DNA of 64,000 bases from Candidatus Omnitrophota bacterium (GTDB lineage Bacteria; Omnitrophota; Gorgyraeia; Zapsychrales; Zapsychraceae), in assembly GCA_015233115.1 (NCBI GenBank), contig JADFYJ010000013.1, positions 9,670-73,669 on the forward strand, in the 5' to 3' direction. Numbering within the stretch: the stretch's first letter is position 1; every line of letters starts with the position of its first letter. The notes beneath the pieces are model-generated. The model was not told the origin of the DNA and did no database searches. It worked only from the letters and a program-made list of their open reading frames with translations. A program made the translations under genes and the position numbers. This document shows positions 1 to 64,000 of this stretch, one piece after another.

Positions 1-1249
1 CAGGCTGAGGCATAGGATCATGATCCGGAATCCCCGCTTTCTCAAGTTTGGGATCAATCATATAAAAAATTTTTTCCCGTGAACAACTCGCGTGCTGCAT
101 ATCTAACAGCATCGAAGATTGGCATCCTCCTTTAATTCCTGAATAAACGGCACGGGCAAAAATAAATAAATCTAAAAAACTCAAAACACATCTAGGAGAA
201 TAACGTTCCGCAAACCTGCGGTGCGCCAAAGAAATCAATTCTTCCCGGGGAATGGTCCAGTCTAAAAAACCTTCCCTCAAATATTTTTTAAATAACGGAT
301 AAAAATCCAACCCATCCACTTTAAACACCCTGTGGAATTCTTTTAATTTTTCATATCCCGCAAAAACCTGTCCATATTTAAAATTACAAAACATGTGGAT
401 GATATCCCAGGGTGTTAAGAATATTTGCGCAATGCAAAACCGGGCATCGCCCTGTAATGTGCCCACAGAATCGGCAATAGTCCGGCGTGATTTTAATACC
501 CCCGCGGCTTGTTCAAACCACACTAACCAAAACGGGCTCAATGACCGCTTCATTAATTCGTCAGGGAGTGACTTGTAATACCGGTCCGACACTTGACCAT
601 TTTTGTCTTTACTAACACTGACCTCCCATAAACCAGATAAAACAACATTCCCGATTTTTTGCGGCGGCTTCAACAACTGCTTTAAATATAATGTTTCCAG
701 AATCATCGCTAATGCAAATTTGGCACGCTTAAGCAATACTATCAGACAAGATGGCCCCGAGGCTTTAACTTGCAGACAGCTTTCCTCAATAAAAAATTTT
801 TCTTTTAAAACTAATTCTATGGCCCCCGGACATCCAAACAATGATAACCGGGATGCTTCATCTTGAGACGCTAATTCCGCAATTGCTAAAACTTGAATGA
901 TCTGGTCAAAAACCGGCTGAGTTTCACAATCTTTTTCAGAAACTTTATGAAACCACCACACGCTCTCCCCGTATTTATTTTTTAAAGCTTCCCGGAAAGT
1001 TTTACCCGAAAGATTTTTTACGACACCGATTTGAGCGGTAATCTGTATATAAATTTGACGGGCGCGTTCTTTAAAATTCCGGCAAAATATCCGGCCGCGG
1101 ATTATTTCACATTGTGGATTCGCCTGAATAAAATCTTCTTCATCCTTGGGCCATAAAAAACTTAATACTTTGACCCCAGCCTCAGGAGGATGTTCAGGAA
1201 CATCCCAACATATCCAAATTTTAGAAGTATTTTCTAAAGACTGTCTCAC
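1..1249 (-). CDS. Hypothetical polysaccharide-locus protein, 3' end beyond window; probable GTG start overlapping the upstream stop (GTGA)
   Basis: Manual translation of the minus strand gives an uninterrupted frame of over 410 codons from about 1249 to position 1 (..VRQSLENTSKIWICWDVPEHPPEAG..MLLDMQHASCSREKIFYMIDPKLEKAG..). It is absent from the ORF track, presumably because it has no stop inside the window. It is in the same orientation as the operon with a 4-nt overlap to the upstream gene. No confident family match by eye. Confidence 0.45.
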   Translation of the reverse strand, partial: MRQSLENTSKIWICWDVPEHPPEAGVKVLSFLWPKDEEDFIQANPQCEIIRGRIFCRNFKERARQIYIQITAQIGVVKNLSGKTFREALKNKYGESVWWFHKVSEKDCETQPVFDQIIQVLAIAELASQDEASRLSLFGCPGAIELVLKEKFFIEESCLQVKASGPSCLIVLLKRAKFALAMILETLYLKQLLKPPQKIGNVVLSGLWEVSVSKDKNGQVSDRYYKSLPDELMKRSLSPFWLVWFEQAAGVLKSRRTIADSVGTLQGDARFCIAQIFLTPWDIIHMFCNFKYGQVFAGYEKLKEFHRVFKVDGLDFYPLFKKYLREGFLDWTIPREELISLAHRRFAERYSPRCVLSFLDLFIFARAVYSGIKGGCQSSMLLDMQHASCSREKIFYMIDPKLEKAGIPDHDPMPQP

Positions 1250-2124
1250 TTTTTCAAACTTTCTGAAATTTGTTGAAAACAACCTAATAATCCCTGCCCA
1301 ATATCCGTGTAGCAATTCGACGTAATTTTCTGACCAATTTTAGGAATATACGAATATGGCGTCATAGTGTAATGATCTGGATTGGTTCCTGGATGACAAT
1401 CAATGGTAATCTTCTGCCCCATCATTTCTTCAATGGTCGCGATCAGTTGTTTTAACTTAATAGGATGATGGCCAGTAATGATAAGATGTTTATTTTGGTA
1501 TTGTTGAGCCAAAATATCCACGCTCAATTGAGCCGCGTCTTTCACATGAACATATTCTCTGATCTCTTCTCCATCGCCAGCAATAGTCACTCTCTTTTTC
1601 TCTAGAGCCTGCTTAACATAACGATAAACACTGTTTGTTTCACTCGCCCGCGGACCATATAATGTTCCGTAACGCAAAATCGTGAAATCTATGCCATATT
1701 TCCGTTGAAATTCTTCAATGTATGTTTCAGCCGCTTGTTTGCTGCAGCGATAGAATCCGCCTTTTTCGCTGTAAACATAAATGGAGCTGGCAAAAATAAA
1801 CCGTTTCACCTTTTCTAAACGGCAGGCTTCCAAAATATTCAAAGTCCCTTCTACGTTCAAACGCAGTGTATCTATGGGACGCGTAAGCGAAGAGTCTAAA
1901 TCCGCCAACCCGGAAAAATTGTAAACCACATCCTTCCCTTTAATCGCGGTTAACACTTTTTCTGTGTCCAAGATATCAGCGACCTGCATTTTTTGTCCTG
2001 CATTGAGATAAGGCGAATGATGAACATCATAAATAGTCACCTCATGCCCCTGCTCCGTAAGACTATCCGCGACATGACTCCCCAAAAATCCTGAACCACC
2101 GAATACAATCACTTTTAACGGCAT
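1246..2124 (-). CDS. NAD-dependent epimerase/dehydratase (extended SDR)
   Basis: N-terminal Rossmann motif VIVFGGSGFLGSHV and YxxxK motif (YRCSK). The internal ATG at 2124 is preceded by GAGGAG; the track start at 2190 is a TTG inside a repeat array. Confidence 0.75.
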   Translation of the reverse strand: MPLKVIVFGGSGFLGSHVADSLTEQGHEVTIYDVHHSPYLNAGQKMQVADILDTEKVLTAIKGKDVVYNFSGLADLDSSLTRPIDTLRLNVEGTLNILEACRLEKVKRFIFASSIYVYSEKGGFYRCSKQAAETYIEEFQRKYGIDFTILRYGTLYGPRASETNSVYRYVKQALEKKRVTIAGDGEEIREYVHVKDAAQLSVDILAQQYQNKHLIITGHHPIKLKQLIATIEEMMGQKITIDCHPGTNPDHYTMTPYSYIPKIGQKITSNCYTDIGQGLLGCFQQISESLKK

Positions 2125-2142
2125 ATGTACTCCTCTTTTGAA

Positions 2143-2293
2143 AGTAACCGAGTAACCGAGTAACCGATTAACAAAGTAAAAACTAACCAAACCGCGTGCC
2201 CCATGCTAACTTCAAATATTTCTCGTAATCATTAAGTAACAAAGTAACCGAGTAACAGAGTAACAAAGTAAAAACTACGCAAACCGCGTGCCC
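2143..2293. repeat. Two roughly 60-bp direct-repeat blocks (2143-2202 and 2235-2293), each made of five 8-bp-phased GTAAC-containing units and ending in AAACCGCGTGCCC
   Basis: Direct reading: agtaaccg agtaaccg agtaaccg attaacaa agtaaaaa ctaaccaaaccgcgtgcccc, and 92 bp later aagtaacaaagtaaccgagtaacagagtaacaaagtaaaaactacgcaaaccgcgtgccc. Two short hairpins follow (2294-2312 aaacacaa/ttgtgttt; 2335-2353 cagctcc/ggagctg). Confidence 0.6.
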
Positions 2294-2406
2294 AAACACA
2301 AGGTTTGTGTTTAAACCGAATCACCGAGCGAGTTCAGCTCCGCTTAGGAGCTGCTGTTTGAGCGAATGATTTGGTTTAAATGCAAACCGCCCAACCGCGC
2401 GCTTTA

Positions 2407-3048
2407 CTATAACAACCGCAATTTACTTTCTAATGCTTCTAAATCGTTTATCATGTCGGATACCAGGGGTATGACATGCTGATTTTCCTTAGTTACCCGG
2501 AAAATAAATTTTACGCCTGTGGCTTGTGCCGCTTTTAAATCAGACTCCCCATCGCCAATAAAAACCACTTCATTCAAGCCATAATGAAAATCCGCCATGA
2601 TAGACCGGATGATTTTATCTTTAGTCGCCGGAGCGCCATGTATTCTTTCGAAATAATTGCTCAACCCTTTTTGCCGGACAATCAATTGCAATTCCGAATC
2701 CGGTGTTCCGGACGCGATAAAAAACTTATATTGGCTTTTATGTTGTTTTAAAAATTCTTCCGCGCCCTTGACGAGAGGAGCAGACACAACCTGCTCAAAC
2801 ACGATCTGCTCAAATTTTGACGAAAGTTCTTTTTCAATATCTGCCGTATAAGTTTCTTTCAAAATATGCTCATAAAAATAACGGAATTTCACAAAACGCG
2901 TGATGCCGGTGTTCTTCAGATGATGCGCGACACCTTGTTCAGCTAATTGAGACGGCCAAGCTGAAAATAACTGCCGAAATGCCGCAGTTTTAATATGCGC
3001 GGATTCGACAATGACGCCGTCAAAATCAAAAATCACTGCTTTGATCAT
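2407..3048 (-). CDS. HAD-superfamily hydrolase (beta-phosphoglucomutase-like sugar-phosphate phosphatase)
   Basis: HAD motif I AVIFDFDGVIVES, plus the IGDG..D motif near the C-terminus. Confidence 0.75.
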   Translation of the reverse strand: MIKAVIFDFDGVIVESAHIKTAAFRQLFSAWPSQLAEQGVAHHLKNTGITRFVKFRYFYEHILKETYTADIEKELSSKFEQIVFEQVVSAPLVKGAEEFLKQHKSQYKFFIASGTPDSELQLIVRQKGLSNYFERIHGAPATKDKIIRSIMADFHYGLNEVVFIGDGESDLKAAQATGVKFIFRVTKENQHVIPLVSDMINDLEALESKLRLL

Positions 3049-3962
3049 TTTTTACTTTCTAAAACATCTAATAAATTTTGAACAGATTCTATTTCCATAC
3101 GGATCCGGGCTTCCTGGGCATAGGATCCGATATGCGCAGTCAACACCACATTATTGAATTGGCACAATGGACCGGTATAAGGCTCTTGCTCAAACACATC
3201 CAGAGCCGCGCCTTTGATCTTTCCATCCTTCAAATATTCTATGAGCGCGTTTTCATCAACCACTCCGCCGCGGGACGTATTAACCAGCCAGCCTTTCGGT
3301 CCCAAAAGCTCCAGTTCATTTTTCGATATCAAGTGATCAGCTGAGTTGATATGTACCGTAATAATATCCGCCCAGCGCAACAGCTCTGGCATTTCCATTC
3401 TGGGGATATTTAGAAAATCACTTTGATGATACGTATCAAAATACGCCAGCTCACAGCCGAAAGCCTTTAATAATTCCGCCACTTTTTTTCCGATTCGGCC
3501 ATAACCAATGATCCCGACTTTTTTCTCAAATAACAAATGCCCCATTCGCTTATGCCATTGTCCGCCGCGCAGTTCCCTATCCATCATGCTGATCTTACGC
3601 ATCAAATCCAAAATTAAACCGACTGTCAATTCAGCCACAGCTAAGGTCGGCGCGTTAGGAGTGCTTTTTAATATCATGCCTTTTTGATTCATCGCGGGCT
3701 GATCCACATTATCAATTCCGGCGCCGCAGCGTGATATCACTTTTAAACCAGTTAATTGATGGATAACATCAGCAGTCAATTTTTCTGTCCCTGCCACCAA
3801 CCCAATAGAACCTGATACGAGCTTAATAATTTCATCAGCTTTCATGGTGCGGCCATGCGGATTCAACTGGTATTCATAACCAGCCTCTCTGAGTAATTTT
3901 AAAGGCTGATCACTGTATTCAGCGAATGAACTGGTAGAAATAAAAATTTTACCCTTAGCCAT
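3045..3962 (-). CDS. D-isomer-specific 2-hydroxyacid dehydrogenase (phosphoglycerate/glycerate dehydrogenase-like)
   Basis: NAD-binding motif GIIGYGRIGKKVAELL, the catalytic-domain arrangement typical of the SerA/GyaR family, and a 4-nt overlap with neighbouring genes. Confidence 0.75.
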   Translation of the reverse strand: MAKGKIFISTSSFAEYSDQPLKLLREAGYEYQLNPHGRTMKADEIIKLVSGSIGLVAGTEKLTADVIHQLTGLKVISRCGAGIDNVDQPAMNQKGMILKSTPNAPTLAVAELTVGLILDLMRKISMMDRELRGGQWHKRMGHLLFEKKVGIIGYGRIGKKVAELLKAFGCELAYFDTYHQSDFLNIPRMEMPELLRWADIITVHINSADHLISKNELELLGPKGWLVNTSRGGVVDENALIEYLKDGKIKGAALDVFEQEPYTGPLCQFNNVVLTAHIGSYAQEARIRMEIESVQNLLDVLESKK

Positions 3963-3964
3963 AT

Positions 3965-4738
3965 TTATCCCTTCACATATTGTTTTGCTAATTTATCAGA
4001 ACGCATCAAGTCTTCCACCAAACGAAAATCTTCCGGTGTATCGACACTGTACGTTTCGTGCTGGGTCATCACCATTTTTACTTTATAACCGTGTTCTAAA
4101 ACGCGCAGCATATCCACGGATTCAACCTTTTCTAATTCGGTTGGTTCTAATTCATTAAACTTCAACAAAAAATCCCGCTGAAAAGGAATAATACAAATTT
4201 GTTTTAACATGCGGAAATTTTTTCCGCCTTTTTTCCAGGACGGAATCGCTTCACGGGAAAAGTACAAGGCAAAATCATTCCGGTCTACTACGACCTTAAC
4301 TTCATTGGGGTCTTCCTGTTCTTCACGCGAATCCATAAGCGACATCAAATTGGAAACTAAAATATTTTTATCATCAATTAAAGGTTTGACAGCTTCATCT
4401 ATCATGTTGGGGAACAACATCGGCTCATCGCCCTGCACCATGACAATCAAATCCGCTTTTCGGCCCCGCTCTTTTTCAATTTTTAATAGCGCTTCCGCGA
4501 CACGGTCTGAACATCTTTCATGGGTATCTTTGGTCATAACCGCTTTTCCGCCGATAGACTCAATATAATCTTTGATCACTTGATCACAGGTCGCGACATA
4601 AACCTCGCTTACTAACGTCGACATTTTGGTCCGGAAATACACATGGCCAATCATCGGCGTACCATTAATTTTAACCATAGGTTTGCCCGGAAAACGCGTA
4701 GATGCCATGCGTCCGGGAATAATTGCGATAATATCCAT
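3965..4738 (-). CDS. KdsB-family CMP-ulosonic acid cytidylyltransferase (CMP-Kdo synthetase-like)
   Basis: IIPGRMASTRFPGKPM, VQGDEPM, ALYFSREAIP and VDTPEDF match the conserved KdsB blocks almost residue for residue; length 257 aa. Confidence 0.8.
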   Translation of the reverse strand: MDIIAIIPGRMASTRFPGKPMVKINGTPMIGHVYFRTKMSTLVSEVYVATCDQVIKDYIESIGGKAVMTKDTHERCSDRVAEALLKIEKERGRKADLIVMVQGDEPMLFPNMIDEAVKPLIDDKNILVSNLMSLMDSREEQEDPNEVKVVVDRNDFALYFSREAIPSWKKGGKNFRMLKQICIIPFQRDFLLKFNELEPTELEKVESVDMLRVLEHGYKVKMVMTQHETYSVDTPEDFRLVEDLMRSDKLAKQYVKG

Positions 4739-4749
4739 AAAAACTCCTC

Positions 4750-5574
4750 CTAAATTTTTCGTCTGAACAAATAATTAAAAACCTGTTTGTCCTGTCCCTG
4801 TCTAATCTTTTCGCCGTCTTGCTTATGAATCAACATTAATCCGCTGTCTTCAATTTTTTTAATTAATGCCTGATGCCCGGCTAAACTTTCATTGATTTCT
4901 ACTAAAAGAGATTTTAGCCTGGTATTTTTTAGTACTTGAGCCGCGCCTTGAATAATATCTTCCTCGATTCCATCCACATCAATTTTTATGTGGTCAGGTG
5001 TTAGCTGGTACCGGTTTACAAAATTATCTAAAGTCATAGAAATCATGCCTTGCTTATAAACCGGGCTAAACGTTTTCCCCTGCTCGTCTATTTGTTGATT
5101 AAATTGATTCAAAGCCGCGCCCGCTTCAAATGACGGCATATATAAATAGCCCAAGGTTTCTTCCCTGGCCAGCGCTATGTTTAAAGCGGTCACTGAATCT
5201 GCGCATTGATTAAGAAAAATATTCTTATTCAATAACGCGTAATTTTGCGATTCAGGCTCAAAAGCAATGACTTTTACACCCTGTTTAGCGGCGTAAATCG
5301 AATATAATCCTATATTGGCGCCGATATTAAAAAAAACTTCTCCGGGTTTCATTGAATCCAGCCATTCAATTGTCGCTGGTTCTTTGCTGAAATAAGTATC
5401 CATCCTCCACCTGGTTGTGCTATTCGGGCAGGAAAAAACAAACGTTTGCTGATTACGCGTAATTTTATATATCGGCTGTATTTCTTCCGCCACACTGCAG
5501 GATGTTACGCTGGCTTTGTCCAATCCCATAATATGGATCAGTGATTTAAGTATTGTTCTTTTCCAATGTTTCAT
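4750..5574 (-). CDS. FkbM-family SAM-dependent methyltransferase
   Basis: FkbM (Methyltransf_21) signature FNIGANIGLYS..IAFEP. Confidence 0.7.
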   Translation of the reverse strand: MKHWKRTILKSLIHIMGLDKASVTSCSVAEEIQPIYKITRNQQTFVFSCPNSTTRWRMDTYFSKEPATIEWLDSMKPGEVFFNIGANIGLYSIYAAKQGVKVIAFEPESQNYALLNKNIFLNQCADSVTALNIALAREETLGYLYMPSFEAGAALNQFNQQIDEQGKTFSPVYKQGMISMTLDNFVNRYQLTPDHIKIDVDGIEEDIIQGAAQVLKNTRLKSLLVEINESLAGHQALIKKIEDSGLMLIHKQDGEKIRQGQDKQVFNYLFRRKI

Positions 5575-5588
5575 AAACGTTTTCCTTA

Positions 5589-6353
5589 TTATTTTTTAAT
5601 CTGTTTCAATTGATCCGCAACCATAGTTGCCAAGAAATAAGAATCCAGACTAAAGCCCAGGAAAGTAAATCCCTGCTGTTGTTTTTGTTTTAACAAATTG
5701 ACATCTGGAGGAACTGAATGCGCCCCTGCGGTTTTATTTAATTTGCGGCACACTTCTAAATATCGTGCTTCTGCCTGCTTAACTTCGTCTCTATGAAATT
5801 CTCCGGGGAAGCCCATGGATGCGGAAAGATCATATGGACCAATAATACTGCCATCCACTCCCTCGACTGACAATATTTCTTCTAAATGCTTAACAGCATC
5901 CACATGCTCAATCTGCACAATGACCACAGCGTTATCTTTCAACCATTGTTTATAAGCCTCAAAATCCATGCCGAATTTCTGTGCACGCGCCAGCCCGACT
6001 CCACGTTTTCCCTTCATAGGATAATAAACTGATTCGACCGCCCGAATCGCGTCTGCTTTAGAATTCACCATAGGTACAATAACTCCATACGCACCAGCAT
6101 CCATAACCCGTTTGATAATCAAAGGGTCATTCGCGCCTACACGCACTAAAGGAATCGTACCGCAAAGCTCCGCGATGCGGATGAGTTCCTGAGCCTGGCC
6201 AAACGTAATCGCCGAATGTTCCATATCAACCGCCAGCCAGTCAAATCCGGATGAGGCCATGATTTCCATGGTATTTCCGTCAGATAAAGTAATCCAAGAA
6301 CCAATCGTCAATTGATTTTGCTTCAACTGCTCTTTTAATAAATTTTTTTTCAT
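5589..6353 (-). CDS. HpcH/HpaI-family class II pyruvate aldolase
   Basis: GFDWLAVDMEHSA matches the HpaI block GFDWLLIDGEHAP. The size of 254 aa and TIM-barrel aldolase composition fit. Confidence 0.7.
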   Translation of the reverse strand: MKKNLLKEQLKQNQLTIGSWITLSDGNTMEIMASSGFDWLAVDMEHSAITFGQAQELIRIAELCGTIPLVRVGANDPLIIKRVMDAGAYGVIVPMVNSKADAIRAVESVYYPMKGKRGVGLARAQKFGMDFEAYKQWLKDNAVVIVQIEHVDAVKHLEEILSVEGVDGSIIGPYDLSASMGFPGEFHRDEVKQAEARYLEVCRKLNKTAGAHSVPPDVNLLKQKQQQGFTFLGFSLDSYFLATMVADQLKQIKK

Positions 6354-6356
6354 AGG

Positions 6357-7883
6357 TTATCCTTTTGAAATCAATAAATTTTTCATAGAATTTATTTTGT
6401 CATAAACCAATAAAACAATTTCCTGAAAACGCTGGTTAAATTTAAAACTTAATATCACCAAGATCAGTCCATAAATAAAAACAATCCCCAATTTTATGAC
6501 GAGCCATATCATGGACACGGTTGAATATTGATTTAAAAATAAAAATAACGCCGCGATTAAAATAAAAACCGAAAAATTCCTGATTAAATAATACCTGCTC
6601 CGGTGCAAATGTTGAGACAAATAATACGTGACTAAAAAAGTCAAAAAATTAGAAAGCATGGACGCGAAGGACGCGCCGATAAAATCAAAACGGGACACAA
6701 AGATGTAATTTAAAACAATACTGCAAAAAATACCGAAAAAAGTCACAAAAGAATAAAAAATAGTCCGGTTTTTGAATATAAATTTCAAATTAAGGATTCC
6801 GCTGAGCTCTTGGAATAAATATGTCGACATCATCATCGGAATAATAATAAAAACATTACCGTACTGGGCACTCGCGAACACCTTAACGAGTTCACGGGCA
6901 AACAACGAGACTGTAAAAACAACAAACACGGAAAACTGGAAAAACAAGGCGAAAATTTCCGTAAGATCTTTTTGAATATTTGCGTCTTTACCGTCAAGCC
7001 TTTTGGATATCTCCGGTTTGACTGTGGTGACCACTGGGCGGGAAAACATGGAAAATACATTGCTGAATTTATCACCCAAATCAAACAAACCCACGGATTT
7101 CGCGGATTGCATCCGTGATAAAAATATTTTTTCAAGATAGCCCTGCACCCAAGAGACAAAATTTAAGGGCAATAGCGGCAAAGAATATTTCATAGCCATG
7201 GAGAAAATTTTCATCCGCCGCCATGAAAATCCGATATTTTTTCTCAACAAAAATAAACCAAAACCCGCGCCCAATATCCGGGCCGCTAATTGCAAAACCA
7301 CCACATCCACCCAGGTAAATTTCCAAAAAACTAAACCAATTATTTGGAGCGGGACAATCAACAAAAATTCAAAGATCTCAGAGAATATAAGATATTTATT
7401 ATTTTGCAAAGATATAAACGCTTCCATAAAAAAAGCGAAAAAATTAGAAAAAAACGCGTAAATAACCGGCACCAGGTATAACCAAGGTTGCTGCGCTGAC
7501 GCGTCTTTAATAAAAAACAAAAAAAGCATTTTCGAAAAAGGAATACATACAGCCAAAACACTTAAGGACACTAGCAATTTTATGACAATGATAACTCCCA
7601 AATATTGACGGCACAACCGCGGGCACCGCCGATCATATTTCAAAATTAATCTGGATCCAAAATTACTTAATCCCAGATCAAAGAAACCCTGCAGCATAGC
7701 GGCTTGCACTAAAAATAAAGCAATGATGCCGTAGGCTTCCGGCTTAAGATATGCCGTCGTGACAGGCAATATCAATAAAGAAACCATCCGGACTGTCATC
7801 CGTCCAATAAAAAGCCATGAGACATTCTTAAAAAGAAATTTATGGCGTTGTCCCTGAGCAATACGATGTCTTGACATTCTCAT
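6357..7883 (-). CDS. Polysaccharide/O-antigen flippase, Wzx-like (MOP superfamily)
   Basis: About 12 predicted TM helices, 500 aa, composition typical of Wzx, embedded in the glycan locus. Confidence 0.65.
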   Translation of the reverse strand: MRMSRHRIAQGQRHKFLFKNVSWLFIGRMTVRMVSLLILPVTTAYLKPEAYGIIALFLVQAAMLQGFFDLGLSNFGSRLILKYDRRCPRLCRQYLGVIIVIKLLVSLSVLAVCIPFSKMLFLFFIKDASAQQPWLYLVPVIYAFFSNFFAFFMEAFISLQNNKYLIFSEIFEFLLIVPLQIIGLVFWKFTWVDVVVLQLAARILGAGFGLFLLRKNIGFSWRRMKIFSMAMKYSLPLLPLNFVSWVQGYLEKIFLSRMQSAKSVGLFDLGDKFSNVFSMFSRPVVTTVKPEISKRLDGKDANIQKDLTEIFALFFQFSVFVVFTVSLFARELVKVFASAQYGNVFIIIPMMMSTYLFQELSGILNLKFIFKNRTIFYSFVTFFGIFCSIVLNYIFVSRFDFIGASFASMLSNFLTFLVTYYLSQHLHRSRYYLIRNFSVFILIAALFLFLNQYSTVSMIWLVIKLGIVFIYGLILVILSFKFNQRFQEIVLLVYDKINSMKNLLISKG

Positions 7884-7918
7884 CTATTCCGTAGGTTTTA
7901 AAAAGCGTTGTCCGATTC

Positions 7919-8707
7919 TTACCAACAAGACAATCCGCCATCTACCATCAACACTTGCCCGGTCATATACGAAGACAATTCCGAGCTTAAAAAATACACC
8001 GCGTTCGCAACTTCATCCGCCCGCGCCATTCTTTTCATGGGAATGCATTTTTTATATCTTTCAATAAATTGTTCCGGTTGATGATCAAAAACTCCGGCTG
8101 GGCATACCACATTGGCTCGAACATTGTAATCCGCCAAATACGTGGCTAAATACCGGGTCAAATTCACAATTCCGCCTTTAATCATGGAATACGCGGCCGG
8201 CATAGTCATTTCTGTGCCTTCGTAAACAGAAAAATTTGGGGCTAAGACTCCATACTGCGAACCCAAATTAACAATCACTCCCGCTTTTTGCTTCTTAAAA
8301 ACTTCCGCGATGGCCTGGCAACAAAAGAAATATCCATTCAAATGCTTTTCCATATTCCATTTCAATGAATCAGGTTGAATATCTTCAAACTTATTGCCCC
8401 AATCCTTTGACCGGGGATAAGCATTGTTCACCCAAATATCAATTTTCCCTTCTTGAGAACAAATTTGCTTGATGGCAGCATTAATCGACATTGGATCGGA
8501 AATATCAATGAGCTGAAAACTGACGGCAAGACCTTCCCCTTTGAGTTCCTTCAAAACACTTTCAGTCTTTTTTTCATCTATGTCCGCGATCACGACACGC
8601 GCGCCGCCTTGTGCTAAAACACGGACGATGGCTTGACCAATTAAACCAGAACCTCCGGTGACAACCGCAATCTTTCCATTTAACAAAAACGCGTTAGATA
8701 GGGCCAT
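7919..8707 (-). CDS. Short-chain dehydrogenase/reductase, PtmA-like
   Basis: TGGSGLIGQAI glycine-rich motif and the classical SDR YxxxK region. Last gene of a ptmE-F-B-A-like quartet. Confidence 0.7.
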   Translation of the reverse strand: MALSNAFLLNGKIAVVTGGSGLIGQAIVRVLAQGGARVVIADIDEKKTESVLKELKGEGLAVSFQLIDISDPMSINAAIKQICSQEGKIDIWVNNAYPRSKDWGNKFEDIQPDSLKWNMEKHLNGYFFCCQAIAEVFKKQKAGVIVNLGSQYGVLAPNFSVYEGTEMTMPAAYSMIKGGIVNLTRYLATYLADYNVRANVVCPAGVFDHQPEQFIERYKKCIPMKRMARADEVANAVYFLSSELSSYMTGQVLMVDGGLSCW

Positions 8708-9401
8708 GGGACACTTTTTCCTTTAATAAAAGTTCGACAATTTTAAAATCCACTAAGGAATCAATATCAATACTCCGGTCCTGAGGCATTTCATATAATT
8801 TGACTTTTCCGGAGATAATCGACTTTTGGTTCAGCAAAACCTCGGTTTTCCAAACATAAATCGACGCGTTCATGGCGTAAACAATAGGCGCGCTTTGCCG
8901 TCCTAAAATCACGGATCCGGCGTTTTTACTGACCTCGGCAAACCCTGCCTCATTAATTTCCACCATATTAAAATAAGGATTTTTATTGGAACGATAACCG
9001 GTTATAACGGAATCGCAATTTCCTTTTTGGATTAAAGCGATACACCCGGCAATGTCTTCCAGCAGTCTCAATGGAGAAGTAGGGTCTAGATCAACCACAT
9101 ATTCCGGATTTAATTTCATTTCCTTGATAGCATATTGCACGGCGTGTTGAAGCGCTGGAAGCTTCCCTGCCGCGTCAGTGGCTAATTCCGCAGGCCGTAA
9201 AAACGGGACTTTGGCGCCAAAGGATTTTGCGGTCTCCGCAATTTCAACTGAATCTGTGGTCACGATCACCTCATTAATCAACGGGCATTGCAAGGCTTGT
9301 TCAATTGTATAACCGATCAATGGTTTGCCCATTAATGGTCGGATATTTTTTTGCGGGACACCTTTAGATCCGCCTCTAGCCGCGATGGTCGCGAGAATCA
9401 T
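8694..9401 (-). CDS. Acylneuraminate cytidylyltransferase family (CMP-NulO synthetase, LegF/PtmB/NeuA-like)
   Basis: N-terminus ILATIAARGGSKGVPQKNIRPLMGKPLIGYTI is the NeuA/CMP-sialate synthetase signature. Confidence 0.8.
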   Translation of the reverse strand: MILATIAARGGSKGVPQKNIRPLMGKPLIGYTIEQALQCPLINEVIVTTDSVEIAETAKSFGAKVPFLRPAELATDAAGKLPALQHAVQYAIKEMKLNPEYVVDLDPTSPLRLLEDIAGCIALIQKGNCDSVITGYRSNKNPYFNMVEINEAGFAEVSKNAGSVILGRQSAPIVYAMNASIYVWKTEVLLNQKSIISGKVKLYEMPQDRSIDIDSLVDFKIVELLLKEKVSHGPI

Positions 9402-10336
9402 AAACTTTGTCCCTCTTTAAAATGAATGAGTTGACGGAATAATTGTGCCGCTTCTGAAATATTATTCATCATGGTTTTCCGCTCTGTCACATGCGACAAA
9501 AAATATTTTAACTGTTCCACAAACATATCGTCCCGCTCAAACGGAAACACGCGGGATTCTTTATGGCCGCGTTGAAAAAAATCAATCCGCGCCGCCATTA
9601 AATCCGCCACCAAAGACTGATCCGGTAAATCAATCCGTATTTTCCTTTCCGGCGAAAAACTCATAAAATCCAAATGCACATTCACTCGAGTTTTTTCTGT
9701 AACCACCACAGCATCACAACAGTCTTCCGCGTCAACCGTTACTTCTGATAGGCGCTTGAGAGAACCATGTATCTGCGCGATTTTTCCAAATAGATATTCA
9801 ATATAATCAAATTCATGCGACAATTCCAAAACCACGCCGCCGCCTTTATCTTTAAACGCTGAATAAGACTGCAAATGATCCTGATTGGGCCGCCAATCTG
9901 GCAGATACGAACTCGCGTTCACGCTGACTTGCAAAATTTTTTTATCTTTCAGATATTCTTTCAAAAATACGATTGCCGGATGAAACCGGAGCACATAGCC
10001 GACATACGATAGAACTTTTTTTGTTTGAATGGTTTGTTCCAACACATCCAAGCCATCCAGCGAAGAACCCAAAGGCTTTTCTAAAAAAACCGGAACACCC
10101 ACATTCACGCACTCTTGAGCGGTTGAAACATGCAAAAACGTTGGGTTCGCAATCAAAGCCGCCTCTGGCAAATTTTGCCGAAACTCATCCCAAGACTGGA
10201 ACATGGGACCAGACCAATCCGTCGGTTCCTGGCCTTTAAAACTGCGAAAAGCCCAGAGTTCATGCCCACCTAACTGACGCAATAAACGCGTATGACGCTG
10301 TCCGATTGAACCTAAACCAAACACACATATCTTCAT
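9398..10336 (-). CDS. Gfo/Idh/MocA-family oxidoreductase, PtmF-like
   Basis: N-terminal MKICVFGLGSIGQRH Rossmann and EKP motif typical of Gfo/Idh/MocA. Confidence 0.7.
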   Translation of the reverse strand: MKICVFGLGSIGQRHTRLLRQLGGHELWAFRSFKGQEPTDWSGPMFQSWDEFRQNLPEAALIANPTFLHVSTAQECVNVGVPVFLEKPLGSSLDGLDVLEQTIQTKKVLSYVGYVLRFHPAIVFLKEYLKDKKILQVSVNASSYLPDWRPNQDHLQSYSAFKDKGGGVVLELSHEFDYIEYLFGKIAQIHGSLKRLSEVTVDAEDCCDAVVVTEKTRVNVHLDFMSFSPERKIRIDLPDQSLVADLMAARIDFFQRGHKESRVFPFERDDMFVEQLKYFLSHVTERKTMMNNISEAAQLFRQLIHFKEGQSL

Positions 10337-11394
10337 AACTTATATTCCAGCCGATCAATGGTTTTATGGTATTCTTCCCATTGCCCCACATCCATATACG
10401 ACTTCTCCGAAACAGGATAGACACTAATGTTCTCTCCTTTTTTCAACAATACCGCGATCAAATCCGGCATATCAAACGGTTTGCCTTTAGGGATATATTT
10501 CAAAGCTTTCTTGGATAAAATGTAAACACCTGTATTGACGGTAAAATCAATCTCAGGTTTTTCTTCGATATTTTGAATTTTTCCGTGTTCCTTAAAATGG
10601 ATCACTCCGTAGGGAATTTTATGATGCTGAATAGTTCCGACTACCGTTAATAAATTCTGGTATTTACGGTGAAAACTCAACAAATCCGCGTAATCCGCGT
10701 TGACGATCACATCGCAGTTAGACACAATAAAATTCTCCGCAATATCCGCTGGCAGCATTTTCAAACTTCCGGCTGTTCCTAAAAATTCTTTTTCCCACAA
10801 ATAATGAATTTTATATTTATGGTCGATATAGTCAAAATACACTTTGATCATTTCGCCTTTATAATTCATGGTTAAGAAAAATTCCGGCGCCCCTATAGCC
10901 GTAAACCGGTCAATGATCACTTCAATAATGGGTTTATCATTGACGGGGATCAACGCTTTAGGCAGGATCCGCGTAAACGGCCCCAAACGCTGGCCTTTTC
11001 CTCCGGCCATAATCACGACGGGAACATCAATTTTATTACGGGGAAACGTTGATTCAGACACCAAATCCATCCAGAAAAACACATTCACAATTTTTTTAAA
11101 TTCATCCACCACCGGCAAAGCTTCAATTTTTTCCCGCACCATTAATTCTTTGATAATATCCTGATCCGTACCCTTTAAAACACTCCGGGGTTTAGCATTA
11201 TAAACTTTCTCAATGGTGCCGTGCAAATTCCCCTGTCCCAACAAATAACGGCGGATATCACCGTCAGTCAGAACACCGCATAAAGCGTCATGCTTATCAA
11301 CGACAAATAAAATTTTTTCGCCGCCCTCGTCCATACGCCTTAAAGCTTCACGAACCGTTATTTTTTTGGTAATGATCAGTTGCTGGATATCCAT
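10333..11394 (-). CDS. Tandem-CBS-domain sugar-phosphate nucleotidyltransferase, PtmE-like
   Basis: N-terminal CBS pair (..GVLTDGDIRRYLL..) followed by the NTP-transferase motif VVIMAGGKGQRLGPFTRILPKALIPV. Confidence 0.75.
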   Translation of the reverse strand: MDIQQLIITKKITVREALRRMDEGGEKILFVVDKHDALCGVLTDGDIRRYLLGQGNLHGTIEKVYNAKPRSVLKGTDQDIIKELMVREKIEALPVVDEFKKIVNVFFWMDLVSESTFPRNKIDVPVVIMAGGKGQRLGPFTRILPKALIPVNDKPIIEVIIDRFTAIGAPEFFLTMNYKGEMIKVYFDYIDHKYKIHYLWEKEFLGTAGSLKMLPADIAENFIVSNCDVIVNADYADLLSFHRKYQNLLTVVGTIQHHKIPYGVIHFKEHGKIQNIEEKPEIDFTVNTGVYILSKKALKYIPKGKPFDMPDLIAVLLKKGENISVYPVSEKSYMDVGQWEEYHKTIDRLEYKL

Positions 11395-12606
11395 TTAGCT
11401 CACCTGTTGACGTAATTGCCATTTTTGATTAACTTGTTTCCACAAATGCGGCGGACGGGCCCGGTCTATTATTTCATAAAATTTCTGCTCTGTGACCCCC
11501 ATGTATTCCAAATTATCCCGGAAATATTGTTTGGGGAATTCACCGTCAAAACGCTTGACCAGCCTGACCCCTTCATCGCGGGTAATATGCCCGTTACGGA
11601 CTTCCTGCGCCGCATCGTAAGTCGCGCGGCCAATGCCGAATTTAATAAAATAAGTATAAAAGTGAAACCAGTCAATTTTGTCGTCAAGACTATTGTATTT
11701 GCTATAACTGCCTTCCGTTCTTTGGTCATTGGGATAAAAATCCGTATTTTCCACTGAATAATAATAGGCCCATTGCGGATCCCATCGTAAATAATAACCT
11801 AAATAATGGACTTCCATTTTTAAACTTTCCGCGGCTTCCGGCGCAATCGGCATATAAGGCTCAATATCCGCACGGGTGAGGCCGTAATCTGTAATAAGCT
11901 TTTTCGCGTTCACACCGCCTAAATAAATTTCTTCCAATCGCTGTTCATAGGTAAAAAATTTCGTACTGCGCGTAGCTTTGTCATTATCTTTAATCGGATT
12001 GCCGTATTCCGCCTCGTTTTCTCCATAAACCACTAAAGGAATTTTATAAAGCGACGCAACTTTCGGCGCCACATTTTTCTGCCCGATGATAAACGGCTGA
12101 AACGGGTGGACTAAATTTTCAAATGCCAATTTCGTGATCAAACGGTGCACTTTCTGGTTCGGCGTATACGTGATATTATCAAAGCCCGCGTTAACCCACG
12201 CCTCAAAATTTCTCCGGCCCGGAATTGTATAAAGGTGCGGCGCCCAGGTTACTAATAAAGGATTCATGTTGTATTTGTAACGCAGGACATGCGCGGCCAC
12301 AATGCTGTCTTTTCCGCCGCTCCCGGGAACTATACAATCATAATTTCCGTCCGGACTGCGGAATCGCGCCAGCATTTTATGCAATTCTTCTTCGCGTTCC
12401 TGCCAATTGATTGATTTTTTATTTTCCGCGTAACGGCAAGCCTCACACACTCCTTCATTATCAAAACCAATGGTGCGTTTTTTACTGCTTTCCGTATTCT
12501 TAAACTCAACCACTGAAGAAGGCCGTTGATTAGAAATGACACATTTTTTACAATATTTAACATCAACAGGCAATCCATACATGCCGAATTCCGCTTTTTG
12601 TTCCAT
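11395..12606 (-). CDS. N-acetyl sugar amidotransferase (PP-loop ATPase; PseA/WbuX-like)
   Basis: PP-loop VPGSGGKDSIVAAH and N-terminal Cys cluster (CKKCVISNQRP..CEAC); lies directly upstream of HisH/HisF paralogs. Confidence 0.75.
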   Translation of the reverse strand: MEQKAEFGMYGLPVDVKYCKKCVISNQRPSSVVEFKNTESSKKRTIGFDNEGVCEACRYAENKKSINWQEREEELHKMLARFRSPDGNYDCIVPGSGGKDSIVAAHVLRYKYNMNPLLVTWAPHLYTIPGRRNFEAWVNAGFDNITYTPNQKVHRLITKLAFENLVHPFQPFIIGQKNVAPKVASLYKIPLVVYGENEAEYGNPIKDNDKATRSTKFFTYEQRLEEIYLGGVNAKKLITDYGLTRADIEPYMPIAPEAAESLKMEVHYLGYYLRWDPQWAYYYSVENTDFYPNDQRTEGSYSKYNSLDDKIDWFHFYTYFIKFGIGRATYDAAQEVRNGHITRDEGVRLVKRFDGEFPKQYFRDNLEYMGVTEQKFYEIIDRARPPHLWKQVNQKWQLRQQVS

Positions 12607-12616
12607 AACTGTCCCT

Positions 12617-13222
12617 TTATATGCTTAAAAAATTATCAATAATTTTTAATCCATGCGTCCGGCTTTTTTCCGGGTGAAACTGCACGCCAAAAACCTGATC
12701 CCGCTCAACCACAGATACAAAACTATGATCTATGTAATTTGATAACCCTGCCACATCTTTATAATTAATAAACTCATAAGAATGCATAAAATAAAAAACA
12801 TCTTCAGCGGTCACTCCTTTTAAAATTTTAGATGGACGGATCACCTCCACATTCGCCCAGCCAATATGCGGGACCGGATGCTTGACCGGCATAAGCCTGA
12901 CTGCGCCTTCAAAATATTTCAATCCCGGGGTTTCGCCAAATTCATAACCAATCTCGGATAGAATCTGCATTCCCAAACAAATGCCTAACGTAGGTACTTT
13001 TAAAATTTTATCACGCAATTCCTGGTAAAACGGGGCAATGGATTCCATGGCGCCTTTGTATGTTCCTACGCCGGGAATAACAATTTTATCAACAGATTTC
13101 AAATCCTGACCGGATTTGACTACCACGATTTTGACCTCTTTTTTCGCCAGCTCAAACACTTTGCGGATATTAAAGATGTTTCCGGCTTGTCCGTAATCTA
13201 TCACTCCAATCACTTGGCTCAT
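12617..13222 (-). CDS. Glutamine amidotransferase, HisH paralog (WbuY-like)
   Basis: Class I GATase nucleophile motif GICLGMQ and FHPEKS. Confidence 0.8.
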   Translation of the reverse strand: MSQVIGVIDYGQAGNIFNIRKVFELAKKEVKIVVVKSGQDLKSVDKIVIPGVGTYKGAMESIAPFYQELRDKILKVPTLGICLGMQILSEIGYEFGETPGLKYFEGAVRLMPVKHPVPHIGWANVEVIRPSKILKGVTAEDVFYFMHSYEFINYKDVAGLSNYIDHSFVSVVERDQVFGVQFHPEKSRTHGLKIIDNFLSI

Positions 13223-13974
13223 AACGTCACCTCGATTTCCTGACTTAACAAATACTCTTTGATTTCGCGAATCGTGATGCGGTCATAGTGCAGCATGGAC
13301 GCGATACAAACCGCATTGACATTGCCATCTTTAATAACATCCCGGATGTGTTCCAATTGGCCGGCTCCGCCTGCGGCCACCACAGGCACTGACGCGATAG
13401 TAGAAATACCCGCCATGAGTTCCACATCAAAACCTTTTTGTCGTCCTTCAGTATCCACAGACGTTACTAATAATTCTCCAGCGCCTAAATCCTGGACTTC
13501 TTTCACCCAATCCATAACATCTTTCCCTGAAGGGATGCGGCCATAATCCGTGTAACATTCCCAACCGTCGCCTTTACGTTTGGCTTCAATAGAAACGGTC
13601 ACGCATTGGCTTCCAAAAATATGCGCGCAATCCCGGATCAACTGCGGGTTAGCAATAGCCGCGGTATTTATAACCACTTTATCTGCCCCGCAATGCAGTA
13701 ACCGAGCCACATCATCCGTCGTGCGAATTCCTCCGCCCACGCAAAAAGGCGCGACAATGCTTTTGGCCGTCTGCTCAATATACTCAAACAAAATCTCTCT
13801 TTGGTATAAACTGGCTACCGCGTCAATATAAAAAATTTCATCCGCGCCCTGCCAATAATACTTCTCAGCCAGAGCTTCAGGCTGACCCATTTTCCGCAGT
13901 CCTTCGAAATGAACTCCTTTGATCACATAGGGAGGTTTCACATCCAGGCGAGCGATCACACGTATTTTAGACAT
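13219..13974 (-). CDS. Imidazole glycerol phosphate synthase cyclase-subunit paralog, HisF-like (WbuZ-like)
   Basis: (beta/alpha)8 HisF signature regions RVIARLDVK..GADEIF..VGGGIR..AAGGAG. Confidence 0.8.
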   Translation of the reverse strand: MSKIRVIARLDVKPPYVIKGVHFEGLRKMGQPEALAEKYYWQGADEIFYIDAVASLYQREILFEYIEQTAKSIVAPFCVGGGIRTTDDVARLLHCGADKVVINTAAIANPQLIRDCAHIFGSQCVTVSIEAKRKGDGWECYTDYGRIPSGKDVMDWVKEVQDLGAGELLVTSVDTEGRQKGFDVELMAGISTIASVPVVAAGGAGQLEHIRDVIKDGNVNAVCIASMLHYDRITIREIKEYLLSQEIEVTL

Positions 13975-15148
13975 TCACTAACTCCTTGTTCAAATCATAG
14001 AATTCTTTTTTTAAAATTCCTTCTAAAGAAATTTTTTTTAATATTTTAACAATTTTAACAGCAGTCCCGCCTTTGCCATAAATATTCTTCACCAATTTTA
14101 ACTGACTCTGAAATGACGGAGAATACAAACGCTGTAAAGCCTTTTGGATCGATACGGTTTGCGGGCCGCAATCAATGATACTAGATGAACGCAGACGTCC
14201 AGCCTGACGGTCACCGATATTGACTGTCCCAATCTTGAAACTCGGCGCTTCCACAATTCCGCTCGAAGAATTTCCCACCACCCCATCCACATATTGCATC
14301 ATGGACAAATAATTCAACTGACCCAATGAAGTAAAAACTCTGGTATGACCTGGATGCCCCTCAACATACTTTTCAATGAGTTGGTTAATAACTTGACCAT
14401 CTGTATCCGCGTTAGCTTTGGTAAAAAACACCATGGTCTCTTTTAGTCCATTCAAAGCCTGCAAAAGGTTCTGGCATTGTTCAGGGGCCGTATTATTTTC
14501 CAGAGTCACCGGATGAAACGTCACCAGCAAATTATGTGGTGCAAATTTTAATTTCAAATTTCTCTCTAATTCATCCTTGGACAACAATTTCAATAATTTC
14601 AAATTATCTAAACCCAAAGCCCCCACATTAAAAACACGTTGAGGATTTTCTCCTAATTGAATAATTCTCCGCCGATAAACATCCGTGGCCGCGAAATGCA
14701 CGCTCGCCATCTTGGTGATGGAATGACGGATTGGTTCATCAATCAGTCCAAACGTTGATTCTCCGCCGGAAATATGCGCGATAGGGATCCGGCTGACCAT
14801 CGCGGCTGTAGCCGCTGCCAAAGCTTCAAATCTGTCGCCTAAAATAACCAACATATCCGGATTCAATTTTTTCAAAGCTTGCGCGTATCCTTCCACCCCT
14901 CTGGCCATTGAGCGGCAAATGCCCACCGGAGAATCATCTCCCAAATGGAGGTCAACTTTCGCGTCAATCGAAAATCCATCTTGAACAATCTGCTGATACG
15001 TCATTCCAAATTTCTTGGATAAATGCGTGCCTGAGACCAATAACTGTAAATCAAAAGCAGAATCTTTGCTTAATTCCTTAAGAAGAGGGAATAGCAAACC
15101 ATATTCCGCCCGCGTCGCGGTAAACACGCAGATTGTCCGCTTTCTCAT
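13967..15148 (-). CDS. Hydrolysing NDP-N-acetylglucosamine 2-epimerase (NeuC/LegG family)
   Basis: N-terminus ICVFTATRAEYGLL and overall NeuC-like length of 393 aa. Confidence 0.8.
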   Translation of the reverse strand: MRKRTICVFTATRAEYGLLFPLLKELSKDSAFDLQLLVSGTHLSKKFGMTYQQIVQDGFSIDAKVDLHLGDDSPVGICRSMARGVEGYAQALKKLNPDMLVILGDRFEALAAATAAMVSRIPIAHISGGESTFGLIDEPIRHSITKMASVHFAATDVYRRRIIQLGENPQRVFNVGALGLDNLKLLKLLSKDELERNLKLKFAPHNLLVTFHPVTLENNTAPEQCQNLLQALNGLKETMVFFTKANADTDGQVINQLIEKYVEGHPGHTRVFTSLGQLNYLSMMQYVDGVVGNSSSGIVEAPSFKIGTVNIGDRQAGRLRSSSIIDCGPQTVSIQKALQRLYSPSFQSQLKLVKNIYGKGGTAVKIVKILKKISLEGILKKEFYDLNKELVNV

Positions 15149-15864
15149 AATTTATCCTTTTTGCGGATTTCCAAAATAGTGGCGTCATAAATTAACCCCA
15201 TCCCATTGATAAATTTACGGCCTTCCGGAGTTATCATAGTCCAGCTGCGGATCGGATCTTCCTGCGGAACCAGATCAAAAGGCAAATGGAATTTATCGAT
15301 GTGAGAAATTTTCATATTCATCTCATCCAATACTTTTTTAACCGTCTCCAATGAATGATTATTATACCCATATTCAAAATTTTGATTATATTTATTGTTG
15401 CGGTATATGGTCCGCACATCCACATCAAACGTGTTAAATAATCCTAAAATAAAAATGACACCGTTATTTTCTAAATGATTCCGTAAATTTAAAAGCGGCT
15501 GATGGATATCATCAAAAAAAGATAAAACACCGGACATGGTGATCACATCAAATTTCTGGTTGAGCTGAAAATTCTCCGCTTTCCCGCATTGAAAGGCCAC
15601 CCCTTTTAATCCGGCGAATCGTTGCGCTGAATCAATCAATCCCTGACTATAATCAACTCCGGCTATATGTTTTATCTTTAATCCGGATAAATGTTTCAAA
15701 TAATATAAAAACTCCCCCCGGGCACAACCCACATCCAAGACTGAAAATTCATGGTTTGGGTATACCCCGCGGATTTTTTCACCCATGCATTTAAACATTT
15801 CTTTAGGTTTTGAATAATAATCTTCATTCAAATAGATGTATTGACTTTGATAATTGTCCGCCAT
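15145..15864 (-). CDS. Class I SAM-dependent methyltransferase
   Basis: Motif I VLDVGCARGEF. Confidence 0.6.
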   Translation of the reverse strand: MADNYQSQYIYLNEDYYSKPKEMFKCMGEKIRGVYPNHEFSVLDVGCARGEFLYYLKHLSGLKIKHIAGVDYSQGLIDSAQRFAGLKGVAFQCGKAENFQLNQKFDVITMSGVLSFFDDIHQPLLNLRNHLENNGVIFILGLFNTFDVDVRTIYRNNKYNQNFEYGYNNHSLETVKKVLDEMNMKISHIDKFHLPFDLVPQEDPIRSWTMITPEGRKFINGMGLIYDATILEIRKKDKL

Positions 15865-15866
15865 GT

Positions 15867-16541
15867 CTACCGCCAGATTTGTTTAATCATCATAAAAGAT
15901 TCTGCTGCCTTGCATCCTGCTGTCGCTCCTCTGAACGTGGCGAGCGCGCGAATATTTTCTTCACTGCGGGGAAATGGACTCTCTCCGATTTCTCCTGAAT
16001 ATATCTTCATAATTCTGACCTTATCCTCAATAAAACCATCCATATTGACAAAATAATTCGGCACAAAAGTCTTTCCTTCATGCGCCGGAGCAAACTCTGT
16101 TTCGCTGAGAGTTTCCATCATATACAGCGTCTTTATAAACGGATAGCGAAATATTTTAGTACAACTATAGATCTGGTCAAACGCCATGCGATGATCGCTA
16201 TGCACATCATACATAAAAGGCAAATAAATAATTTCCGGTTTAATCTGCTGAAAAACTTCTTGCACCTTTTCAATGAACAGATGCGGCGAAACAGTATCTA
16301 ACTTACGGGTAGGAAAATTCAGTTGAAAGGTTTGAGACATGCCAAACTCTGAGGCAACCTGTTCAATTTCTTTGTTCCGCGCCGCGATTTGCTCGGCCTT
16401 ATACCCTTCCTCTTGGCGCATAGCCGTCACAATCAGCCAATACACCTGATCGCCAGCTTGGCGGTGTTTTAATATGGTTCCTCCGCACCCTAAGGTTTCA
16501 TCATCCGGATGAACCGCGACGACTAAAACATTCTGACTCAT
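15867..16541 (-). CDS. PIG-L/LmbE-family de-N-acetylase
   Basis: VVAVHPDDETLGCGGT zinc-binding signature. Confidence 0.75.
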   Translation of the reverse strand: MSQNVLVVAVHPDDETLGCGGTILKHRQAGDQVYWLIVTAMRQEEGYKAEQIAARNKEIEQVASEFGMSQTFQLNFPTRKLDTVSPHLFIEKVQEVFQQIKPEIIYLPFMYDVHSDHRMAFDQIYSCTKIFRYPFIKTLYMMETLSETEFAPAHEGKTFVPNYFVNMDGFIEDKVRIMKIYSGEIGESPFPRSEENIRALATFRGATAGCKAAESFMMIKQIWR

Positions 16542-17419
16542 AAATAATCCCCTTTTTTTGGAAGGATTTTAAATTCATGCTCAACCAAACATATAGCGCC
16601 TTCACAACAACGCACGGTGATCTGCCCATTATCGACATTCAATATTTTCCCGAATTCATCATTTCCTGAACCCATTTCAATTTCCCGGACCCGCCAAATT
16701 TTAATTTCTTGCCCCTGATATAACAAATGCGCTCCCACGTAAGGCTTGGTTAAGGCTCGGACTAAATTATAAATCGCTCGGCTGTTCATGCAGAAATGAA
16801 TCTGTCCATCCCAGGCTGCGCGCTTACGCCAAACATTGGTTTGGTCCCGGTCTTGTTTTATTCGAGGACAGTTCCCCTGCTTTATAAGTGGAATAAACTG
16901 TTCCATCTGGCTGATCGCGGTTTGAGTGACCTTATCATACAAGGTCCTCGCGTCATCTTCATAACAAATCGGAATCTTAACTTGATTAATGATATCTCCG
17001 GTATCCGCGCCCTCATCCATAAAAAAGAACGTCGAGCCAGTTTCTTTCAAACCCAAGGCCAAAGCCCATATCAGGGGATGACGTCCCCGGTTTTGCGGAA
17101 GCAAAGCCGGATGAAATCCTATAACACCCTGCGGAGCTATTGACAAAAATGTTTTTTTTAACATCTGCGAATTCCCCAAACTCATCACGATATCTGGACT
17201 CAAGGATCTCATCCAATCCAACGCGGCCGCATCATTAAAATTCTCAGTTACCAAACAAGGGATATTCTGTTCCCGGCAAAATACCGTTAAATCACAAAAA
17301 TCCGCGTTAAAAGCAGACGATGGGCAAGTGACCACGCCCACCACCTCGGCTTTTAAAGCTACCAATTTGGCCAAAGCCTTTAAACTAAACTCCACATATC
17401 CGGCAAAAATAATCCTCAC
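16538..17419 (-). CDS. Formyltransferase (Fmt/ArnA-like sugar N-formyltransferase candidate)
   Basis: N-terminal Rossmann MRIIFAG, catalytic HPALLPQNRG motif, and a C-terminal Fmt-like domain. Confidence 0.75.
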   Translation of the reverse strand: MRIIFAGYVEFSLKALAKLVALKAEVVGVVTCPSSAFNADFCDLTVFCREQNIPCLVTENFNDAAALDWMRSLSPDIVMSLGNSQMLKKTFLSIAPQGVIGFHPALLPQNRGRHPLIWALALGLKETGSTFFFMDEGADTGDIINQVKIPICYEDDARTLYDKVTQTAISQMEQFIPLIKQGNCPRIKQDRDQTNVWRKRAAWDGQIHFCMNSRAIYNLVRALTKPYVGAHLLYQGQEIKIWRVREIEMGSGNDEFGKILNVDNGQITVRCCEGAICLVEHEFKILPKKGDYL

Positions 17420-18447
17420 GATTTGATCACCTCATCCGCTTTAAAATCCTGCTGTGCTTTCCGTCCCATAATACGATCCCATAACATCGGATTTAATCCT
17501 GTACCAGGGCGTTTAACAGTTAAATTCTCCGGAGAAAAAATTTCACCTTTACGGATATTCACCCGGGCCACAATACTTTTCCGGATAATTAATTTATTCT
17601 TTTCTTCCGTTAAAGAGGGCTTTTTAACTCCATTCCCCATCGCTTCTTCCACATGCCGGATCGCCTTCACTAATTGTTGTAATTCCTGCGGATTCAAAGA
17701 CGCTTGATGATCCGGGCCATCCATAGTTTTGTCCAGGGTAAAATGTTTTTCGATCACTTGTGCCCCTAAAGCCACAGCCGCTAAAGCCACTTCGATACCT
17801 TCCGTATGATCTGAATATCCAACTTTCACGCCTAAGGATTGACCGATCGTAACCATAGCGCGTAAATTCACATCTTTAAATACAGCCGGGTATTCCGTAC
17901 AACAATGCAGTACGGTAATATTTTTCTTCACTGTTCCGGCTTGGACTAAAATTTCAACAGCCGTTTTGATTTCTTTTAAAACTGCCATACCTGTCGATAT
18001 AATAATCTTTTTCTTTAGCTTTCCCATTTTCCGCAAATACGGCAGATTGGTAATTTCTCCTGACGGAATTTTAAGAATTTTTAATTTCAAACGATTTAAT
18101 AAATCAATACTGGGCAAATCAAAAGGCGATGAAATAAACTCAACTCCTTTGTTCTGTGCATAACGCAAAAGGTCCTCATGCTGTTGTTCATTCAATTGAA
18201 ACCTACGCACCATATCCAAAAAACTTTCTTGCTGATCCGTATGACGCAATTGGTAGGACGCTTTAGGAGTGGACTGACACATCACTTCTTCCGGCCTAAA
18301 GGTCTGAAATTTCACAGCATCAACACCGGCGATAGCCGCCTGATCAATCAGGTTTTTCGCCAATTCGATCTGACCATTATGATTAACACCGATCTCAGCG
18401 ATAATAAACACCCGTTTATCATTCAATTTATGCTTTAGCATTTTCAA
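17416..18447 (-). CDS. NeuB-family nonulosonic acid synthase (copy 1, LegI-like by context)
   Basis: FIIAEIGVNHNG, the TIM-barrel block and a C-terminal antifreeze-like domain. Confidence 0.8.
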   Translation of the reverse strand: MKMLKHKLNDKRVFIIAEIGVNHNGQIELAKNLIDQAAIAGVDAVKFQTFRPEEVMCQSTPKASYQLRHTDQQESFLDMVRRFQLNEQQHEDLLRYAQNKGVEFISSPFDLPSIDLLNRLKLKILKIPSGEITNLPYLRKMGKLKKKIIISTGMAVLKEIKTAVEILVQAGTVKKNITVLHCCTEYPAVFKDVNLRAMVTIGQSLGVKVGYSDHTEGIEVALAAVALGAQVIEKHFTLDKTMDGPDHQASLNPQELQQLVKAIRHVEEAMGNGVKKPSLTEEKNKLIIRKSIVARVNIRKGEIFSPENLTVKRPGTGLNPMLWDRIMGRKAQQDFKADEVIKS

Positions 18448-19318
18448 TCACTTTCAATTTGTCTAATTTAAACGGAATATTCTTGATATTCCATTCTTTC
18501 TTCAATTTCGCGGAAACGATTTTTTGCTGACAACGCAGTCCGTCTTTGCGTAAAACCAATTTCGTAGCCTTATTCCCGTACTGCTTAACCATGTAACCCG
18601 CTATTTCCCCCAAAGTATACTGTTCATCGCTTCCCAAATTAAAAATACCTGAAACCGGCTGTTTTAAAATTTTCTTCAACACGGCGACGACTTCATCCGT
18701 AAAGATAAAATTAATCACTCTGTGTCCGTTACCGAATACCGTAATCTGATTGCCGTCACGCAATTCTTTGAAAAAAACCGGCAAAATGCGGTCAGGCCGC
18801 ATGCCCTTGCCAATAATTTGCGCGAGCCTAAGTTGAGTCACAGTCATTTTGTCACTCAGCATACGTTCAAATAAAACTTCCGCGTTAAATTTTGCTAACC
18901 CATAAAACACGTCATTGTTCTCAACCATATCAACCGCACTCGACTCAGTATAAAAACCATCTTTATTCGGATAAACCGCGACACTGGAAAAATTAATAAA
19001 AAATTGAGGTTTGATCAATTCTGCCAGACGTGCCGTATTCACCGCGACTTGTAAATTATTTTTTAAAAGGTTACTATCTTTTTTTGCCATAGGATCGGCC
19101 ATAGCCGCCGCTAAATGAATGATCCCGTCAATTTTCCCCGCCTTATATTTCCGGCCAAATGCTTCGATTTGTTTATCATCCAGCAAATTCAAATACAAAA
19201 TTTCCGCGGAAACCAACGTTTTGTCATCTGTCAAACCCAAAATGTGATGATGTTCTTTAAGGCTGGCTTGAAGATGCTGTCCAATAAATCCAGTGGCTCC
19301 GGTTATAATTACATTCAT
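18428..19318 (-). CDS. NAD-dependent epimerase/dehydratase
   Basis: VIITGATGFIGQHL; the ATG at 19318 is preceded by AGGA. The 52-codon upstream extension in the track is encoded by the inverted-repeat element and is rejected. Confidence 0.7.
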   Translation of the reverse strand: MNVIITGATGFIGQHLQASLKEHHHILGLTDDKTLVSAEILYLNLLDDKQIEAFGRKYKAGKIDGIIHLAAAMADPMAKKDSNLLKNNLQVAVNTARLAELIKPQFFINFSSVAVYPNKDGFYTESSAVDMVENNDVFYGLAKFNAEVLFERMLSDKMTVTQLRLAQIIGKGMRPDRILPVFFKELRDGNQITVFGNGHRVINFIFTDEVVAVLKKILKQPVSGIFNLGSDEQYTLGEIAGYMVKQYGNKATKLVLRKDGLRCQQKIVSAKLKKEWNIKNIPFKLDKLKVIENAKA

Positions 19319-19352
19319 ATTTCTTATCCTAATATATTTTACATTTTTTGTA

Positions 19353-19467
19353 GTAGGGGCGATCTCCCGATCGCCCGTATCCATTCGCTTTTCAATTAAC
19401 AATATGCTTTTAAGAATCATTAAAAAAACGATAATTTTGTAACGGGCGATCAGGAGATCGCCCCTAC
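19353..19467. repeat. 26-bp GC-rich inverted repeats (one mismatch) flanking a 63-bp AT-rich spacer; each arm is itself a hairpin (GGGCGATC..GATCGCCC)
   Basis: Left arm 19353-19378 gtaggggcgatctcccgatcgcccgt; right arm 19442-19467 is its reverse complement with C/T at one position. Intergenic between two operon genes. Confidence 0.7.
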
Positions 19468-19475
19468 AACACATA

Positions 19476-20477
19476 CTAACTTAATTCAGAATTAGAGCGA
19501 TAGCAATCTAAAGGAACAAATAACTCATCAAAAAAACGCAATACAGCGCCAAGCTGCGGAACAGGCATCGGTCGTCTTTTTCCCTCTAACACACTCTCTA
19601 ATAATATCACAACTTCATTCACACCCAGCAAGGTTCTCATATAAGTCGTTCCGGAGAAACGCGGGTTAATTTCAAATATAAACGGCCCTTGTTCGGTCAA
19701 ACGCAGTTGATAATTCGCCGGACCAAATAAATTCAGGACTTTGGCTGCTTGAACAATATAGCGGTTTACGTCTTCGCATGTGTCATCACAAATCGCGCGG
19801 AAAGTGTTTCCATCTTTTAAATCCCTGCGCAAGCTAATGACACTTTTCACCTCGCCGTCCAATATCAATGACCCGCAGGTATATTCTTTTTCTATGGTGC
19901 CCATTTCTTTTTGGATCACCGGATTGGGGCATACCAAAAGGGCGTGATCTAACTCGGTTTCATTCTTCACGAAAAACACATTCCGAGACCTAAAACCTCT
20001 CCGCGGTTTGACAACGTAAGGAAAAGCATTTTGACTGATAAAAGGCTTAATGCTTTCCGGCAAACACGACGGAGCGTAATTCAGTCCCCGTTCCCTCAAA
20101 CATTCCGCAGTCAGCCATTTGTCCTGGCAAATACGAATGCTGGCTTCATCCCCTACAATAATTTTCGCTTTGGTTTCTTGCTCTAACCGTTGTTTATATC
20201 GCGAAAAAATATCCAGTTCGAAATCCAAACCAATCAAAACCACATCAATGTTTTCGTGAATCAAAATTTTCTTAACCGCGCTGATCCATTCTTCTTCCGT
20301 GACTTCCTTTTTAAGAATATCCGGCAAAAGATACTGACTATCCGCCCAATACAAACCCACGGCGTGAGAAAAATAATCTGCGGCTATAATCCGGCATTTC
20401 AAAGAACTTTTGCGGATTGATTTAATGAGCGCCTGTCCAATAACTGAGCCAGCGCCAGTCACTAACACATTACTCAT
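19476..20477 (-). CDS. ATP-grasp family ligase (N-terminal Rossmann-like plus ATP-grasp fold)
   Basis: LVTGAGSVIGQ N-terminus and an ATP-grasp core (..YVVKPRRGFRSRNVFFV..E.NPRFSG). The ATG at 20477 makes an ATGA overlap with the upstream stop. Confidence 0.6.
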   Translation of the reverse strand: MSNVLVTGAGSVIGQALIKSIRKSSLKCRIIAADYFSHAVGLYWADSQYLLPDILKKEVTEEEWISAVKKILIHENIDVVLIGLDFELDIFSRYKQRLEQETKAKIIVGDEASIRICQDKWLTAECLRERGLNYAPSCLPESIKPFISQNAFPYVVKPRRGFRSRNVFFVKNETELDHALLVCPNPVIQKEMGTIEKEYTCGSLILDGEVKSVISLRRDLKDGNTFRAICDDTCEDVNRYIVQAAKVLNLFGPANYQLRLTEQGPFIFEINPRFSGTTYMRTLLGVNEVVILLESVLEGKRRPMPVPQLGAVLRFFDELFVPLDCYRSNSELS

Positions 20478-21178
20478 AAGATGCCTTTCATCAGCTCGAA
20501 ACATCGGCCTAATTCTTCTACGCGGTGAACATCAGATCCGCACGAAACATAAGGATTATATTTTTTACATAACCGCGTCATAAGTGGAATGATGCTGGGC
20601 AGTAAATATTTTGAATTCCATTCTAACGCCATGGGTGTTTTCGCAATTTCCCTCACAATGCTCTCCATATATTCTTCCGGAAACTCGCCATGTGTGGCCA
20701 GTGACATCCCTGCCGGATGAGCCAGTACCTGAATCTTCTGACCTTTAATCATAGCAAAAGTTAAATCCCTTTCACGGCAAAACAAATCTTTCTTTTCCAT
20801 AATAACTATGGAAACAAATGAATCTTCCCTGGGAATACTATGCACACTGCCTAATACCAATTCCGCTTTATTCTTCACTTCATCACTCATATCCACATCA
20901 CCGTCTAAATTTAAAACTTTTGTTTCAACTCCGATTATAATTTCAATAGCCGGATATTTGGTCCGCAATTGAACAATCTCCTCGTAAAAATGGGGATAAT
21001 AATCACTATCCCGACGCACATGTTCCGTAAACGCGATCTGTTTTAAACCTTTTTTAACCGCCATTTGAATAATCGCTTCCGCCCCGCACGCACCATCCGT
21101 CCATGAGGTATGGATATGGCAGTCCACTTTAATTCGTTCCGCGTTTAATTCATTAAAGCGATAAAATTTCATGTCCAT
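20474..21178 (-). CDS. PHP-domain metal-dependent phosphoesterase
   Basis: DCHIHTSWTDG and later His/Asp ladder typical of PHP (histidinol-phosphatase/CpsB-like) enzymes. Confidence 0.65.
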   Translation of the reverse strand: MDMKFYRFNELNAERIKVDCHIHTSWTDGACGAEAIIQMAVKKGLKQIAFTEHVRRDSDYYPHFYEEIVQLRTKYPAIEIIIGVETKVLNLDGDVDMSDEVKNKAELVLGSVHSIPREDSFVSIVIMEKKDLFCRERDLTFAMIKGQKIQVLAHPAGMSLATHGEFPEEYMESIVREIAKTPMALEWNSKYLLPSIIPLMTRLCKKYNPYVSCGSDVHRVEELGRCFELMKGIL

Positions 21179-22296
21179 TATCTAACTCCAACAATATTTC
21201 CTTTAAAACCTCTCGATAGATAATCTTCGCGGATAACTGGATAAAACGTTTCCGGGACGATAAAGATTTGTTCAAAGTTGCCGGAAAACACATTTTCAGA
21301 TTTTAAGACTTTTTTACCGAAATAAATTTGCCCCTGCTTGCTGGTGTCATTATCAACCAGCATAAAATCAAAATTTATATCACACCATTCCAAAATATTC
21401 TTGAGCGTATTGCTCGCTCCGTGGACAGCGCCATGTTTTATTTTCAATAAAGCGCTGATACGTTCCAGCGTCAGGCTTAATTTGTTTTCATAATTGCTAT
21501 AATCTCTTTTGGACGCGACATTAACAGACTGCCCCTGAAACTCAGCCAAAGCGTGATATTCATCCTGATATTTCACTAAATTTTTCAAAACAAAACCATT
21601 CCGCTCAAAAAATAATTTTAAGGACGCATCCGTAAAATATTGAATATGCTGGTGCATAAACAGCGCCGGAGATCCCGTCTCTAAATAATAATCCGCGTTA
21701 TTCACGGAAATAAAGACTTGGCCTTGCGGCGCTAAATGACGACGAATAAAATCCATAAATCCTTCCAGGTCTTCCACATGATCCAACACATCAAACGCGT
21801 AAATAAAATCAAATTTCCGGGACAGATTCAAGTTCCGATCCGCAAAAGCTTTGACAAAATTTATGCCATCGGCAATGCCCGCTGTTTTCAAAGACGGTTC
21901 AATTCCGGTCACATCCTGAATTCCCTGCGACTTTAAGAACCGCAATATATAACCCTTATCACAGCCGATTTCTAAAGCAGACTGAAATGCCGTAATATCC
22001 ACCAGCCGGTTAAAATGCTTAAGGATTTTTTCGCCCCGTTCTTTGCCCCAATTCCCTTCTCCCATGGATACAGACAACTGCGCGGCACAAGACGTATAAA
22101 TATCCGCGAGCGCTGAACGCAATTCTGGAGTCACCTTCTCATAGACGTGGCCGCAGGCTAAACATTGAAATAATTGACACGGAAATTTACCAGCAGATGA
22201 GTTATGGTCATCCGGCGTATTCGTCGCAATCGAAGCCGCAGGCTGGTCTAATATCATTTGAGCTTCCCGGTTTCCACACGCATAACAACGCATCAA
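21178..22296 (-). CDS. SAM-dependent methyltransferase with N-terminal Zn-ribbon (NDP-sugar C-methyltransferase-like architecture)
   Basis: N-terminal CxxC..CxxC pairs, a class I MT core (LEIGCDKGYIL) and a C-terminal extra domain, as in TylC3/NovU-type C-methyltransferases. Confidence 0.55.
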   Translation of the reverse strand: MMRCYACGNREAQMILDQPAASIATNTPDDHNSSAGKFPCQLFQCLACGHVYEKVTPELRSALADIYTSCAAQLSVSMGEGNWGKERGEKILKHFNRLVDITAFQSALEIGCDKGYILRFLKSQGIQDVTGIEPSLKTAGIADGINFVKAFADRNLNLSRKFDFIYAFDVLDHVEDLEGFMDFIRRHLAPQGQVFISVNNADYYLETGSPALFMHQHIQYFTDASLKLFFERNGFVLKNLVKYQDEYHALAEFQGQSVNVASKRDYSNYENKLSLTLERISALLKIKHGAVHGASNTLKNILEWCDINFDFMLVDNDTSKQGQIYFGKKVLKSENVFSGNFEQIFIVPETFYPVIREDYLSRGFKGNIVGVR

Positions 22297-23399
22297 TTTC
22301 TCCGGTCTAAAATTTTAATCAATTGACGGGCAATGTTCACAACATCTTCTTCCTGATTCAAAGTTGAAGACGGCAAGCATAACCCTTTTTCAAATACCTG
22401 ATACGTGTTGGGAAAGCCCGACCGGCCGTTTTCTGAAAACATCGGAAATTCCGTGACTGGCATAAAGAATCTTCGGGTAGGAATCCCCTGTTCTTTTAAC
22501 TGATTTTGAACACTGGCCAAATCTTTATGATCAGGAATGAGCACACTATTGAGCCACCAGGTACTTTGCGCTTTTGGTACTTCTCTTTGAAAAATAATAT
22601 TTTTAAAACCACTCAGCTCATCCTGATAAATCTCATGATATCTTTTTTTCTTTTGTAAAAATTCCTTTAAACGGTCCATTTGCGCGAGGCCTAATGCCGC
22701 TTCCAGATTTGTCATCCGATAATTAAACCCCATTTCCGGGTGAAAATAACCGCGGCTTTCATCCCGGCCTTGGTTCACTAAAAACCGGATATGGCTGATG
22801 CTGTCTTTATCTTTTCCTAAAATCATCCCGCCACCGCCTGTGGTCATGATTTTATTACCATTAAAACTAAAACAACCCAAATCACCCAATGTCCCAGTCA
22901 TGCGGCCGTCAAAACTTGCCCCTAAACTTTCCGTCGCGTCTTCAATAACAAACAGCTTGTGACGTTGTGCTATTTCCAGAATCTCCTTCATGGCGCAGGG
23001 ATTACCAAATAAATGCACAGGAATGACAGCTTTAGTTTTAGGCGTAATGACTTGTTCCATTTTTTTAGGGTCAATATTCCACGTCATTAAATCAATATCT
23101 GCCAACACTGGCGTCGCCCCCACATAAAGAATTGGATTTATTGACGCCACAAACGTCAAGGCCGGAACAATCACTTCATCCCCAGGCCCAATCCCGAGTT
23201 GATAGAGCGCCATATGCAGTGAAGCGGTTCCGCTTTGCGTCGCGACCGCCCACGGAGAGCCCATCCATTCCGCGAAACGTTGTTCAAATTGCGGGATAAA
23301 CGGACCGACTGTTGAAACATAGCCAGAATCAATGGCTTCGCACAAATAGCGTTTTTCCAGGTCACCTAAATTGGGGGCATCTAAAAATATTTCAGACAT
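22293..23399 (-). CDS. DegT/DnrJ/EryC1-family PLP-dependent sugar aminotransferase (LegC/PseC-like)
   Basis: Fold-type I aminotransferase blocks and PLP lysine motif SFNGNK. Confidence 0.8.
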   Translation of the reverse strand: MSEIFLDAPNLGDLEKRYLCEAIDSGYVSTVGPFIPQFEQRFAEWMGSPWAVATQSGTASLHMALYQLGIGPGDEVIVPALTFVASINPILYVGATPVLADIDLMTWNIDPKKMEQVITPKTKAVIPVHLFGNPCAMKEILEIAQRHKLFVIEDATESLGASFDGRMTGTLGDLGCFSFNGNKIMTTGGGGMILGKDKDSISHIRFLVNQGRDESRGYFHPEMGFNYRMTNLEAALGLAQMDRLKEFLQKKKRYHEIYQDELSGFKNIIFQREVPKAQSTWWLNSVLIPDHKDLASVQNQLKEQGIPTRRFFMPVTEFPMFSENGRSGFPNTYQVFEKGLCLPSSTLNQEEDVVNIARQLIKILDRRN

Positions 23400-24390
23400 T
23401 GTAAATTCCTGATTTGTATCCCTGGATGTTTTTCGACTGACGAAACCATGCTATGGTTTCATTGAGACCGTCTTGTAAAGCGCAAGCAGGACTCCATCCG
23501 GTTATTTGTTTTAATTTAGCATGGCTGCCATATAAGCGTTCAACTTCGCTTAATTTAGGACGAAGCCGGTCTTGGTCTTCTTCAATCCGGGCTGATGATC
23601 CCATTAATGTAATAATATTCTGCGCCAAATCTCTAATCGAAATTTCCGATTGAGTGGCAATATTTATATCCTGGCCTATGGCCTGATCTGCTTTGGCGAT
23701 TTCTATGAAACCTTGAACAGTATCTTTCACATAAACAAAATCTCTGGTCGGATGAACTGCTCCTAATTTAATCTGTTTAACTCCCGAAAGCAATTGACAA
23801 ATGACCGTAGGTATAACCGCGCGCGCAGACTGTCGTGGCCCATAAGTATTAAAAGGGCGCACCATGGTCACTGGCAAATCAAAGCTGCGGAAAAATGACT
23901 CAGCTAAACAATCCGCGGCAATCTTGGTCGCGGAATAAGGCGACTGCGGCTGACGTTTATGATTTTCATCAATCGGAACATATTGCGCGGTACCGTACAC
24001 TTCCGACGTTGAAGTCACTAAAACCCGCTTCACTTTAAGATCTTTAGCCGTCTGGAGAATGTTTAACGTGCCTTTAACATTGGTATCAATATAACTATCC
24101 GGAGAATGATAACTAAAAGGAATACCGATCAAGGCAGCCAAATGAAACACGATATCCACGCCTTGCATGGCTTGACGCACGCCATTCGGGTCGCGGATAT
24201 CGCCCGCGAAAATCTCAATCTCCTTGAGCTGTTCCGGAGCTAAAGTATCGAGCCATCCCCAGCTATTAAAGGAATTATAATAAACAAACGCCCGGACCTG
24301 ACAGCCTTGTTTTAAAAGCGCTTCAGTCAAATGAGACCCAATAAAGCCATCCGCTCCGGTCACTAAAACTTTTTTATGCGCAAGATCCAT
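23392..24390 (-). CDS. NAD-dependent NDP-sugar 4,6-dehydratase (LegB-like extended SDR)
   Basis: VLVTGADGFIGSHL, YSATK catalytic motif, directly upstream of the aminotransferase. Confidence 0.75.
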   Translation of the reverse strand: MDLAHKKVLVTGADGFIGSHLTEALLKQGCQVRAFVYYNSFNSWGWLDTLAPEQLKEIEIFAGDIRDPNGVRQAMQGVDIVFHLAALIGIPFSYHSPDSYIDTNVKGTLNILQTAKDLKVKRVLVTSTSEVYGTAQYVPIDENHKRQPQSPYSATKIAADCLAESFFRSFDLPVTMVRPFNTYGPRQSARAVIPTVICQLLSGVKQIKLGAVHPTRDFVYVKDTVQGFIEIAKADQAIGQDINIATQSEISIRDLAQNIITLMGSSARIEEDQDRLRPKLSEVERLYGSHAKLKQITGWSPACALQDGLNETIAWFRQSKNIQGYKSGIYNV

Positions 24391-24399
24391 AATGTCCTT

Positions 24400-26250
24400 T
24401 CAATTTATCCCCGCTAATTGATATATATAATCCTTCATACGGTCAATGGCTTTGTCATCATCATACGCGTCAAAACTGCGAATATCTTGTTTAGAAATAA
24501 TATCCTTACAACGAACTTTACCTGCTAAAACCGCGTCGATCTGAGCAAATAGTTTATCTTTATCATCAAACACAATTTGATTGAAATATTTGTTAGCTAA
24601 CAAATGTTGACAGTTGCCAGTCTGGTCATAATAAAATGCGTCATATCCACAAATTAACGCGATGGTTGCCGGAGTATTGATCGACATGTTGATAGACACA
24701 TCTGACAGACCTAAAATATTCTCAAAAGGATAAAGGGTGTCAACGACTACAAAATTTTTTAAAAGTTTTAATGCATCGGTAATTTTATTTAACCGCGGCA
24801 TATCCGCAGATAAAACCATATCCCATGGCTTGCAACTTTTAGGTTTTAAAACAATAACATCCTCTGGGTGTTTTTGGGCGTATTCCAGTATCACGCTGAG
24901 ATAATTGATATAAATCTCTTCAGGAATATTGGAATCATTACTAAAAGACGTGTCAAAAAAAGTGATGATTTTCCCTTGAAATGAATGACCTGTGATGTTT
25001 CCGCGCAATTGCTGCCTTTCTTCAGGAGAAAACCGGCAACCTGCCTTATAAACACACCCAATCTTCACTTTTTCATCCACGTAAAAAGTGTGTCCGTAAA
25101 CATTAAAAGTGTTATCCCCCCAGGACATATAAACATTATGCGCAGCGAATGATAAAACCGGATCTTGATAAGCCGTCAAATCACTCCAATTCACAATAAC
25201 ATTTTTTGTGCCATATTTATTCAAAACTATCGTCAAAATCACATCGTCATGATCGGAATGCGAAAGATGAACCTTTCCATCAAAATGGTTCATAAAATTC
25301 TCAAAATAAAACGCCCGATTATGAAATAACAAGGTGTCACTCAACATAAAAGTTTTATTTTTTAACGCATAACCTAAAAAAGTCACGGCCGGAGTCAAAA
25401 AATAACGCGAAACAATCTTTAAAAAATTTTGATTAATATTAATTTTTAACATTCTCAACCGCGCGGTTTGATAACCTTTTTCCTGAGCGTTTCGTAAAGC
25501 CAAATTACGTCCTTCGCTCTGATCTTCGAGCGCGTAAAACAAAACATCTTCTTTTTTAATCTTAGAGCTTTCCACAAAAAAATCATCATTCAAATATTTT
25601 CGTTCAAACCCAGTAACGCTTTCTTTGATAAACAAGAATTTTTTCCGTTGCTGGTTTAAAACAAAACCCCTGCGGACAAAATTCAGGATCATCTTGCCAT
25701 AGTACATTCCTAGCAATAAAAATGAGGCATGGGAATTTATAAACTCAATTCTCACCTTTAAACCATAATGCTCCATGAAATATTGGGTTACAAAATCATT
25801 GAGCGGCGTCCGCACCATAACCAAGGTTGGTTCTTCTAAAAAATCCCTTTTCAATAAGTGCAAATGTTTTAATACCGCAAAAATTTGGCGAGACATCTGT
25901 TTTTTGACAAACGCCTCTACTTTGTTCGTCTGATAAATACGGTTATACCGTGTAATAAAATAATCATAATCCGGGCTGTGCTGCTTATAATATAAATCCA
26001 AAACACGCATAGTTTCTTCAGACAAATCATACCACAACCCTATGGTCTTAGCCCCCACCGATGGCAAGATCGAAACAGATTGCTCAAAATATTTTTTACC
26101 CCCAGGCAATTTCCGGAAAAATGATCCAAGCTTAGACGGGATCCCGGGATAAAAAACCGAAACTTTGTATCCTTTTCTCCACGCCCGAAACATGACTTGG
26201 GCATTTTCAACCAAATCGTTTCCTAAAATTAATATGTAATTGTTTGGCAT
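24400..26250 (-). CDS. Large uncharacterised protein, putative ulosonic-acid/capsule transferase (possible KpsC/KpsS-like fold)
   Basis: 616 aa with no recognisable GT-A/GT-B motifs; C-terminal region resembles capsule-synthesis (KpsS/KpsC) proteins only weakly. Confidence 0.35.
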   Translation of the reverse strand: MPNNYILILGNDLVENAQVMFRAWRKGYKVSVFYPGIPSKLGSFFRKLPGGKKYFEQSVSILPSVGAKTIGLWYDLSEETMRVLDLYYKQHSPDYDYFITRYNRIYQTNKVEAFVKKQMSRQIFAVLKHLHLLKRDFLEEPTLVMVRTPLNDFVTQYFMEHYGLKVRIEFINSHASFLLLGMYYGKMILNFVRRGFVLNQQRKKFLFIKESVTGFERKYLNDDFFVESSKIKKEDVLFYALEDQSEGRNLALRNAQEKGYQTARLRMLKININQNFLKIVSRYFLTPAVTFLGYALKNKTFMLSDTLLFHNRAFYFENFMNHFDGKVHLSHSDHDDVILTIVLNKYGTKNVIVNWSDLTAYQDPVLSFAAHNVYMSWGDNTFNVYGHTFYVDEKVKIGCVYKAGCRFSPEERQQLRGNITGHSFQGKIITFFDTSFSNDSNIPEEIYINYLSVILEYAQKHPEDVIVLKPKSCKPWDMVLSADMPRLNKITDALKLLKNFVVVDTLYPFENILGLSDVSINMSINTPATIALICGYDAFYYDQTGNCQHLLANKYFNQIVFDDKDKLFAQIDAVLAGKVRCKDIISKQDIRSFDAYDDDKAIDRMKDYIYQLAGIN

Positions 26251-26255
26251 AATAT

Positions 26256-27296
26256 TTACCTAAAAATCGTATTGAGATACGGCTTAAAAATTTTCTCTGT
26301 CACTTCGCCTTTGGCGTGCATCCCATCAAAAAAATCTTTTTCTTTTAAAGCAAACTTTGCCGGGTCATACGATCCGATGACAGGTATCCCGTTCCTCAAA
26401 GCGTTATCACGCAACATCTCTTCCATAGTTACAATATTCTTTTCCCAATTCGTCTCTTTATATGTCACATAAGCAAAGGGGTCATAGGGCGGCAAAAAAA
26501 ACACAATCTTAACTTTATCGTGCTGCATCATCGCAATGAAATGGTTCCAACGATCAAAAATTTTTGGATCAACCGTAAAATTATTCATAGACGTTTTCGC
26601 GTAAATAACCTGTTTCCTGGACCGGTCAACACAGGTCTTAGCGATATTTTCTCTATAATTGATGGACCCATCACTCAAAATCCGGTGCCAAGGCAAATGC
26701 TGATCCTCTCCTCTATAAAATTTTTCAAAAACATACCGATAAACTGCTTTTTGAAATTTGTTAAAAGAAAAAAGAGCAAAAAACGCGTTCTCTTTTTTCC
26801 CCTGAGGCTGATCGTTGGTCCACGGCATATTGATAAATTTTGATACTTCCTCTTATTCTTGAGCCAGATCTTTATACCGGTTTTGTTCATTTTTCGCGTT
26901 AAAAATCCAAGGATCAATGCCTAATATCACCACGGAAGGGATCAAACCTTTTTTTCGATACATCCAATAATAGATCAAATAATCTTCCAGGCTCGCGCCA
27001 GCCACACCGCAATTAAAAAAAGTATGCTCAGGAAAAAAGGATCCCCTCACTTCCATAGCGCGGCTGGACCCAAGGACAATAATGTCATCTTTATACGTCA
27101 ATCCCTCGATATAATATTTTTTAACAAACCGGTCGCGGACAGACAATAAATCTCCGTCTAATACGGCACTTTTCCCCTCCAACAGGGTTTGCGCGATTTT
27201 TTGTTCTTGGTCTCCGGAATTCATTAACCGGTTAAAGAAACCCACGGCTAATAAAATGGGAAATAAAAATAATAATTTAATAAAAAATTTTTTCAT
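26256..27296 (-). pseudogene. DltD-like SGNH acyl-transfer protein interrupted by an in-frame TAA (track ORFs 26853-27296 and 26256-26828)
   Basis: The N-terminal ORF has a signal/TM segment plus VLGSSR (Ser block). The C-terminal ORF has FFDGMHA (Asp-x-x-His block). Both ORFs are in the same frame (27296-26828=468), separated by TAA at 26853-26855 and 8 codons. Confidence 0.6.
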
Positions 27297-27299
27297 TGC

Positions 27300-27356
27300 C
27301 TATTCCGGGGACAAGTACTTAATTGTTAAAATTTATCGCAATTAAGAACATGTCCC
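27300..27356. other. Imperfect 19-bp-stem hairpin (ggggacaagtacttaattg / caattaagaacatgtcccc) between the MBOAT and DltD-like genes
   Basis: Direct reading; 17 of 19 positions pair, with a 13-nt loop. Confidence 0.5.
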
Positions 27357-27360
27357 CGCA

Positions 27361-28803
27361 TTAAAATTGAAAATATAAAAATTTAATCTTTTCAAACACC
27401 CCAAACAACAAAATCCAGGAAACACAACCGTAATACACAGACCATCTGATTTTTAATGACTGGCGTGAAATAAAATCAATAATATCTTCTTTGCGCTCAA
27501 TCACATGCGTGACTCCTAAACAAAAAATCGCCAGAAACAATAATAAACCCGATGAAAGCTGGTGAAGATTGATTTCCTCATAAACCCTTTGAAACCCATG
27601 AGGGCTGAAAATTTTATCTAACCCGACGAATAAATGGGTCACGATATAGTATGCATCGTGCCGCGACTGAGCCCGGAAAAATATCCAGGCAAAACAAACC
27701 AAGCCAAAAGTCATAAAAATCCGCAGCCCCTTATGCAGGTAAACCATTCTGTCTAAACCAATCAACTGAACAAATTTCGCGCGTATATTTTTGGTAAAAG
27801 ATCCAAAAAGCAGATAAAAGCCATGTAACACGCCCCAAATCATAAACGTAACCCCATGTCCGCCTCCCACTGAACTGCCGTGCCATATCCCGCTCAATAA
27901 AAAGGTCACCATCACGCTCATCACAAAGACCCATTTCGTTCCCCTGCTCCCACCTAACGGGATATACACATAGTCCCTGAACCAGGTTGATAATGAAATA
28001 TGCCAGCGCCTCCAAAATTCCCGAATAGAGTCTGCCACATACGGACGGTCAAAGTTCTTCATTAATTTAAATCCCATCACCCTCGCAGCTCCGATGGCAA
28101 TATCTGAATATCCGGAAAAATCACAGTAAATTTGAAACGCGAATAACACAGTCGCGATGATCAAAGACCAGCCCGTATAATCATGCGGGCTATAATAAAT
28201 CGGATTAACAATATAAGCGGCCCGGTCAGCAATCACTACTTTCTTAAACATCCCCCAGGTCATTAATTTCAGTCCATAGGTCACATCTTGATAGTTAAAT
28301 TTATGTTTTTCATGAAATTGATGCAGTAAATTGTACGGCCGTTCAATAGGCCCAGCCACTAATTGCGGATAAAACATGACGTATAGCGCGTAAATAAAAA
28401 AGTTTTTCTCCGCTTTTTGTCTGCCGCGGTAAACTTCGATCGTGTAGCTCATGGATTGAAACGTATGAAACGACAGCCCTATCGGCAATATGATCTGCGG
28501 AAAAATTCCTTTAACCATGCCGGTAAAATATTTAAAAAATACTAAAATTCCCACATTCGCAATGAGACTTAAAATCAAAAAAGTTTTACGTTTTGACCCC
28601 TGCGCGTTTTCAATATAAATCCCGGCGAAATAATCAATAACAATTAAAGCGAAAAGGATCAAAATATATTTAGGAATGAAGAACATGTAAAAATAACAGC
28701 TCGCGGCCAGCAGAAATAAAATCCGTCCCCTATGAGGAAAAAGAAAATATAAAAGGGTAACCATAGGGAAAAATATTAAAAATTCGACAGAATTAAAAAT
28801 CAT
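27361..28803 (-). CDS. MBOAT-family membrane O-acyltransferase (AlgI/DltB-like)
   Basis: Multi-TM protein with conserved MBOAT His region (..WRRWHISLSTWFRDYVYIPLGGSR..). Confidence 0.8.
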   Translation of the reverse strand: MIFNSVEFLIFFPMVTLLYFLFPHRGRILFLLAASCYFYMFFIPKYILILFALIVIDYFAGIYIENAQGSKRKTFLILSLIANVGILVFFKYFTGMVKGIFPQIILPIGLSFHTFQSMSYTIEVYRGRQKAEKNFFIYALYVMFYPQLVAGPIERPYNLLHQFHEKHKFNYQDVTYGLKLMTWGMFKKVVIADRAAYIVNPIYYSPHDYTGWSLIIATVLFAFQIYCDFSGYSDIAIGAARVMGFKLMKNFDRPYVADSIREFWRRWHISLSTWFRDYVYIPLGGSRGTKWVFVMSVMVTFLLSGIWHGSSVGGGHGVTFMIWGVLHGFYLLFGSFTKNIRAKFVQLIGLDRMVYLHKGLRIFMTFGLVCFAWIFFRAQSRHDAYYIVTHLFVGLDKIFSPHGFQRVYEEINLHQLSSGLLLFLAIFCLGVTHVIERKEDIIDFISRQSLKIRWSVYYGCVSWILLFGVFEKIKFLYFQF

Positions 28804-28826
28804 TGCTCAATCCTAATGTTACTCGA

Positions 28827-30311
28827 TTATTGCCCCGGTCTATTTTTAAACGACTGAATCATGTCTCCAAAACTGGCGAATTGCCCTAAAGAACCATAAT
28901 AAGCGAGATATAAAAATAATATACTTCTCAGTTTTCCCCATATGGCCCCATAGCGTTTGCTCCGTAAAAGTTTTTTGATTTCCAACCCATGTAATCCGCG
29001 GTAAACAAAATTTCTTAAATACGCGGCAGACCTGAACTCCGAAAGATTTACCAGATACTTATCCTGGCTGGTGACTTTAAGCAGATAATCCCGTTCATCT
29101 TTAATCAAACCTTCGGCAATCGCTTGATCATACATCGGCGATCCTGGATAAGCTGTCGCAAACCACACCTGAAATTGATCCTCGGTCATGCCATACTGTT
29201 CCTGCAAATCATAAAGATATTCCAGGAATTTAAATGTTTCTCTTACCGTAGCCTTATTCTCGCCAAAATGGCCAAAAAGAATATTCGTCCGGCTAATCAT
29301 CCCATGTTTAAGCGTAAGCTCTAAAGCGCGCTTATTATCTTCTAAAGTCACTTCTTTTTTCATCAGTTTCAACATCTTAGGGCTTCCAGATTCCGTCCCA
29401 TATCCGATACGTTTAAAATCCGCTTTTTTCATAGCTATAATCACATCTTCCGTTACCAAACTTGGTTTGCCGCCGCCGCAAGAAAAAGTTAAGCCCAACC
29501 CGGAAGTGCTGAGCGCTTCACACAGAGCAATAAACCATGTTCTATCAACAAAAACCAGTTCATCGTACAAGGACACACCCGTAATATGAAACTGCTCTTT
29601 CAAATATTTTAAATGCCGTAAAATATATTCAATGGAATGATGCCGCCATTTCCGGATCAGCCGAAAACAAAACGTGCAGGAAAAAGGGCAGCCCCGGGTA
29701 AAAATCATAGTGATGATGCGGGGAGACACTTTCCCATCAGCCATCTCTTGCCTGAAAATTTTTGTGGCGTATTGAATATAAAATTCCATGTCTACCAAGT
29801 CATAGGCTGGAAATGAAATCGTGTCGATATTTTCGATATACGCGGACTGTTGTTGAGACGCCTTAAAAACTTTTCCCTGCCGATAGTAAATATTAGGAAC
29901 CAGTTCCCAATTTTTATTCCCGCGCATTTCTTTGAGGAGCTTAATAACTGTTTCTTCCCCTTCTCCCGCGCAAATAAAATCAATCGGCGTATAAGCTTGA
30001 ATAATTTTTAACGCGGAAACCCCTACGGAGCCGCCTAATAACAAGGGAATTTCCGGAAAATTATTTTTAAGAATTTTACTCAAGCGTTCCACTTGATAAT
30101 ACGCGGTGATGATCCCGCTAAAGGTGATTAAATCCGGCTGAAAATTTTTGATTATTTCTAAAAGATTGATTTCACTTTCTGAATAGCGAACTAAATCAAT
30201 CAATTTAATTTCATGCCCGGCATCCCTGAGTGCGGCAGCAATGTACAAAACTCCCAAATTTAAAAAAGCATGGTCATTTTTCGTTTTTAAATTAATCAAA
30301 ATAATTTTCAT
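28827..30311 (-). CDS. Cobalamin-binding radical SAM enzyme (class B rSAM methyltransferase-like)
   Basis: N-terminal B12-binding-like domain followed by the radical SAM cluster motif FTRGCPFSCTFC. Confidence 0.7.
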   Translation of the reverse strand: MKIILINLKTKNDHAFLNLGVLYIAAALRDAGHEIKLIDLVRYSESEINLLEIIKNFQPDLITFSGIITAYYQVERLSKILKNNFPEIPLLLGGSVGVSALKIIQAYTPIDFICAGEGEETVIKLLKEMRGNKNWELVPNIYYRQGKVFKASQQQSAYIENIDTISFPAYDLVDMEFYIQYATKIFRQEMADGKVSPRIITMIFTRGCPFSCTFCFRLIRKWRHHSIEYILRHLKYLKEQFHITGVSLYDELVFVDRTWFIALCEALSTSGLGLTFSCGGGKPSLVTEDVIIAMKKADFKRIGYGTESGSPKMLKLMKKEVTLEDNKRALELTLKHGMISRTNILFGHFGENKATVRETFKFLEYLYDLQEQYGMTEDQFQVWFATAYPGSPMYDQAIAEGLIKDERDYLLKVTSQDKYLVNLSEFRSAAYLRNFVYRGLHGLEIKKLLRSKRYGAIWGKLRSILFLYLAYYGSLGQFASFGDMIQSFKNRPGQ

Positions 30312-30372
30312 TTTTCATCCTTTTTACTGGTCGGAATTCCACCGAGAGTGATCACTTCATACCTGACCCCTT

Positions 30373-32124
30373 TTATCGACATAACGCTTTGACAGTATTT
30401 TTCCAATCTATGAGCCAGTCATTTTTTACTAAAGCAAAACGATCACAAAATTCTTTCCTGGCCATTTGCACTTTTTCTGTGAGCCACCATTGTTTAGGAT
30501 CATGAAAAACTTCCTGAATTTTAAGCGCTGCTGACAAGGGATCTTTGAACAATATACCGGCTGTTCTTAATTTTTCATAATAGGGTTCGGACTCGGGTCT
30601 CATGAGAAACACATTATGATCCCAAAACAAAATACACGGCACATTCATGACCAATGCTTCCAAATATGACGTCGACGGATGATCAATAAATACCATTTTG
30701 CATTTTGATAGTCTATCCGTCAATAAGCCCTCGCGAATAAATTTGATTGGCGGGCACATGTCTTTGATTTTTTCCTCTTCACCCCAGCCCCAGTCAACAC
30801 TGTAACATCTATAGGATAAATTATTTTTAATTTCATCAGGGAGATGGCTGATAAATTGTTGCTTATTGATAAAATATTCTGGCACATCATCCGCGGATAA
30901 CTCAGCATCAAAGCGAAGATAATAACGGGCAGCACCCGTTCCTACCATGATACATTCATCGGATTGCTGTTTATGGATGTCTTTCAGACGGCATAAATAA
31001 GGATTTGTTAAAGATTTAGTATTCGATTGTTTTTTATCCCATCCCCAAGTAAAAAAAATATCTTTTTGTAAAGCAAATTGTTCAAAAAAACAACTATGGG
31101 ACCCGCCAAATCCCCCCCCATGCTGGAATTCCATTAATTGAGCGCCGTTTCGCATTGCTTCAGCCGCAAAAAATTTAAACGGCTCATTATATCCCCACCC
31201 AAACGCTGAACCGACAGCTTTGATATGAGAACCGTTCCTATTTTTTAAAACACATTCCCTATTTGAGCTATAACCCTCTAAATAAACTTTAGGTAAGGCT
31301 TTAGGTATTAATCCAGTAAAATATTGTTCAAAACCACTTGGACGGACAAAATTGATCGAAAAATCTCTCAAGGCCTTATTATAAAGAGATGGGGAAAATG
31401 CTTTTGGGAATATGTTCCTAAAACTTAAAGCCGTTAAACCGGTTTGAATTTTTAACCTTAATTTATCTTTAAAACTCAAATGTTGGGTTTGATTCAACAC
31501 AATTTTTCCCGGAAAAACCTGATCAATACCTCTTAAAATAAAATTACTTAAGTTTAATTTCGAAGACTTTTGCTCTAAATTTTTTTTTGTATTCCATGGC
31601 ACGTCTAAAAGTTTTTTTAATTTATGGGGGAAAAAATGCTGACAAATATCAGTATACAAATTCGCGTTGAAACAATCATCATTATTTAAAAAATAAACAA
31701 AATGAATCGTATCATTTATTTGTAAAAAATCATCTGAAACAGCAACCCCATTAATGAAACCGTCCGGATATTGCGCAAAAGCATTATCCAGTCTTTTATA
31801 TCGATCATAAACAACATGAATAAAAGATAATAACCATGGCCCCAATAAAATCTGCCAATAACGATCAGAAAAATTTACCTGATGAATCTGGTTGAGTTCT
31901 CCCGCTAAAAGCGGCAGAATTTGTTGATAGACCTCATAACAATAATCGGCCGCCTCTTTGATTCTGGTTGTGGGCCTCCAGGGTGTGGGAATAATTTGAC
32001 CATGATGTTCTTCATAATATTTTTTACACGCCGGATCCGTTAAACACCACAAACCTAAAACCAATAGTTTTTGTTGTTTTTCCCACGTAGACAAATGCGG
32101 CGTTATGGCTATAAACGATGACAT
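30373..32124 (-). CDS. Large uncharacterised putative transferase (resembles the LIC12162-type family found beside NulO genes)
   Basis: 583 aa with no GT-A/GT-B motifs. Family resemblance is from memory of that family's typical context and not verifiable here. Confidence 0.35.
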   Translation of the reverse strand: MSSFIAITPHLSTWEKQQKLLVLGLWCLTDPACKKYYEEHHGQIIPTPWRPTTRIKEAADYCYEVYQQILPLLAGELNQIHQVNFSDRYWQILLGPWLLSFIHVVYDRYKRLDNAFAQYPDGFINGVAVSDDFLQINDTIHFVYFLNNDDCFNANLYTDICQHFFPHKLKKLLDVPWNTKKNLEQKSSKLNLSNFILRGIDQVFPGKIVLNQTQHLSFKDKLRLKIQTGLTALSFRNIFPKAFSPSLYNKALRDFSINFVRPSGFEQYFTGLIPKALPKVYLEGYSSNRECVLKNRNGSHIKAVGSAFGWGYNEPFKFFAAEAMRNGAQLMEFQHGGGFGGSHSCFFEQFALQKDIFFTWGWDKKQSNTKSLTNPYLCRLKDIHKQQSDECIMVGTGAARYYLRFDAELSADDVPEYFINKQQFISHLPDEIKNNLSYRCYSVDWGWGEEEKIKDMCPPIKFIREGLLTDRLSKCKMVFIDHPSTSYLEALVMNVPCILFWDHNVFLMRPESEPYYEKLRTAGILFKDPLSAALKIQEVFHDPKQWWLTEKVQMARKEFCDRFALVKNDWLIDWKNTVKALCR

Positions 32125-32136
32125 AATAATCCTTAT

Positions 32137-33075
32137 CTATTTCTGGCTTTTGGCCTGAAAATATATTTCGTTCTGAATATAATAAACCACTTGCTCAACC
32201 TCCGCGGGTGACATTCTGTTCATGCCACGAAAAATCTCCAGGTACTGTTGAAGCTGTTCAATTCGGGAAGCCGCTGGAATCACACTATTAATGGCCGGAT
32301 TCGATAATATGAAATTTAAAGAGAACGGCAATACCTCTTGGGCGGTTAAACCAAAATGCGTCTTAATTTTCTCTAAGTTCTCCAATCGTTCGCGAAATAG
32401 CTCACCTTTAAAAAATTGACTCCGCGCATCCATGGGTTGAAATTTTGTTTCTAAAGTATACCGGCCGGATAATATACCGCTGTTAAGCGGAGACCGGATA
32501 ATGACCATTTTTCCCTGTTCCCGGCTTTTTTTCAAAAATTCATGACACCCCACAAAAAGTAAATTATAAAAAATTTGTAGCGACGTGATGTGTTGATCTT
32601 CCAGGTAATAGCTGTCTTCATCAATAATAGAAATACCAAAATGACGAATTTTCCCTTCCTTCTTCATTTGTTCAGCAAAACTCAAAATTGAGTCATTCAC
32701 GTCTTCCACTTGAGGCTTGGCCAATTGAAAAATATCAATATAATCTGTTCTCATGCGTTTAAGTGATTTTTCCAAACAACCTCGCACATAAGAAATAGAA
32801 AAATCCCGTTTCCCCAAATCAGTGATACCGCATTTAGTGGCCAGGCATATTTTATGCCTGTCCGTCGCAAACGCCACGCCGATAAAATCTTCCGCTAACC
32901 CATATTTATCCGATGTATCAAAAAAGTTAACCCCCTGATCAAACGCGTAACGCAATATACGCACCGCGTCATCTTGCGCCACAGGTTTAGCGCCAGTCCA
33001 TTGCCCATCAATTAAAGTAGGGCCTCCGATCTGTGACGTACCAAAACCTAATTTGTTTATCTGGGCGATTTCCAT
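32137..33075 (-). CDS. Aldo/keto reductase
   Basis: AKR (alpha/beta)8 blocks (..FDTSDKYG.., ..IRHFGIS..). Confidence 0.7.
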   Translation of the reverse strand: MEIAQINKLGFGTSQIGGPTLIDGQWTGAKPVAQDDAVRILRYAFDQGVNFFDTSDKYGLAEDFIGVAFATDRHKICLATKCGITDLGKRDFSISYVRGCLEKSLKRMRTDYIDIFQLAKPQVEDVNDSILSFAEQMKKEGKIRHFGISIIDEDSYYLEDQHITSLQIFYNLLFVGCHEFLKKSREQGKMVIIRSPLNSGILSGRYTLETKFQPMDARSQFFKGELFRERLENLEKIKTHFGLTAQEVLPFSLNFILSNPAINSVIPAASRIEQLQQYLEIFRGMNRMSPAEVEQVVYYIQNEIYFQAKSQK

Positions 33076-33077
33076 GA

Positions 33078-34094
33078 TTACTTAGCGCTATTTTTGTACC
33101 CTAAATTGCAATCCCGGCAAAAAGGGATTTTGTCATGCTGCTTTTGCAGATGGCATTCACGGATATGTTTTGATATTTTTGAATTCCAGCACTCCTCAAT
33201 CGTCGTGTTTTTTAAATTCCCCAAATCGTATTCCTCTTTTTTGTAATGGCGAAAAGTCATACCGCAAGGTATCACATCCCCGTTATAGCGGACGATTAAT
33301 AATTGGAATGCTCTAAAGCAAATAAATTTTTTTAAATCATCTGCGCTTAATTCTTCCTGACTGTTGACGAAATGTTTAAAATCAACCATAGACTGGATAG
33401 AAATCAAATTCACCTTATCCTTCCATAAATTAATAAACGCCTCCCGTTCATGTCCATTGTCCTTTTGAAGAACAAAGCTCACCCGGGTACGAATATAATC
33501 TTTTTTCATTTTCTTTTTTAACTCTAAAAATTTCATCACATTTTTCACCACGAGAGGATAATTGCCCCCTATGCGAATTTTGTCATAAGTTTGTTCGGTG
33601 GCCGCGTCAATAGAAAAATTCATCTTGGTAATGCCATTTTTAATAAGAGCCTCAGAAAGCTCTTCGGTGAGTAAATTGGCATTCGTATGCAGCCAAATAT
33701 CAAACAATCCAGCATCCTGCGCTTCCTTCACCATGTCCGCAATGCGCGGATTGGTCAAAGGTTCACCTTCATGATCCATCATAATGGCCGACATTTGGTG
33801 TTGGCTGGCCTCTTTTAGCAATTTTGTATATATTTCTGGCTCTAAAAAACCTTTTTCATCAAACGTGCCAATCACTTCGCGGGCACACATAGGACATCGT
33901 AAGTTGCAATAATATGAGGATTCCACTTCCACGCAAAGGGGAAAAGGAAAAATATGTCCTTCAGAGGCCATTTTCCAATTTCTCCGGTATTCTTCGTATC
34001 GGGGAAACTGTCGATTCATGATTTTTTCCCAAGAAGGATCAACCGGATATTCACATATTTTATATGATTCATCAAATTGACTGTCTATGCCCAA
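33078..34094 (-). CDS. Radical SAM protein with C-terminal Cys-rich SPASM/twitch-like domain
   Basis: CNLRCPMC cluster motif; the C-terminus has CWNS..C..C..CRDC cysteines. Confidence 0.7.
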   Translation of the reverse strand: MGIDSQFDESYKICEYPVDPSWEKIMNRQFPRYEEYRRNWKMASEGHIFPFPLCVEVESSYYCNLRCPMCAREVIGTFDEKGFLEPEIYTKLLKEASQHQMSAIMMDHEGEPLTNPRIADMVKEAQDAGLFDIWLHTNANLLTEELSEALIKNGITKMNFSIDAATEQTYDKIRIGGNYPLVVKNVMKFLELKKKMKKDYIRTRVSFVLQKDNGHEREAFINLWKDKVNLISIQSMVDFKHFVNSQEELSADDLKKFICFRAFQLLIVRYNGDVIPCGMTFRHYKKEEYDLGNLKNTTIEECWNSKISKHIRECHLQKQHDKIPFCRDCNLGYKNSAK

Positions 34095-34135
34095 GGTGAC
34101 CCCTTTCTGTATATCGTTCCCATTAAATACCCTAA

Positions 34136-35083
34136 TTATAATTTCACGATTTCAAAAGCACTATAACAGGATTTACGTTCCAAACCGATGATGCGATTAG
34201 AAAATAATATATAAAAAATAAATATGACCGGATACCAACACACCATCCAAAAAAACTTCAAAATAGTTCTAACCCCCCTGGGCCATAAATTAAAAAACCG
34301 GATGAGACCCTTTAATAAAGGACGGGTTTGTATATCGTAAATGTTCCACGCTAAAGGGCTTAATCCCCGCTCTTCGCGCAATATCCGCAGTCCCATCCCG
34401 GCAAATAATGCTATCCATTCTTTTTCAGAACGCGCCATTGAACTAATCTCATCATGGCGTCCATTATCCAATTTTTTAAAATATTCAGCCCAAAATCTTG
34501 ATTTCATTTTCCGGCTTAAAACATAACACACAAAAGCCGTTTTCACATACTCACTATAACGGAGTATGAGCATCCGCCCTCCGGGCTTAAGAATCCGGCT
34601 AGCCTCTCTTAACGCGGCATCATGATCTTGCAGCCCATGCGGAGTGTAATAAAAAATTTTTTCCACAGAATGATCGGCTATGGGCAATTGCTCATAAGCT
34701 GCAACCTGCGCCTCTTCCGCAAAACCGATTTCTTTGATCTTCTGAACATGGGACTCTTTGGCATCCACCGCAAGACGGATACGAGGATAATTTAATTTCC
34801 GCTCCGGCCGCACCACATCCGCTTTATGCGTATCAAAAATATCTTTATTTCCCATATCAACCATTAAATACCGGTCAAACCATAAAGGAAAACTTCCCCC
34901 ATGCATAATGTATGTAAACTCGCCATCTCCTGAGCCTAACTCAACAACATCGCCATCCCAATTAAAACTCGTCAACAGACTCGCCGTGAGCGTATCATTG
35001 ACCGCATCAAAAGGTTTTAGATAATAAAGATTCAAATACTGCCACAATCTTTTCATCACAAAAGAATAATTCACTGCACCCAT
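34136..35083 (-). CDS. Class I SAM-dependent methyltransferase with C-terminal hydrophobic segment
   Basis: VVELGSGDGEF motif I and LKPGGRMLI motif. Confidence 0.6.
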   Translation of the reverse strand: MGAVNYSFVMKRLWQYLNLYYLKPFDAVNDTLTASLLTSFNWDGDVVELGSGDGEFTYIMHGGSFPLWFDRYLMVDMGNKDIFDTHKADVVRPERKLNYPRIRLAVDAKESHVQKIKEIGFAEEAQVAAYEQLPIADHSVEKIFYYTPHGLQDHDAALREASRILKPGGRMLILRYSEYVKTAFVCYVLSRKMKSRFWAEYFKKLDNGRHDEISSMARSEKEWIALFAGMGLRILREERGLSPLAWNIYDIQTRPLLKGLIRFFNLWPRGVRTILKFFWMVCWYPVIFIFYILFSNRIIGLERKSCYSAFEIVKL

Positions 35084-35126
35084 ACAAAAATCCTATCGAT
35101 TTCTTATGAAACAAAAATTTAACCAC

Positions 35127-36926
35127 CTATACCTTTTTTAAAATCAAAAAATGATTAAGCCATAACCCTTCCAATCCGCTATTTTCCAAAACATAAATAG
35201 CGTCTTCAGGTGTATTCACGATAGGAAACCCGTGTAAATTAAAACTCGTATTCAATAACGCTCCCCGGCCCGTAATCTTTTCAAACGCTTCCAAAAGAGC
35301 ATACACATCAGGGTTGACTTCCCGGTTTAATATTTGCGGGCGGGCAGACCTATCTGCCGGATGACAAGCAGCCGGCATAGCCGCATGCCCCTCATCAGTC
35401 GTCGCAAAACCAATGGTCATATGCGGACATTTCAATTTTTTGGGATTGAGCAAATAACGATCCGCGCATTTGTCCATAACCACGGGGGCGAAAGGCATCC
35501 AAAAATCACGGCTTTTGATCGCGGCATTTATTTTTTCTTTAGCCTCTAAACGGCTAGGATCAGCAAAAATGGAGCGATTGCCTAACGCCCTCTGCCCAAA
35601 CTCCATACGTCCGGCAGAACGCGCAATAATTTTTCCATCCGCCAATAACTGGGCGATACTTTCCACATCAACACCTTTGCGAACTTCAAAATGGCGTTGA
35701 TCTAGTTTTTTAACGGCCTGCTCTTCGCTTGCAAAATCCGCGTCCGGCCCCAAATAAAGATGCGGCAAATCAGCAACTTGTTTCGCGTCCCATTTTTGGC
35801 CTTTTTCTTGGGCTAGGTCTTCCGCTAAACAAATACCGCTGCTAATGGCCATGGATTCATCGCTTCCTGAGCCGCCAATAAACATTTTTTTGACTTCAGG
35901 TAATTCGGCAATTTTTCCCATTGCTTTAATATTCATCGCGACACCACCAGAGAGCACCACGGTCGAAATACCAAAATCTTTTACCGCATTTTGCACCCAA
36001 GCGGTCAGAAGTTCTTCGACCCAAATTTGCAAGGCCCACGCGATATTGTCAAACCGGACTCCTTCTAATCTGTCTCTAAACCAAAAATAACTATCTGTTG
36101 GTTTGATCTTCCATTTAAATTCATGGCCTTCGACATAAAGCGTTTCACGAAAACAATCTAAAGCCCTTTTAGCATATTTTTCTTTTCCATAAGGCGCCAA
36201 GCCCATTACTTTAAATTCATGCTCATTGGGTTTCATACCTAGTACGAGGGTAATATACCGATAAATGCGTCCTATATTACATTCCGCCGTTTCATAAACC
36301 CGCCGATAGGTTGCTTTATTATCAAAAATTCCAATCGTCGCGTTTAATCCATCACCCATTCCATCAATCGTGAATGCCAAAACCTCCTTATCGCGAAACG
36401 GTGACGAATAATAAGCATAAGCCGCATGGCACCGGTGATGTTCAATTAAATGTACTTTTTCCTCGGGAATAGCCAAATAATCCGCCACAAGTTTAGTGCG
36501 ATCACGGTAAAATTGTTCCATCCGATCTGGTTTTTCAAAATTGGCTTTAAAATATTCACTCGGAAACTGGTCAAAATCGATTTTTTCCGGAAACGTTTCT
36601 ATCAAAGACTTTAATTTTTTTTCTCCCTGGATCAAATAAGGTTTCCATCGGAAACGTTGTTCGTGTAAATAATCTTCGGTAGACCAGGTACTGCGCTTGA
36701 CCAGAATATCATCCAGAGGACTTACATAACTGGCCAGGGCAACACCATCCAAATCCTGGGCGCCGTTTTTCAAATCTTTCAGACAATACTGAATAGCCTT
36801 CTCCGGAAAAGCATCTTCATTTTTCTTACGGGTAAAACGCTCTTCATGAACGGCCTTAGCGACCACCCCGTCAACGAGCAAAGACGCGCTGGAACACAAC
36901 CCCCAATACAAAGACAATATTTTCAT
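35127..36926 (-). CDS. NodU/CmcH-family carbamoyltransferase
   Basis: EHHRCHAAYAYY and GQRALGNRSIFADPS conserved blocks, about 600 aa. Confidence 0.75.
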   Translation of the reverse strand: MKILSLYWGLCSSASLLVDGVVAKAVHEERFTRKKNEDAFPEKAIQYCLKDLKNGAQDLDGVALASYVSPLDDILVKRSTWSTEDYLHEQRFRWKPYLIQGEKKLKSLIETFPEKIDFDQFPSEYFKANFEKPDRMEQFYRDRTKLVADYLAIPEEKVHLIEHHRCHAAYAYYSSPFRDKEVLAFTIDGMGDGLNATIGIFDNKATYRRVYETAECNIGRIYRYITLVLGMKPNEHEFKVMGLAPYGKEKYAKRALDCFRETLYVEGHEFKWKIKPTDSYFWFRDRLEGVRFDNIAWALQIWVEELLTAWVQNAVKDFGISTVVLSGGVAMNIKAMGKIAELPEVKKMFIGGSGSDESMAISSGICLAEDLAQEKGQKWDAKQVADLPHLYLGPDADFASEEQAVKKLDQRHFEVRKGVDVESIAQLLADGKIIARSAGRMEFGQRALGNRSIFADPSRLEAKEKINAAIKSRDFWMPFAPVVMDKCADRYLLNPKKLKCPHMTIGFATTDEGHAAMPAACHPADRSARPQILNREVNPDVYALLEAFEKITGRGALLNTSFNLHGFPIVNTPEDAIYVLENSGLEGLWLNHFLILKKV

Positions 36927-36928
36927 AT

Positions 36929-38008
36929 TTACTCGCCTATTTTCTGTTTCCGATTAATATAATTTTGAATCTGAACCGTGCGGCCATTAACCTCCGCGGT
37001 TTCGTTAATTTCCATTTTTCGCGGATAAAAACATTTTCGGCACGGATCGACGCGCATGAAACCATCTTTTTGAAAATGCATCTGCCTGGTTTCATTGAGT
37101 TTTTCGCCATGCCATATGTCATATATCGATTGAATTTTGGCATCCCCAACAGGCCATTCCACAAAATCATCACTACTACACATACTGGCCCGCCCATCCG
37201 ACGCGACCACGACACGTTGATATAATTGTGGACAATAAAAATTTTCTTCATAAACCACGTCATGATCCTTATGCAAATAATCAATCAAAGGATTAAACGC
37301 TATAAAATCAACATAAGGCGCCAAAGTATTATAAAATTCCGACGGATTAGGCCGGATGGCAGGCCAAACCCCCTGAATTTTTATAACTGGCTTCGTCAAA
37401 CCATTTTCATCCTTATATTGTTTTATTTGTTTCAAGTGCTCCAAGGTGTCAGCAAATTTTAAAGGCTTTCTCACGGCCTCATATTCTGCTCCTACACCAT
37501 CAACCGAAAGCGTCATCCAGTCTAATCCCGCTTCTGTTAACTTTTTAAAATATGCCAGATCAAGGCGAGAACCATTGGTTAAAAAACAAACCTCTTGAAT
37601 ACCTTTAGATTTAGCATAGCGAATAATATCTAACAAATCCGGGTGCAAGGTTGATTCCCCTATCCAGCTGAGCCGCAGTGAAAAAATATGACCTGAAACC
37701 TCGTCGATAATCTTTTTAGCCAAGGAAGTTTCCATAAACTTTTTATTACGTTTCTTCTGAAAATCTTCCGTGCGGGTCGGACACATGGGACACAACAAAT
37801 TACATATGCTGGATAATTCCAAATCCACCAAAAGCGGCCAGTCCCTTACCTCTCCCTTTTGCGGTAACTCATCCCATAAACGCCGATATTCGTGATAATC
37901 AACTTCCCAACCCTTGGACATTTTCACGCGAAACGATTCAATCCTTTCCGTCGTCTCCAGCTCAAAATGTCCTTTGTTTACCGGAACATTTTTTTCTTTC
38001 GTACTCAT
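36929..38008 (-). CDS. Radical SAM protein with C-terminal SPASM-like domain (second copy)
   Basis: CNLLCPMC cluster motif and C-terminal Cys-rich region (..CSSDD..C..C..). Confidence 0.7.
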   Translation of the reverse strand: MSTKEKNVPVNKGHFELETTERIESFRVKMSKGWEVDYHEYRRLWDELPQKGEVRDWPLLVDLELSSICNLLCPMCPTRTEDFQKKRNKKFMETSLAKKIIDEVSGHIFSLRLSWIGESTLHPDLLDIIRYAKSKGIQEVCFLTNGSRLDLAYFKKLTEAGLDWMTLSVDGVGAEYEAVRKPLKFADTLEHLKQIKQYKDENGLTKPVIKIQGVWPAIRPNPSEFYNTLAPYVDFIAFNPLIDYLHKDHDVVYEENFYCPQLYQRVVVASDGRASMCSSDDFVEWPVGDAKIQSIYDIWHGEKLNETRQMHFQKDGFMRVDPCRKCFYPRKMEINETAEVNGRTVQIQNYINRKQKIGE

Positions 38009-38046
38009 TCTGCCTCCCCCAATATCTTAAAAAATTTCATGGTTGG

Positions 38047-39060
38047 TTAGCCTATTGATTGATTAAGCTGCATCTTTTTTACAATTTCAAAATAAGGACG
38101 AAGATCTCCGCCAAAGCTCAACTTAAACCACCCCCGCTGAGGACTATTCACGCCTTCTAAATCAACTTCATGGATCCCCTGTTGACTCATGACAGAAAAA
38201 GCATCCCAAAGAACGGCAGTCCCCGTATGCTCATCGCGTAAAGCCGGATCATTGGCACCAAAAATATAATACGCTCGTTTCGGGTCTATCCCGAAATACG
38301 CCATACTCCCTGGTTCGCCATCTTGTGTATAAGAAATAAACATTTTTCCTAAATCTGCGGCATAGGTGTTTACTAACAAATCCTTCATCTCAGTTAAAAC
38401 ATCATCAGCAACTTTAATATCCTGACGATTCATGGTGCGGGCGTAGAAATCCACAAACCGAGCGGCATCGAATTCTTCGACGGTTTTTACTTTCTTTTGA
38501 ATGGCGTAGCGTATTTCTTGACGTCTGGACTTTGAGGCTTTTAAATAAATGCTGATATCTTCCAATTTTTGAGCTTGCGCAAAATCATGGATATCCACAT
38601 AACTGGTATACCGGACATTTACAGAAAATTTAGGTAATTCTGTACCAAAGTTCACCCATAAAAAAGGACGCACATCAATGATAGTGGGATGTAAAGACAA
38701 CTCAATTTTGTTATAGCGCTTCATGAGTTCATCCGCGGCATAAGTGGCGATCAAAAAACGTTCCGATAATATCTGATCGTGATTCTGCCGATGCATAGGA
38801 GCGCCAAATAAAATTCCGGTATAGATCACATAATCATGCGAACAAAACTCCTGGCCATCCGGTGTCGTCACACACAAAAGCGCGGCCCTAAGTTCGGCCC
38901 GATGATAAATATAATAAGGCTTAAAATTCCCACGCAAAGAACGCAAAAAATCAGAGTATAAAAACATTGTCCCGTTTTCTGAAGCAGCGACAAATATATC
39001 CCACTCTCGATCTAATTGAGTTTCAACCAAACGATATTCGTTAACTTGTTCTCTTTGCAT
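38047..39060 (-). CDS. FemAB-like/GNAT-fold acyl- or aminoacyl-transferase (Acetyltransf_6-like)
   Basis: Size and composition resemble FemAB-family transferases; weak motif support only. Confidence 0.4.
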   Translation of the reverse strand: MQREQVNEYRLVETQLDREWDIFVAASENGTMFLYSDFLRSLRGNFKPYYIYHRAELRAALLCVTTPDGQEFCSHDYVIYTGILFGAPMHRQNHDQILSERFLIATYAADELMKRYNKIELSLHPTIIDVRPFLWVNFGTELPKFSVNVRYTSYVDIHDFAQAQKLEDISIYLKASKSRRQEIRYAIQKKVKTVEEFDAARFVDFYARTMNRQDIKVADDVLTEMKDLLVNTYAADLGKMFISYTQDGEPGSMAYFGIDPKRAYYIFGANDPALRDEHTGTAVLWDAFSVMSQQGIHEVDLEGVNSPQRGWFKLSFGGDLRPYFEIVKKMQLNQSIG

Positions 39061-40132
39061 TTAACATCCCGATAATTTCTCCGGAAATGCGATGAATATA
39101 AGCATCATCAATCTCCTGGTTAACCCATAAATTTAAAATATTAGCGCCGATCCACTCACTCACTATCTGCGGCCCGGAAATTTTTCCGCTCATAAAAAAA
39201 CTAGCTGATGGCTGCCAACTGCTAATTTTAAAATTTTGTTTAAGCAAATGGCGGAATACCCGATTACGCTCATCTGAAATAAAAAAGTTAAACCGCCAGT
39301 CTACAGATCCCTCCGGAGGATTAAAAAACTCAACGCCCGACAGCTGGGCTCGATCAAAAATCTGCGTAAATTTCTCCCTATTGGAACGGCGGGCAGCAAT
39401 ATTCGCCTCAATGTTTTCCAATTCTGCGGTTAATTTATCCGCATAATCCAATGAAAATTTGTGCATAAAATTATTTTTAACTAAATGCATTTCATCCTCA
39501 AAACAGAGACATTCGTCCACTCGCCCTTCCAAAAAATATTGATTATAGATCTGCGTATGCCGACGGCTTAATTGATTAATTTTATCTTCAGCCTCTGAGG
39601 AAAATTTCCTAAATCCATTTTGAATAAAAACCATTTCCTCATAAAGTTTCTTATCATTAGTCAAGACCGCACCGCCATGTCCGATATCAATAATTTTTCC
39701 AGCGCCAAAACTCACGACCGAAATATCCCCAAAACTTCCCGCGGGCCGGTGATGAATAGTAGCCCCTTCTGCAAGAGCAAAATCTTCAATCAACGGGATA
39801 TTATTTTCTAAACAAACCTTGGAAATCTCTTCAATATCACAAACCGCTCCATACGCATGAACAGCTATCACCGCGTCAATGTCCCTCACGTTTCTCTTAA
39901 TCTCATCCAGCGAAATTCCCAAATTTCTTTTCGTGACATCCAAATACACCGGCAAATTATTAGAAAGCCTCACCCCAATCGGAACGTTCACACACACATT
40001 ATTCGGGATGGCAATCCGCTTACTCTTTAACCCCAATGCCGTTAAAGCTAGCATAATTCCAGCCGTAGCATTCCCGGTCAAAAGCACATATTCCCGTTGA
40101 TGTAATTTTGACAAAAGCTGTTCAGACTTCAT
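39041..40132 (-). CDS. DegT/DnrJ/EryC1-family aminotransferase (second copy)
   Basis: PLP lysine motif SFGAGKII and fold-type I blocks. Confidence 0.7.
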   Translation of the reverse strand: MKSEQLLSKLHQREYVLLTGNATAGIMLALTALGLKSKRIAIPNNVCVNVPIGVRLSNNLPVYLDVTKRNLGISLDEIKRNVRDIDAVIAVHAYGAVCDIEEISKVCLENNIPLIEDFALAEGATIHHRPAGSFGDISVVSFGAGKIIDIGHGGAVLTNDKKLYEEMVFIQNGFRKFSSEAEDKINQLSRRHTQIYNQYFLEGRVDECLCFEDEMHLVKNNFMHKFSLDYADKLTAELENIEANIAARRSNREKFTQIFDRAQLSGVEFFNPPEGSVDWRFNFFISDERNRVFRHLLKQNFKISSWQPSASFFMSGKISGPQIVSEWIGANILNLWVNQEIDDAYIHRISGEIIGMLNAKRTS

Positions 40133-41427
40133 GTTTTCTCAATCACTCCACATTTTTCTAATTTATGAATCACGGACGACACCAGCTTTTCTTCTATCCC
40201 TAAGCGATAGACCATGTCCGTGACACTCATAGAGCCGTCCATCACAAATAAAACCTTCAAAATCACATCCAATTCCGTCATTCGCATGTTACCAGGAATC
40301 TGTGCTCCGCCGCTTTCCGGATAAAGACCATGCCGGCTTAGCATCACTTCTCCGTGCGGTTCAACCCGGCGGTAAACTTCCCGATTTTCGATTTTATCAA
40401 TAACCTTTAAATAAATCTTTAACGTTTGCTCAATATTCTCCGCAGATACAAAATTTAAATCATCTTGTGAGGTATGATATTGCGGATAATCATAATATTT
40501 ATCTTTGGTCACACTCACAGTATTGATCCGAAAGCCAGGTGAAGAATACTGACGTTCATCACTCCCATGACCGTCAAAAGGGTAAATTTTATATTGTCCT
40601 GCTCCGTATTCGTCGGACAACACCTCAGCAACAATTTGGTTCAAATAATGATCAGCATCCCAACTTTGTTTATATCCCATCATTCCCGGACCGCCGGCCG
40701 TCGTGACAACAAAACCAGCCGCGATTTTTTTCATGATAGTTTCATTATGCGCCAAATACGCAACCGCGCCAATCGTTTCCGGAATCCAAATAAACCGGTA
40801 GCTGTAATTACATTTTTTTTTCGACAATTCGTCCGCTAAAAAGGCGGTTAAAACCAGACCGCTCAGATTATCATTCGCTAATGATGGATGGCAGATATAA
40901 GTTGAGATTAAAATTTCTTGCGGCTTTTTCCCCTTAATAAGCCATTCCCCATAGGTCAAACCGCCGTTTTTAAATTCAGCCTCGATACAAACCTCATACT
41001 CTTCATCCGCATCAATAAATTTTTTATAATCCGCGAAACTTAAACAAAAACCCCAATCTTTTTTGTAATAACTTGTCCGGTAAGGAATCGCTTGCGGATA
41101 ATTTTCTAAATAATGTAAGTGCTTTGCCAGTTCTACGCCTTTTATTTTTTTACATACCGGTTCACTGTAACTAACCACATGCAAATTTGTTTTCTTAAAA
41201 TCAATAATTTTTTCGCCTTGCGCGTTCTTGATCCAAGCATCCTGAATATTCCATTCTTGCGGAACTATCCAATCAAAAACTTTCTGACCCGACGGATATT
41301 CTCCGATTTTGAGCGGGATTAATTCTGATAAAATCCGCAATGTTTCCCTATTCCCTTCGCCCGTAATACTGCGGCAAATCGGAAAAAGCTGTTGCAAATA
41401 GTTTTCTATGTTTTGAACGCGATCCAT
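40129..41427 (-). CDS. Aminopeptidase-like-domain protein with C-terminal winged helix (COG4310-like), polysaccharide-locus associated
   Basis: 432 aa with an M28-like metal-ligand pattern (H..D..E..H); architecture recalled from glycan loci. Confidence 0.4.
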   Translation of the reverse strand: MDRVQNIENYLQQLFPICRSITGEGNRETLRILSELIPLKIGEYPSGQKVFDWIVPQEWNIQDAWIKNAQGEKIIDFKKTNLHVVSYSEPVCKKIKGVELAKHLHYLENYPQAIPYRTSYYKKDWGFCLSFADYKKFIDADEEYEVCIEAEFKNGGLTYGEWLIKGKKPQEILISTYICHPSLANDNLSGLVLTAFLADELSKKKCNYSYRFIWIPETIGAVAYLAHNETIMKKIAAGFVVTTAGGPGMMGYKQSWDADHYLNQIVAEVLSDEYGAGQYKIYPFDGHGSDERQYSSPGFRINTVSVTKDKYYDYPQYHTSQDDLNFVSAENIEQTLKIYLKVIDKIENREVYRRVEPHGEVMLSRHGLYPESGGAQIPGNMRMTELDVILKVLFVMDGSMSVTDMVYRLGIEEKLVSSVIHKLEKCGVIEKT

Positions 41428-42488
41428 TACTCTAACATTTCTTTCAATAATGCTGAATCCTCAGCAATCACCACTTTGGTTCTCCGGCCAATCACCTCAT
41501 CAATCTCCCGGGGAGAAATACCGCACGCCGGACGTTTCCAAGTGAGATCTTCTTTTTCGATCACTTTTCCTTGAGGAATAGTCCTCGCTGCTACTAAACT
41601 CCGCCGCGCATTTTGCCGCGCCGGCTGTTCCGTGGGCCACGATACCACTTCAAAACTCCCGACTAATTCCAAAACCCGCGCCATATTTCTGCGGAACAAT
41701 TTTAAATCATGTTTATCCATCGCGTGATAATGGTCATTTCCCGGGAGAGACTTGTCATGGGTAAAATGTTTTTCCAAAATCCTCGAGCCCAGCACCACCG
41801 CCGTTTCCATAGCCCGCATATCCCACGGCAGGGTGTGATCTGAATAACCAATGATCCTGTCCGGAAACGCCTGCTTCAAACCCAGGATCATGCCCAAATT
41901 GGCATTCCGGTTTTCGGTCGGATAATTAAGGATACAATGCAACAGCGCCAGGGGATTACCAAATGGTTCCACCCACCCCACCGCTTCTTTAACTTCCTCC
42001 AAATTCGACGCCCCAGTTGAAAGGATAATCGGTTTACCAAAGTTACACATCAATTGGATAAAAGGTTTATTAGTCAAATCAGATGATGATATTTTGTAAA
42101 CGCGCATCAAGTTATTCAAAAACGTGGCAGACTCGACATCAAACGGCGTGCTCATGAATTCGATCCCTGCTTGATCACAATACTTTTTTAGTTCTTCAAA
42201 TTCATTTTTCCAAAATTTATCGTGTTTTTTAAAAAGCTCATATTGGCTCCGCGTCGGCTCTTTCGTGGTATCCCAATAAGACGGAGAATTTTTCATGGCT
42301 AGGGTCTGGGCCTTGTAGGACTGAAATTTAACCGCGTCGGCTCCGCCCTCTTTGGCCTCATTGATTAAAAGCTTTGCCAAATCCATGGATCCTTCATGAT
42401 TCACTCCAATTTCCGCGATCACATAAGGATCAGTCACCGGTCTTTCCTGAATCCATTGTTTATTTTTGAATATTTCCAAAATATCCAT
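41427..42488 (-). CDS. NeuB-family nonulosonic acid synthase (copy 2, PseI-like by context)
   Basis: YVIAEIGVNHEGSMDLAK and a C-terminal SAF/antifreeze-like domain. Confidence 0.8.
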   Translation of the reverse strand: MDILEIFKNKQWIQERPVTDPYVIAEIGVNHEGSMDLAKLLINEAKEGGADAVKFQSYKAQTLAMKNSPSYWDTTKEPTRSQYELFKKHDKFWKNEFEELKKYCDQAGIEFMSTPFDVESATFLNNLMRVYKISSSDLTNKPFIQLMCNFGKPIILSTGASNLEEVKEAVGWVEPFGNPLALLHCILNYPTENRNANLGMILGLKQAFPDRIIGYSDHTLPWDMRAMETAVVLGSRILEKHFTHDKSLPGNDHYHAMDKHDLKLFRRNMARVLELVGSFEVVSWPTEQPARQNARRSLVAARTIPQGKVIEKEDLTWKRPACGISPREIDEVIGRRTKVVIAEDSALLKEMLE

Positions 42489-42493
42489 AGCGG

Positions 42494-43198
42494 TTATTTT
42501 CCTTTTAAGATATTTTTAATGATCTGCTCCGCGTCCATATCCGGCGAGACATTCAACTTAGCTAATTTTCCCAGATCTTCGGCCGTGTCAATATCCAATT
42601 TAAGCTCCGGGTGCCACAAAAATTTATTCAAAGGATCAAAAGTTTTAATAGAAAACTTATCCGGATTATCCCAAATGTAATTAAAAACATGTTCCCGCTG
42701 AGCCGGCATTTTAGCTTCACTGTTGATGCGTTCCAAAACGGAACGTGCGACCATCTCCGCGCCTAAACCGTCTGGAAATTTATTATTTCTGGGAATATGG
42801 TTATAAACATAATCACACGGGTTATACATATAAAAATCAATGAGATCATCAATGCATTCCCACGCTATGAACGGATTATCCGCGCAAACCCGGACAATAT
42901 GTGTCGCGTTGACTTTCTGTGCCGCTTGAGCAAACCGGTCAACCACATCATTTTCACTTCCTAAAAAGACCGTACCCCCCTGTTTTCGCACATGATCCGC
43001 TAATACCTGATTGTCGGCTGTATCAGGAATAGCAACGACCACTTGATCAATTTTTGCGGCTTGACTTACCCGGCCTATCACCCAATCGATAAGCGGAGTG
43101 CCCCGCAGCGAAAGCAACATTTTATTGGGCAGTCTGGAAGCGCCCATTCTTGCCTGAATGATGGCTATGACATTATTCGCCATATAAACACCTTTCAA
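42494..43198 (-). CDS. PseF-like CMP-NulO cytidylyltransferase
   Basis: IAIIQARMGASRLPNK signature. The start may be the internal ATG at 43183. Confidence 0.75.
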   Translation of the reverse strand: MKGVYMANNVIAIIQARMGASRLPNKMLLSLRGTPLIDWVIGRVSQAAKIDQVVVAIPDTADNQVLADHVRKQGGTVFLGSENDVVDRFAQAAQKVNATHIVRVCADNPFIAWECIDDLIDFYMYNPCDYVYNHIPRNNKFPDGLGAEMVARSVLERINSEAKMPAQREHVFNYIWDNPDKFSIKTFDPLNKFLWHPELKLDIDTAEDLGKLAKLNVSPDMDAEQIIKNILKGK

Positions 43199-44795
43199 TT
43201 TCCCGCCAAACTTTGAGTTTATTAGTTAAAAAATGAAATGGGCGCATCCGTTCCCACAACTGTTTTCTTAAATGCCCATCAGCACAGAGCGAATGCAAAG
43301 ATTTTATAATTTTCTTTTCCGTCTTCCCTTTACTATAAAGGCCTAAAGCGATATAGCCGTTATCCTGGCAGGCAAATTTATGGGTTTGTTCCCTGTCGTG
43401 ATGGGCAATGATAATCGAAGGAATATTCATATGCGCCAATTCATAAACTGTCCGGCCGTTTGAAGAAATTGCCAGATCCACCCGTTCCATCACTTTCGAC
43501 ATTACTCCGGTTTGATTAGTAAATGATATCCCGGAAAAACTGTTTTGTTCTATAAAATTTCTGAGGACGTCCACATACTCATAACCCGGGCCCGCTACCA
43601 CATGCACCCGGATTTTTTGCTTTTGGCAAAAGGCATAAACCGTATTCAAAACAGTGAAAGTTAAATTACCGGGATCAGTCCCTCCAAAAGTTATTAAAAT
43701 ATCTTGCACCTTTTTCCTAAAAATATATTTTTTAGCTCCAATGAATTCATCCCGCAAAAAATAATATGAGTGGCCCCAGCGATATTGGGCGCCCGGCTTC
43801 AATGGCTCATCAAAGAGCTCATTAAAAACGAGATGGGCACTCTCGCCTCCCGGCCCTAAATCTTCAAAATTAACAACTTTGATCCCTGCTTTTGTCAAAC
43901 TCTTAATGTATTTCGCTTCCGTATTAAGAATGTCATTGATTACGAGATCGGGCTTAAGAGCAATAATACGTTTAATGATCTGCCCTTTGGCACACACCTC
44001 GATAGGATAGTCATGCCCCGCGATCTTCTGAACCGCGTCTGTGCTATCCTTCTCACAAACAAAGATAATTTCATCTTTGGAATTCTCATGCGCCAAGGTC
44101 AAAGCCCGGTAAACATGGCCCATCCCCATAGCATTATTTCCAATCACGCGAAAAATAATCCGTTTTCGTTGTAGCAGACGTTCACAGACCCACCAATCCT
44201 GATAATTTTTTATCTCTAACCAGTTTTCTTCCAATAAATACGGAAACCACTGCATGGGTTGTTTTTGAGCAACCCGGGCCGCTTTAAAAAGCATAAAAGC
44301 CTTAATCTCAACGAAAAAATTCTGGTCATCTTTTTCAGTTTTCAATCCACCTTTATCATTAAGGACAAACTCATGCCTCGTTCCCTTAACTGAAACGACT
44401 CCATCACAATCTTGATTTTTAAAAAAATCATAAGCGCGTCTGAATTCATTTACCGGCACTAAAGGCGCGTACGGCCAAAAAACTAAAACATTTTCCTTGG
44501 ACGCGTATTCCGCAAAAAATTTAGGCAGTTTCCCAATAAAATCATGATCATCGATTTTTAAAATTTTATCATAATAAAAAGCAATTTGGTTACGTTCGCA
44601 AATCAAAGAAATTTCCTCTGAATCCGTGATGACCAATATCTGCGCTAACGGAACCAGCTCTTTCGCCTTATCCATAATCCGCTGAATCAGCATGACCCCG
44701 TCTAATTTTTTAATCAGGTCATCCGCGAAAGCCACATTTTTTTTGACCGCCGGAATAATAATCTGGCAGTCTAAAATTTTATTTTCGTAACTCAT
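43173..44795 (-). CDS. Fusion protein: N-terminal cytidylyltransferase-like domain plus C-terminal PseG-like UDP-sugar hydrolase (GT-B)
   Basis: C-terminal half has the PseG motif GNNAMGMGHVYRALTLA; the N-terminal 200 aa resemble CMP-sugar synthetase folds (IIIPAVKKN..). Confidence 0.65.
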   Translation of the reverse strand: MSYENKILDCQIIIPAVKKNVAFADDLIKKLDGVMLIQRIMDKAKELVPLAQILVITDSEEISLICERNQIAFYYDKILKIDDHDFIGKLPKFFAEYASKENVLVFWPYAPLVPVNEFRRAYDFFKNQDCDGVVSVKGTRHEFVLNDKGGLKTEKDDQNFFVEIKAFMLFKAARVAQKQPMQWFPYLLEENWLEIKNYQDWWVCERLLQRKRIIFRVIGNNAMGMGHVYRALTLAHENSKDEIIFVCEKDSTDAVQKIAGHDYPIEVCAKGQIIKRIIALKPDLVINDILNTEAKYIKSLTKAGIKVVNFEDLGPGGESAHLVFNELFDEPLKPGAQYRWGHSYYFLRDEFIGAKKYIFRKKVQDILITFGGTDPGNLTFTVLNTVYAFCQKQKIRVHVVAGPGYEYVDVLRNFIEQNSFSGISFTNQTGVMSKVMERVDLAISSNGRTVYELAHMNIPSIIIAHHDREQTHKFACQDNGYIALGLYSKGKTEKKIIKSLHSLCADGHLRKQLWERMRPFHFLTNKLKVWREIERCLYGE

Positions 44796-45957
44796 TCAGC
44801 ACGTCCTTGATCGCCTCTTGCAAATATAAAAATTCCTGATCGGTTAACCGATGCTGAAACGGAAAAGAAACCATGTTATCAAAAAATAAATCCGTATTCG
44901 GACAATTTGCCTTATCCAGCTTCAATTTTTTATAAAAATCATATCGGTATAATGGATAATACTGAACCACGCATTGAACACTTTTTTCTGTCGCCATCTT
45001 GCGAATAAAATCATCCCGCTTGCCATGAGTGATCCGTCCGGCCAGTAAATGATAATTATGCCGCACACTATCTTCTCTATGGAATTCCAGTTCAGAGTAA
45101 GATTTTAACGCGTCGATTAAAGAAATAGCCCGTCTGCGCTTTTGGGCATTGATTGGGTCCAGCCGTTGTAATAATTTTGTTCCTAACGCGCATTCCACTT
45201 CACCTAAACAATAATTGTTCGGCCAAACCGGTTCCCCATTCAATTGCGGCATATCCACATTACCCATGGCCGGAATCCAGTAATCTTGGCGTTCAAATGA
45301 AAACGCGCAATGCCCGTTATGTCGAAGTTGGGGAATAATATTGACGAACTTTTCATTATTGACTGCTAATACGCCACCTTCGCCTAAGGTGGTGATATTT
45401 TTATGAGAATGCAAAGAAAATACCGCCAAGTCAGCAAAAGTTCCGGATTGCTTTCCGTTAATACTCCCGCCAATCGACTGCGCGGCGTCTTCAATCACCA
45501 GTAAATTATGTTTTTTAGCCAAAGCCATAATTGAAGGCATATCCGCCACATAGCCGTACAAATGCACCACAATAATCGCTTTGGTTTTAGGAGACAGACA
45601 CCGTTCGATCGTTTCTGCCGTCACTACTCGGGTTTTCAGATCAATGTCTGCCCATACCGGGGTGACGCCTTTTTTCACAAAAGGATACACCGACGAAGTA
45701 AAAGTATGAGCCGGAACGACCACTTCATCTCCGGGTTTAAACTGACCTAATTGAGCGCAGATTTCTAACGCAGCCGTCGCGTTGCACATAGCAAAACATT
45801 TAGGCGAACCAATATATTCAGCAAATTTCTGTTCAAATTCTTTTAGGTATTTACCCTGCGTCAATGGATCCGCTGTTTTCATGGCTGTCACCACAGTCTG
45901 GATCTCGTCTTCGGTATAATCAATCGCGCGCCCGCTAAAAGGAATTTTGTAGGTCAT
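44779..45957 (-). CDS. DegT/DnrJ/EryC1-family aminotransferase (third copy; PseC-like or KdnA-like)
   Basis: PLP lysine motif FSLHSHKNIT. Confidence 0.7.
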   Translation of the reverse strand: MTYKIPFSGRAIDYTEDEIQTVVTAMKTADPLTQGKYLKEFEQKFAEYIGSPKCFAMCNATAALEICAQLGQFKPGDEVVVPAHTFTSSVYPFVKKGVTPVWADIDLKTRVVTAETIERCLSPKTKAIIVVHLYGYVADMPSIMALAKKHNLLVIEDAAQSIGGSINGKQSGTFADLAVFSLHSHKNITTLGEGGVLAVNNEKFVNIIPQLRHNGHCAFSFERQDYWIPAMGNVDMPQLNGEPVWPNNYCLGEVECALGTKLLQRLDPINAQKRRRAISLIDALKSYSELEFHREDSVRHNYHLLAGRITHGKRDDFIRKMATEKSVQCVVQYYPLYRYDFYKKLKLDKANCPNTDLFFDNMVSFPFQHRLTDQEFLYLQEAIKDVLNELRK

Positions 45958-45959
45958 TG

Positions 45960-47030
45960 TTACATCCTTTTAAATAGTGAAATCATTTTTTCATCAGTCA
46001 GGATTTTTCGAAAGTCTTTACCTAACGCATTGGTCAAAGGTTTCTCGTGAATGACTGAAGAATTCAACAATTGCTGATATTTTTCATTGGATAAATTCGC
46101 GCCAATCCCTTTTGGTAATTTAACTTTTTGCTTAGTCATCATGGTCTGATATTCCGCGTATTCCGCCGGATAAAACTCTTCCAAAACATTCATCGCGTAA
46201 CAATTGGCAATACCATGATGCATTTTAAGCGCAATACTTAAACCAGCAGAAACCGGATGGATTACGCCTACATTTCCAGCCGCGCAACCGCCCAGATAAG
46301 AGGCGATCATCATTTTTTCCCGGTTTTCATCACTCATCATATCGGCTGACAAAAAAATCTGCCGGCACATCTCAACCGCTTTTTCCGACAATGCGTCGAC
46401 CACCACATTCCGGTAACTTCCCCGTAACGATTCCACACAATGAAAATATGTATCCATGCCTGTATAAAAATATTGATCCCTGGACACTGTCACCGAAAGA
46501 TCCGGATCCATGATCAGCTGATCAAACATGGTAAAATCACTATTCATACCCAATTTAATTCCCCGGGCTTCATCTGTTAAAACACAAGTCCTCGACGACT
46601 CTGAACCTGTTCCCGACAATGTTGGAATACCAATTTTATAAATTCCCTGACCTTTCACTAAATCCCAACCCTGATACTGCGCGGCTTGTCCGCCATTAGT
46701 CAAAAGGTTGGATAAAGCCTTGGCCACATCCATGGTAATTCCGCCGCCAATACCCACTACGCAATACGGCAATTCACTGCCCACTTGATCTCTCAAATAA
46801 TCAATATCGGTATTTTTAGGTTCGTCTTTAGTATCAATGTAAAAAATTATATCTTTTTTGCCCGTCGGTATTAAATTGATCAAATCCCTGCCTTTAAAAA
46901 AAGCATCAATACAAAATACGACCCGACCGTTTTCAGAATGAGGAACATTCTTCAACAAATCGCCTAAAGCCCGGATAGCTCCTTTACCAAATACATAATA
47001 AGGCACATTTTTAATATTGCGAAAATTCAT
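45960..47030 (-). CDS. Iron-containing (type III) alcohol dehydrogenase family oxidoreductase
   Basis: VVGIGGGITMDVAK glycine motif and metal-binding His residues in the C-terminal half. Confidence 0.7.
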   Translation of the reverse strand: MNFRNIKNVPYYVFGKGAIRALGDLLKNVPHSENGRVVFCIDAFFKGRDLINLIPTGKKDIIFYIDTKDEPKNTDIDYLRDQVGSELPYCVVGIGGGITMDVAKALSNLLTNGGQAAQYQGWDLVKGQGIYKIGIPTLSGTGSESSRTCVLTDEARGIKLGMNSDFTMFDQLIMDPDLSVTVSRDQYFYTGMDTYFHCVESLRGSYRNVVVDALSEKAVEMCRQIFLSADMMSDENREKMMIASYLGGCAAGNVGVIHPVSAGLSIALKMHHGIANCYAMNVLEEFYPAEYAEYQTMMTKQKVKLPKGIGANLSNEKYQQLLNSSVIHEKPLTNALGKDFRKILTDEKMISLFKRM

Positions 47031-47590
47031 GATATAATCTCCTCTCCGGCGATCTCCTTGATAACATAAACAATTTTATCTGCGGGAAGGGCTTCTAAAA
47101 CAACAGCTCTGATCTCTTTACAAATCAACAAATGGCTTCCATCCCCGTGTTCAGGTAAATCCTCCACCTTAGTCAGATGATACGGCCCTTTAAAATGCTG
47201 ACGAAAAGCTAATTCTAATAAATCTGCCAGATCATTAACTCCCACTACGACGAAGTTACTCTCGCCTTGAGTGTTAATTTGTTCAACCAGTTTTTTTAAT
47301 TTTTCGCGGATGGTGCCGATAGAATTGATGGTCTTCATGGTGTAATGAATAGACTTGTTCATTTTTTCAGAAAAGCCTTTAGGGGTCAAAAGATATTGAA
47401 CCTTTTGTTTGTTCAATTGCTGAACACGAACCATTCCTTTAGTTACTAATCTCCGGACAAGTAGATTAATCATGCCCAAAGAAATCCCCATACGTTCAGC
47501 CAAAACGCGTTGATTTACGCCTTCCCCACTGCCGACGATATTCACTAATTCAAATTCACGTTCATCTAGCATAACTTGCCCTCTGTTCAT
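47027..47590 (-). CDS. Winged-helix (MarR-like) transcriptional regulator with C-terminal uncharacterised domain; first gene of the operon
   Basis: wHTH segment VNQRVLAERMGISLGMINLLVRRLVTKGMVRV; RBS GAGGG before the ATG. Confidence 0.6.
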   Translation of the reverse strand: MNRGQVMLDEREFELVNIVGSGEGVNQRVLAERMGISLGMINLLVRRLVTKGMVRVQQLNKQKVQYLLTPKGFSEKMNKSIHYTMKTINSIGTIREKLKKLVEQINTQGESNFVVVGVNDLADLLELAFRQHFKGPYHLTKVEDLPEHGDGSHLLICKEIRAVVLEALPADKIVYVIKEIAGEEIIS

Positions 47591-47598
47591 TAATTGAA

Positions 47599-47626
47599 CA
47601 ACGACACTATTATATTAATTTAATAA
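47599..47626 (-). promoter_or_regulatory. Near-consensus sigma70 promoter: -35 TTGACA, 16-nt spacer, -10 TATAAT
   Basis: The reverse complement of 47599-47626 reads TTGACAtaagttattaaattaaTATAAT, about 30 nt upstream of the regulator start codon. Confidence 0.65.
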
Positions 47627-47660
47627 CTTATGTCAAACAAAAAAGAGACATAAAATAAAT

Positions 47661-47724
47661 AGAAATAAATAGGGACAGAAATAAATAGGGACAGAAATAA
47701 ATAGGGACAGAAATAAATAGGGAC
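47661..47724. repeat. Four perfect tandem copies of the 16-mer AGAAATAAATAGGGAC
   Basis: Direct reading; the array lies immediately upstream of the -35 element of the operon promoter. Confidence 0.9.
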
Positions 47725-47762
47725 AGACGCTATTTTTTTGATTAAAAAATAGCGTCTGTCCC
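47720..47762. terminator. Perfect 19-bp stem / 5-nt loop hairpin flanked by T-rich tracts (bidirectional intrinsic-terminator candidate downstream of the TonB-receptor gene)
   Basis: gggacagacgctatttttt tgatt aaaaaatagcgtctgtccc, followed by ctatttattttttattttatt. Confidence 0.65.
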
Positions 47763-47780
47763 TATTTATTTTTTATTTTA

Positions 47781-49769
47781 TTAAAATTTTAATTCTATAC
47801 CTGCCAACACGTTAAATCTCTCCGCCGGAAAATAATCACGAGTATTAGCAGTCTTTTTCACTTCATACGATGAGTATAATTTATCCAGCATATTGTTCAA
47901 AGACAAATATACCTCAAAGTTCTTAGTTGGCTTATAAGAAATTTTACTTCCCAAGACAAAATATGGCTTAGCTTTAGGCATGGTATTGCCTACATCATTG
48001 ATAATATATCGCTGGCCAACGTAATGACCGAGTAATGAAAAATCAATCTTATCAAAGATCTGCCCATTAAATCCCAGGGCCGCTTGACTCCGGGGAACCA
48101 TCGGGATATCTTTACCGTCAAATACCCCATTTATAAATTCCGGAATTTCATAAGTATAATTCATGAAATACTTCAATTTGCTTAACCACGAATAATTAAC
48201 AAATCTCATAAGATCAAATGTGACACCATTTTCCGCCCCAATTCTACGGGTACGGTCATAATTCTTATCCTGGAACGTATTAGGATCGAAAAATATTTCA
48301 TTTCGATTCTCAATCCAATACGGGGTGCAATCAAATTCGATCCAATCGTGATAATTATGTTTGACCCCTGCTTCAAATTGAATACCTTTCTGCTGATTTA
48401 AAGTTGTATCCAATCCACTCCAAGAACTGTACCATTCATCTGTCGCCAAAAAACGGAAAGTCTGCTGGACATTAAAATGCACATTCGATCCTGCCGCGTA
48501 TTCATACCTGGTTCCTCCCATCGACACCCAGGCATTGGCATCCCGTTTAGTATCCGCGGATCCATTACGCTGATTAAAAGTATAATTGGCCTTCTGATAA
48601 CGGGTACCGGCATTCGCGAATAAATGTTCCAATACCTCAAGTTCGCCGGAACCGTAATAGCCAATTTCATCTTTGGAGATAACTAAATTATCCGTATTAA
48701 ACCGACTGCCGACAATGATGCTTTGATTAGTATAAGTATCAATTCCGGTCACCCAATTGACCTGACGCCCAAAAACCTGGGAATCAAACATGTATTTTCC
48801 TAAAATACCATCCGTCGTCATATAACGATCCGTATTCCACGTCCCGCTGAAAAAAGAATCAAAAACCTCCCGATTCCGATGAGTGTAATCCAAAGCAATT
48901 TTGCCGCCCTTAATCTCCTCGGGCCAAGGATTAATACTCACTGTTGCCTTGTAAAACTCATCATGGGTATTAGAGTGATCTCCAATATCAGCAGAGCCTC
49001 GTCGTCCCAAAGAGACTAATTCATTTTCATCCAGTCCTCCCGGCAACTGGTAATTATCTTTATGAAGACCATATTCAAAATCCAAACCTAAATGATTTCC
49101 CAAATCATATCCCAAACGGGTATTAAAATCTCCACTCACCACGTCGCTATTGGTTCGATACCCACGGTCATCCGCATACTTCGAATGGAAATAATAAGAT
49201 AAACCTTTTTCCGATCCTGAGAGCTGTACATTTCCGCCCTTTTTGTCATAACTGCCATAATAGGATTCAACTTGGCCAGATAACTTTCCTTTGCCTTTTT
49301 TTGTAATAATATTGATCACCCCTCCGACGGCGTTATCCCCGTAAAGCACACTGCCTGCTCCGCGGATGATCTCAATCCGTTCCACGTCTTCCAACGGAAT
49401 CTGTAAAAGATCAGCACCAGAGATGTCAATGGAGTTTGTTTTACGGTCATTCACTAAAACCAACACATTGCTTTTGGCGGTATCACCAAACCCGCGCATA
49501 TCAATGGTCGTGGTCTTAACTGAACCCCGGTCATAAACATAAATCCCCTGAACCTGTTCCAAAATCTGCGGGACAGTTTTCGCCGTGGAATGCTCAATAT
49601 CAAACAGATCAATAACTGTCACATTGCTGGACAATTTATAATCACTCTGACCGATCCGTGAAGCTGTGACCACAATCGGCGCCAAATGATTTTCTTCTGC
49701 GCTAACCCATTCTGCATTCACCAATACTGCTAATAAACATACCAACACCAACAAAAATTTATTTTTCAT
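47781..49769 (-). CDS. TonB-dependent outer-membrane receptor (BtuB-like by context)
   Basis: Signal peptide MKNKFLLVLVCLLAVLVNA, a plug and beta-barrel, and a C-terminal ..ELKF. The ATG at 49769 is preceded by AGGAA; the 15-codon extension in the track overlaps the riboswitch terminator and is rejected. Confidence 0.8.
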   Translation of the reverse strand: MKNKFLLVLVCLLAVLVNAEWVSAEENHLAPIVVTASRIGQSDYKLSSNVTVIDLFDIEHSTAKTVPQILEQVQGIYVYDRGSVKTTTIDMRGFGDTAKSNVLVLVNDRKTNSIDISGADLLQIPLEDVERIEIIRGAGSVLYGDNAVGGVINIITKKGKGKLSGQVESYYGSYDKKGGNVQLSGSEKGLSYYFHSKYADDRGYRTNSDVVSGDFNTRLGYDLGNHLGLDFEYGLHKDNYQLPGGLDENELVSLGRRGSADIGDHSNTHDEFYKATVSINPWPEEIKGGKIALDYTHRNREVFDSFFSGTWNTDRYMTTDGILGKYMFDSQVFGRQVNWVTGIDTYTNQSIIVGSRFNTDNLVISKDEIGYYGSGELEVLEHLFANAGTRYQKANYTFNQRNGSADTKRDANAWVSMGGTRYEYAAGSNVHFNVQQTFRFLATDEWYSSWSGLDTTLNQQKGIQFEAGVKHNYHDWIEFDCTPYWIENRNEIFFDPNTFQDKNYDRTRRIGAENGVTFDLMRFVNYSWLSKLKYFMNYTYEIPEFINGVFDGKDIPMVPRSQAALGFNGQIFDKIDFSLLGHYVGQRYIINDVGNTMPKAKPYFVLGSKISYKPTKNFEVYLSLNNMLDKLYSSYEVKKTANTRDYFPAERFNVLAGIELKF

Positions 49770-49780
49770 GTTTTCCTTTT

Positions 49781-50015
49781 TTTTACAATAAAAAATCCTC
49801 ATCGAGATATTCAATGAGGATCAGTTAACCTTATCTATTTTTCCGGTGGATATGTCTCGCGCACTCCAAAGGATAAATACTTCGGTTGGTACTCTGACTC
49901 GTAATCGGGAGACACGAAACTTAATTTTAAAACCAAATTAAGTATCATGTCCCCCCCTACTTACAGTAGCGGGACTGTTCGTGATTTGCACACGATTCCC
50001 CAAACCGAAATAATT
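49781..50015 (-). ncRNA. Cobalamin riboswitch-like leader with terminator-type expression platform
   Basis: The minus-strand reading contains GGGGAAUCGUGUGCAAAUCACGAACAGUCCCGCUACUGUAAG, matching the conserved GGGAA..GGUG.AAAUCC..GUCCCGC.ACUGUAA B12-box region. At the 3' end is the hairpin AUCCUCAU-11nt-AUGAGGAU plus a U-tract (49781-49821) just before the RBS. Confidence 0.6.
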
Positions 50016-50162
50016 AAAATATGGACGTAATATTTATATATCAGTTTTTAGTTGTTGGTTATTGGCTGTTGGTTAAAAAAAATCGCTTTTAACAAAAACC
50101 AAAAACTATCAACCATCAACATTAAAACCAAATTAAATATTATGTCCCTCTTTAAAGAACAA

Positions 50163-50651
50163 TTAAATTTTTACTGTCTGTACTTTCACTAAACTCATTT
50201 GCACAACTTTATGTAAAACCAACGCGTACACGACAGTGCTGACTAAAGACCATCGGAAGAATGGCACGGCCATGGCGTAACAATCTACCAAACCTCTCGC
50301 ATCCATAGGATACATCCCAGAGGTCAACCAAACGCCTAAATTTGTAAACACATAAAACAAGGTTGCTGACAATAAACTGCTCATCACAACATTCCCTGTG
50401 GTTTTGCGATCGCGCAGATAAAAATTAAACCAGGCGATTAAACCGATACTGCCCCAGGTATACAGCACAGTCGCATGCCATCCCAAAATCATATCTGTTA
50501 CTGCCATAAGAACAACCGGAAGCCATACCGCGTATTTTTTATCAACATACATCCCGCTAAACAGCGCAATTGCTATAACCGGCGAAAAATTCGGGACGTG
50601 AACAAACAAGCGTGAAGCAATACCTAAAATTAATAATCCGTAAACCAACAT
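50163..50651 (-). CDS. Small polytopic membrane protein of unknown function
   Basis: Five or six hydrophobic helices; the ATG at 50651 is preceded by GAGGAG. The extension to 50711 in the track is encoded by AGTAAAA tandem repeats and is rejected. Confidence 0.5.
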   Translation of the reverse strand: MLVYGLLILGIASRLFVHVPNFSPVIAIALFSGMYVDKKYAVWLPVVLMAVTDMILGWHATVLYTWGSIGLIAWFNFYLRDRKTTGNVVMSSLLSATLFYVFTNLGVWLTSGMYPMDARGLVDCYAMAVPFFRWSLVSTVVYALVLHKVVQMSLVKVQTVKI

Positions 50652-50838
50652 ACATTTCTCCTCTTTAAAGTAAAAAGTTAGAAGTAAAAAGTAAAAGTAA
50701 AAACGAAACAAAAAGCTAAAATATAATCAAAAACAAGTAAATCCTTTTTACCACAACTATCTCGCATATACAATTAGATTTTTTGGAAATAATAATAAAT
50801 TATTTGCGAAATAAAAATTTCCGTATAATATACTTTCA

Positions 50839-51717
50839 ATGAAAAAAATACCTGACATTTTTAAAGAAAAAGCCCAGACCCTTTCTTTTGAATTTTTTCC
50901 TCCTAAGACGGAGCAAGGTTTTACAAATCTCAAAGAAACCGTCAAAGAATTAGCAGAGCTCAAACCGGATTTTATTTCCTGCACTTACGGCGCGGGCGGA
51001 GGCAATCGAGATAAGACCTTAGATATCGCGCAAATGATTCAAGATCAACACCATATCCCTGCTCTCGCGCATTTGACCTGCGTCTTAAATACCCGAGAGC
51101 AAATCCGTCAAATTGTGGAAGATATTAAAAAACGCGGCATTTGCAACATATTAGCCTTACGCGGAGATCCGCCTCAAGATCAGCCCAATTGGGAACCTGG
51201 GCCGGAAAATTTTTATTTCGCCAAAGATCTGTGCTATTTTATCCGGGATAACTGGGATGAATATTTTGGCATCGGCGTAGCGGGATTTCCTGAAGGACAT
51301 CCGCGATGTCCTGATCTTGACCTTGATGCCAGTTATTTGAAACGAAAAATTTTGGCAGGCGCAGATTTTGTTATTACCCAGCTTTTTTTAGATAATCAGG
51401 ATTATTTCGCTTATTTAAAACGACTAAAATCTGTTCGCACCACGGCACGCGTGTTGCCAGGAATCCTGCCCATCACCAATTACGAGAGCTTAATTAAATT
51501 TTGTGCGAAAGATAAGATCCGAGTTCCTGAAAAAGTAAAAAATATTTTTGAACCGATCAAAAATAATGCGGAAGCAACGCTTAAAGCAGGCATCCAATTC
51601 GCTGTTGAACAATGCCAGGAACTCCTAAATCAAGGCGCTCCAGGCATTCACCTCTACACCCTCAATAAAGTTCATCCCGCCAAAGAAATTGTAGAGCAGT
51701 TAAAATTTACTTCTTAA
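50839..51717 (+). CDS. metF: 5,10-methylenetetrahydrofolate reductase
   Basis: SFEFFPPKT N-terminus and MetF TIM-barrel blocks; the only plus-strand gene in the window. Confidence 0.85.
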   Translation: MKKIPDIFKEKAQTLSFEFFPPKTEQGFTNLKETVKELAELKPDFISCTYGAGGGNRDKTLDIAQMIQDQHHIPALAHLTCVLNTREQIRQIVEDIKKRGICNILALRGDPPQDQPNWEPGPENFYFAKDLCYFIRDNWDEYFGIGVAGFPEGHPRCPDLDLDASYLKRKILAGADFVITQLFLDNQDYFAYLKRLKSVRTTARVLPGILPITNYESLIKFCAKDKIRVPEKVKNIFEPIKNNAEATLKAGIQFAVEQCQELLNQGAPGIHLYTLNKVHPAKEIVEQLKFTS

Positions 51718-52213
51718 AAATTTCATCCAGATTATCCGGCAATTCATGGCCGGCTTCTTTGACCACGCCATTTTCATCAATAAAAACAAAAGTGGGAATG
51801 CCGACCACCTCATAAGCATCCGCGACTTTGTTATCCTGGTCTAAAGCTGAATCCGCGTTAAGATGGACTTTGGTTAAATATTCCTTAACCATATCCCCTT
51901 TTTCTCCCAAATCGACCAAAACCAATTGGATATTATTTTTTTCTAATTCCCCTAACCGGCCTTGTAAATTTTTAAGAGCGTCCTGGCAATGCGGACACCA
52001 GGTGGTCCAAAAGAATACAACAGTTTTTTTCCCTTTGCGGAAAGATTCATTAAAATTCAGAGTCGAGCCTTTATACGTAGGAAGAGAAAAATCTTTCGCC
52101 TTCTCACCGGCCATAGTCGGCGCTTCAAAAGGAGAAAATTGGGCAGAGACAATTTTAATGCCAGCGAAAAAAAACATTAAACTAACAAACATAATAACGC
52201 GTATTTTATTCAT
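51707..52213 (-). CDS. Secreted thioredoxin-fold thiol-disulfide oxidoreductase (TlpA/ResA-like)
   Basis: Signal peptide plus WCPHC active site. Confidence 0.7.
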   Translation of the reverse strand: MNKIRVIMFVSLMFFFAGIKIVSAQFSPFEAPTMAGEKAKDFSLPTYKGSTLNFNESFRKGKKTVVFFWTTWCPHCQDALKNLQGRLGELEKNNIQLVLVDLGEKGDMVKEYLTKVHLNADSALDQDNKVADAYEVVGIPTFVFIDENGVVKEAGHELPDNLDEIFKK

Positions 52214-52399
52214 TTTAAATTTCCTTTATTATGAGTGCCTGACTTATGGAGCGATTTATCGCGAACATCAAGTCAGCCGCACGAATTTATCCCGCGAAGC
52301 TGAACAACGTGAAGCTTGCCGGTCAGGCAAGGCCGCGACCTAGCGGCCGTAGCGGGATTCAATATCTTTATTATAAAACATATTTCATAGAAAACAAGA

Positions 52400-53413
52400 T
52401 TATTGGCGATCAGCGTTTAATAAAACCCCGAAATCTTTAGGAGCAGCAGGATCAGGAACGGAAAAGACCTTTTTTAAAATCATATCCCCTACTTTTGGCA
52501 AAAAATGCGAAGTATCATAATATAACCAATCATTAGTGGTGATCGCGTTCAATCCGGAAAAATCCCAAACCTGGCCGCAAATATTCACGACGGATTTTAA
52601 CCAATAGCTATATTCTTCTTTCGTAAATGATTTAAACGCGTATTGAGAGTAAGGATTAATAATCACAATGCGGGGAATTTTTTCCTGGTCGATAAAATTC
52701 ATCAAACGTTTTAACCGTTCCAAATTAACCGCGACCCGGTCCAATTTACCTCTCACATACGGAATTTCCATTTTAAACCGTTCTTTGAAATATTTGGCAT
52801 GATCCTTAACGATCGCCTGATCACGGTCAACATAATACCAATGCCCCGTAGTTTGATCAAATTGATAAGACGCGGGTTTATGACGGAGAATAACGTCACG
52901 AAAGGCTTTACGCCAATTATTAAAATCAAAATTTAAGGCAAACGGCGGATAAAAACTAAACCAGCTCTCTCCGCTCACCAAGGGATGTTCTTTAGCCTCG
53001 ATAGCATTTTTAGGAAAATCATCCACCAAAAACATAAAATCATAATCCAGGCCTAAAATCACTTGTTTTATTTTTATGTTGCGTTTTTTTAACCAAACTA
53101 ATTCATTCAAAATCAGATCCAATTTTTCCGCAGCCGCGGAAAAACTGTAATAATGAAGACCGGATAATTGAGAAGCGAGTTTCGCGGCATAAAAATTTGT
53201 CCGGGAAGATCCCACGATAAAAGCATCATAGTCATCCGGATGGGCATTTAAAAATTTCACTTTCAAATAGCGAAAATTCGCGCTGACATTTGTATTATTA
53301 AAATGAGAAATACCAAAAATACGATATATATCCCACAGCACGTTCATGGAAATCACGAAACTGATCGCGAGCGTTACAATGGTAATAAAAATTAGATTAT
53401 ATTTTTTTTCCAT
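52400..53413 (-). CDS. DltD-like SGNH-fold membrane-anchored protein (second copy)
   Basis: N-terminal TM, IVGSSR Ser block, and later D-x-x-H (DTSHF). The ATG at 53413 is used; the GTG extension in the track lies in the palindrome. Confidence 0.5.
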   Translation of the reverse strand: MEKKYNLIFITIVTLAISFVISMNVLWDIYRIFGISHFNNTNVSANFRYLKVKFLNAHPDDYDAFIVGSSRTNFYAAKLASQLSGLHYYSFSAAAEKLDLILNELVWLKKRNIKIKQVILGLDYDFMFLVDDFPKNAIEAKEHPLVSGESWFSFYPPFALNFDFNNWRKAFRDVILRHKPASYQFDQTTGHWYYVDRDQAIVKDHAKYFKERFKMEIPYVRGKLDRVAVNLERLKRLMNFIDQEKIPRIVIINPYSQYAFKSFTKEEYSYWLKSVVNICGQVWDFSGLNAITTNDWLYYDTSHFLPKVGDMILKKVFSVPDPAAPKDFGVLLNADRQ

Positions 53414-53420
53414 AGACCAT

Positions 53421-53465
53421 GGGACCACCGCGTAGGTGGACCATTGGTCCACCTACGCGGTGGTC
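53421..53465. repeat. 45-bp perfect GC-rich palindrome (22-bp arms)
   Basis: ggaccaccgcgtaggtggacca t tggtccacctacgcggtggtcc, intergenic between the CcdA-like and DltD-like genes. Confidence 0.85.
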
Positions 53466-53471
53466 CAGCGG

Positions 53472-54143
53472 TTAAATTGTTCGTATAAATTTAATAATAA
53501 AAAATACTGCGGCTAACAGGATAACCCCGGCGCAAACATGTTTAACAGTATGCATCCATTTTCCTGATTTTGGTAAATGTTCCAAAAGTCCGCTAAAAGT
53601 GCCGGCTAGAATCAGGGAAAACCCCACTCCATATGAAAAAACAAATAATAAACTCACAGCGTGCAGGATATTGTGCTTAGAGCCGGCATAAACCAAAAGC
53701 GTTCCTAATACCGGCGATGTGCACGGCCCTACCATTAAACCAGCCACAATCCCGAATACCACGACTGACCAGACATGTTTTTTATTAATATGATGATGAA
53801 AGGTAATTTGCAAAAATGGAATACGCACCCACTCCATCATGACTGAACCAAAAAAGGCTAATAATATTCCGATTGCCAAATACACCGCAGGCTGATTTTG
53901 CCACTGTCCAAAAATCTTCCCAGTTAAAACCGCGATCACAGCCAACGAGCAATAAGTTACAGCAATGCCTAACACATACAACAGGGACAAAAAGAAGCCC
54001 GTCATTTTATCGCCTTCATCATTAATCCCGGAAATATAACTGACAGTGACAGGCAAAATCGGATAAATGCAAGGCGTAAAACTGACAAACACTCCCGCGG
54101 AAAAAACCACCAAATAATCTGACCAACCGCCGGTTAGGTGCAT
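53472..54143 (-). CDS. Cytochrome c-type biogenesis / thiol-disulfide transfer membrane protein, CcdA/DsbD-core-like
   Basis: Six TM helices with the two conserved Cys (TPCIYP and GPCTSP). Confidence 0.7.
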   Translation of the reverse strand: MHLTGGWSDYLVVFSAGVFVSFTPCIYPILPVTVSYISGINDEGDKMTGFFLSLLYVLGIAVTYCSLAVIAVLTGKIFGQWQNQPAVYLAIGILLAFFGSVMMEWVRIPFLQITFHHHINKKHVWSVVVFGIVAGLMVGPCTSPVLGTLLVYAGSKHNILHAVSLLFVFSYGVGFSLILAGTFSGLLEHLPKSGKWMHTVKHVCAGVILLAAVFFIIKFIRTI

Positions 54144-54168
54144 AAAAAAACTCCATGAAAATTACAAA

Positions 54169-57100
54169 TTATCGGGAGGGTCTTAGACCCTCCCCTACAG
54201 AAAAATATTTACTTTCCGGATGACTGAAATAAAAACCGCATACGGATGCTTCGGGGACCATCATGGCTGAATCTGTCAATTTGACGCCGATATTTTTTGG
54301 TCCATCCAGTAAATTAAAAATGATCCGTTTATCTTCGTGATCAGGGCAGGCAGGATATCCCGGCGCAGGGCGTATGCCGCGGTACTTTCCGGAAAATAGG
54401 TCAGCTTTAGTTAAATTTTCATACGGAGCATAAGCCCACCATTTTTTTCGCACATCTTCATGCATTTTTTCAGTCAAAGCTTCGGCTAAACGATTCGCTA
54501 AAATTTTGACCATGATCGCGCCATAATCATCGCCGGATTTTTTATATTTTTCCACTAATTTATCCGCTCCAAGCCCGGCTGTGGCCGCAAAACAGCCGAT
54601 ATAATCCGTCATTCCCTTATCCTTCGGAGCCACAAAATCCGCCAAGGCATAGGTTTCTTTCTGACCCTGAGGAATGCTTTGCTGACGCAGAGTTGGAATC
54701 TCAGCCAAGACCTGAACTCCATGCTCATCTGTATAAACTTCTATCAACTCGCCGACTGAATTAGCTGGATAAAGTCCAAATACGCCATTAGCTATAAACG
54801 ACTTATCCTGAATAATCTGATCCAGCATCACCTGCGCATCAGCGTACAATTTTTTCGCCTCTTCGCCTTTTTCAGGATCATTCAAAATTTCCGGATATTT
54901 CCTTTTCATGCCCCATTCAATAAAAAAGAACGTCCAATCTATGTAATCCCGCAAAATGTTTAAATCATAATCCGCGTAAATTTTCACGCCCAGCATTTGC
55001 GGTTTAACGATTGATTTTGAAAAATCCAATTTGATGGCTTTGCCGCGGGCTTCGTCGATAGAAATGGATTCCGTGGAGTGTTGCGAAGAATTAAAATTTT
55101 CTTTCGCCCTCGCGTATTCATCGTTAAGATTCTTTATGAATCCTTCTTTAGTCTTCGGATTCATCAATTGCTGACACACAGTGACCCCGCGGGACGCGTC
55201 TTTACAATGCACGACCACGCCCTTATATTCAGGAGCAATCTTGACCGCCGTATGAATGATTGACGTTGTGGCTCCGCCTAAAACAATGGGGATATTCAAT
55301 CCCCTGCGCTGCATTTCTTTCGCCACATGCACCATTTCTTCCAAGGACGGTGTGATCAAACCGCTTAAACCGATAATATCCGCTTTTTCTTTTACTGCCG
55401 CGTCTATAATCTGTTCTGCCGGCACCATAACTCCTAAATCAATGACTTCAAAATTATTGCATGCCAAAACCACGCCCACAATATTTTTGCCAATATCATG
55501 CACATCGCCTTTAACTGTCGCCATTAAAATTTTTCCCGCCTTTTTCGCCCCTTCGCCCTGGCTCTCTTCTTCAATAAACGGCTGTAAATATTCCACAGCC
55601 TTTTTCATGACCCGAGCGCTTTTAACCACCTGAGGCAAAAACATTTTTCCAGCCCCGAACATGACGCCCACAGCATCCATACCGCCCATGAGCGGTCCTT
55701 CAATAATATCTAAAGACCAGATATTTCTTTGACGGATTTCATCTAAATCTGCCTCAATAAAATCCGTCACCCCTTTAATCATCGCATGCTTTAACCGCTC
55801 CTCAACAGGCGCGTGGCGCCATTCCTGCAGAGTCTCAGCTTTCTTTTCTGTTCCCTGAACGCTTTGCGCGAAACTGATCAAACGTTCTGTCGCATCCATC
55901 CTGCGGTTTAGCAAAACATCTTCCACTCTATCGAGCAAATCCGCAGGGATATCATCATAGACGGCAATCATCCCCGCGTTCACAATCCCCATATCCATGC
56001 CCGCTTTAATAGCATGATACAAAAACGCGGAATGCATGGCTTCCCTGACTGGATCATTACCGCGAAAAGAAAATGAAACGTTACTCACCCCGCCGCTGAT
56101 CAAGCAATGGGGCAAAGTGTCTTTAATCGTTTGCGTGGCTTTTATAAAATCCAAAGCATAATTATTATGCTCATCCATGCCTGTCGCAACAGCAAAAATA
56201 TTGGGATCAAAAATAATATCTTCCGGCGGCAGGCCGACTTGATCGACTAAAAGACGATACGCGCGCGTACAAATATTTACTTTGCGGTCATATGAATCTG
56301 CCTGGCCTTTTTCATCAAACGCCATAACGACTGCTGCAGCGCCGTATTTTTTAACCAAAGCCGCGTGCTGGATAAATTTATCTTCACCCTCTTTTAAGCT
56401 GATCGAGTTGACTATAGATTTTCCCTGCACACACTTTAATCCGGCTTCTATTACTTCCCAATTGGAAGAATCAATCATCACCGGCACCCTGCTGATATCC
56501 GGTTCTGAGGCGAGCAGGTTCAAAAATTTAACCATCTCTGCCTTGGCATCCAGCATCCCTTCGTCCATATTCACGTCAATGATCTGCGCGCCGGCTTCTA
56601 CCTGCTGGCGGGCAATAGATAAGGCTTCCTCATATTTTTTCTCATTAATCAGTTTCAAAAATTTCTTTGACCCTGCCACATTAGTGCGTTCACCCACATT
56701 TATAAAATTGGTTTCTTTAGTGACGACCAAAGGTTCCAGCCCGCTGAACATACTGTGCACAGGAAGCGCGGGAATAACCCGGGGCAAAATTCCTCTCACC
56801 GCATTGGCAAAAGCCCGGATATGATCCGGTGACGTTCCACAGCATCCGCCGACAATATTGACTAAACCGCTTTGCGCGAAATCTTTAATGTGTTCCGCCA
56901 TCATGTCCGGAGTTTCATCATAACCGCCAAACGCGTTAGGCAATCCGGCATTCGGATACGCGCTCACAAAACAGGATGCCATATTGGATAAGGTCTCAAT
57001 ATGCGGACGCATATCTTTCGCGCCCAAAGCACAATTGAAACCCGCGCTTAACAGATTGGCATGTTTGATGGAAATATAAAACGCTTCAGCTGTTTGCCCG

Positions 57101-57774
57101 GATAAAGTGCGGCCGCTCGCGTCGGTGATTGTACCTGAAACCATGAGAGGAACAGCACGCCCTATTTTTTCACAATACGTTTGTGCCGCGAATAATGCCG
57201 CTTTGCAGTTTAACGTATCAAAGACTGTCTCAATTAACAAAAGATCAGCTCCGCCGTCAATCAAACCGCGCATCTGTTCCGTATAGGCGTCAACCAATTG
57301 ATCAAAATTAACCGCCCGATAACCAGGGTCTTTGACGTCAGGCGATATGGACGCGGTGCGGTTAGTCGGTCCAATAGATCCGGCCACAAATCGAGGTTTA
57401 TCAGGATTTAATTTGGTAAATTTATCCGCGGCTTTCCTGGCAATAGACGCAGACGCGACATTTAGACGGTAGACCAGCCCCTGCATATCATAATCCGCCA
57501 GGCTGATGGCATTCGCGTTAAACGTATTGGTCTCAATAATATCCGCGCCAGCTTCCAGATATTCAGAATGTATTTCTTCAATAATATCCGGACGGGTTAA
57601 AGATAAAAGATCATTATTGCCTTTAAGATTAATCACATGGCTGGTAAATTCTTTGCCGCGATAATCTTCTTCCCGCAAACCATACCGCTGGACCATCGTC
57701 CCCATAGCCCCGTCTAATACGAGGATACGGTCTTTGAGTAAACAGTAAATGGGATGTATATTTTTCATTTTCAT
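54169..57774 (-). CDS. metH: Cobalamin-dependent methionine synthase
   Basis: 1201 aa with Hcy-binding, pterin-binding, B12-binding ([11 protein letters not shown]) and AdoMet-reactivation domains. Confidence 0.9.
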
Positions 57775-57777
57775 TTT

Positions 57778-58233
57778 TTACTCCAAAAACGGCTCGACCC
57801 ATTTCCTAAAAAGCTTAAGGCCATCAGCAGGCACCACGATTGGAAAATCAACTAGTGATGAAATATGCGGCCCCATGAAATCACGTGTATTCCAGGTGAC
57901 AAACGCGGAAACTTTTGCCAGATGAGCGGAACACAAAATATTTGCGTCAGCCTTGGGTAATTTATCTAAAAATGGCTTAACTTGATTGTTCGTTGGATCC
58001 GGAGCAATTTCAGGAGCCAAATATTTCCAAAGCCTGCGGTTTTCCTGAATGAGTTCTGGAAATTTCACGGCCAAAACCCTATCGGCTTCAATAATAACTT
58101 CTTGAGAAACAACCATCCGAAGTATCCCGCCTTCAACCAAGCGAATCAATTCTCCAGCGGCTCCTTTGGGAGAAATCAAAGCCGCGATGTATGCGCTCGT
58201 ATCAAAAAAAATTCTGTATTGGGGGATAACCAT
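57778..58233 (-). CDS. PIN-domain ribonuclease (VapC-like toxin)
   Basis: FFDTSAYIA N-terminal acidic motif and PIN size. Confidence 0.65.
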   Translation of the reverse strand: MVIPQYRIFFDTSAYIAALISPKGAAGELIRLVEGGILRMVVSQEVIIEADRVLAVKFPELIQENRRLWKYLAPEIAPDPTNNQVKPFLDKLPKADANILCSAHLAKVSAFVTWNTRDFMGPHISSLVDFPIVVPADGLKLFRKWVEPFLE

Positions 58234-58475
58234 TAAGACTCTTGATGACGATTTTTTTTCAAATCTTTTAAAAGATTATCTAATGTTATTTCTTTAATTT
58301 TAGCCGCTTTAGAAAACTTTTCTGAAACAGATTCAAAAACCGAAGGCCTGGGGGTTAAAAGAATCCCGTCGCCTATCCTGGCTACTGACAATACCGAATT
58401 TCTGGATAAATGCAATGATTCCCGAATGTTAGCCGGAATCGTTATTTGTCCCTTTTCTCTCATTTTGGTAACCAT
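58233..58475 (-). CDS. AbrB/MazE/SpoVT-fold antitoxin (VapB-like)
   Basis: KGQITIPANIR swapped-hairpin motif; 1-nt overlap with the PIN gene. Confidence 0.65.
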   Translation of the reverse strand: MVTKMREKGQITIPANIRESLHLSRNSVLSVARIGDGILLTPRPSVFESVSEKFSKAAKIKEITLDNLLKDLKKNRHQES

Positions 58476-58556
58476 TAAATCCTCCCTCTAACAAATTTTC
58501 TTACCATTTCCTACTTTCTAACTAAGGATAACATAACCAGTAAGGATTGGCAATAA

Positions 58557-60434
58557 TTATTCAATCCTTTCTATTGTCTTAAATTGAGCCACCAAATTGC
58601 GAAAAGCCAAAGCTTGAGCAGCCATTTCTTCCGCGGATGCAGCCAGCTGTTTTGAAGACGATGAATTCGATTCTGTAATCGCCATATTTTGTTCCATAGC
58701 CGCTGACTGTTCTTGAGTCATTTCCGATATCGACTGCAGTTGATGCGCTATGGTCGTGATATTTTCAATAATCAACTTGGTGCTTTCTCCCGCGCGTTTG
58801 GAAATATCAACGCCATTGGCCACTTGAGTTAAATTATCTTTAATCAAAATTTGAATTTCTTTTGCGGAGACAGCGCTGCGTGCGGCTAATTTACGGACTT
58901 CATCAGCGACGACAGCGAAACCTTTTCCATGTTCTCCCGCGCGCGCCGCTTCAATCGCCGCGTTTAACGCCAATAAATTGGTCTGGTCCGCGATATCTGT
59001 GATCAAGGTAACAGCCTCAGCCATTTGCCGCGAACCTTTTTCAATGTCCGCCATCGCCTCCACAGTGCTATCCATGGCCAAACCAGTTTTTTTAGCTTCT
59101 TCCGCTACATTTTGGGCAATATGACTCGCTGACCTGACATTTTCCGAGTTGGTTTGTACTGAACTGGATAATTCTTCAAATGACGCGGACTGCTGCTGCG
59201 CTCCATCAGAAATTTGATGAGATCCTGAGGAAACTTCTTCTGTGGCCACAGATAATTGATCTGCTGCCGCGCGAATCCGGATAATAATATTGGATAATTT
59301 ATCAGAAAACCCATCCATGACCCTCGTCATAATCCCTATCTCATCACCACGAGACATCTTAAGACGGCTCGTCAAATCATAATCAGCCATTTTATTTAGC
59401 GCATTCATCGCCTGATCCAAAGGACGGGTCATCGAAATTGCGATCGGAAAAACCAGAAAAATTCCAATTAAAACAAAAACGATCACACAAATTATAATCA
59501 TCATGCGGATTCTGATAACCGGTTCCAAAAATTCTGATAAATAGCTCCCTACCACTAAATACCAATCAAGGGTCTCATTATAAGAATAAGCCGCAATTTT
59601 TTTCCGCCCCTCCCAAGAATAACTAAAAGTTCCATTTTTTTCAGCAAGAATATGTTTAACAAAATCATATTGGCCTACATTTGTCCCCTCCAGCTTCGGA
59701 TGCAGGAGCAAATCCCCTTTGCTATTAATGATATAAACATACCCCGTTGCCCCTATCTTAAGCGCTTTCCAAGCCGCATGATGACTTTCAAAAATGTCCA
59801 TCACTTTAACGCCTGTAAACAATATGGCTGTGACCTGACCATCCCGATTTTTCATGGGACGGTATCTTACAAAATAGTCTTCACCCAGAATCGGTGCACG
59901 CCCAATATAATCACCATGAGAAGACATCACCTTGGCAAAAACTACTGGATCCAACTTAGTCCCTACGGCTCGTTTACCTTCCTTATTTTTAACTGTGGTC
60001 AATAAACGAATCGCCTCTCCATTTTCAACTTTAAAAATAGTCATCACATAACCATGTCCCGCTGCCGCAGCGACATAATCAATAAAACCTTGATTTTCCA
60101 TGTTGAATATACGTTTCTGCCCATCAGCGGAAACGCAGGTTAGACCCTGACCATCATTCTCGATAAATCGTTGCCCAATAGCGTAACCACTAAATGCCTT
60201 AGCTTCAATCAAGTGCAAAGCTGTTTCTAAATTTCTATCAAGGCCTTTAAGCGTATGGCTAACTTCCTGACTAAATCCCATGACCTGACCTTGTAATTTG
60301 TCTTTGATCTGCTCGACTAAAGCGCTATTCACTAAATTGTAGGTTACAATCCCCATAGAGAAAAGCGGCACCACAATAAAAGCGGATAATATAACGTTCA
60401 ACTTAAGCTTCATTTTCCAGTTATCTAAAAACAT
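58557..60434 (-). CDS. Methyl-accepting chemotaxis protein with periplasmic dCache-like sensor
   Basis: N-terminal TM, about 270 aa periplasmic region, second TM, HAMP, and an MCP signalling domain with methylation heptads. Confidence 0.8.
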
Positions 60435-60482
60435 AACACCACGCTCCTTATGCCTGTGTCCTGTTGTGACTACATTACCAAA

Positions 60483-61226
60483 TCACGCTCCAAAGTCAAC
60501 TTCAATATCACTAAATATACGTCTTAACTTTGAAATCGCCAATTCTTGGTCTATAAAGTACGGGCTGGTGGCTATGGTGATAAAATCGCTGTTTTCAATG
60601 TATTGCTGAATAACATCGACCTTTAGATTTTCAGGAATATAATTCATTTCAGGCGCGAAAATATCCATATCCAAGTCTACGATATATTTACCCGGCCAAA
60701 CCGGCTTTTCAAAGGATTCTTTACTGTTAATCATGGCCAAATCGCTGAACAAACCCATATCCAATGCCGGCTTGATAAAATTTCCGACATTTAAAACTTT
60801 ATGACTGTAATCGAACGCGGCAGGAAGATCAATCTGGTCACAATTTCCGTCGAAAAACGATTGGGGATCGCGCAGATCTGTATGCTGATCTATATGGACT
60901 AAAAGATCAATGAGATCAATTTTCCGCTGGGCCAAACCCCATAACCAAATAAAAAAAGCGTGATTATGATTATCAAATATAAAAATATCCTTATGCCCCA
61001 GCCGCCAATGCACAAAATGCCTCAGTCCGCGGCAATTTTTCTCCAACCCATCGACCACCTCGCTGAAAACAACTTCCTCACCCGGCTTCACATCTTTCAA
61101 GCTTCCCTGAATAAATCCGGGCACAAAAATTTTCTTATTCACGCGCAGATCATAAGAAAACGCATTATTCCCTTCCGGCGTTTCAATATATAACCCTTTG
61201 TAAAAATCGCTTAATAAACTTTTCAT
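60483..61226 (-). CDS. Hypothetical protein (conserved DNHNH motif; possibly UPF0489-like)
   Basis: No confident family assignment by eye. Confidence 0.3.
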   Translation of the reverse strand: MKSLLSDFYKGLYIETPEGNNAFSYDLRVNKKIFVPGFIQGSLKDVKPGEEVVFSEVVDGLEKNCRGLRHFVHWRLGHKDIFIFDNHNHAFFIWLWGLAQRKIDLIDLLVHIDQHTDLRDPQSFFDGNCDQIDLPAAFDYSHKVLNVGNFIKPALDMGLFSDLAMINSKESFEKPVWPGKYIVDLDMDIFAPEMNYIPENLKVDVIQQYIENSDFITIATSPYFIDQELAISKLRRIFSDIEVDFGA

Positions 61227-61229
61227 TTC

Positions 61230-61907
61230 TTAAATTTCATATTTTTTCTTAATACTTTCAAACCATTTCACAACGTCCGGCGTTGGTGCGTGTTCTCTCA
61301 ACCTGCTATCCAATATGTTTTTATCATCAACGTTAAACAATTGCAATTTATAACGTTTCGCGCCTCTAATCATCTGCTTAATCGACACAATATCATTTTC
61401 ATTCATCATCGAAGGGATATAAGTAGTGCGGAATTCATAATCAACGTTGGACTTCTTTATAATCTCAATACTTTGCTTAACCTGATCCGTAAAACCATCA
61501 ACACCGCTTACGACCGGATATTGATCAAACGAAGCTTTCACGTCCATAGCCACGTAATCCACCAGGTTCTGTTCGATCATGCCGCGCAACACGTCCGGCC
61601 GGCCGCCATTGGTATCCAGCTTCAGAGCATAACCCATGGCCTTCAATTTCATAGAAAACGGGAGGAGATCCGGCTGTAACGTCGGTTCCCCTCCCGTGAT
61701 AACAACTCCCCCAAGCTGGCCTCGCCGCTTGCTGAGAAAATCTAAAACTTCTTGTTCATGAAGCACGGCTGAATAACTGGCAAGATTGACCAATTCCGGA
61801 TTATGACAAAATGGACATCTAAAATTGCAACCCTGCACAAAAATCACTGCCGCGACCCGGCCCGGAAAATCGATCAAAGAAAACTTGATGAGACCGCCGA
61901 TTTTCAT
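61230..61907 (-). CDS. nrdG: Anaerobic ribonucleoside-triphosphate reductase activating protein (radical SAM)
   Basis: CNFRCPFC cluster motif, small size, immediately downstream of nrdD. Confidence 0.8.
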   Translation of the reverse strand: MKIGGLIKFSLIDFPGRVAAVIFVQGCNFRCPFCHNPELVNLASYSAVLHEQEVLDFLSKRRGQLGGVVITGGEPTLQPDLLPFSMKLKAMGYALKLDTNGGRPDVLRGMIEQNLVDYVAMDVKASFDQYPVVSGVDGFTDQVKQSIEIIKKSNVDYEFRTTYIPSMMNENDIVSIKQMIRGAKRYKLQLFNVDDKNILDSRLREHAPTPDVVKWFESIKKKYEI

Positions 61908-61910
61908 GAT

Positions 61911-64000
61911 TTAGATCTTTGTCGTCGACGCCTCTGACTGTTCACCCGTCTTGACCGACTGCGCGTCAGGTGCAGCGACCTTGTTCAAAACATATGTCTT
62001 CCTACGGCTAAACTCTTCCTGTTTTCCCTTATTCCATTGATCCACCGGGCGCAAATATCCAACGACCCTGGAATACACTTCACAATGGCTCTCGCATTTA
62101 TTGCAAAATTTATGTTCTCCGGCAATATATCCGCAAGTCGGACAAACGCTAAACGTCGGCGTAACGGTAAAATAAGGCAAACGGTATTTGTAACAAATCG
62201 TTTTGATCAATTCACGTAACGCGCTGGGATCATTAATCTTTTCGCCGACGAAACCATGCAGAACTGTCCCGCCGGTATATTTGGTCTGTAAAGAATCCTG
62301 GTGATCCAATACTTCAAAAATATCATCAGAATGATCAACCGGCAAATGCGTCGAATTGGTATAGAATGGATTATCGGAATAATTATTTTTAAAACACGGC
62401 ATATCCGCGAAATTATCCTTATCCATCTGCGCCAGGCGGTAACACACCCCTTCAGCCGGAGTGGCTTCCAGATTGTAAATGCTGTCTGTCTCGTCCTGGA
62501 TTTTCATCATCTTATCGCGCATGAATATCAAAACCTTTTCGGAAAAGGCTTTGCCTTCCGGAGTCGCGATTCCCTTGTCCATCATATTGACGCACGCTTC
62601 ATTCATGCCGATCAGGCCGATGGTCGAGAAATGGTTCTTCCAATATTCATTGGTGCGTTTTTTGATATTACGCAGATAAAATTTCATGTATGGATAAAGA
62701 TTTCCGTCGGTAAACTGTTCAAGTATCTTCCGTTTAATTTCCAGACTTTCCTTGGCTAATTCCATCTTTTCTTCAATCAGTTTGAAGAAAGTAGCTTCGT
62801 CTTTTCCGGACAGATACGCCAAACGCGGCATATTAATCGTAACCACGCCGATAGAACCGGTTAACGGAGACGCTCCGAATAACCCGCCGCCTCTGCTTCT
62901 TAACTCGCGATTATCCAGACGCAAACGGCAGCACATACTGCGCGCGTCTTCAGGATCCATATCTGAGTTCACGAAATTTGAGAAATACGGAATGCCATAA
63001 CGCGCCGTCACTTCCCACAACGTATTCATATTCGGATTATCCCAATCAAAATCCTTGGTAATATTATAAGTCGGAATCGGGAAAGTGAATACCCGGCCCT
63101 TCGCGTCGCCTTCCATCATCACTTCCAGAAACGCGCGGTTGAGCATATCCATTTCAGTTTGAAATTCCCGATACGTCTTTTCTTTAATTTCTCCGCCGAT
63201 TACGACACCTTGTTCCGCGAAATGCTTGGGACAATGCAGATCCATCGTAATATTTGTAAACGGAGTTTGAAAACCAACGCGGGTCGGCACATTAATATTA
63301 AAAACAAATTCCTGTAAAGCCTGTTTAACTTCTTTATAACTCAAATTATCATAATGGATAAACGGAGCTAATAATGTATCAAAATTTGAAAACGCCTGAG
63401 CTCCGGCAGCCTCGCCTTGCAAAGTATAAAAGAAATTCACGATCTGCCCTAAAGCACTGCGGAAATGTTTAGCCGAAGCGGATTCCATTTTTCCCGGCGC
63501 GCCTTTAAAGCCGTTGGACAACAAATCATATAAATCCCATCCGACGCAATAAACACTGATCAAACCTAAATCATGGATATGAAAATCTCCATTATGATGC
63601 GCCACCTTCACCCGGGGAGGATAAATTTTATTCAGCCAATAAACCTTGCTTAATTCCGACGACAAATATTGATTCAAGCCCTGAAGGGAGAACGCCATGT
63701 TGCTATTTTCATTAACTTGCCAATCACTCTTGGACAAATATTGATCAACGAGATCCACATTGCTGCGGGAGGTGATTTCGCGGATCTGGGCGTGCTGATC
63801 GCGGTAAATGATATAACCTTTGGCGGTTTTGCGGTAGGGAGAGGTCAACAATACTTCTTCGACGATATCCTGAATCTCCTCAACCGTCGGAACTCTTTCG
63901 CCAAACATTTGCTGAGCAATATTTAATACGCGGAAGGTTAATTTTTGCGCTACATCTTCACCAAATTCTCCGCTGGCCTTTCCGGCTTTAACCAGCGCGT
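61911..64000 (-). CDS. nrdD: Anaerobic ribonucleoside-triphosphate reductase, 5' end beyond window
   Basis: C-terminal glycyl-radical motif RVVGYLRP and Zn-ribbon CPTCG..C..C. The frame stays open upstream of the track start at 63908 through position 64000 (..ALVKAGKASGEFGEDVAQKLTFRVLNIAQQMFGER..), which is consistent with an N-terminal ATP-cone. Confidence 0.85.
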   Translation of the reverse strand, partial: ALVKAGKASGEFGEDVAQKLTFRVLNIAQQMFGERVPTVEEIQDIVEEVLLTSPYRKTAKGYIIYRDQHAQIREITSRSNVDLVDQYLSKSDWQVNENSNMAFSLQGLNQYLSSELSKVYWLNKIYPPRVKVAHHNGDFHIHDLGLISVYCVGWDLYDLLSNGFKGAPGKMESASAKHFRSALGQIVNFFYTLQGEAAGAQAFSNFDTLLAPFIHYDNLSYKEVKQALQEFVFNINVPTRVGFQTPFTNITMDLHCPKHFAEQGVVIGGEIKEKTYREFQTEMDMLNRAFLEVMMEGDAKGRVFTFPIPTYNITKDFDWDNPNMNTLWEVTARYGIPYFSNFVNSDMDPEDARSMCCRLRLDNRELRSRGGGLFGASPLTGSIGVVTINMPRLAYLSGKDEATFFKLIEEKMELAKESLEIKRKILEQFTDGNLYPYMKFYLRNIKKRTNEYWKNHFSTIGLIGMNEACVNMMDKGIATPEGKAFSEKVLIFMRDKMMKIQDETDSIYNLEATPAEGVCYRLAQMDKDNFADMPCFKNNYSDNPFYTNSTHLPVDHSDDIFEVLDHQDSLQTKYTGGTVLHGFVGEKINDPSALRELIKTICYKYRLPYFTVTPTFSVCPTCGYIAGEHKFCNKCESHCEVYSRVVGYLRPVDQWNKGKQEEFSRRKTYVLNKVAAPDAQSVKTGEQSEASTTKI

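Follow-up and report, generated by a model that had tools for sequence, protein, structure and literature searches.

Few transferases have been identified for the bacterial sialic-acid-like sugars, pseudaminic (Pse) and legionaminic (Leg) acids, and knowledge of them was called scarce in a 2017 paper on T. forsythia (PMC5420450). In this organism genetics has shown Tanf_01245/TFUB4_00887, whose orthologue is BFO_1060, to be needed for adding the terminal Pse/Leg derivative; the T. forsythia transferases are about 445 aa long, carry canonical D/E-D/E-G and HP motifs and were first flagged as TagB-like (PMC5420450). A CMP-ulosonate donor is also used by the retaining β-Kdo transferases GT99 WbbB, GT107 KpsC/KpsS and GT140 KrkA, which diverge deeply in sequence and have helical insertions in a modified GT-B fold (PMC12887879); they carry a (K/R)XHP motif and a nucleophilic Asp. 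In CMP-dependent transferases (K/R)XHP contacts the CMP phosphate and cytosine (PMC12887879). Maf/MptE-like flagellin transferases (PF01973) are proposed nonulosonic acid (NulO) transferases as well and are also found in NulO loci, but they represent a fold family different from that of the protein described below.

Here we describe a 616-aa protein encoded in a 64,000-nt stretch of Omnitrophota DNA (the window). Like the T. forsythia proteins, it is TagB/GT-B-like in its predicted fold and its gene lies beside CMP-NulO biosynthesis genes; unlike them, it has a large N-terminal extension and shows K-P-K for K-x-H-P. We propose, with a probability of about 0.6, that this GT-B protein of the PFTS motif family transfers a CMP-activated NulO from its own operon to a glycan or glycoconjugate acceptor. 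The first-pass annotation had arrived at a candidate NulO or ulosonate transferase by elimination. The candidacy is now backed by the predicted GT-B fold and by three independent lines that support a CMP-NulO transferase, namely the NulO loci in which the family resides, its fusions to CMP-synthetase domains and the cross-matches of its members to the BFO_1060 model. The adjacent genes suggest that the donor is a Leg-type derivative.

The gene and its operon

The ORF, initiated by ATG, is packed in a long same-strand operon with gaps of 5 nt upstream and 9 nt downstream (Table 1). It is a real gene. The ORF given in the first-pass annotation proved exact, and its product is 100% identical to HQL26_07720, an NCBI protein annotated as hypothetical in a metagenome-assembled genome of Candidatus Omnitrophica. 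No transmembrane helix is predicted (maximum 19-residue hydropathy 1.09), and the protein would be soluble or peripheral.

Table 1. Coordinates of the gene, of segments of its product and of other operon genes in the window
Feature	Position	Strand	Basis or remark
Candidate CMP-nonulosonate transferase, PFTS family (PF27878), predicted GT-B fold	24400..26250	-	Complete ORF, 616 aa + stop
N-terminal half, aa 1-399	25054..26250	-	Alpha/beta with long helical insertions (helices 72-136, 276-320) in the model
C-terminal Rossmann domain, aa 400-616	24403..25053	-	Separate AF2 model, Foldseek
Acidic loop, aa 222-235, consensus DDF.VDG..I...D	25546..25587	-	Column conservation; coil in the model
W355-S356-D357	25180..25188	-	55, 58 and 60 of 74, respectively
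W377-G378	25117..25122	-	W 74/74, G 73/74
F431-F-D433-T-S-F436	24943..24960	-	After first C-domain strand; D433 in 71/74
K469-P470-K471-S472	24835..24846	-	End of second C-domain strand (strand 465-469)
S516-D517...T526-P-A-T529-I-A-L-I-C-G535	24646..24705	-	Conservation, model
H549-L550-L551, degenerate H-P-F-(T/S)	24598..24606	-	H 57/74, P 62/74
RmlB-like 4,6-dehydratase, directly downstream	23392-24390	-	Pfam
DegT aminotransferase, second downstream gene	22293-23399	-	Pfam
Leg/Neu-type NulO gene set, same operon	8694..18447	-	Presumed donor source
CMP-synthetase	8694-9401	-	Leg/Neu-type set
GFO oxidoreductase and WbuX/HisH/HisF amidotransferase set	within 8694..18447	-	Leg/Neu-type set
NTP-transferase+CBS	10333-11394	-	Leg/Neu-type set
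NeuC-type hydrolysing epimerase (NeuC/LegG)	13967-15148	-	TIGR03568, 473.7 bits
NeuB	17416-18447	-	Leg/Neu-type set
Second candidate transferase, LIC12162-family	30373..32124	-	TIGR04331, 397.7 bits (cut-off 225 bits)
Third candidate, truncated ORF, TIGR04326-like 'surface carbohydrate biosynthesis protein'	2..1249	-	Sub-threshold match

None of the 46 operon ORFs scanned against Pfam matches a GT-A or GT-B glycosyltransferase family, which bears out the earlier statement that the operon holds no classical glycosyltransferase, and none of those scanned matches PF01973. Genes of CDP-glycerol or CDP-ribitol synthesis (TagD and TarI/TarJ types) were not found in the operon. In the window we identified no KpsMT/KpsCS-type genes and no acceptor, initiating phosphoglycosyltransferase, polymerase or flagellin gene. 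The PDB matches of the adjacent dehydratase are generic RmlB-like extended SDRs, the best being B. thuringiensis Pal, and do not separate Leg from Pse.

Two more large proteins of the operon are also candidate NulO transferases. They had been described as uncharacterised, and both indeed lack a Pfam match, but they fall into catalogued NCBIfam families: the LIC12162 family (TIGR04331/PF27859) and, below threshold, TIGR04326, both uncharacterised 'surface carbohydrate' families. LIC12162 turns up in the literature searched in an unrelated genome paper. Neither protein shows sequence kinship with the PFTS protein (BLASTP E > 0.1; hhalign E 0.23 and 0.27, about 0.2–0.3% probability). A fourth large unassigned ORF, 43173–44795, encodes a cytidylyltransferase-like domain and a PseG-like domain; PseG itself has a GT-B fold. 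Paralogy among the large unassigned proteins of the operon was considered and rejected, as neither BLASTP nor hhalign detected it.

The PFTS family

The window protein belongs to PF27878, a catalogued and uncharacterised PFTS motif family. Both P0001, the identical protein, and P0002 carry a precomputed tag for PF27878.1 ('PFTS_polysacc'), and the window protein aligns end to end with the members (580–650 aa) and retains their invariant residues. A word-indexed homologue search gave only 2 proteins, even with profiles; the family emerged from an exhaustive HMMER search of 1.84 billion proteins, which returned 414 representative clusters at E ≤ 1e-3. Of these relatives 104 reach E ≤ 1e-30; most are full-length, about 580–650 aa. 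The family occurs in uncultured phyla (Omnitrophota, Planctomycetia, Actinomycetota), and no relative was found in the plasmid collection searched. Nothing on 'PF27878' or 'PFTS motif' appears in the literature searched, and the family has no assigned function or structure.

Two NCBIfam models are matched by members of the family; the TIGR models of this group take their names from Leptospira locus tags. TIGR04417 ('polysaccharide biosynthesis PFTS motif protein'), a related model, matches 43 of 74 relatives with a best E-value of 2.9e-17, all of the listed scores being under its 100-bit cut-off. NF046086 ('BFO_1060 family glycosyltransferase') matches 5 of the 74, with a best E-value of 8.7e-14 and scores far under its 200-bit cut-off. 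In relative P0104 the NF046086 match (24.5 bits, profile positions 255–363 of 365) and the match to the PFTS model fall on one and the same C-terminal segment. The window protein itself falls short of both cut-offs; an NCBIfam scan gives nothing at E ≤ 10, with neither TIGR04417 nor NF046086 among its matches. The gene position that goes with NF046086, beside CMP-Pse/Leg biosynthesis genes, is seen in the window operon and in the related loci.

No characterised GT family was reached by a Pfam scan of the window protein. Its sole Pfam signal is a sub-threshold match of aa 408–513 to PF07388 (alpha-2,8-polysialyltransferase), with E 0.032 and 14.2 bits against a gathering cut-off of 23.3 bits; only one of the 74 family members matches this model. 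There is no match to PF01973 (Maf/MptE-like) at E ≤ 10. PF04464 (TagF-like) is matched neither by the window protein nor by the 74 relatives, and PF02350 (UDP-GlcNAc 2-epimerase/NeuC), also without a match in the window protein, is matched by one relative (7.4e-6). The PDB was searched by the single sequence, by profiles of 2 and of 74 sequences and by the C-domain on its own, and nothing real was found; a match to CFA/I fimbrial protein over 47 residues, which a tandem-fusion construct had inflated, was rejected. Sequence searches revealed no confident homology to any non-transferase family, which would count against a transferase. The protein could not be placed in GT52, GT80, GT99, GT107 or the Maf-type enzymes, the families to which the first-pass annotation had pointed, nor in GT38; for GT99 and GT107 this was judged by the (K/R)XHP motif. 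Because it falls outside all of the GT families listed or testable, PFTS is best treated as a family of its own.

Predicted structure

The first-pass annotation had recognised no GT fold. This stands for sequence motifs and Pfam families, but not for the predicted structure. The AlphaFold2 (AF2) model of the 616-aa protein (pLDDT 94.6, pTM 0.94) has a predicted two-Rossmann GT-B fold. A Foldseek search of the PDB yields 101 matches at E ≤ 1e-3, of which the best 50 are all GT-B. The best full-length neighbours, with E-values of 1.6e-7 to 1.4e-6, are TarL with CDP-ribitol (8va1, 1.6e-7), TagF (3l7m, TMt 0.56–0.59) and the capsule polymerase Cps3D (8qoy). The alignments to TagF and TarL take in some 500 of the 616 residues, and the global TM-scores are modest (0.3–0.6). 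TagF, TarL and Cps3D use CDP-activated donors, from which the leaving group is CMP. They appear to share the two-Rossmann GT-B architecture with the window protein, but identity is only about 11% at TM 0.34–0.59, the PF04464 match is missing and no CDP-polyol genes lie nearby. Unlike in these systems, the nucleotidyltransferases fused to or near PFTS proteins are of the CMP-ulosonate type.

In the model, the N-terminal half is presumably the acceptor-side part of the GT-B fold with an N-terminal extension, and the C-terminal Rossmann domain presumably the nucleotide-donor-binding half. Modelled alone, the C-domain reaches a pLDDT of 96.2 and gives 62 Foldseek matches at E ≤ 1e-3; it again resembles GT-B C-domains. 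The first match is 3beo, a WecB/MnaA-type UDP-GlcNAc 2-epimerase, while the highest TMq belongs to Cps3D (0.63), with TagF and WecB at 0.59. This ranking is generic (WecB, OtsA, TarL, TagF, Cps3D) and does not tell sialyltransferase-like from TagF-like domains; non-transferase GT-B enzymes (WecB-type UDP-GlcNAc 2-epimerases) match with similar TM-scores. Sialyltransferases are absent from the best 50 matches of both the full-length and the C-domain lists. The GT-B sialyltransferases (GT38 NeuS/SiaD, GT52 and GT80 PmST1) would share the GT-B fold and the CMP-NulO donor proposed here, and the weak GT38 (PF07388) match of the window protein spans its K-P-K segment. Structures of GT99, GT107 and GT140 are likewise absent among the fold matches listed.

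Conserved residues

Column conservation was counted over 74 family members. Conservation reaches 90% or more at G378, G398, D433 and D517, and the window protein has each of these residues. In the N-terminal half, the acidic loop contains D222 (59 of 74), D223 (63 of 74) and D235 (61 of 74); position 227 is Asp in 65 members and Glu in the window protein. This loop is a candidate catalytic base or acceptor site. The pair W377-G378 lies in the model at the end of strand 373–376, near the interdomain region.

Lys471 is invariant (74 of 74), and position 469 is Lys or Arg in 72 members. The (K/R)XHP motif of GT29, GT38, GT42, GT52 and GT80 and of GT99, GT107 and GT140 is missing at the position where it would be expected, where the window protein has K-P-K-S instead. 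Judged by the topology of the model, K-P-K would hold the place of (K/R)XHP, with Lys for His. The tripeptide K459-H460-P461 was rejected as the HP motif; it lies at a helix end, and neither position 460 nor position 461 reaches 60% in the family. The S516–G535 segment forms a strand, a loop and the N-terminus of a helix, typical of the phosphate-binding element in GT-B C-domains, and the TIGR04417, TIGR04396 and NF046086 (BFO_1060) models all align to this region on relative P0104. An H-P-F-(T/S) motif, which we place at positions 549–552, is probably the source of the name 'PFTS'; the window protein has H549-L550-L551-A552 here and does not show the eponymous P-F-T-S of TIGR04417.

Related loci and domain fusions

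Related loci were retrieved with a 5-sequence alignment of family members. Every one with readable neighbours (L001, L003–L010, L011, L013, L014/L015 and L018–L020) contains NulO-pathway or associated sugar-modification genes. Nine loci have a flank of 8 kb or longer on one or both sides, and in 8 of them a NeuB and/or CTP_transf_3 gene lies within the flank. The order PFTS, dehydratase (and aminotransferase) is found in six loci besides the window: it is the same in L004, L005, L006 and L020, is interrupted by an rSAM gene between dehydratase and DegT in L007, and recurs in L008, where the matches are weaker (27% and 34% identity). In L004–L007 the dehydratase is 62–66% and the DegT protein 54–59% identical to those of the window. 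Loci L013, L018 and L011 have a canonical Leg- or Pse-type enzyme set that is complete without counting the PFTS protein, which is therefore surplus to biosynthesis there. In some places other candidate transferases accompany the PFTS gene: L013 and L018 have a classical GT2 gene, L020 an LIC12162-family gene and L014 a TIGR04326-like gene. An MptE-like gene adjoins the PFTS homologue in L001. An ABC exporter gene adjoins the PFTS genes of L017 and L020 and is nearby in L011.

A C-terminal CMP-NulO/Kdo synthetase domain (PF02348, E 5e-24 to 4e-36) is present in 9 of 10 long or C-extended members. One of these polypeptides, P0037, combines a PFTS domain, a CMP-synthetase domain and a PseG-like domain, and the gene order at the unfused P0035 (PFTS ... 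CTP_transf_3, PseG-like) is the same as the domain order of this fusion. Fused and unfused proteins are intermingled in the family. Since pathway enzymes also fuse with one another, as at 43173–44795, context and fusion do not strictly separate transfer from a late biosynthetic step.

Alternative functions

A GT-B glycosyltransferase with some other nucleotide-sugar donor would build the NulO-receiving glycan or glycosylate the NulO, and the LIC12162 or TIGR04326-like protein would then transfer the NulO. The predicted fold does match many UDP-, ADP- and GDP-sugar enzymes (OtsA, GT4, glycogen synthase), (K/R)XHP is absent, two more candidate transferases are encoded in the operon, and PFTS genes occur alongside LIC12162-family or GT2 genes in L020, L013 and L018. 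The recurrent fusion, however, is specifically to a CMP-sugar synthetase domain and to no UDP- or GDP-sugar enzyme. Moreover, PFTS is the sole transferase-like gene beside NulO genes in many loci (for example, L004–L007), relatives cross-match a Pse/Leg transferase model, and the best full-length structural neighbours use cytidine-nucleotide donors, so that we regard a different donor as unlikely. The same neighbours could point to a TagF/TarL-like phosphotransferase or polymerase that uses a CDP-alcohol or a phospho-sugar to make a teichoic-acid-like or phosphodiester surface polymer containing or accompanying NulO. TarL, TagF and Cps3D are the top full-length matches, Cps3D also has the highest C-domain TMq, and the T. 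forsythia transferases were themselves initially taken for TagB-like proteins. This function is quite improbable given that PF04464 is unmatched throughout the 74 relatives and the window protein, that TagD or TarI/TarJ-type genes were not found in the operon, that the nucleotidyltransferase domain in the fusions is a CMP-ulosonate one (PF02348) and that Lys appears to replace the His of the TagF-type motif.

A biosynthetic GT-B enzyme might hydrolyse or 2-epimerise a nucleotide sugar (NeuC/LegG/PseG-like) or act on a nucleotide-linked intermediate of a modified NulO. It would agree with the WecB/MnaA-type epimerases among the best fold matches, with 3beo as the first C-domain match, with the single PF02350-matching relative, with the position of the gene between biosynthetic genes and with the fusion of pathway enzymes to CMP-synthetase. 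Against such a role, the window already has a bona fide NeuC/LegG and a PseG-like protein; P0037 unites PFTS and PseG-like domains, Epimerase_2 or PseG is present besides PFTS in L013 and L018, and the window protein lacks PF02350. We judge a biosynthetic enzyme to be about as improbable as a TagF/TarL-like one. A processive poly-NulO polymerase comparable to NeuS/SiaD, the polysialyltransferases, as opposed to a transferase that adds one sugar only, seems very unlikely, although its sub-threshold PF07388 match is the only Pfam signal, the top structural matches TagF, TarL and Cps3D are polymerases, and the ABC exporter genes near PFTS recall ABC-dependent capsule systems. That Pfam model is matched by one family member in 74, and KpsMT/KpsCS-type genes were not found in the window. 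Processive transfer would in any case be a sub-case of CMP-NulO transfer and does not contradict it.

Proposed mechanism and significance

For a CMP-NulO transferase, the C-terminal Rossmann domain would bind the CMP-NulO that the operon itself produces, and the sugar would pass, with release of CMP, to an acceptor bound by the large N-terminal half. In sialyl- and Kdo-transferases the His of (K/R)XHP contacts the CMP phosphate; K471, which is invariant, may take over this role, and the catalytic base or the sugar contacts may be provided by D222/D223, D357 and D433. We tentatively suggest, at somewhat less than even odds, that PFTS (PF27878) is an unrecognised GT family for Leg/Pse-type transfer from CMP donors and a candidate new CAZy family, in which the Lys of K-P-K replaces His, a second H-P-F lies on a different loop, and activation and transfer are sometimes united in one polypeptide.

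If this is true, the Lys-for-His change would mean that (K/R)XHP is not obligatory for the use of a CMP-ulosonate donor, and the natural transferase–synthetase fusions would offer, ready-made in a single protein, the means of chemoenzymatic pseudaminylation or legionaminylation. In NulO loci, several hundred proteins now called 'hypothetical' would acquire a testable function, and the surface-glycan pathways of uncultured phyla such as Omnitrophota would become easier to interpret.

The PFTS gene and its relatives

The ORF annotated in the first pass is real. It starts with ATG and encodes a protein of 616 aa, and it is enclosed by about 46 same-strand genes (~1–47590 of the window), with intergenic gaps of 5 nt upstream and 9 nt downstream. 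The product is identical to NCBI MAG protein HQL26_07720 from Candidatus Omnitrophica bacterium. No transmembrane helix is predicted in it (maximum 19-residue hydropathy 1.09). In 2-kb bins, the G+C minima of the operon fall at 24001–26000 (PFTS gene, 0.371) and 30001–32000 (LIC12162-family gene, 0.358), versus ~0.41. Low G+C is common in glycan-specific transferase genes exchanged between strains.

The only Pfam signal of the protein is a sub-threshold match to polysialyltransferase PF07388 (14.2 bits, E 0.032, aa 408–513). An NCBIfam search gave no match, and PDB sequence searches gave nothing real. A word-indexed search of 5.8 billion proteins returned the protein itself and a single relative, P0002 (33% identity), and both the identical protein and P0002 carry the precomputed tag PF27878 ‘PFTS_polysacc’. 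Exhaustive HMMER searching of 1.84 billion representatives found 414 clusters at E ≤ 1e-3, 104 of them at E ≤ 1e-30; these relatives are mostly 580–650 aa long and align end to end. W377 and K471 are invariant in an alignment of 74 members, and conservation reaches at least 90% at G378, G398, D433, D517 and F561. NCBIfam models TIGR04417 (‘polysaccharide biosynthesis PFTS motif protein’), NF046086 (‘BFO_1060 family glycosyltransferase’, best E 8.7e-14) and TIGR04396 (‘surface carbohydrate biosynthesis protein’) match 43, 5 and 4 of the 74 members, respectively. In the relative P0104 all three align on one C-terminal stretch (~aa 490–618), with scores far below the curated cut-offs; the tie to these models is a superfamily-level link, not membership. 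The PFTS name probably refers to H-P-F-T/S at window-protein positions 549–552, where 57/74 members have H and 62/74 have P; the window protein has H-L-L-A. Our literature search found no mention of PF27878 or the ‘PFTS motif’. The window protein belongs, as a divergent member, to a family that is catalogued but uncharacterised.

Predicted fold and comparison with characterised transferases

An AlphaFold2 model built from the 74-sequence alignment has a mean pLDDT of 94.6 and a pTM of 0.94; pLDDT is at least 90 for 553 of the 616 residues. Foldseek against the PDB gives 101 matches at E ≤ 1e-3, led by Staphylococcus aureus TarL with CDP-ribitol (8va1, 1.6e-7), the teichoic-acid polymerase TagF (3l7m, TMt 0.56–0.59) and the Cps3D capsule polymerase (8qoy). 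OtsA, TreT, GT4 enzymes, glycogen synthase, LpxB, SPY and WecB-type epimerases follow. A separate model of the C-terminal 221 residues (pLDDT 96.2) matches GT-B C-domains generically, the best TMq being 0.63 (Cps3D). All of the best 50 full-length matches are GT-B. The predicted fold is therefore GT-B, and the matches point to no single subclass. The earlier statement that the protein has no recognisable GT fold is thus wrong at the structural level. GT38, GT52 and GT80 sialyltransferases are absent from the best 50 matches of either model. TM-scores are modest (0.3–0.6) and identities ~10%, which fits deep divergence of the family, together with its N-terminal extension and its helical insertions (helices 72–136 and 276–320 in the model).

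A JBC 2026 study describes (K/R)XHP as a conserved motif of both sialyltransferases (GT29/38/42/52/80) and retaining Kdo transferases, with the His binding the CMP phosphate and the Pro stacking on cytosine (PMC12887879). The window protein instead has K469-P470-K471-S472 at the end of the second C-domain strand (465–469 in the model), where position 469 is K or R in 72/74 members. The one connection to a characterised enzyme comes from the sub-threshold NF046086 matches of PFTS relatives. In strain 92A2, BFO_1060 is the orthologue of Tannerella forsythia Tanf_01245 and TFUB4_00887, whose deletion removes the terminal pseudaminic (Pse) or legionaminic (Leg) acid derivative from the S-layer O-glycan, and complementation restores it. 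These transferases are ~445 aa and TagB/GT-B-like, with D/E-D/E-G and HP motifs, and their genes adjoin CMP-nonulosonic acid (CMP-NulO) genes (PMC5420450).

Domain fusions and genomic association

In ten family members the protein far exceeds 600 aa or continues past the PFTS C-terminus, and nine of the ten have a PF02348 cytidylyltransferase domain on the C-terminal side (E 5e-24 to 4e-36). PF02348 is the family of CMP-NulO and CMP-Kdo synthetases. This fusion ties the PFTS module to a CMP-activated sugar. In the 1167-aa protein P0037 three domains are naturally fused: PFTS, CMP-NulO synthetase and, at the C-terminus, a PseG-like domain that matches the PseG-like half of window protein 43173-44795 (E 3e-18). 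The domain order of P0037 equals the gene order beside the unfused relative P0035. As this triple fusion shows, PFTS itself is not the PseG-type hydrolase. The P0037 gene is immediately followed by NeuB and is present on four contigs (NCBI, JGI, ENA, Logan). Fused and unfused proteins are intermingled, so the link to the synthetase was made or broken more than once; the closest relative of fused P0068 is unfused P0051 (56% identity, versus 46% for its closest fused relative).

We compared 18 distinct loci from across the sequence clusters of the family, with L012 being a duplicate of L011. Eight of the 18 are genome loci, taken from MAGs of Omnitrophota, Planctomycetia and Actinomycetota, and in all eight NulO-pathway genes flank the PFTS homologue. 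A NeuB and/or PF02348 gene is present in 8 of the 9 loci with at least 8 kb of flank on at least one side; the remaining one, L019, carries genes for DegT, HisH/HisF and acetyltransferase. In L004–L007 PFTS is immediately followed by the window-type 4,6-dehydratase (62–66% identity). DegT (54–59%) is the next gene in L004–L006, just as it is in the window; in L007 another gene precedes it. L020 shares a larger block with the window: radical-SAM (rSAM), DUF4910, GNAT, rSAM-SPASM, methyltransferase, rSAM-SPASM and LIC12162, then an ABC exporter in L020 versus rSAM, MBOAT and DUF1574 genes in the window, then PFTS, dehydratase, DegT and NeuB in both. The pattern extends to distant members. P0125 (E 4.6e-19) directly follows PtmE-like, NeuB, Epimerase_2, GFO and CTP_transf_3 genes and precedes a GT2 gene. 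P0035 lies within a Pse-type set (dehydratase, DegT, PFTS, rSAM, CTP_transf_3, PseG-like, acetyltransferase, NeuB). After P0104 come genes for an FkbM methyltransferase and a TIGR04326-like protein, families also found in the window operon. Since the canonical pathway enzymes are present without PFTS in L013, L018 and L011, the PFTS protein is surplus to biosynthesis.

The ABC exporter (ABC_membrane + ABC_tran) lies immediately upstream of PFTS in L017 and L020 and nearby in L011, which hints at ABC-transporter-dependent product export in some lineages. L015 has tandem PFTS paralogues (664 and 632 aa), and one Omnitrophota MAG (bin.93) has two copies on separate contigs (L004, L010), whose neighbouring NulO-modification genes differ. 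Such arrangements would fit a model in which every sugar variant has its own transferase. Just downstream of P0002, the closest homologue, is an MptE-like (Maf-type, PF01973) gene, so one locus can hold two different candidate NulO-transferase types.

Gene content of the window operon

The window operon is a very large NulO cluster (see table). It also encodes an NTP-transferase+CBS protein, a GFO oxidoreductase, three DegT aminotransferases, a WbuX/HisH/HisF amidotransferase set, formyl-, methyl-, carbamoyl- and acetyltransferases and several radical-SAM enzymes, some of them B12-binding. No initiating transferase, polymerase or flagellin gene was recognised in it. As the first-pass annotation had it, none of the 46 operon ORFs scanned matches a Pfam GT-A or GT-B glycosyltransferase family. 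The other large proteins it called uncharacterised belong to catalogued families, and the PFTS protein has no detectable relationship to the LIC12162-family, TIGR04326-like or PseG-like proteins.

Upstream of PFTS, two small ORFs (147 and 190 aa) in the same frame make up one DUF1574-like gene of ~346 aa broken by a single in-frame TAA; pseudogenisation, a split gene or an error in the assembly may explain this. With the preceding MBOAT gene it resembles AlgI/AlgJ-type O-acylation systems. The DUF4910/DUF2172 gene is conserved within the NulO operon of the window and of L020, each time beside GNAT (Acetyltransf_6) and rSAM-SPASM genes. Just outside the operon, a cobalamin riboswitch directly upstream of a TonB-dependent receptor gene forms a typical BtuB-like arrangement.

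Features of the window and of related loci (local coordinates)
Feature	Location	Strand	Match or remark
PFTS gene	24400..26250	-	
NeuB (two)	17416-18447, 41427-42488	-	
CMP-sugar synthetase (three)	3965-4738, 8694-9401, 42494-43198	-	PF02348
NeuC-type hydrolysing epimerase	13967-15148	-	TIGR03568, 473.7 bits
Wzx-type flippase	6357-7883	-	
LIC12162-family transferase	30373-32124	-	TIGR04331, 397.7 bits
TIGR04326-like ORF	2-1249	-	truncated
PseG-like protein	43173-44795	-	cytidylyltransferase-like N-terminus
HpcH-aldolase/HAD/2-hydroxyacid-dehydrogenase/CMP-synthetase sub-cluster	2407-6353		
DUF1574-like gene	26256-27296	-	TAA at 26853-26855
MBOAT	27361-28803		
DUF4910/DUF2172 aminopeptidase-like protein	40129-41427	-	C-terminal winged-helix
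Same, L020	968-2263		C-terminal winged-helix
Cobalamin riboswitch	49867-50024	-	RF00174, 49.1 bits, E 3.1e-9
TonB-dependent receptor	47781-49814		
P0037, L011	10001-13504		
ABC exporter, L017	628-2397		
ABC exporter, L020	8202-10004		
ABC exporter, L011	18707-20509		
Tandem PFTS paralogues, L015	64-3949		
MptE-like gene, L001	3241-4278		

Proposed function

The first-pass suggestion of a candidate transferase for activated NulO gains independent support, and we infer, with a probability of about 0.6, that the protein is a CMP-NulO transferase. Alternatively, it could be a GT-B transferase with a different donor, with NulO transfer left to the LIC12162- or TIGR04326-family protein, or a TagF-like phosphotransferase or polymerase, or a biosynthetic GT-B hydrolase or epimerase. 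The CMP-synthetase fusions speak against all three, as do the presence of NeuC and PseG as genes or domains of their own and the lack of CDP-polyol genes and of PF04464 or PF02350 matches. A processive poly-NulO polymerase would be a sub-case of CMP-NulO transfer.

As a CMP-NulO transferase, the protein would bind the donor in its C-terminal domain and the acceptor in its N-terminal half. K471 may take the place of the motif His, as judged from topology rather than superposition. The strand-loop-helix S516-D517...T526-P-A-T529 would provide a phosphate-binding helix N-terminus, and the acidic loop 222–235, W355-S-D357 and D433 are candidates for the catalytic base or for sugar contacts. The RmlB-like adjacent dehydratase, together with the NeuC-type, NTP-transferase+CBS and GFO genes, allows a weak guess at a legionaminic-type donor; other family members sit in Pse-type loci.

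The operon holds three mutually unrelated candidate transferases (TIGR04326-like, PFTS and LIC12162 family). Together with the three PF02348 genes, the fourth cytidylyltransferase-like domain, the two NeuB genes and the HpcH-aldolase sub-cluster, they suggest that as many as three different CMP-activated acidic sugars are made, with one transferase for each. By their membership criteria, the PFTS protein falls outside all characterised transferase families tested, and it is therefore best described as a new variant of GT-B CMP-sugar transferases.

Follow-up and report, generated by a model that had tools for sequence, protein, structure and literature searches.

The window, a 64,000-nucleotide stretch of DNA from a Candidatus Omnitrophica MAG, carries three radical SAM (rSAM) genes within one long minus-strand operon (Table 1). 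We refer to two of them as rSAM_B and rSAM_C and to the third, which encodes a B12-binding domain, as the B12-rSAM. All three open reading frames (ORFs) begin and end exactly where an earlier note on this DNA had placed them, and each product matches the Pfam Radical_SAM model and contains a CxxxCxxC motif. The neighbors were also as first described: a LIC12162-family transferase, an aldo-keto reductase (AKR), a methyltransferase, a carbamoyltransferase, NeuB, a CMP-transferase, DegT aminotransferases, and a PseG-like hydrolase. The intergenic gaps, however, had been put at 2 to 40 nt, whereas those measured across the rSAM region were 23, 61, 12, 2, 41, 43, 2, and 38 nt (range, 2 to 61 nt). 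A consensus promoter upstream of the first gene is the probable start of the operon.

Table 1. Genes and regulatory elements of the glycan operon and its borders, in window coordinates
Position	Strand	Feature	Match or remark
47718-47764		Strong terminator, 20-bp stem	Between the promoter and the upstream BtuB-like gene
47609..47636	-	Sigma-70-type consensus promoter, TTGACA-16-TATAAT	12/12 consensus match
47027..47590	-	MarR/HTH_24 winged-helix regulator	Operon gene 1
45960..47030	-	Fe-dependent alcohol dehydrogenase (Fe-ADH) family protein	Type A cassette; Pfam Fe-ADH 91.8 bits
44779..45957	-	DegT-family aminotransferase 1, PseC-like	Pfam 279.9 bits
43173..44795	-	Fusion: weak cytidylyltransferase-like N terminus and PseG-like nucleotide-sugar hydrolase	TIGR03590
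42494..43198	-	CMP-sugar synthetase (CTP_transf_3)	Pfam 85.6 bits
41427..42488	-	NeuB-family nonulosonic acid synthase 1, divergent	Pfam NeuB 241.6 bits, SAF
40129..41427	-	DUF4910/DUF2172 M28-like metallohydrolase, winged-helix tail	
39041..40132	-	DegT-family aminotransferase 2	Proposed rSAM_C partner; Pfam 126.3 bits
38047..39060	-	FemAB-like GNAT acyltransferase (Acetyltransf_6, AcT6)	
36929..38008	-	rSAM_C, twitch-type radical SAM enzyme, core member of NulO cassettes	Pfam Radical_SAM 60.6 bits, SPASM 42.2 bits
35127..36926	-	NodU/CmcH-type carbamoyltransferase	Carbam_trans_N 119 bits, Carbam_trans_C 188 bits
34136..35083	-	Class I SAM methyltransferase, 315 aa, hydrophobic C terminus	Upstream partner of rSAM_B
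33078..34094	-	rSAM_B, twitch-type radical SAM enzyme, rSAM_C paralogue	Pfam Radical_SAM 58.0 bits, SPASM 50.6 bits
32137..33075	-	Aldo-keto reductase (AKR)	Proposed ketoreductase partner of rSAM_B; Pfam 163.2 bits
30373..32124	-	LIC12162-family transferase	TIGR04331 397.7 bits, cutoff 225
28827..30311	-	B12-binding-domain radical SAM enzyme, class B architecture	Pfam B12-binding PF02310 60.5 bits (cutoff 32.1), Radical_SAM 77.5 bits
27361..28803	-	MBOAT (AlgI-like) membrane O-acyltransferase, adjacent O-acylation module	Next operon gene downstream of the B12-rSAM
26853-27296		DUF1574-like fragment	After MBOAT

The nonulosonic acid (NulO) synthase fell under both equivalog cutoffs (NeuB, 318.5 versus 399.65; PseI, 230.4 versus 340.25), as did the first DegT protein for PseC (TIGR03588, 230.9 versus 423.5 bits) and residues 212 to 465 of the fusion protein for PseG (143.3 bits, cutoff 153.55). 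The same order of 10 genes recurs in Aliarcobacter, Pelagibacteraceae, and other phyla. Cassettes headed by MarR-like genes also occur in Pelagibacteraceae L006/L007, L017, L042, L048, and L073. Syntenic counterparts were found for the Fe-ADH (54 to 58% identity; L005, L008, L013, L014, and L016), the PseG-like fusion (L005, L008, L013, L016, and L061), and the carbamoyltransferase (54 to 61% identity; L005-L008, L013, and L061). The DUF4910/DUF2172 gene is syntenic in every type A locus, its Pelagibacteraceae version being fused to CTP_transf_3, and in those loci the gene directly before rSAM_C encodes the Acetyltransf_6 protein. The Fe-ADH shares its family with the Kdo 8-oxidase KdnB (PMC5125639). 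The LIC12162-family gene, found again in L005, L088, L089, L090, and L130, probably encodes the transferase for the modified sugar.

The CxxxCxxC motif is invariant among the aligned homologues of all three rSAM proteins (C69/C73/C76 in rSAM_C, C63/C67/C70 in rSAM_B, and C208/C212/C215 in the B12-rSAM). The earlier note had called rSAM_B and rSAM_C SPASM-type enzymes. Both do match the Pfam SPASM model, but only four C-terminal cysteines are invariant in each family (C259, C277, C323, C326 and C259, C277, C326, C329), as opposed to the seven-cysteine motif of a full SPASM domain. They are therefore better described as twitch enzymes, with the one-auxiliary-cluster cysteine pattern of BtrN. Among solved structures, BtrN was the top match of the rSAM_C profile (E = 1.1e-13, the alignment taking in the core as well as the auxiliary-cluster segment) and of rSAM_B (E = 5e-7); Foldseek ranked BtrN first and DesII second for rSAM_C. 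Identity to BtrN is only 17 to 20%. The two proteins aligned to each other by hhalign with 100% probability (E = 3.9e-56). From these sequence comparisons, rSAM_B and rSAM_C are paralogues, both members of a BtrN-like twitch family that has one predicted auxiliary [4Fe-4S] site.

Genomes of at least 576 species, those of Rhizobium, Neorhizobium, Aliarcobacter, and archaea among them, carry a relative of rSAM_C. Where 5 kb or more of DNA flanked the gene on either side (49 loci), a NeuB-type synthase occurred within 10 kb in 46, across phyla; CTP_transf_3 was present in 45, an SDR in 42, and DegT in 32. The direct neighbors of rSAM_C in these loci were SDR (26), NeuB (17), a PtmE-like nucleotidyltransferase (9), DegT (8, among them L007, L008, and L009), and AcT6 (5). 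Thus, two widespread types of NulO cassette share rSAM_C as a conserved core gene. In the commonest, type B, the SDR beside it could be merely the 4-ketoreductase of the 4,6-dehydratase step. Twitch-family relatives are also fused to CTP_transf_3, to 2-hydroxyacid dehydrogenase (in two independent clusters), and to an FkbM methyltransferase. Fusions of rSAM_C to NeuB, SDR, and methyltransferase were singletons without a linker and may be frameshift artefacts.

A different association holds for rSAM_B. The AKR gene lay directly downstream of it in all six loci examined (AKR orthologues, 37 to 55% identity), so that the two form a fixed gene pair, and a B12-binding rSAM was usually found within one or two genes (5 of 6 loci). 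Methyltransferase homologues (27 to 44% identity) directly precede rSAM_B or a relative in L133 (319 aa) and L006/L007; L088 has a different methyltransferase in this slot, and in L089 a 27% homologue is nearby but not adjacent. The three rSAM genes of the window fall within seven consecutive genes, and an rSAM_C-like gene, the rSAM_B-AKR pair, and a B12-binding rSAM recur beside NeuB in the independent loci L088, L090, and L133; this clustering is therefore more than chance. The B12-rSAMs beside rSAM_B-AKR elsewhere share 22 to 28% identity with that of the window. The trio is not one unit: rSAM_C belongs to the core cassette, whereas rSAM_B, the AKR, and the methyltransferase form a separate module, usually with a B12-rSAM near. 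The proposal that the rSAM genes belong to a glycan or NulO pathway is thus borne out by NeuB and CTP_transf_3 around rSAM_C and by the AKR after rSAM_B.

We propose that a horizontally mobile cassette for making a modified NulO spans about 47636 to about 28800 and that the rSAM region is its tailoring half, in which the twitch enzymes would oxidize sugar carbinols for downstream amination or reduction and the B12-rSAM would methylate carbon; we give this reading as a whole a probability of about 0.55. A 5'-deoxyadenosyl radical would take the carbinol hydrogen from a nucleotide-linked sugar or CMP-NulO, and an electron would pass on to the auxiliary cluster to leave a ketone, as in BtrN. The ketone made by rSAM_C would go to the adjoining DegT aminotransferase 2, and the new amine would be acylated or carbamoylated by the Acetyltransf_6 protein and the carbamoyltransferase; in the Rhizobium-type cassette, the adjacent SDR would receive the ketone instead. 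The rSAM_B ketone would be reduced by the AKR, resulting in net epimerization or, after dehydration, deoxygenation. The B12-rSAM would most likely C-methylate an unactivated sugar carbon, and the LIC12162-family transferase would move the finished sugar to a surface glycan. For the AKR there is a precedent in EpaA (CTP_transf_3 plus AKR domains), which acts with the SDR EpaB in C8 epimerization of pseudaminic acid (PMC12053666). An 8-amino NulO occurs in the O-polysaccharide of Flexibacter maritimus (PMC3210612).

The methylation step has the strongest competitor. Tentatively, the B12-rSAM could instead catalyze dehydration, rearrangement, or cyclization of the AprD4, OxsB, or BchE type, or act on another repeat-unit sugar or the polymer rather than on a NulO; we consider this somewhat unlikely. 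Its AlphaFold2 model (pLDDT, 90.5) matches MgmA, TsrM, CysS, and TokK, but Foldseek puts OxsB, AprD4, TsrM, and MgmA in the same band of E-values, from 5e-21 to 6e-20, sequence profiles place AprD4 (E = 9e-11) near the methylase MgmA (E = 3.7e-12), and the top NCBIfam match is BchE (154.7 bits versus a cutoff of 481). Methylating and nonmethylating chemistries are therefore indistinguishable by sequence or fold. On the other side, the B12-binding Pfam match is canonical and well over threshold, the NCBIfam AprD4 model covers only residues 154 to 410, and most characterized enzymes of this architecture are methylases. B12 uptake is encoded next to the operon, and the riboswitch-controlled BtuB-like receptor together with MetH indicates that the organism uses B12. 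Action on something other than the NulO would fit the position of the gene after the transferase and beside MBOAT. The four relatives examined (56 to 58% identity for P0002, P0004, and P0005; 36% for P0010) all lie in surface-glycan loci, although not always beside NulO genes: L131, the locus of a close orthologue, has none within 8 kb.

It is distinctly improbable, in our judgment, that one or both twitch enzymes are DesII- or AprD4-like lyases, eliminating an adjacent amino or hydroxyl group and so producing a keto-deoxy sugar for the AKR or SDR to reduce; the NulO, or the hexose from which it is made, would end up deoxygenated or deaminated. DesII lacks an auxiliary cluster, whereas both twitch families keep the four-cysteine site, which accompanies net oxidation in BtrN and anSME; moreover, no 7-deoxy or similarly deoxygenated NulO was met in the literature consulted.

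Direct radical epimerization, with hydrogen returned to the opposite face and no ketone released, appears just as doubtful. NulO diversity consists mostly of epimers, twitch and SPASM carbohydrate epimerases such as HygY and NeoN are known (AviX12 would be a further model), and fold searches do not separate dehydrogenases from epimerases. Known sugar and peptide rSAM epimerases, however, rely on a cysteine donor, and alignments of homologues revealed no invariant cysteine beyond the seven cluster ligands in either family. Conserved tyrosines and histidines (in rSAM_C, e.g., Y226, Y244, Y253, Y263, H122, and H300) are possible donors instead. Direct epimerization would also leave the AKR, SDR, and DegT neighbors with unrelated roles, whereas the constant rSAM_B-AKR pairing and the frequent SDR or DegT beside rSAM_C better fit the handing on of a ketone. 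The lack of a spare conserved cysteine thus favors dehydrogenation as in BtrN, with transamination or reduction as the next step. Of the earlier suggestion of radical C-methylation and/or epimerization, the link to the pathway holds, direct epimerization is disfavored, and C-methylation is the likeliest of several chemistries that fit.

We reject the idea that the rSAM genes encode peptide or cofactor maturases (anSME, AhbD, PqqE, or sactipeptide type) merely residing in a glycan operon: the AhbD, PqqE, NirJ, MoaA, and sactipeptide/ranthipeptide families scored 5- to 10-fold under their cutoffs (PqqE, 52 versus 381; AhbD, 51 versus 500), no precursor peptide fits the gaps of the rSAM region, just four auxiliary cysteines are conserved, and rSAM_C keeps company with NeuB across phyla. 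The scanned window ORFs, which took in every operon gene between about 1246 and 47590 apart from ORF 12617-13222, also contained no sulfatase, haem, or PQQ gene. Neither a maturase with a nearby precursor nor loss of CxxxCxxC in orthologues, the two findings that the earlier note had named as fatal to its proposal, was observed.

Full-text literature searches found no paper joining radical SAM enzymes to nonulosonic, legionaminic, or pseudaminic acid synthesis, in agreement with the earlier note, which knew of no described pathway of this kind. The association of rSAM genes with NeuB points to sugar chemistry for which we found no published description, and the family to which rSAM_C and rSAM_B belong is large and uncharacterized and accompanies the gene for the NulO synthase in hundreds of species, bacterial as well as archaeal.

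Positions from approximately 1246 to 47590 of the window are occupied almost wholly by a single minus-strand gene array. The earlier note had placed three radical SAM (rSAM) genes here, within a nonulosonic-acid (NulO) glycan operon, and all three open reading frames lie exactly where it put them, each with a Pfam rSAM domain and a CxxxCxxC motif: a B12-binding enzyme (B12-rSAM) and two smaller enzymes, rSAM_B and rSAM_C. Between them are genes for a LIC12162-family transferase, an aldo-keto reductase (AKR), a class I methyltransferase, and a NodU-type carbamoyltransferase. The 5' part of the operon encodes a FemAB-like acyltransferase, two DegT aminotransferases (DegT1 and DegT2), a DUF4910 metallohydrolase, a NeuB-family synthase (NeuB1), a CMP-sugar synthetase, a PseG-like hydrolase fusion, an Fe-ADH, and a MarR regulator. 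The intergenic gaps are indeed short, but they range from 2 to 61 nt rather than from 2 to 40 nt. The operon carries both a NeuB synthase and a CTP_transf_3 gene and is thus a NulO cassette. NeuB1 could not be assigned to the Neu or the Pse equivalog (318.5 bits versus a cut-off of 399.65 for NeuB and 230.4 versus 340.25 for PseI).

Features of the window, with positions and strand
Feature	Position	Strand	Description
Third CMP-activation module	2407-7883	-	Wzx-like flippase, HpcH/HpaI aldolase, FkbM methyltransferase, CTP_transf_3, 2-hydroxyacid dehydrogenase, HAD phosphatase
Second NulO pathway	8694-24390	-	Legionaminic-acid type
ORF, 403 aa	11395-12606	-	No significant Pfam match
PIG-L deacetylase and formyltransferase	15867-17419		Adjoin NeuB2
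NeuB2	17416-18447		Second synthase; passes NeuB cut-off, 483.9 bits
Tailoring-type genes	19476-22296	-	ATP-grasp ligase (PylC-like N-terminus), PHP-domain phosphoesterase, 372-aa methyltransferase
LegB	23392-24390		TIGR04180, 504 bits, above cut-off
ORF, 616 aa	24400-26250	-	No significant Pfam match
ORF, 190 aa	26256-26828	-	No significant Pfam match
B12-rSAM	28827-30311	-	494 aa; Pfam B12-binding and Radical_SAM
LIC12162-family transferase	30373-32124	-	TIGR04331, 397.7 bits (cut-off, 225)
AKR	32137-33075		Aldo-keto reductase
rSAM_B	33078-34094	-	338 aa; Pfam Radical_SAM and SPASM
rSAM_C	36929-38008	-	359 aa; Pfam Radical_SAM and SPASM
DegT2	39041-40132		Aminotransferase
NeuB1	41427-42488		NeuB synthase, 241.6 bits
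CTP_transf_3	42494-43198		Same operon as NeuB1
DegT1	44779-45957	-	Aminotransferase
Fe-ADH	45960-47030	-	Neighbor of DegT1
Terminator	47718-47764		20-bp stem
TonB-dependent receptor	47781-49814	-	
Cobalamin riboswitch	49867-50024	-	RF00174, 49.1 bits
MTHFR	50839-51717	+	
ORF, 350 aa	52400-53452	-	No significant Pfam match
MetH	54169-57774	-	
NrdD and rSAM activase NrdG	61230-63908	-	

The cobalamin riboswitch was considered as a part of the operon and rejected. It lies directly 5' of the TonB-dependent receptor gene, which it governs, and a strong terminator ends this separate transcription unit before the consensus promoter of the glycan operon. The receptor presumably serves BtuB-like B12 uptake. 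Methyl-cycle genes and anaerobiosis markers (MetH, MTHFR, NrdD, and NrdG) adjoin the operon, whose products include the three rSAM enzymes and no fewer than five SAM methyltransferases. With NrdD, NrdG, MetH, and the riboswitch-headed receptor in the window, its organism is evidently a B12-using anaerobe. A Leptospira rfb locus, as suggested by the LIC12162 match, a DUF1574 fragment, the MarR gene at the start, and the GC content, was rejected as the origin, since all three rSAM proteins are 100% identical to proteins encoded on a contig of a Candidatus Omnitrophica metagenome-assembled genome.

With PF04055 (Radical_SAM; threshold, 29.5 bits), B12-rSAM, rSAM_B, and rSAM_C scored 77.5, 58.0, and 60.6 bits, respectively, and the AF2 models of rSAM_C and B12-rSAM, the two proteins modeled, match radical SAM structures. 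The CxxxCxxC motif proved invariant in the alignments of homologs of all three (A1 for rSAM_C, A2 for rSAM_B, and A3 for B12-rSAM). The earlier note described rSAM_B and rSAM_C as SPASM-type. Both do match the Pfam SPASM model above threshold because this model covers the half that is shared with twitch enzymes, but the SPASM motif itself, CX9-15GX4C-gap-CX2CX5CX3C-gap-C, comprises seven cysteines for two auxiliary clusters, and the two proteins conserve only four. In A1 (n = 14; mean column identity, 67%), the sole invariant cysteines are C69, C73, and C76 plus C259, C277, C323, and C326; in A2 (n = 19), they are C63, C67, and C70 plus C259, C277, C326, and C329. Conserved in both families is only CX12GX4C, a gap, and CX2C, which is the twitch pattern of BtrN.

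BtrN was also the best match of the A1 profile among all PDB sequences (E = 1.1e-13). The core and the auxiliary-cluster segment align, and C259, C277, C323, and C326 fall on cysteine positions of BtrN in the HMMER alignment. The best PDB sequence match of rSAM_B was likewise BtrN. The rSAM_B and rSAM_C profiles align with each other along almost the whole of both (hhalign probability, 100%; E = 3.9e-56; 23% identity), and both proteins carry an N-terminal helical hairpin with a YxxYRxxW motif. Judged by their sequences, rSAM_B and rSAM_C are paralogous twitch enzymes. No curated NCBIfam model captures their family, and neither protein reached any family threshold in that collection; with NF033640 (N_Twi_rSAM), rSAM_B scored 57.7 and rSAM_C 71.7 bits versus a cut-off of 170, as relatives rather than members.

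The rSAM_C family is found at approximately 57 to 69% identity across Bacteroidales, Spirochaetales, Methylovulum, Pelagibacteraceae, and Aliarcobacter. A pattern scan with one genome per species yielded at least 576 genomes with an rSAM_C relative, and among 1.84 billion cluster representatives, 878 matched in a profile search at an E value of 1e-30 or lower. The carriers include cultured Rhizobium etli, R. phaseoli, R. esperanzae, and R. hidalgonense as well as Neorhizobium, Ferrovibrio, and Azospirillum agricola, and there are archaeal carriers in Nitrosopumilus, Nitrosotalea, and Thermoplasmata. The RefSeq names of the family are generic. Phage carriage of rSAM_C, considered by analogy with epaAB, was rejected, as no relative on viral contigs exceeds 34% identity.

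Gene neighborhoods were counted by tblastn of every window protein against fetched loci, 49 of which extended at least 5 kb on each side. A NeuB homolog lay within 10 kb of rSAM_C in 46 of the 49 loci, and CTP_transf_3 did so in 45, an SDR in 42, PIG-L in 38, a PtmE-like nucleotidyltransferase in 33, and DegT in 32. The immediate neighbors (within 400 nt) were an SDR in 26 loci, NeuB in 17, the PtmE-like nucleotidyltransferase in 9, DegT in 8, and AcT6 in 5.

Two types of cassette were distinguished among these loci. Type A is found in the window, in Aliarcobacter sp. ERUVET-7 (L005), in six metagenome-assembled genomes (L008, L013, L014, L016, L044, and L061), and in Pelagibacteraceae (L006/L007). 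Its order is FeADH, DegT1, PseG fusion, CTP, NeuB, DUF4910, AcT6, and rSAM_C, followed by DegT2 (not always present), carbamoyltransferase, methyltransferase and rSAM_B (also variable), and LIC12162. The Fe-ADH and DegT1 genes at its head form a conserved neighboring pair, with a logic like that of KdnB and KdnA, which make 8-amino-Kdo in Shewanella. KdnB, an Fe-ADH, prepares Kdo for transamination by oxidizing its terminal alcohol (PMC5125639), and the FeADH-DegT1 pair would parallel these steps; by this analogy, the pair suggests amination of a terminal carbon in the ulosonic acid.

Of the 49 loci, 33 are of type B, among them every one from Rhizobium. Its order is LegB-like 4,6-dehydratase, nucleotidyltransferase, SDR, rSAM_C, NeuB, CTP, a PseG-like gene in some loci, and PIG-L, and its dehydratase is approximately 60% identical to the LegB of the window. 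Pfam confirmed the WbqC of type B cassettes in one locus alone, that of R. etli SEMIA 471 (L054), where the cassette stands behind DegT, Wzm, and Wzt (Wzm and Wzt being O-antigen export genes). Type B matches also occur on plasmids, namely, NZ_HG938356.1 of Neorhizobium galegae, with its rSAM_C ortholog at 486030-487088, and NZ_CP076854.1. We know of no report of a NulO from these cultured rhizobial strains.

Gene fusions were seen as well. Twitch paralogs are fused to CTP_transf_3, to 2-hydroxyacid dehydrogenase (in two independent clusters), and to an FkbM methyltransferase (P0416, P0455, P0394, and P0419), and these fusions recur. Those of rSAM_C orthologs to NeuB, an SDR, or a methyltransferase are each singletons without a linker; they therefore add little support and may be artifacts. 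One of them, an apparent NeuB::rSAM_C reading frame of 703 aa observed once (L132), may be due to a frameshift. In this locus (Logan SRR10090144 contig, 906-5532), the genes that follow it encode a carrier protein, an AMP-binding adenylating enzyme, and an Antibiotic_NAT-type N-acetyltransferase.

The rSAM_B family is smaller, with 71 matches. Six contexts were examined for orthologs of at least 43% identity (the window, L088, L089, L090, L133, and the P0155 locus), and in all six an AKR gene, which covaries with rSAM_B at 37 to 55% identity, directly follows it. Five of the six also have a B12-binding rSAM one or two genes away. In the window, L133, and L088, rSAM_B is preceded by a methyltransferase gene; that of L133 encodes a homolog of the 315-aa enzyme of the window. 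NeuB, CTP_transf_3, and/or LIC12162 are nearby in every context except the P0155 locus, around which only CTP_transf_3 was seen. An rSAM_C-like gene is present in L088, L090, and L133 too, so that the rSAM triad recurs independently.

The architecture of B12-rSAM is that of class B, with a B12-binding domain at residues 18 to 123 (PF02310; 60.5 bits versus a threshold of 32.1) and the rSAM domain at residues 202 to 363. It has eight close homologs (51 to 58% identity), beyond which identity is 36% or less. Relatives occur in three glycan loci with NeuB, CTP_transf_3, or LIC12162 (L001, L003, and L130), which also hold further B12-rSAMs, twitch rSAMs, and ABC exporters. In L131, an ortholog of 56% identity is surrounded by genes for glycosyltransferases and WbpB/D/E-like proteins and has no NulO gene less than 8 kb away, and the B12-rSAMs that adjoin rSAM_B and AKR elsewhere are only 22 to 28% identical to that of the window. 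B12-rSAM is a recurrent accessory of glycan loci. The earlier reading is supported in part: membership in a NulO pathway stands, as does the lack of a published description, whereas the SPASM label, the assumption that the three rSAM enzymes form a single unit, and the specific chemistry need revision or testing.

Class B cobalamin-dependent methyltransferases share with B12-rSAM an N-terminal B12-binding Rossmann domain followed by the rSAM barrel and are its best structural and sequence matches; GenK and Fom3 are members of this class that act on sugars and CMP-linked substrates. We propose that the B12 enzyme would C-methylate an unactivated carbon. That it does not methylate, or that it acts on another sugar or on the polymer, is a serious possibility. 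Its AlphaFold model (pLDDT, 90.5) matches the methylases MgmA (9CCB), TsrM, CysS, and TokK and the nonmethylases OxsB and AprD4 equally well, with E values of 5e-21 to 6e-20 for MgmA, OxsB, TsrM, and AprD4. The top sequence matches were MgmA (E = 3.7e-12) and AprD4 (E = 9.2e-11), and every match to an NCBIfam equivalog fell far below its cut-off.

For the twitch enzymes, the closest characterized relative is BtrN, the 2-deoxy-scyllo-inosamine dehydrogenase of the butirosin pathway (PDB 4M7T). The likeness extends to the rSAM core, the C-terminal twitch domain, and the arrangement of the four cysteines (C-x17-C, a gap of approximately 45 residues, and CxxC), and BtrN was the top Foldseek match of rSAM_C, the only twitch enzyme modeled. 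BtrN has a carbohydrate-like substrate and is paired with the DegT-family aminotransferase BtrS, a tandem mirrored by rSAM_C adjoining DegT2. However, BtrN is only 17 to 20% identical to the twitch proteins of the window, lacks both their conserved N-terminal helical hairpin of approximately 55 residues (with YxxYRxxW) and the conserved C-terminal beta-hairpin of rSAM_C, and serves aminoglycoside rather than NulO or surface-glycan synthesis. In BtrN, in the related twitch dehydrogenase SpeY, and in anSME, the auxiliary cluster accepts an electron as the carbinol radical collapses to a carbonyl. The steady neighbors of the two twitch families are ketone-consuming enzymes, with DegT or an SDR beside rSAM_C and AKR beside rSAM_B. 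Because of the four-cysteine site of BtrN, the lack of any further invariant cysteine, and these ketone-consuming neighbors, we propose oxidation to a ketone. Thus, rSAM_C would oxidize a secondary alcohol of a nucleotide-linked sugar or a CMP-NulO. The ketone would pass, in the window, to DegT2 for transamination, after which the resulting amine or a nearby hydroxyl would be decorated by the FemAB-like acyltransferase and the carbamoyltransferase; in type B cassettes, the SDR may reduce the ketone instead. Together, rSAM_B and AKR would bring about net epimerization or, after a dehydration, deoxygenation.

A lyase reaction like that of DesII or AprD4, followed by reduction, is a plausible alternative, especially for rSAM_B with AKR, and fold searches did not discriminate among dehydrogenase, lyase, epimerase, and peptide chemistry. 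The conserved auxiliary cluster nevertheless favors oxidation. DesII, a TDP-4-amino-4,6-dideoxyglucose deaminase/dehydrogenase (PDB 8HZY), is redox neutral as a lyase and lacks this cluster; its identity to the window enzymes is 13 to 17%, and its model (TIGR04426) gave 34.6 bits versus a cut-off of 450. Direct radical epimerization, as by HygY or NeoN, is disfavored: the known rSAM epimerases of sugars and peptides use a conserved cysteine as the hydrogen-atom donor, which is absent here, and the partner enzymes consume ketones. That the rSAM genes encode peptide or cofactor maturases is effectively excluded by family scores, gap sizes, and synteny: none of the maturase equivalogs (PqqE, AhbD, NirJ, MoaA, sactipeptide, ranthipeptide, and tungsten cofactor) scored above cut-off (at best 114.6 versus 380 bits for W_rSAM_matur; 52.2 versus 381 for PqqE and 50.7 versus 500 for AhbD), and no precursor peptide or sulfatase, heme, or PQQ partner lies beside the rSAM genes, whose neighbors are all sugar-pathway genes.

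Oxidation followed by reduction has a precedent in NulO synthesis. EpaA (CTP_transf_3 plus AKR) and EpaB (an SDR), like AciE-type oxidoreductases, epimerize C8 of pseudaminic acid to give 8-epi-pseudaminic acid in Acinetobacter baumannii (PMC12053666). At the level of domains, the rSAM_B-AKR pair resembles this system of two enzymes with an AKR-domain reductase; it differs in that the oxidant of the Epa system is an NAD-dependent SDR rather than an rSAM enzyme and in that EpaA is fused to a cytidylyltransferase. EpaA-like AKRs were sought in phage records with the AKR of the window, and only generic, uninformative AKR matches (24 to 30% identity) were obtained. A distant parallel is the 36-kb plasmid pBHWA1 of Brachyspira hyodysenteriae (NC_012226.1, L091). 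Its surface-glycan (rfb) locus contains seven annotated rSAM/SPASM genes interleaved with rfbABCD, rfbF, and glycosyltransferase genes, with six matching places that are 25 to 29% identical to rSAM_C. Clusters of rSAM genes in glycan loci are thus already visible in public annotation, although pBHWA1 lacks NeuB and a CMP-transferase and is built on dTDP-rhamnose and CDP-glucose chemistry. We know of no characterized functions for its rSAM genes.

The rest of the array holds further NulO-related modules. The second NulO pathway encodes, besides LegB and NeuB2, a LegC-like enzyme, a NeuC-like epimerase, a HisH/HisF amidotransferase pair, PtmE-like and PtmF-like proteins, and a CMP-transferase. 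Its PIG-L and formyltransferase genes are arranged as in "Ca. Kuenenia," where they have been tied to free-amine or N-formyl NulOs (2026 preprint). The ligase, phosphoesterase, and methyltransferase genes between LegC and an SDR, with NeuB2 beyond, may together tailor the second NulO by adding N-acyl groups or amino acids. In the third module, the Wzx, HpcH/HpaI, and CTP_transf_3 genes have counterparts behind LIC12162 in L005 and L088; in L090, Wzx and HpcH/HpaI flank LIC12162, and the FkbM methyltransferase is present too. The 2-hydroxyacid dehydrogenase and HAD phosphatase were found elsewhere only in L130, and in some genomes the module is accompanied by a twitch rSAM of its own. The 616-aa and 190-aa reading frames sit between an MBOAT module and LegB; the former was considered as a second LIC12162-type transferase and rejected, as it has no similarity to the LIC12162 transferase.

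Sugar-tailoring rSAM enzymes (BtrN, DesII, AprD4, and GenK) and NulO pathways are each well known. In agreement with the earlier note, which knew of no described pathway, searches of 8 million full-text papers found no link of radical SAM enzymes to nonulosonic, legionaminic, or pseudaminic acid synthesis and nothing relevant on rSAM with NeuB or Leptospira rfb. Here, twitch and class B rSAM chemistry appears to have been recruited into NulO biosynthesis, and the real news is the tight linkage, across domains, of the rSAM_C family to NeuB.

Two reports of unusual sugars bear on the possible products. A 5,7,8-triamino NulO occurs in the O-polysaccharide of Flexibacter maritimus (PMC3210612), and CMP-activated C10 "higher-carbon ulosonic acids" have been detected by mass spectrometry in Magnetospirillum, without genes assigned (bioRxiv 10.64898/2026.04.20.719630). 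The latter are a lead for C-methylation by the B12 enzyme, not evidence of it. In the broadest reading, rSAM_C would mark a widespread, unrecognized branch of NulO synthesis, in which radical dehydrogenation leads to an added keto, amino, or epimeric center, and B12-rSAMs would C-methylate a CMP-sugar to give the Magnetospirillum C10 acids. Such a branch would make, for example, 8-amino or 8-epi NulOs like the F. maritimus triamino acid. We consider this combined reading unlikely, at about one chance in five.

The host of the window is an uncultivated Omnitrophota bacterium, but the rSAM_C family is also present in the cultivable and genetically tractable Rhizobium etli, Neorhizobium galegae, and Aliarcobacter and is therefore directly testable. 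The way in which hosts, phages, and immune systems perceive microbes is shaped by NulOs, a group that comprises sialic, legionaminic, and pseudaminic acids and related sugars. To our knowledge, the known NulO pathways use only NAD-, PLP-, and acyl-CoA-dependent chemistry. The rSAM_C family, as tightly linked to NeuB as the CMP-synthetase is and present in at least 576 species that range from Rhizobium to Nitrosopumilus and SAR11, would extend these pathways by a type of reaction new to them. The family could account for orphan sugars such as 8-amino NulOs, unassigned masses, and C10 ulosonic acids, and the nucleotide-sugar substrates of radical SAM enzymes would grow by a large new set.

Follow-up and report, generated by a model that had tools for sequence, protein, structure and literature searches.

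A KdnB-family group III (Fe-ADH) oxidase of clade A and a DegT-family PLP aminotransferase are encoded side by side in a long polysaccharide operon of an Omnitrophota MAG, within the 64,000-nucleotide stretch of DNA analysed here (the window), and the best explanation for this pair is that it forms a coupled amination unit. The cassette to which both genes belong probably makes a nine-carbon sialic-acid-like sugar with an additional amino group; it is akin to the Shewanella Kdo8N system and yet distinct from it. To be more specific, we put at roughly 45% the probability that the terminal CH2OH of a NeuB-derived nonulosonic acid is oxidised and transaminated in the KdnB/KdnA style, which would result in a 9-amino sugar.

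The genes themselves, their family and clade placement, their synteny and the operon structure are direct observations. The Fe-ADH ORF (45960..47030, minus strand, 356 aa) and the DegT ORF (44779..45957, minus strand, 392 aa) were confirmed exactly in coordinates and strand, and as their Pfam scores are far beyond chance (Fe-ADH 4.9e-26 and ADH_Fe_C 2.1e-10 for the oxidase, DegT_DnrJ_EryC1, PF01041, 4.3e-83 for the aminotransferase), the pair that had been recognised in the sequence-only reading is real. The placement at the operon's head is also essentially right, except that a regulator gene precedes it, and tight gene packing, a promoter consensus and a preceding terminator hairpin make the pair genes 2 and 3. 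The regulator is a MarR/winged-helix protein (47027..47590, minus strand) with HTH_24 and MarR matches that reaches 59 bits with TIGR04176 (MarR_EPS), under the cut-off of 88, and a homologue with 54% identity is found at the same position in loci L004/L005. This MarR_EPS-like gene shares 4 nt at its stop with the start of the Fe-ADH gene, the spacer between Fe-ADH and DegT is 2 nt, and the DegT gene has 17 nt in common with the gene after it. A promoter-like site, TTGACA-16-TATAAT (47609..47636, minus strand), sits 19 nt upstream of the regulator gene; it is a perfect match to the sigma-70 consensus and only that, and promoter-like sites are in the whole region no commoner than in shuffled sequence, this site being the sole 12/12 match. 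The hairpin (47718..47764), which has a 20-bp stem with T tracts on either side, is the end of an upstream riboswitch-controlled TonB-receptor unit and the operon boundary.

KdnB is by far the nearest characterised or solved relative of the window Fe-ADH. The best PDB sequence match is 5k8c (KdnB; E 1.5e-92, residues 1-355, 46% identity), followed by the next Fe-ADH at 2.8e-29, 1,3-propanediol dehydrogenases at about 1e-15 and a glycerol dehydrogenase at 8.6e-5, and the AF2 model (pLDDT 89) has a TM of 0.93 to 5k8c/3rf7 and of at most 0.83 to all others. As KdnB is so far ahead among the PDB matches, the oxidase does not group with glycerol or 1,3-propanediol dehydrogenases, the outcome that the sequence-only reading had named as contrary to its KdnB idea. 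The predicted metal ligands D193/H197/H258/H272 and the NAD-binding GGG motif G95-G97 are invariant in the Fe-ADH alignments. The enzyme is thus specifically KdnB-like, as had been thought, but it is not a true KdnB, since it belongs to a sister clade: in a neighbour-joining (NJ) tree with 200 bootstraps, clade A with the window protein is found in 193, clade B with KdnB in 169, and A and B together in 200, at mean identities of 58% within A, 65% within B and 44% between them. Orthology with the KdnB of S. oneidensis was rejected on this placement. The two clades are near-equal in length with short indels only, have 77 common positions that are conserved to at least 90%, and differ systematically at only 10 positions, several of which adjoin predicted metal ligands; the KdnB aromatics Y, W and W are A262, L332 and F340 in clade A. 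The near-equal length and the ratio of conserved to differing positions fit a substrate of similar kind, a free sugar acid of slightly larger size, and the clade A oxidase is predicted to convert a sugar CH2OH to the aldehyde. The literature searched contained no biochemical or genetic work on clade A proteins, and the name 'Kdo 8-oxidase', which automatic pipelines give to these proteins, is a routine misannotation that is corrected here.

The partner, a DegT-family PLP aminotransferase of the DegT/AAT type I fold, belongs to the clade that co-occurs with this oxidase, and its predicted role is the transamination of the aldehyde, which would yield a primary amine. K186, by its position the putative PLP lysine, and D157 are kept in all aligned DegT proteins. 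The supposed relation to KdnA did not hold up: the protein is on average 26% identical to members of the KdnA clade, compared with 60% for those of the module clade and 30% for the LegC of the window, it falls into an NJ clade separate from that of KdnA, and the KdnA structure 5k8b ranks only 16th among its PDB matches, 2c7t and 5w71 being among the better ones. BLASTP with a Shewanella KdnA gives 37% identity, with only 216 aa aligned. The phylogenetic placement of both ORFs, proposed earlier as a check, thus speaks for one half of the KdnB/KdnA assignment and against the other, the Fe-ADH being sister to KdnB and the DegT lying outside the KdnA clade, and as the aminotransferase is not KdnA-like, it is only the oxidase that carries the analogy. 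Neither can the aminotransferase be called simply PseC, as had been offered as an alternative. PseC (TIGR03588) is the top-scoring NCBIfam model, but the 230.9 bits are well below the cut-off of 423.5 (LegC, TIGR04181: 160.8, cut-off 420), and since a real KdnA scores 208 bits on the PseC model, such a score reflects generic family similarity. Moreover, a 4,6-dehydratase (PseB/LegB) is absent from the cassette in the window and in D. vulgaris (within 10 kb), the DegT has an Fe-ADH partner in 15 of 16 examined loci, and a genuine LegB/LegC pair is present 21 kb downstream (22293..24390; LegB 504 bits, cut-off 475). As a full LegB/LegC/LegI/LegG/LegF set is encoded elsewhere in the window, the DegT of the pair is not needed for legionaminic acid.

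The gene that follows the pair encodes a fusion (43173..44795, minus strand) of a cytidylyltransferase-like domain (about residues 1-205), degenerate as judged by inspection of its sequence motifs, with a PseG-like UDP-sugar hydrolase (212-465); it scores 143 bits on the PseG model (cut-off 153.6) and matches PDB 3hbm at 2.6e-7, and both domains are kept in loci L001-L004, L008, L010 and L086. Next comes an SpsF-type cytidylyltransferase (42494..43198, minus strand; best PDB match 6oew, 8e-27) whose N-terminal IQARMGASRLPNK motif is intact, a predicted CMP-sugar synthetase. This is what had been taken for a KdsB-like gene, and it does top out on KdsB-type models, yet with 83 bits against KdsB subfamily cut-offs of 193-255 it is not KdsB. 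The NeuB-family synthase with SAF domain (41427..42488, minus strand) represents a distinct subfamily, with 318.5 bits on NeuB_NnaB (cut-off 399.65) and 230.4 on PseI (cut-off 340.25); among solved structures, N. meningitidis NeuB is nearest (1.8e-49), with SpsE and PseI ranking behind it. An assignment as NeuB/LegI or PseI equivalog was rejected, as the protein remains under both cut-offs, and likewise its D. vulgaris orthologue. NeuB and SAF domains and a CTP_transf_3 cytidylyltransferase thus stand within one operon, in which no KdsA, KdsC or KdsD is found. The operon continues, always on the minus strand, with a DUF4910/DUF2172/HTH_47 aminopeptidase-like protein (40129..41427) that is a frequent accessory (also in L004, L008, L009 and L010), a second, shorter DegT-like protein (39041..40132) that covers profile positions 30-256 only, a GNAT (Acetyltransf_6) acyltransferase (38047..39060) that is kept in L004 and L008 and is a candidate N-acylase for the new amine, a radical SAM/SPASM enzyme (36929..38008), which is a conserved accessory gene, and a LIC12162-family protein (30373..32124; TIGR04331 398 bits, over the cut-off of 225), a candidate transferase for the activated sugar. 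Members of the latter family follow NeuB in D. vulgaris and N. termitidis, too.

The cassette of oxidase, aminotransferase, degenerate-cytidylyltransferase::PseG-like hydrolase, SpsF-type cytidylyltransferase and NeuB-type synthase recurs in several phyla, often with a LIC12162-family transferase alongside, examples being Desulfovibrio vulgaris Hildenborough (DVU_0353 and its neighbours), Arcobacter, Chlorobium, where the DegT is absent, and Omnitrophota; possibly the cassette occurs in Leptospira, too. Its tightest unit is the Fe-ADH/DegT pair: seen from the oxidase side, a module-type DegT adjoins the Fe-ADH in 11 of 12 loci, and seen from the DegT side in 4 of 4, one of the loci consisting of the pair standing alone. 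NeuB is in the same cluster in 12 of the 14 loci with sufficient flank, and the SpsF-type cytidylyltransferase is almost always present. Four loci keep Fe-ADH, DegT, NeuB and cytidylyltransferase with neither a PseG- nor a NeuC-like hydrolase nearby. No paper on the cassette was found in the literature search; one proteomics paper places DVU_0353 under ethanol metabolism. True kdnA-kdnB(-kdsB) loci were also found, well outside Shewanella: in Shewanella, Desulfobacteraceae and some Bacteroidota, KdnB occurs together with an aminotransferase of KdnA type and an authentic KdsB, as in the Shewanella kdnA-kdnB-kdsB locus L021, whose KdsB reaches 376 bits (cut-off 234). These loci have the order opposite to that of the window, a genuine KdsB, and no NeuB. 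A kdnA/kdsB linkage was rejected for the window Fe-ADH, which has the module DegT, the cytidylyltransferase::PseG fusion, the SpsF-type cytidylyltransferase and NeuB as neighbours instead.

From here on, we infer substrate, attacked carbon and step order. The PseG-like hydrolase would release a hexosamine from a UDP-sugar, and NeuB would join it with PEP to form a nonulosonic acid. The Fe-ADH, metal- and NAD-dependent, would oxidise the hydroxymethyl group of the sugar to the aldehyde and the adjacent DegT would transaminate this to the primary amine, so that the terminal C9 CH2OH would become CH2NH2 in a nine-carbon analogue of the conversion of Kdo to Kdo8N. The acyltransferase may then cap the new amine, and the cytidylyltransferase would yield the CMP-sugar for transfer onto the polysaccharide. 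In a variant, the pair could act on the hexose C6 ahead of the condensation, which would lead to the identical final sugar. The amino-ulosonic acid that had been suggested as product is thus plausible, although Kdo8N itself is less likely than a nine-carbon acid, since a NeuB-type synthase is encoded in the operon and Kdo genes are missing from it. In the literature search, no nonulosonic acid with a 9-amino group turned up as a natural product. In favour of the 9-amino pathway are KdnB as by far the nearest relative of the oxidase, the closeness of clades A and B, the constancy of the pair, the linkage to NeuB and cytidylyltransferase, the dehydratase-free D. vulgaris cluster, the four loci that lack a hydrolase nearby and the separate Leg set of the window; in L089/L090, moreover, the DegT clade has as partner an unrelated Fe-ADH from a family that acts mostly on primary alcohols and aldehydes. 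Against the 9-amino pathway speak the loci that have no NeuB nearby (Bilophila wadsworthia, which has the first four cassette genes, and L088, which has the pair), the missing DegT of Chlorobium, and the order of oxidase plus aminotransferase, hydrolase and synthase, which mirrors pseB-pseC-pseG-pseI.

This order fits the main rival reading, one that we consider rather unlikely, in which the Fe-ADH replaces the dehydratase PseB/LegB/SpsM by oxidising the C4, a secondary alcohol, of UDP-HexNAc, and the DegT is a PseC/LegC/SpsC-like 4-aminotransferase; N-acetylation, PseG-like hydrolysis and NeuB would then give a 5,7-diamino-3,5,7-trideoxy-nonulosonic acid that keeps its 9-OH. The cassette indeed matches the B. 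subtilis legionaminic acid set SpsM/C/D/G/E/F in SpsC, SpsG, SpsE and SpsF, with the Fe-ADH at the place of SpsM (PMC7439481). A hydrolase of PseG and not of NeuC type, fused into most cassettes, fits a pair that acts early on a UDP-sugar, and the dehydratase-free D. vulgaris cluster and the top rank of PseC among the DegT models point in the same direction, as does the parallel with Pse operons, which are led by pseB-pseC. However, Fe-ADH enzymes are not known to use nucleotide sugars, or a ring secondary alcohol of these, as substrates, and the nearest characterised enzyme (5k8c, by its name) takes free Kdo and oxidises its terminal primary alcohol. Clade A proteins have about the length of KdnB and share the 77 positions with it, with no insertion of the size of a nucleotide subsite, the PseC score is as generic as that of a real KdnA, and four loci have no hydrolase nearby at all.

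It is improbable that the cassette makes genuine Kdo8N, with clade A oxidising C8 of Kdo, the DegT completing Kdo8N, the SpsF-type cytidylyltransferase activating it and NeuB serving another sugar. KdnB as nearest characterised homologue, the pipeline name of clade A, the cytidylyltransferase with its best scores on KdsB-type models, and pairs that have no NeuB (L088) or only the hydrolase fusion and the cytidylyltransferase with them (Bilophila) would agree with this, but the oxidase lies outside the KdnB clade, a KdnA-type partner and a true KdsB are absent, the cytidylyltransferase falls well short of the KdsB cut-offs, and NeuB is linked in 12 of 14 loci, in the window in an operon that lacks the Kds genes. 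Equally hard to credit is the earlier alternative that the pair turns a small alcohol or aldehyde into an amino compound or N-acyl donor for a Leg- or Pse-type sugar: the generic Fe-ADH that this DegT clade has as partner in L089/L090 gives its best PDB matches with methanol dehydrogenases, and many tailoring enzymes are encoded in the operon (GNAT, ATP-grasp, carbamoyltransferase, radical SAM), but the window Fe-ADH is KdnB-like and unlike small-alcohol dehydrogenases, DegT-family enzymes are known to have sugars or cyclitols as substrates, and the minimal D. vulgaris cluster has no other NulO pathway to decorate.

With the 9-amino pathway as the preferred reading, it can tentatively be proposed that the cassette is a widespread undescribed route to a new class of nonulosonic acids with a C9 amino (N-acyl) group, for example 5,9-diamino-3,5,9-trideoxy-nonulosonic acids, via oxidation and transamination instead of 4,6-dehydration. 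To our knowledge, every known bacterial amino-NulO pathway begins with a 4,6-dehydratase; if the proposal is true, Fe-ADH oxidation plus transamination would be a new entry point for nitrogen, and probably bring a new sugar, into the NulO repertoire, and the Shewanella Kdo8N system would be a Kdo-specialised sister offshoot of a larger family. As surface sugars of bacteria, nonulosonic acids influence recognition by the immune system, the attachment of phages and motility. The cassette is present in a genetically tractable model, D. vulgaris Hildenborough, and its four-gene version in B. wadsworthia, an abundant human gut pathobiont.

Among known systems, the dehydrogenase/DegT pairs of aminoglycoside pathways, such as 2-deoxy-scyllo-inosamine dehydrogenase with L-glutamine:DOI aminotransferase, also oxidise a carbohydrate hydroxyl and then transaminate it, and such aminotransferases (2c7t, 5w71) are among the better DegT matches, but dehydrogenase family, substrates (cyclitols) and genomic context differ. 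The Pse and Leg pathways (PseB/C/H/G/I/F; LegB/C/H/G/I/F) likewise combine a DegT, a PseG-like hydrolase, a NeuB-family synthase and a CMP-sugar synthetase, and like them the cassette sits in a polysaccharide locus, often with an acetyltransferase. Unlike in these pathways, an Fe-ADH oxidase stands at the place of the 4,6-dehydratase, the hydrolase comes with a degenerate cytidylyltransferase domain as an addition, the equivalog cut-offs of PseC, LegC, PseG, PseI, NeuB and PseF are not reached by any component, and a separate complete Leg pathway coexists in the window. The third system is KdnB/KdnA of Shewanella oneidensis, which according to Gattis et al. (2013, J Biol Chem 288:9216, as cited in PMC5125639) converts Kdo via 8-oxo-Kdo to Kdo8N. 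Different from it are the sister-clade oxidase, the aminotransferase from another DegT clade, the reversed gene order, the NeuB-type synthase, PseG-like hydrolase and SpsF-type cytidylyltransferase in place of KdsB, the expected nine-carbon product and the hosts, which include strict anaerobes. Common to both are an Fe-ADH-fold oxidase beside a DegT-fold PLP aminotransferase with a linked cytidylyltransferase gene, oxidases with 46% identity along their full length, identical predicted metal ligands and many clade-specific motifs in common, among them YQGW, SRT and NSD, and a likely shared logic, in which the terminal CH2OH of a 3-deoxy-2-ulosonic acid would be converted via CHO to CH2NH2.

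The Fe-ADH family oxidoreductase (356 aa, 45960..47030, minus strand; Pfam Fe-ADH 4.9e-26, ADH_Fe_C 2.1e-10) and the DegT-type aminotransferase (392 aa, 44779..45957, minus strand; DegT_DnrJ_EryC1 4.3e-83) are both found exactly where the sequence-only reading had placed them, and they lie in a single, very long and close-packed polysaccharide operon on the minus strand of the window, which begins near 47590 and ends near 1246. The first gene of the operon encodes a MarR_EPS-like regulator (47027..47590, minus strand) and overlaps the start of the Fe-ADH gene by 4 nt, and 5' of it lies the region's sole perfect match to the sigma-70 consensus (TTGACA-16-TATAAT, 47636..47609, minus strand). Beyond this site, a hairpin with a 20-bp stem (47718..47764) ends a TonB-receptor unit just before the promoter of the glycan operon. 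That unit, a TonB-dependent receptor gene (47781..49814, minus strand) downstream of a cobalamin riboswitch (RF00174, 49867..50024, minus strand; 49 bits, E 3e-9), is BtuB-like and separate from the glycan operon. The same synteny of TonB receptor, MarR and Fe-ADH is seen in two compared loci (L004 and L005), there with B12-uptake genes alongside. In the window, genes for MTHFR (50839..51717, plus strand) and the B12-dependent methionine synthase MetH (54169..57774, minus strand) flank the riboswitch/TonB unit, and 50839..57774 is a cobalamin-related neighbourhood.

The oxidase is KdnB-like, as had been proposed. It is 46% identical to KdnB, the Kdo 8-oxidase of Shewanella, and its AlphaFold model (pLDDT 89) gives a TM of 0.93 to the KdnB structure 5k8c and to 3rf7, while other Fe-ADHs reach at most 0.83. 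In the PDB sequence search, where 5k8c comes first (E 1.5e-92), the next-best Fe-ADH scores 2.8e-29, 1,3-propanediol dehydrogenases about 1e-15 and glycerol dehydrogenase 8.6e-5, and on these scores a placement among the glycerol or 1,3-propanediol dehydrogenases, which the sequence-only reading had named as speaking against its own proposal, is rejected. Against NCBIfam, the window oxidase stays well short of every equivalog cut-off.

A census with one genome per species, plus contig look-ups, divides the KdnB-like proteins into two clades. Clade B, which includes Shewanella KdnB, is 41-47% identical to the window oxidase and is found in Shewanella, Parashewanella, Desulfobacteraceae, Nitrospiraceae, Prevotellaceae, Flavobacteriaceae and Chitinophagaceae; an aminotransferase, if adjacent, is encoded upstream of the oxidase, and a KdsB-like gene is present in some loci, with the order kdnA-kdnB-kdsB and a genuine KdsB (376 bits, cut-off 234) in Shewanella (L021). 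Clade A, which includes the window oxidase, is 51-67% identical to it and has a different DegT protein encoded downstream of the oxidase. In a neighbour-joining tree on Kimura distances, clade A is recovered in 193, clade B in 169 and both together in all of the 200 bootstrap replicates, and mean identities are 58% within clade A, 65% within clade B, 44% between the two and 21% for outgroup Fe-ADHs. Judged by sequence, the window oxidase is not an orthologue of KdnB, it is a member of the sister clade. The family is compact, as only about 101 clusters in a 50%-identity representative library match the window oxidase at E<=1e-30, though its members are abundant; one family protein from Bilophila (P0121) is by itself indexed in 2,223 contig blocks.

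Across 128 sequences of clade A and 72 of clade B, 77 positions are at least 90% conserved in both clades. The predicted metal ligands D193, H197, H258 and H272 are conserved in both, as are G95-97, Y119-Q120-G121-W122, R147-T148 and N163-S164-D165, and systematic differences are seen at only ten positions (clade A>B: N153>G, T194>C, R207>L, P259>A, A262>Y, L321>M, K330>P, P331>L, L332>W, F340>W). Several of these adjoin the predicted metal ligands, placed there by sequence proximity only, and where KdnB has three bulky aromatics, clade A carries smaller residues. The clades are of near-equal length with indels of just 2-3 residues, and together with the shared positions and the smaller clade A residues this suggests that the clade A substrate may be similar to that of KdnB but somewhat larger.

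The aminotransferase belongs to a different DegT clade than KdnA. It has the conserved K186 at the expected PLP position as well as the conserved D157, but a kinship with KdnA is ruled out by its mean identity of 26% to the KdnA clade (60% to its own clade, 30% to the LegC of the window), by the rank of the KdnA structure 5k8b, which is only the 16th PDB match (1.8e-36 versus about 5e-43 for the best), and by a neighbour-joining tree that places the DegT neighbours of clade A oxidases and the KdnA-like neighbours of clade B oxidases in two separate clades, with LegC-type enzymes apart from both. With one KdnA from Shewanella, the BLASTP alignment covers no more than 216 aa (37% identity). The alternative that the enzyme is simply PseC and the Fe-ADH makes an N-acyl donor is not supported: with 231 bits the PseC model stays under its cut-off of 423.5, a true KdnA already scores 208 so that this value reflects family membership only, and the Fe-ADH is KdnB-like. 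Nor does the enzyme score as LegC (161 bits, cut-off 420), and since the operon has its own complete legionaminic acid set, the DegT protein is not needed for that pathway.

Directly downstream of the pair, a 540-aa fusion protein (43173..44795, minus strand) combines a degenerate cytidylyltransferase-like part with a PseG-like C-terminal half (143 bits, cut-off 153.6; PDB 3hbm, 2.6e-7), which retains the GMGH motif that we take to be the site of the catalytic His of PseG. In the N-terminal ~200 residues (1-205), which resemble a cytidylyltransferase, IPARxxSxR has degenerated to IIPAVKKNVAF with loss of the catalytic Arg and of Ser-x-Arg, and the fusion is kept in seven other loci. It is only an idea that this domain could be regulatory and bind CMP-sugar, by analogy to the feedback inhibition of early NulO enzymes by CMP-sugar. 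The cassette also encodes a cytidylyltransferase of the SpsF type, in which the IQARMGASRLPNK motif is intact (top PDB match 6oew), and a NeuB/SAF synthase, which is a subfamily of its own (NeuB_NnaB 318, cut-off about 400; PseI 230, cut-off 340) with N. meningitidis NeuB as the nearest solved structure.

This order of oxidase, DegT, fusion, cytidylyltransferase and NeuB is repeated in many lineages. It is found in Nitratidesulfovibrio termitidis, in N. vulgaris Hildenborough, where the genes directly follow the oxidase AAS94836 (DVU_0353), in other Omnitrophota, Acidiferrobacteraceae and a Betaproteobacteria MAG, and in an Arcobacter MAG with an inserted methyltransferase gene. A Chlorobium locus (L008, 9968..14534) has the cassette without DegT and no aminotransferase within 10 kb, and alphaproteobacterial and other variants are devoid of the PseG-like gene. 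In Desulfovibrio relatives, the cassette is followed by genes for a LIC12162-family protein, a hexapeptide acetyltransferase and a flippase, with no 4,6-dehydratase gene within 10 kb; a LIC12162-family transferase is also encoded in the window (30373..32124, minus strand; NCBIfam TIGR04331, 398 bits, cut-off 225). When the search starts from the DegT side, four of four large contigs whose DegT is 64-66% identical to that of the window have an Fe-ADH gene directly upstream of it. Altogether, an Fe-ADH accompanies this DegT type in 15 of 16 loci, and NeuB is in the cluster in 12 of the 14 with enough flank. The pair stands alone in one locus (L088, 7668..10191; no NeuB within 9 kb), and in Bilophila wadsworthia (L091, 10001..15251) oxidase and DegT are accompanied by a 545-aa protein and a cytidylyltransferase, with no NeuB within 10 kb. 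The Fe-ADHs paired with this DegT do not all form a single clade: in two loci (L089, 7832..9016; L090, 7861..8982) a DegT 64-66% identical to that of the window is paired with an unrelated Fe-ADH, which is about 22% identical to the others and not KdnB-like (methanol dehydrogenase best in PDB, 1.9e-40; KdnB 2.5e-20). This looks like a non-orthologous displacement within the same cassette.

From homology and synteny, we propose with a probability of roughly 0.45 that the pair is a coupled oxidation/transamination unit that acts on a sugar of the NeuB pathway at its terminal primary alcohol, with a 9-amino-9-deoxy nonulosonic acid as product. The oxidase would attack either C9, once the nonulosonic acid is finished, or C6 in its hexosamine precursor, and both routes would lead to the same product. 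An acetyltransferase or GNAT could then N-acylate the 9-amino sugar, while CMP activation would fall to the SpsF-type enzyme and transfer of the activated sugar to the LIC12162-family protein. A terminal primary alcohol is favoured because KdnB, the closest characterised enzyme, attacks, going by PDB and UniProt names, that of free Kdo, because Fe-ADHs generally act on primary alcohols and aldehydes, with a generic one able to take the place of the KdnB-like oxidase beside the same DegT, and because some cassettes have no UDP-sugar hydrolase nearby. The nearly complete sharing of conserved positions and the same length of both clades argue against an added nucleotide-binding subsite, and we know of no Fe-ADH that acts on a nucleotide sugar. 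These points weigh against a replacement of the dehydratase (PseB/LegB/SpsM) by the oxidase through C4 oxidation of UDP-HexNAc. This is the main rival reading, rather unlikely in our view but supported by the pseB-pseC-like gene order, the PseG-like hydrolase in the cassette and its likeness to the sps pathway of B. subtilis (PMC7439481). Genuine Kdo8N synthesis, for which the pair-only locus and the Bilophila locus leave room, is improbable for a pair with a sister-clade oxidase and an aminotransferase unrelated to KdnA. It is just as improbable that the pair serves as a small-molecule side-chain supplier.

In the same operon, 21 kb downstream of the pair, there is the complete legionaminic acid set (7919..24390, minus strand) with LegB (504 bits, cut-off 475), LegC (411.5, just below 420), LegI, NeuC/LegG, a PseF-like cytidylyltransferase, PtmE-like and GFO/IDH genes, and WbuX, HisH and HisF, which form an amidotransferase; the region also encodes a methyltransferase, PHP and ATP-grasp proteins, two SDRs, a formyltransferase, a PIG-L deacetylase and a CBS-nucleotidyltransferase. 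Together with the cassette, this set gives the operon no fewer than two ulosonic-acid pathways. There is also a third cytidylyltransferase gene (3965..4738), which lies beside genes for an HpcH aldolase, a 2-hydroxyacid dehydrogenase and a HAD phosphatase. In 27361..38008 (minus strand), the glycan operon is unusually rich in tailoring enzymes, with two radical SAM/SPASM proteins, a B12-binding radical SAM protein, a carbamoyltransferase, methyltransferases, an aldo-keto reductase and an MBOAT acyltransferase, and a trio of DUF4910, GNAT and rSAM/SPASM recurs beside NeuB in L004 and in the Chlorobium locus L008, and partly in two further loci (L009, L010). Between the operon halves (24400..27296, minus strand), three ORFs of 616, 190 and 147 aa have no Pfam match, and the 616-aa ORF has no NCBIfam match either.

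In the searchable literature, Kdo8N and KdnB are tied only to Shewanella LPS (PMC5125639). As kdnA-kdnB arrangements, sometimes with a KdsB-like gene, are seen also in Desulfobacteraceae, Nitrospiraceae, Prevotellaceae, Flavobacteriaceae and Chitinophagaceae (within L013-L085, e.g. L051, L060, L074, L078, L080, L020, L024, L032), Kdo8N may also occur outside Shewanella. For many KdnB-like genes in Bacteroidota, no neighbouring aminotransferase gene is seen at E<=1e-10. A comparative paper on Leptospira interrogans has a pipeline-annotated 'kdnB' in one gene list with neuA genes, without comment (PMC8510873), and a D. vulgaris proteomics paper places DVU_0353 among the alcohol dehydrogenases of ethanol metabolism (PMC10920352). 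Searches of this literature returned no connection of an Fe-ADH to nonulosonic acid synthesis, no description of DVU0349-0353, no natural 9-amino nonulosonic acid and, for Desulfovibrio with NulO and for LIC12162, nothing on the cassette. The JGI names, 'Kdo 8-oxidase' for clade A proteins and 'dTDP-4-amino-4,6-dideoxygalactose transaminase' or 'perosamine synthetase' for the DegT, are generic transfers.

Of the initial idea of a KdnB/KdnA-like arrangement, the KdnB-like oxidase stands and an amino-ulosonic acid as product is plausible, but this is not the KdnA/KdnB system itself and Kdo8N is probably not what it makes. The two systems probably share their logic, but the oxidase here is of a sister clade, the aminotransferase has been recruited independently, and the two are part of a NeuB-type cassette.
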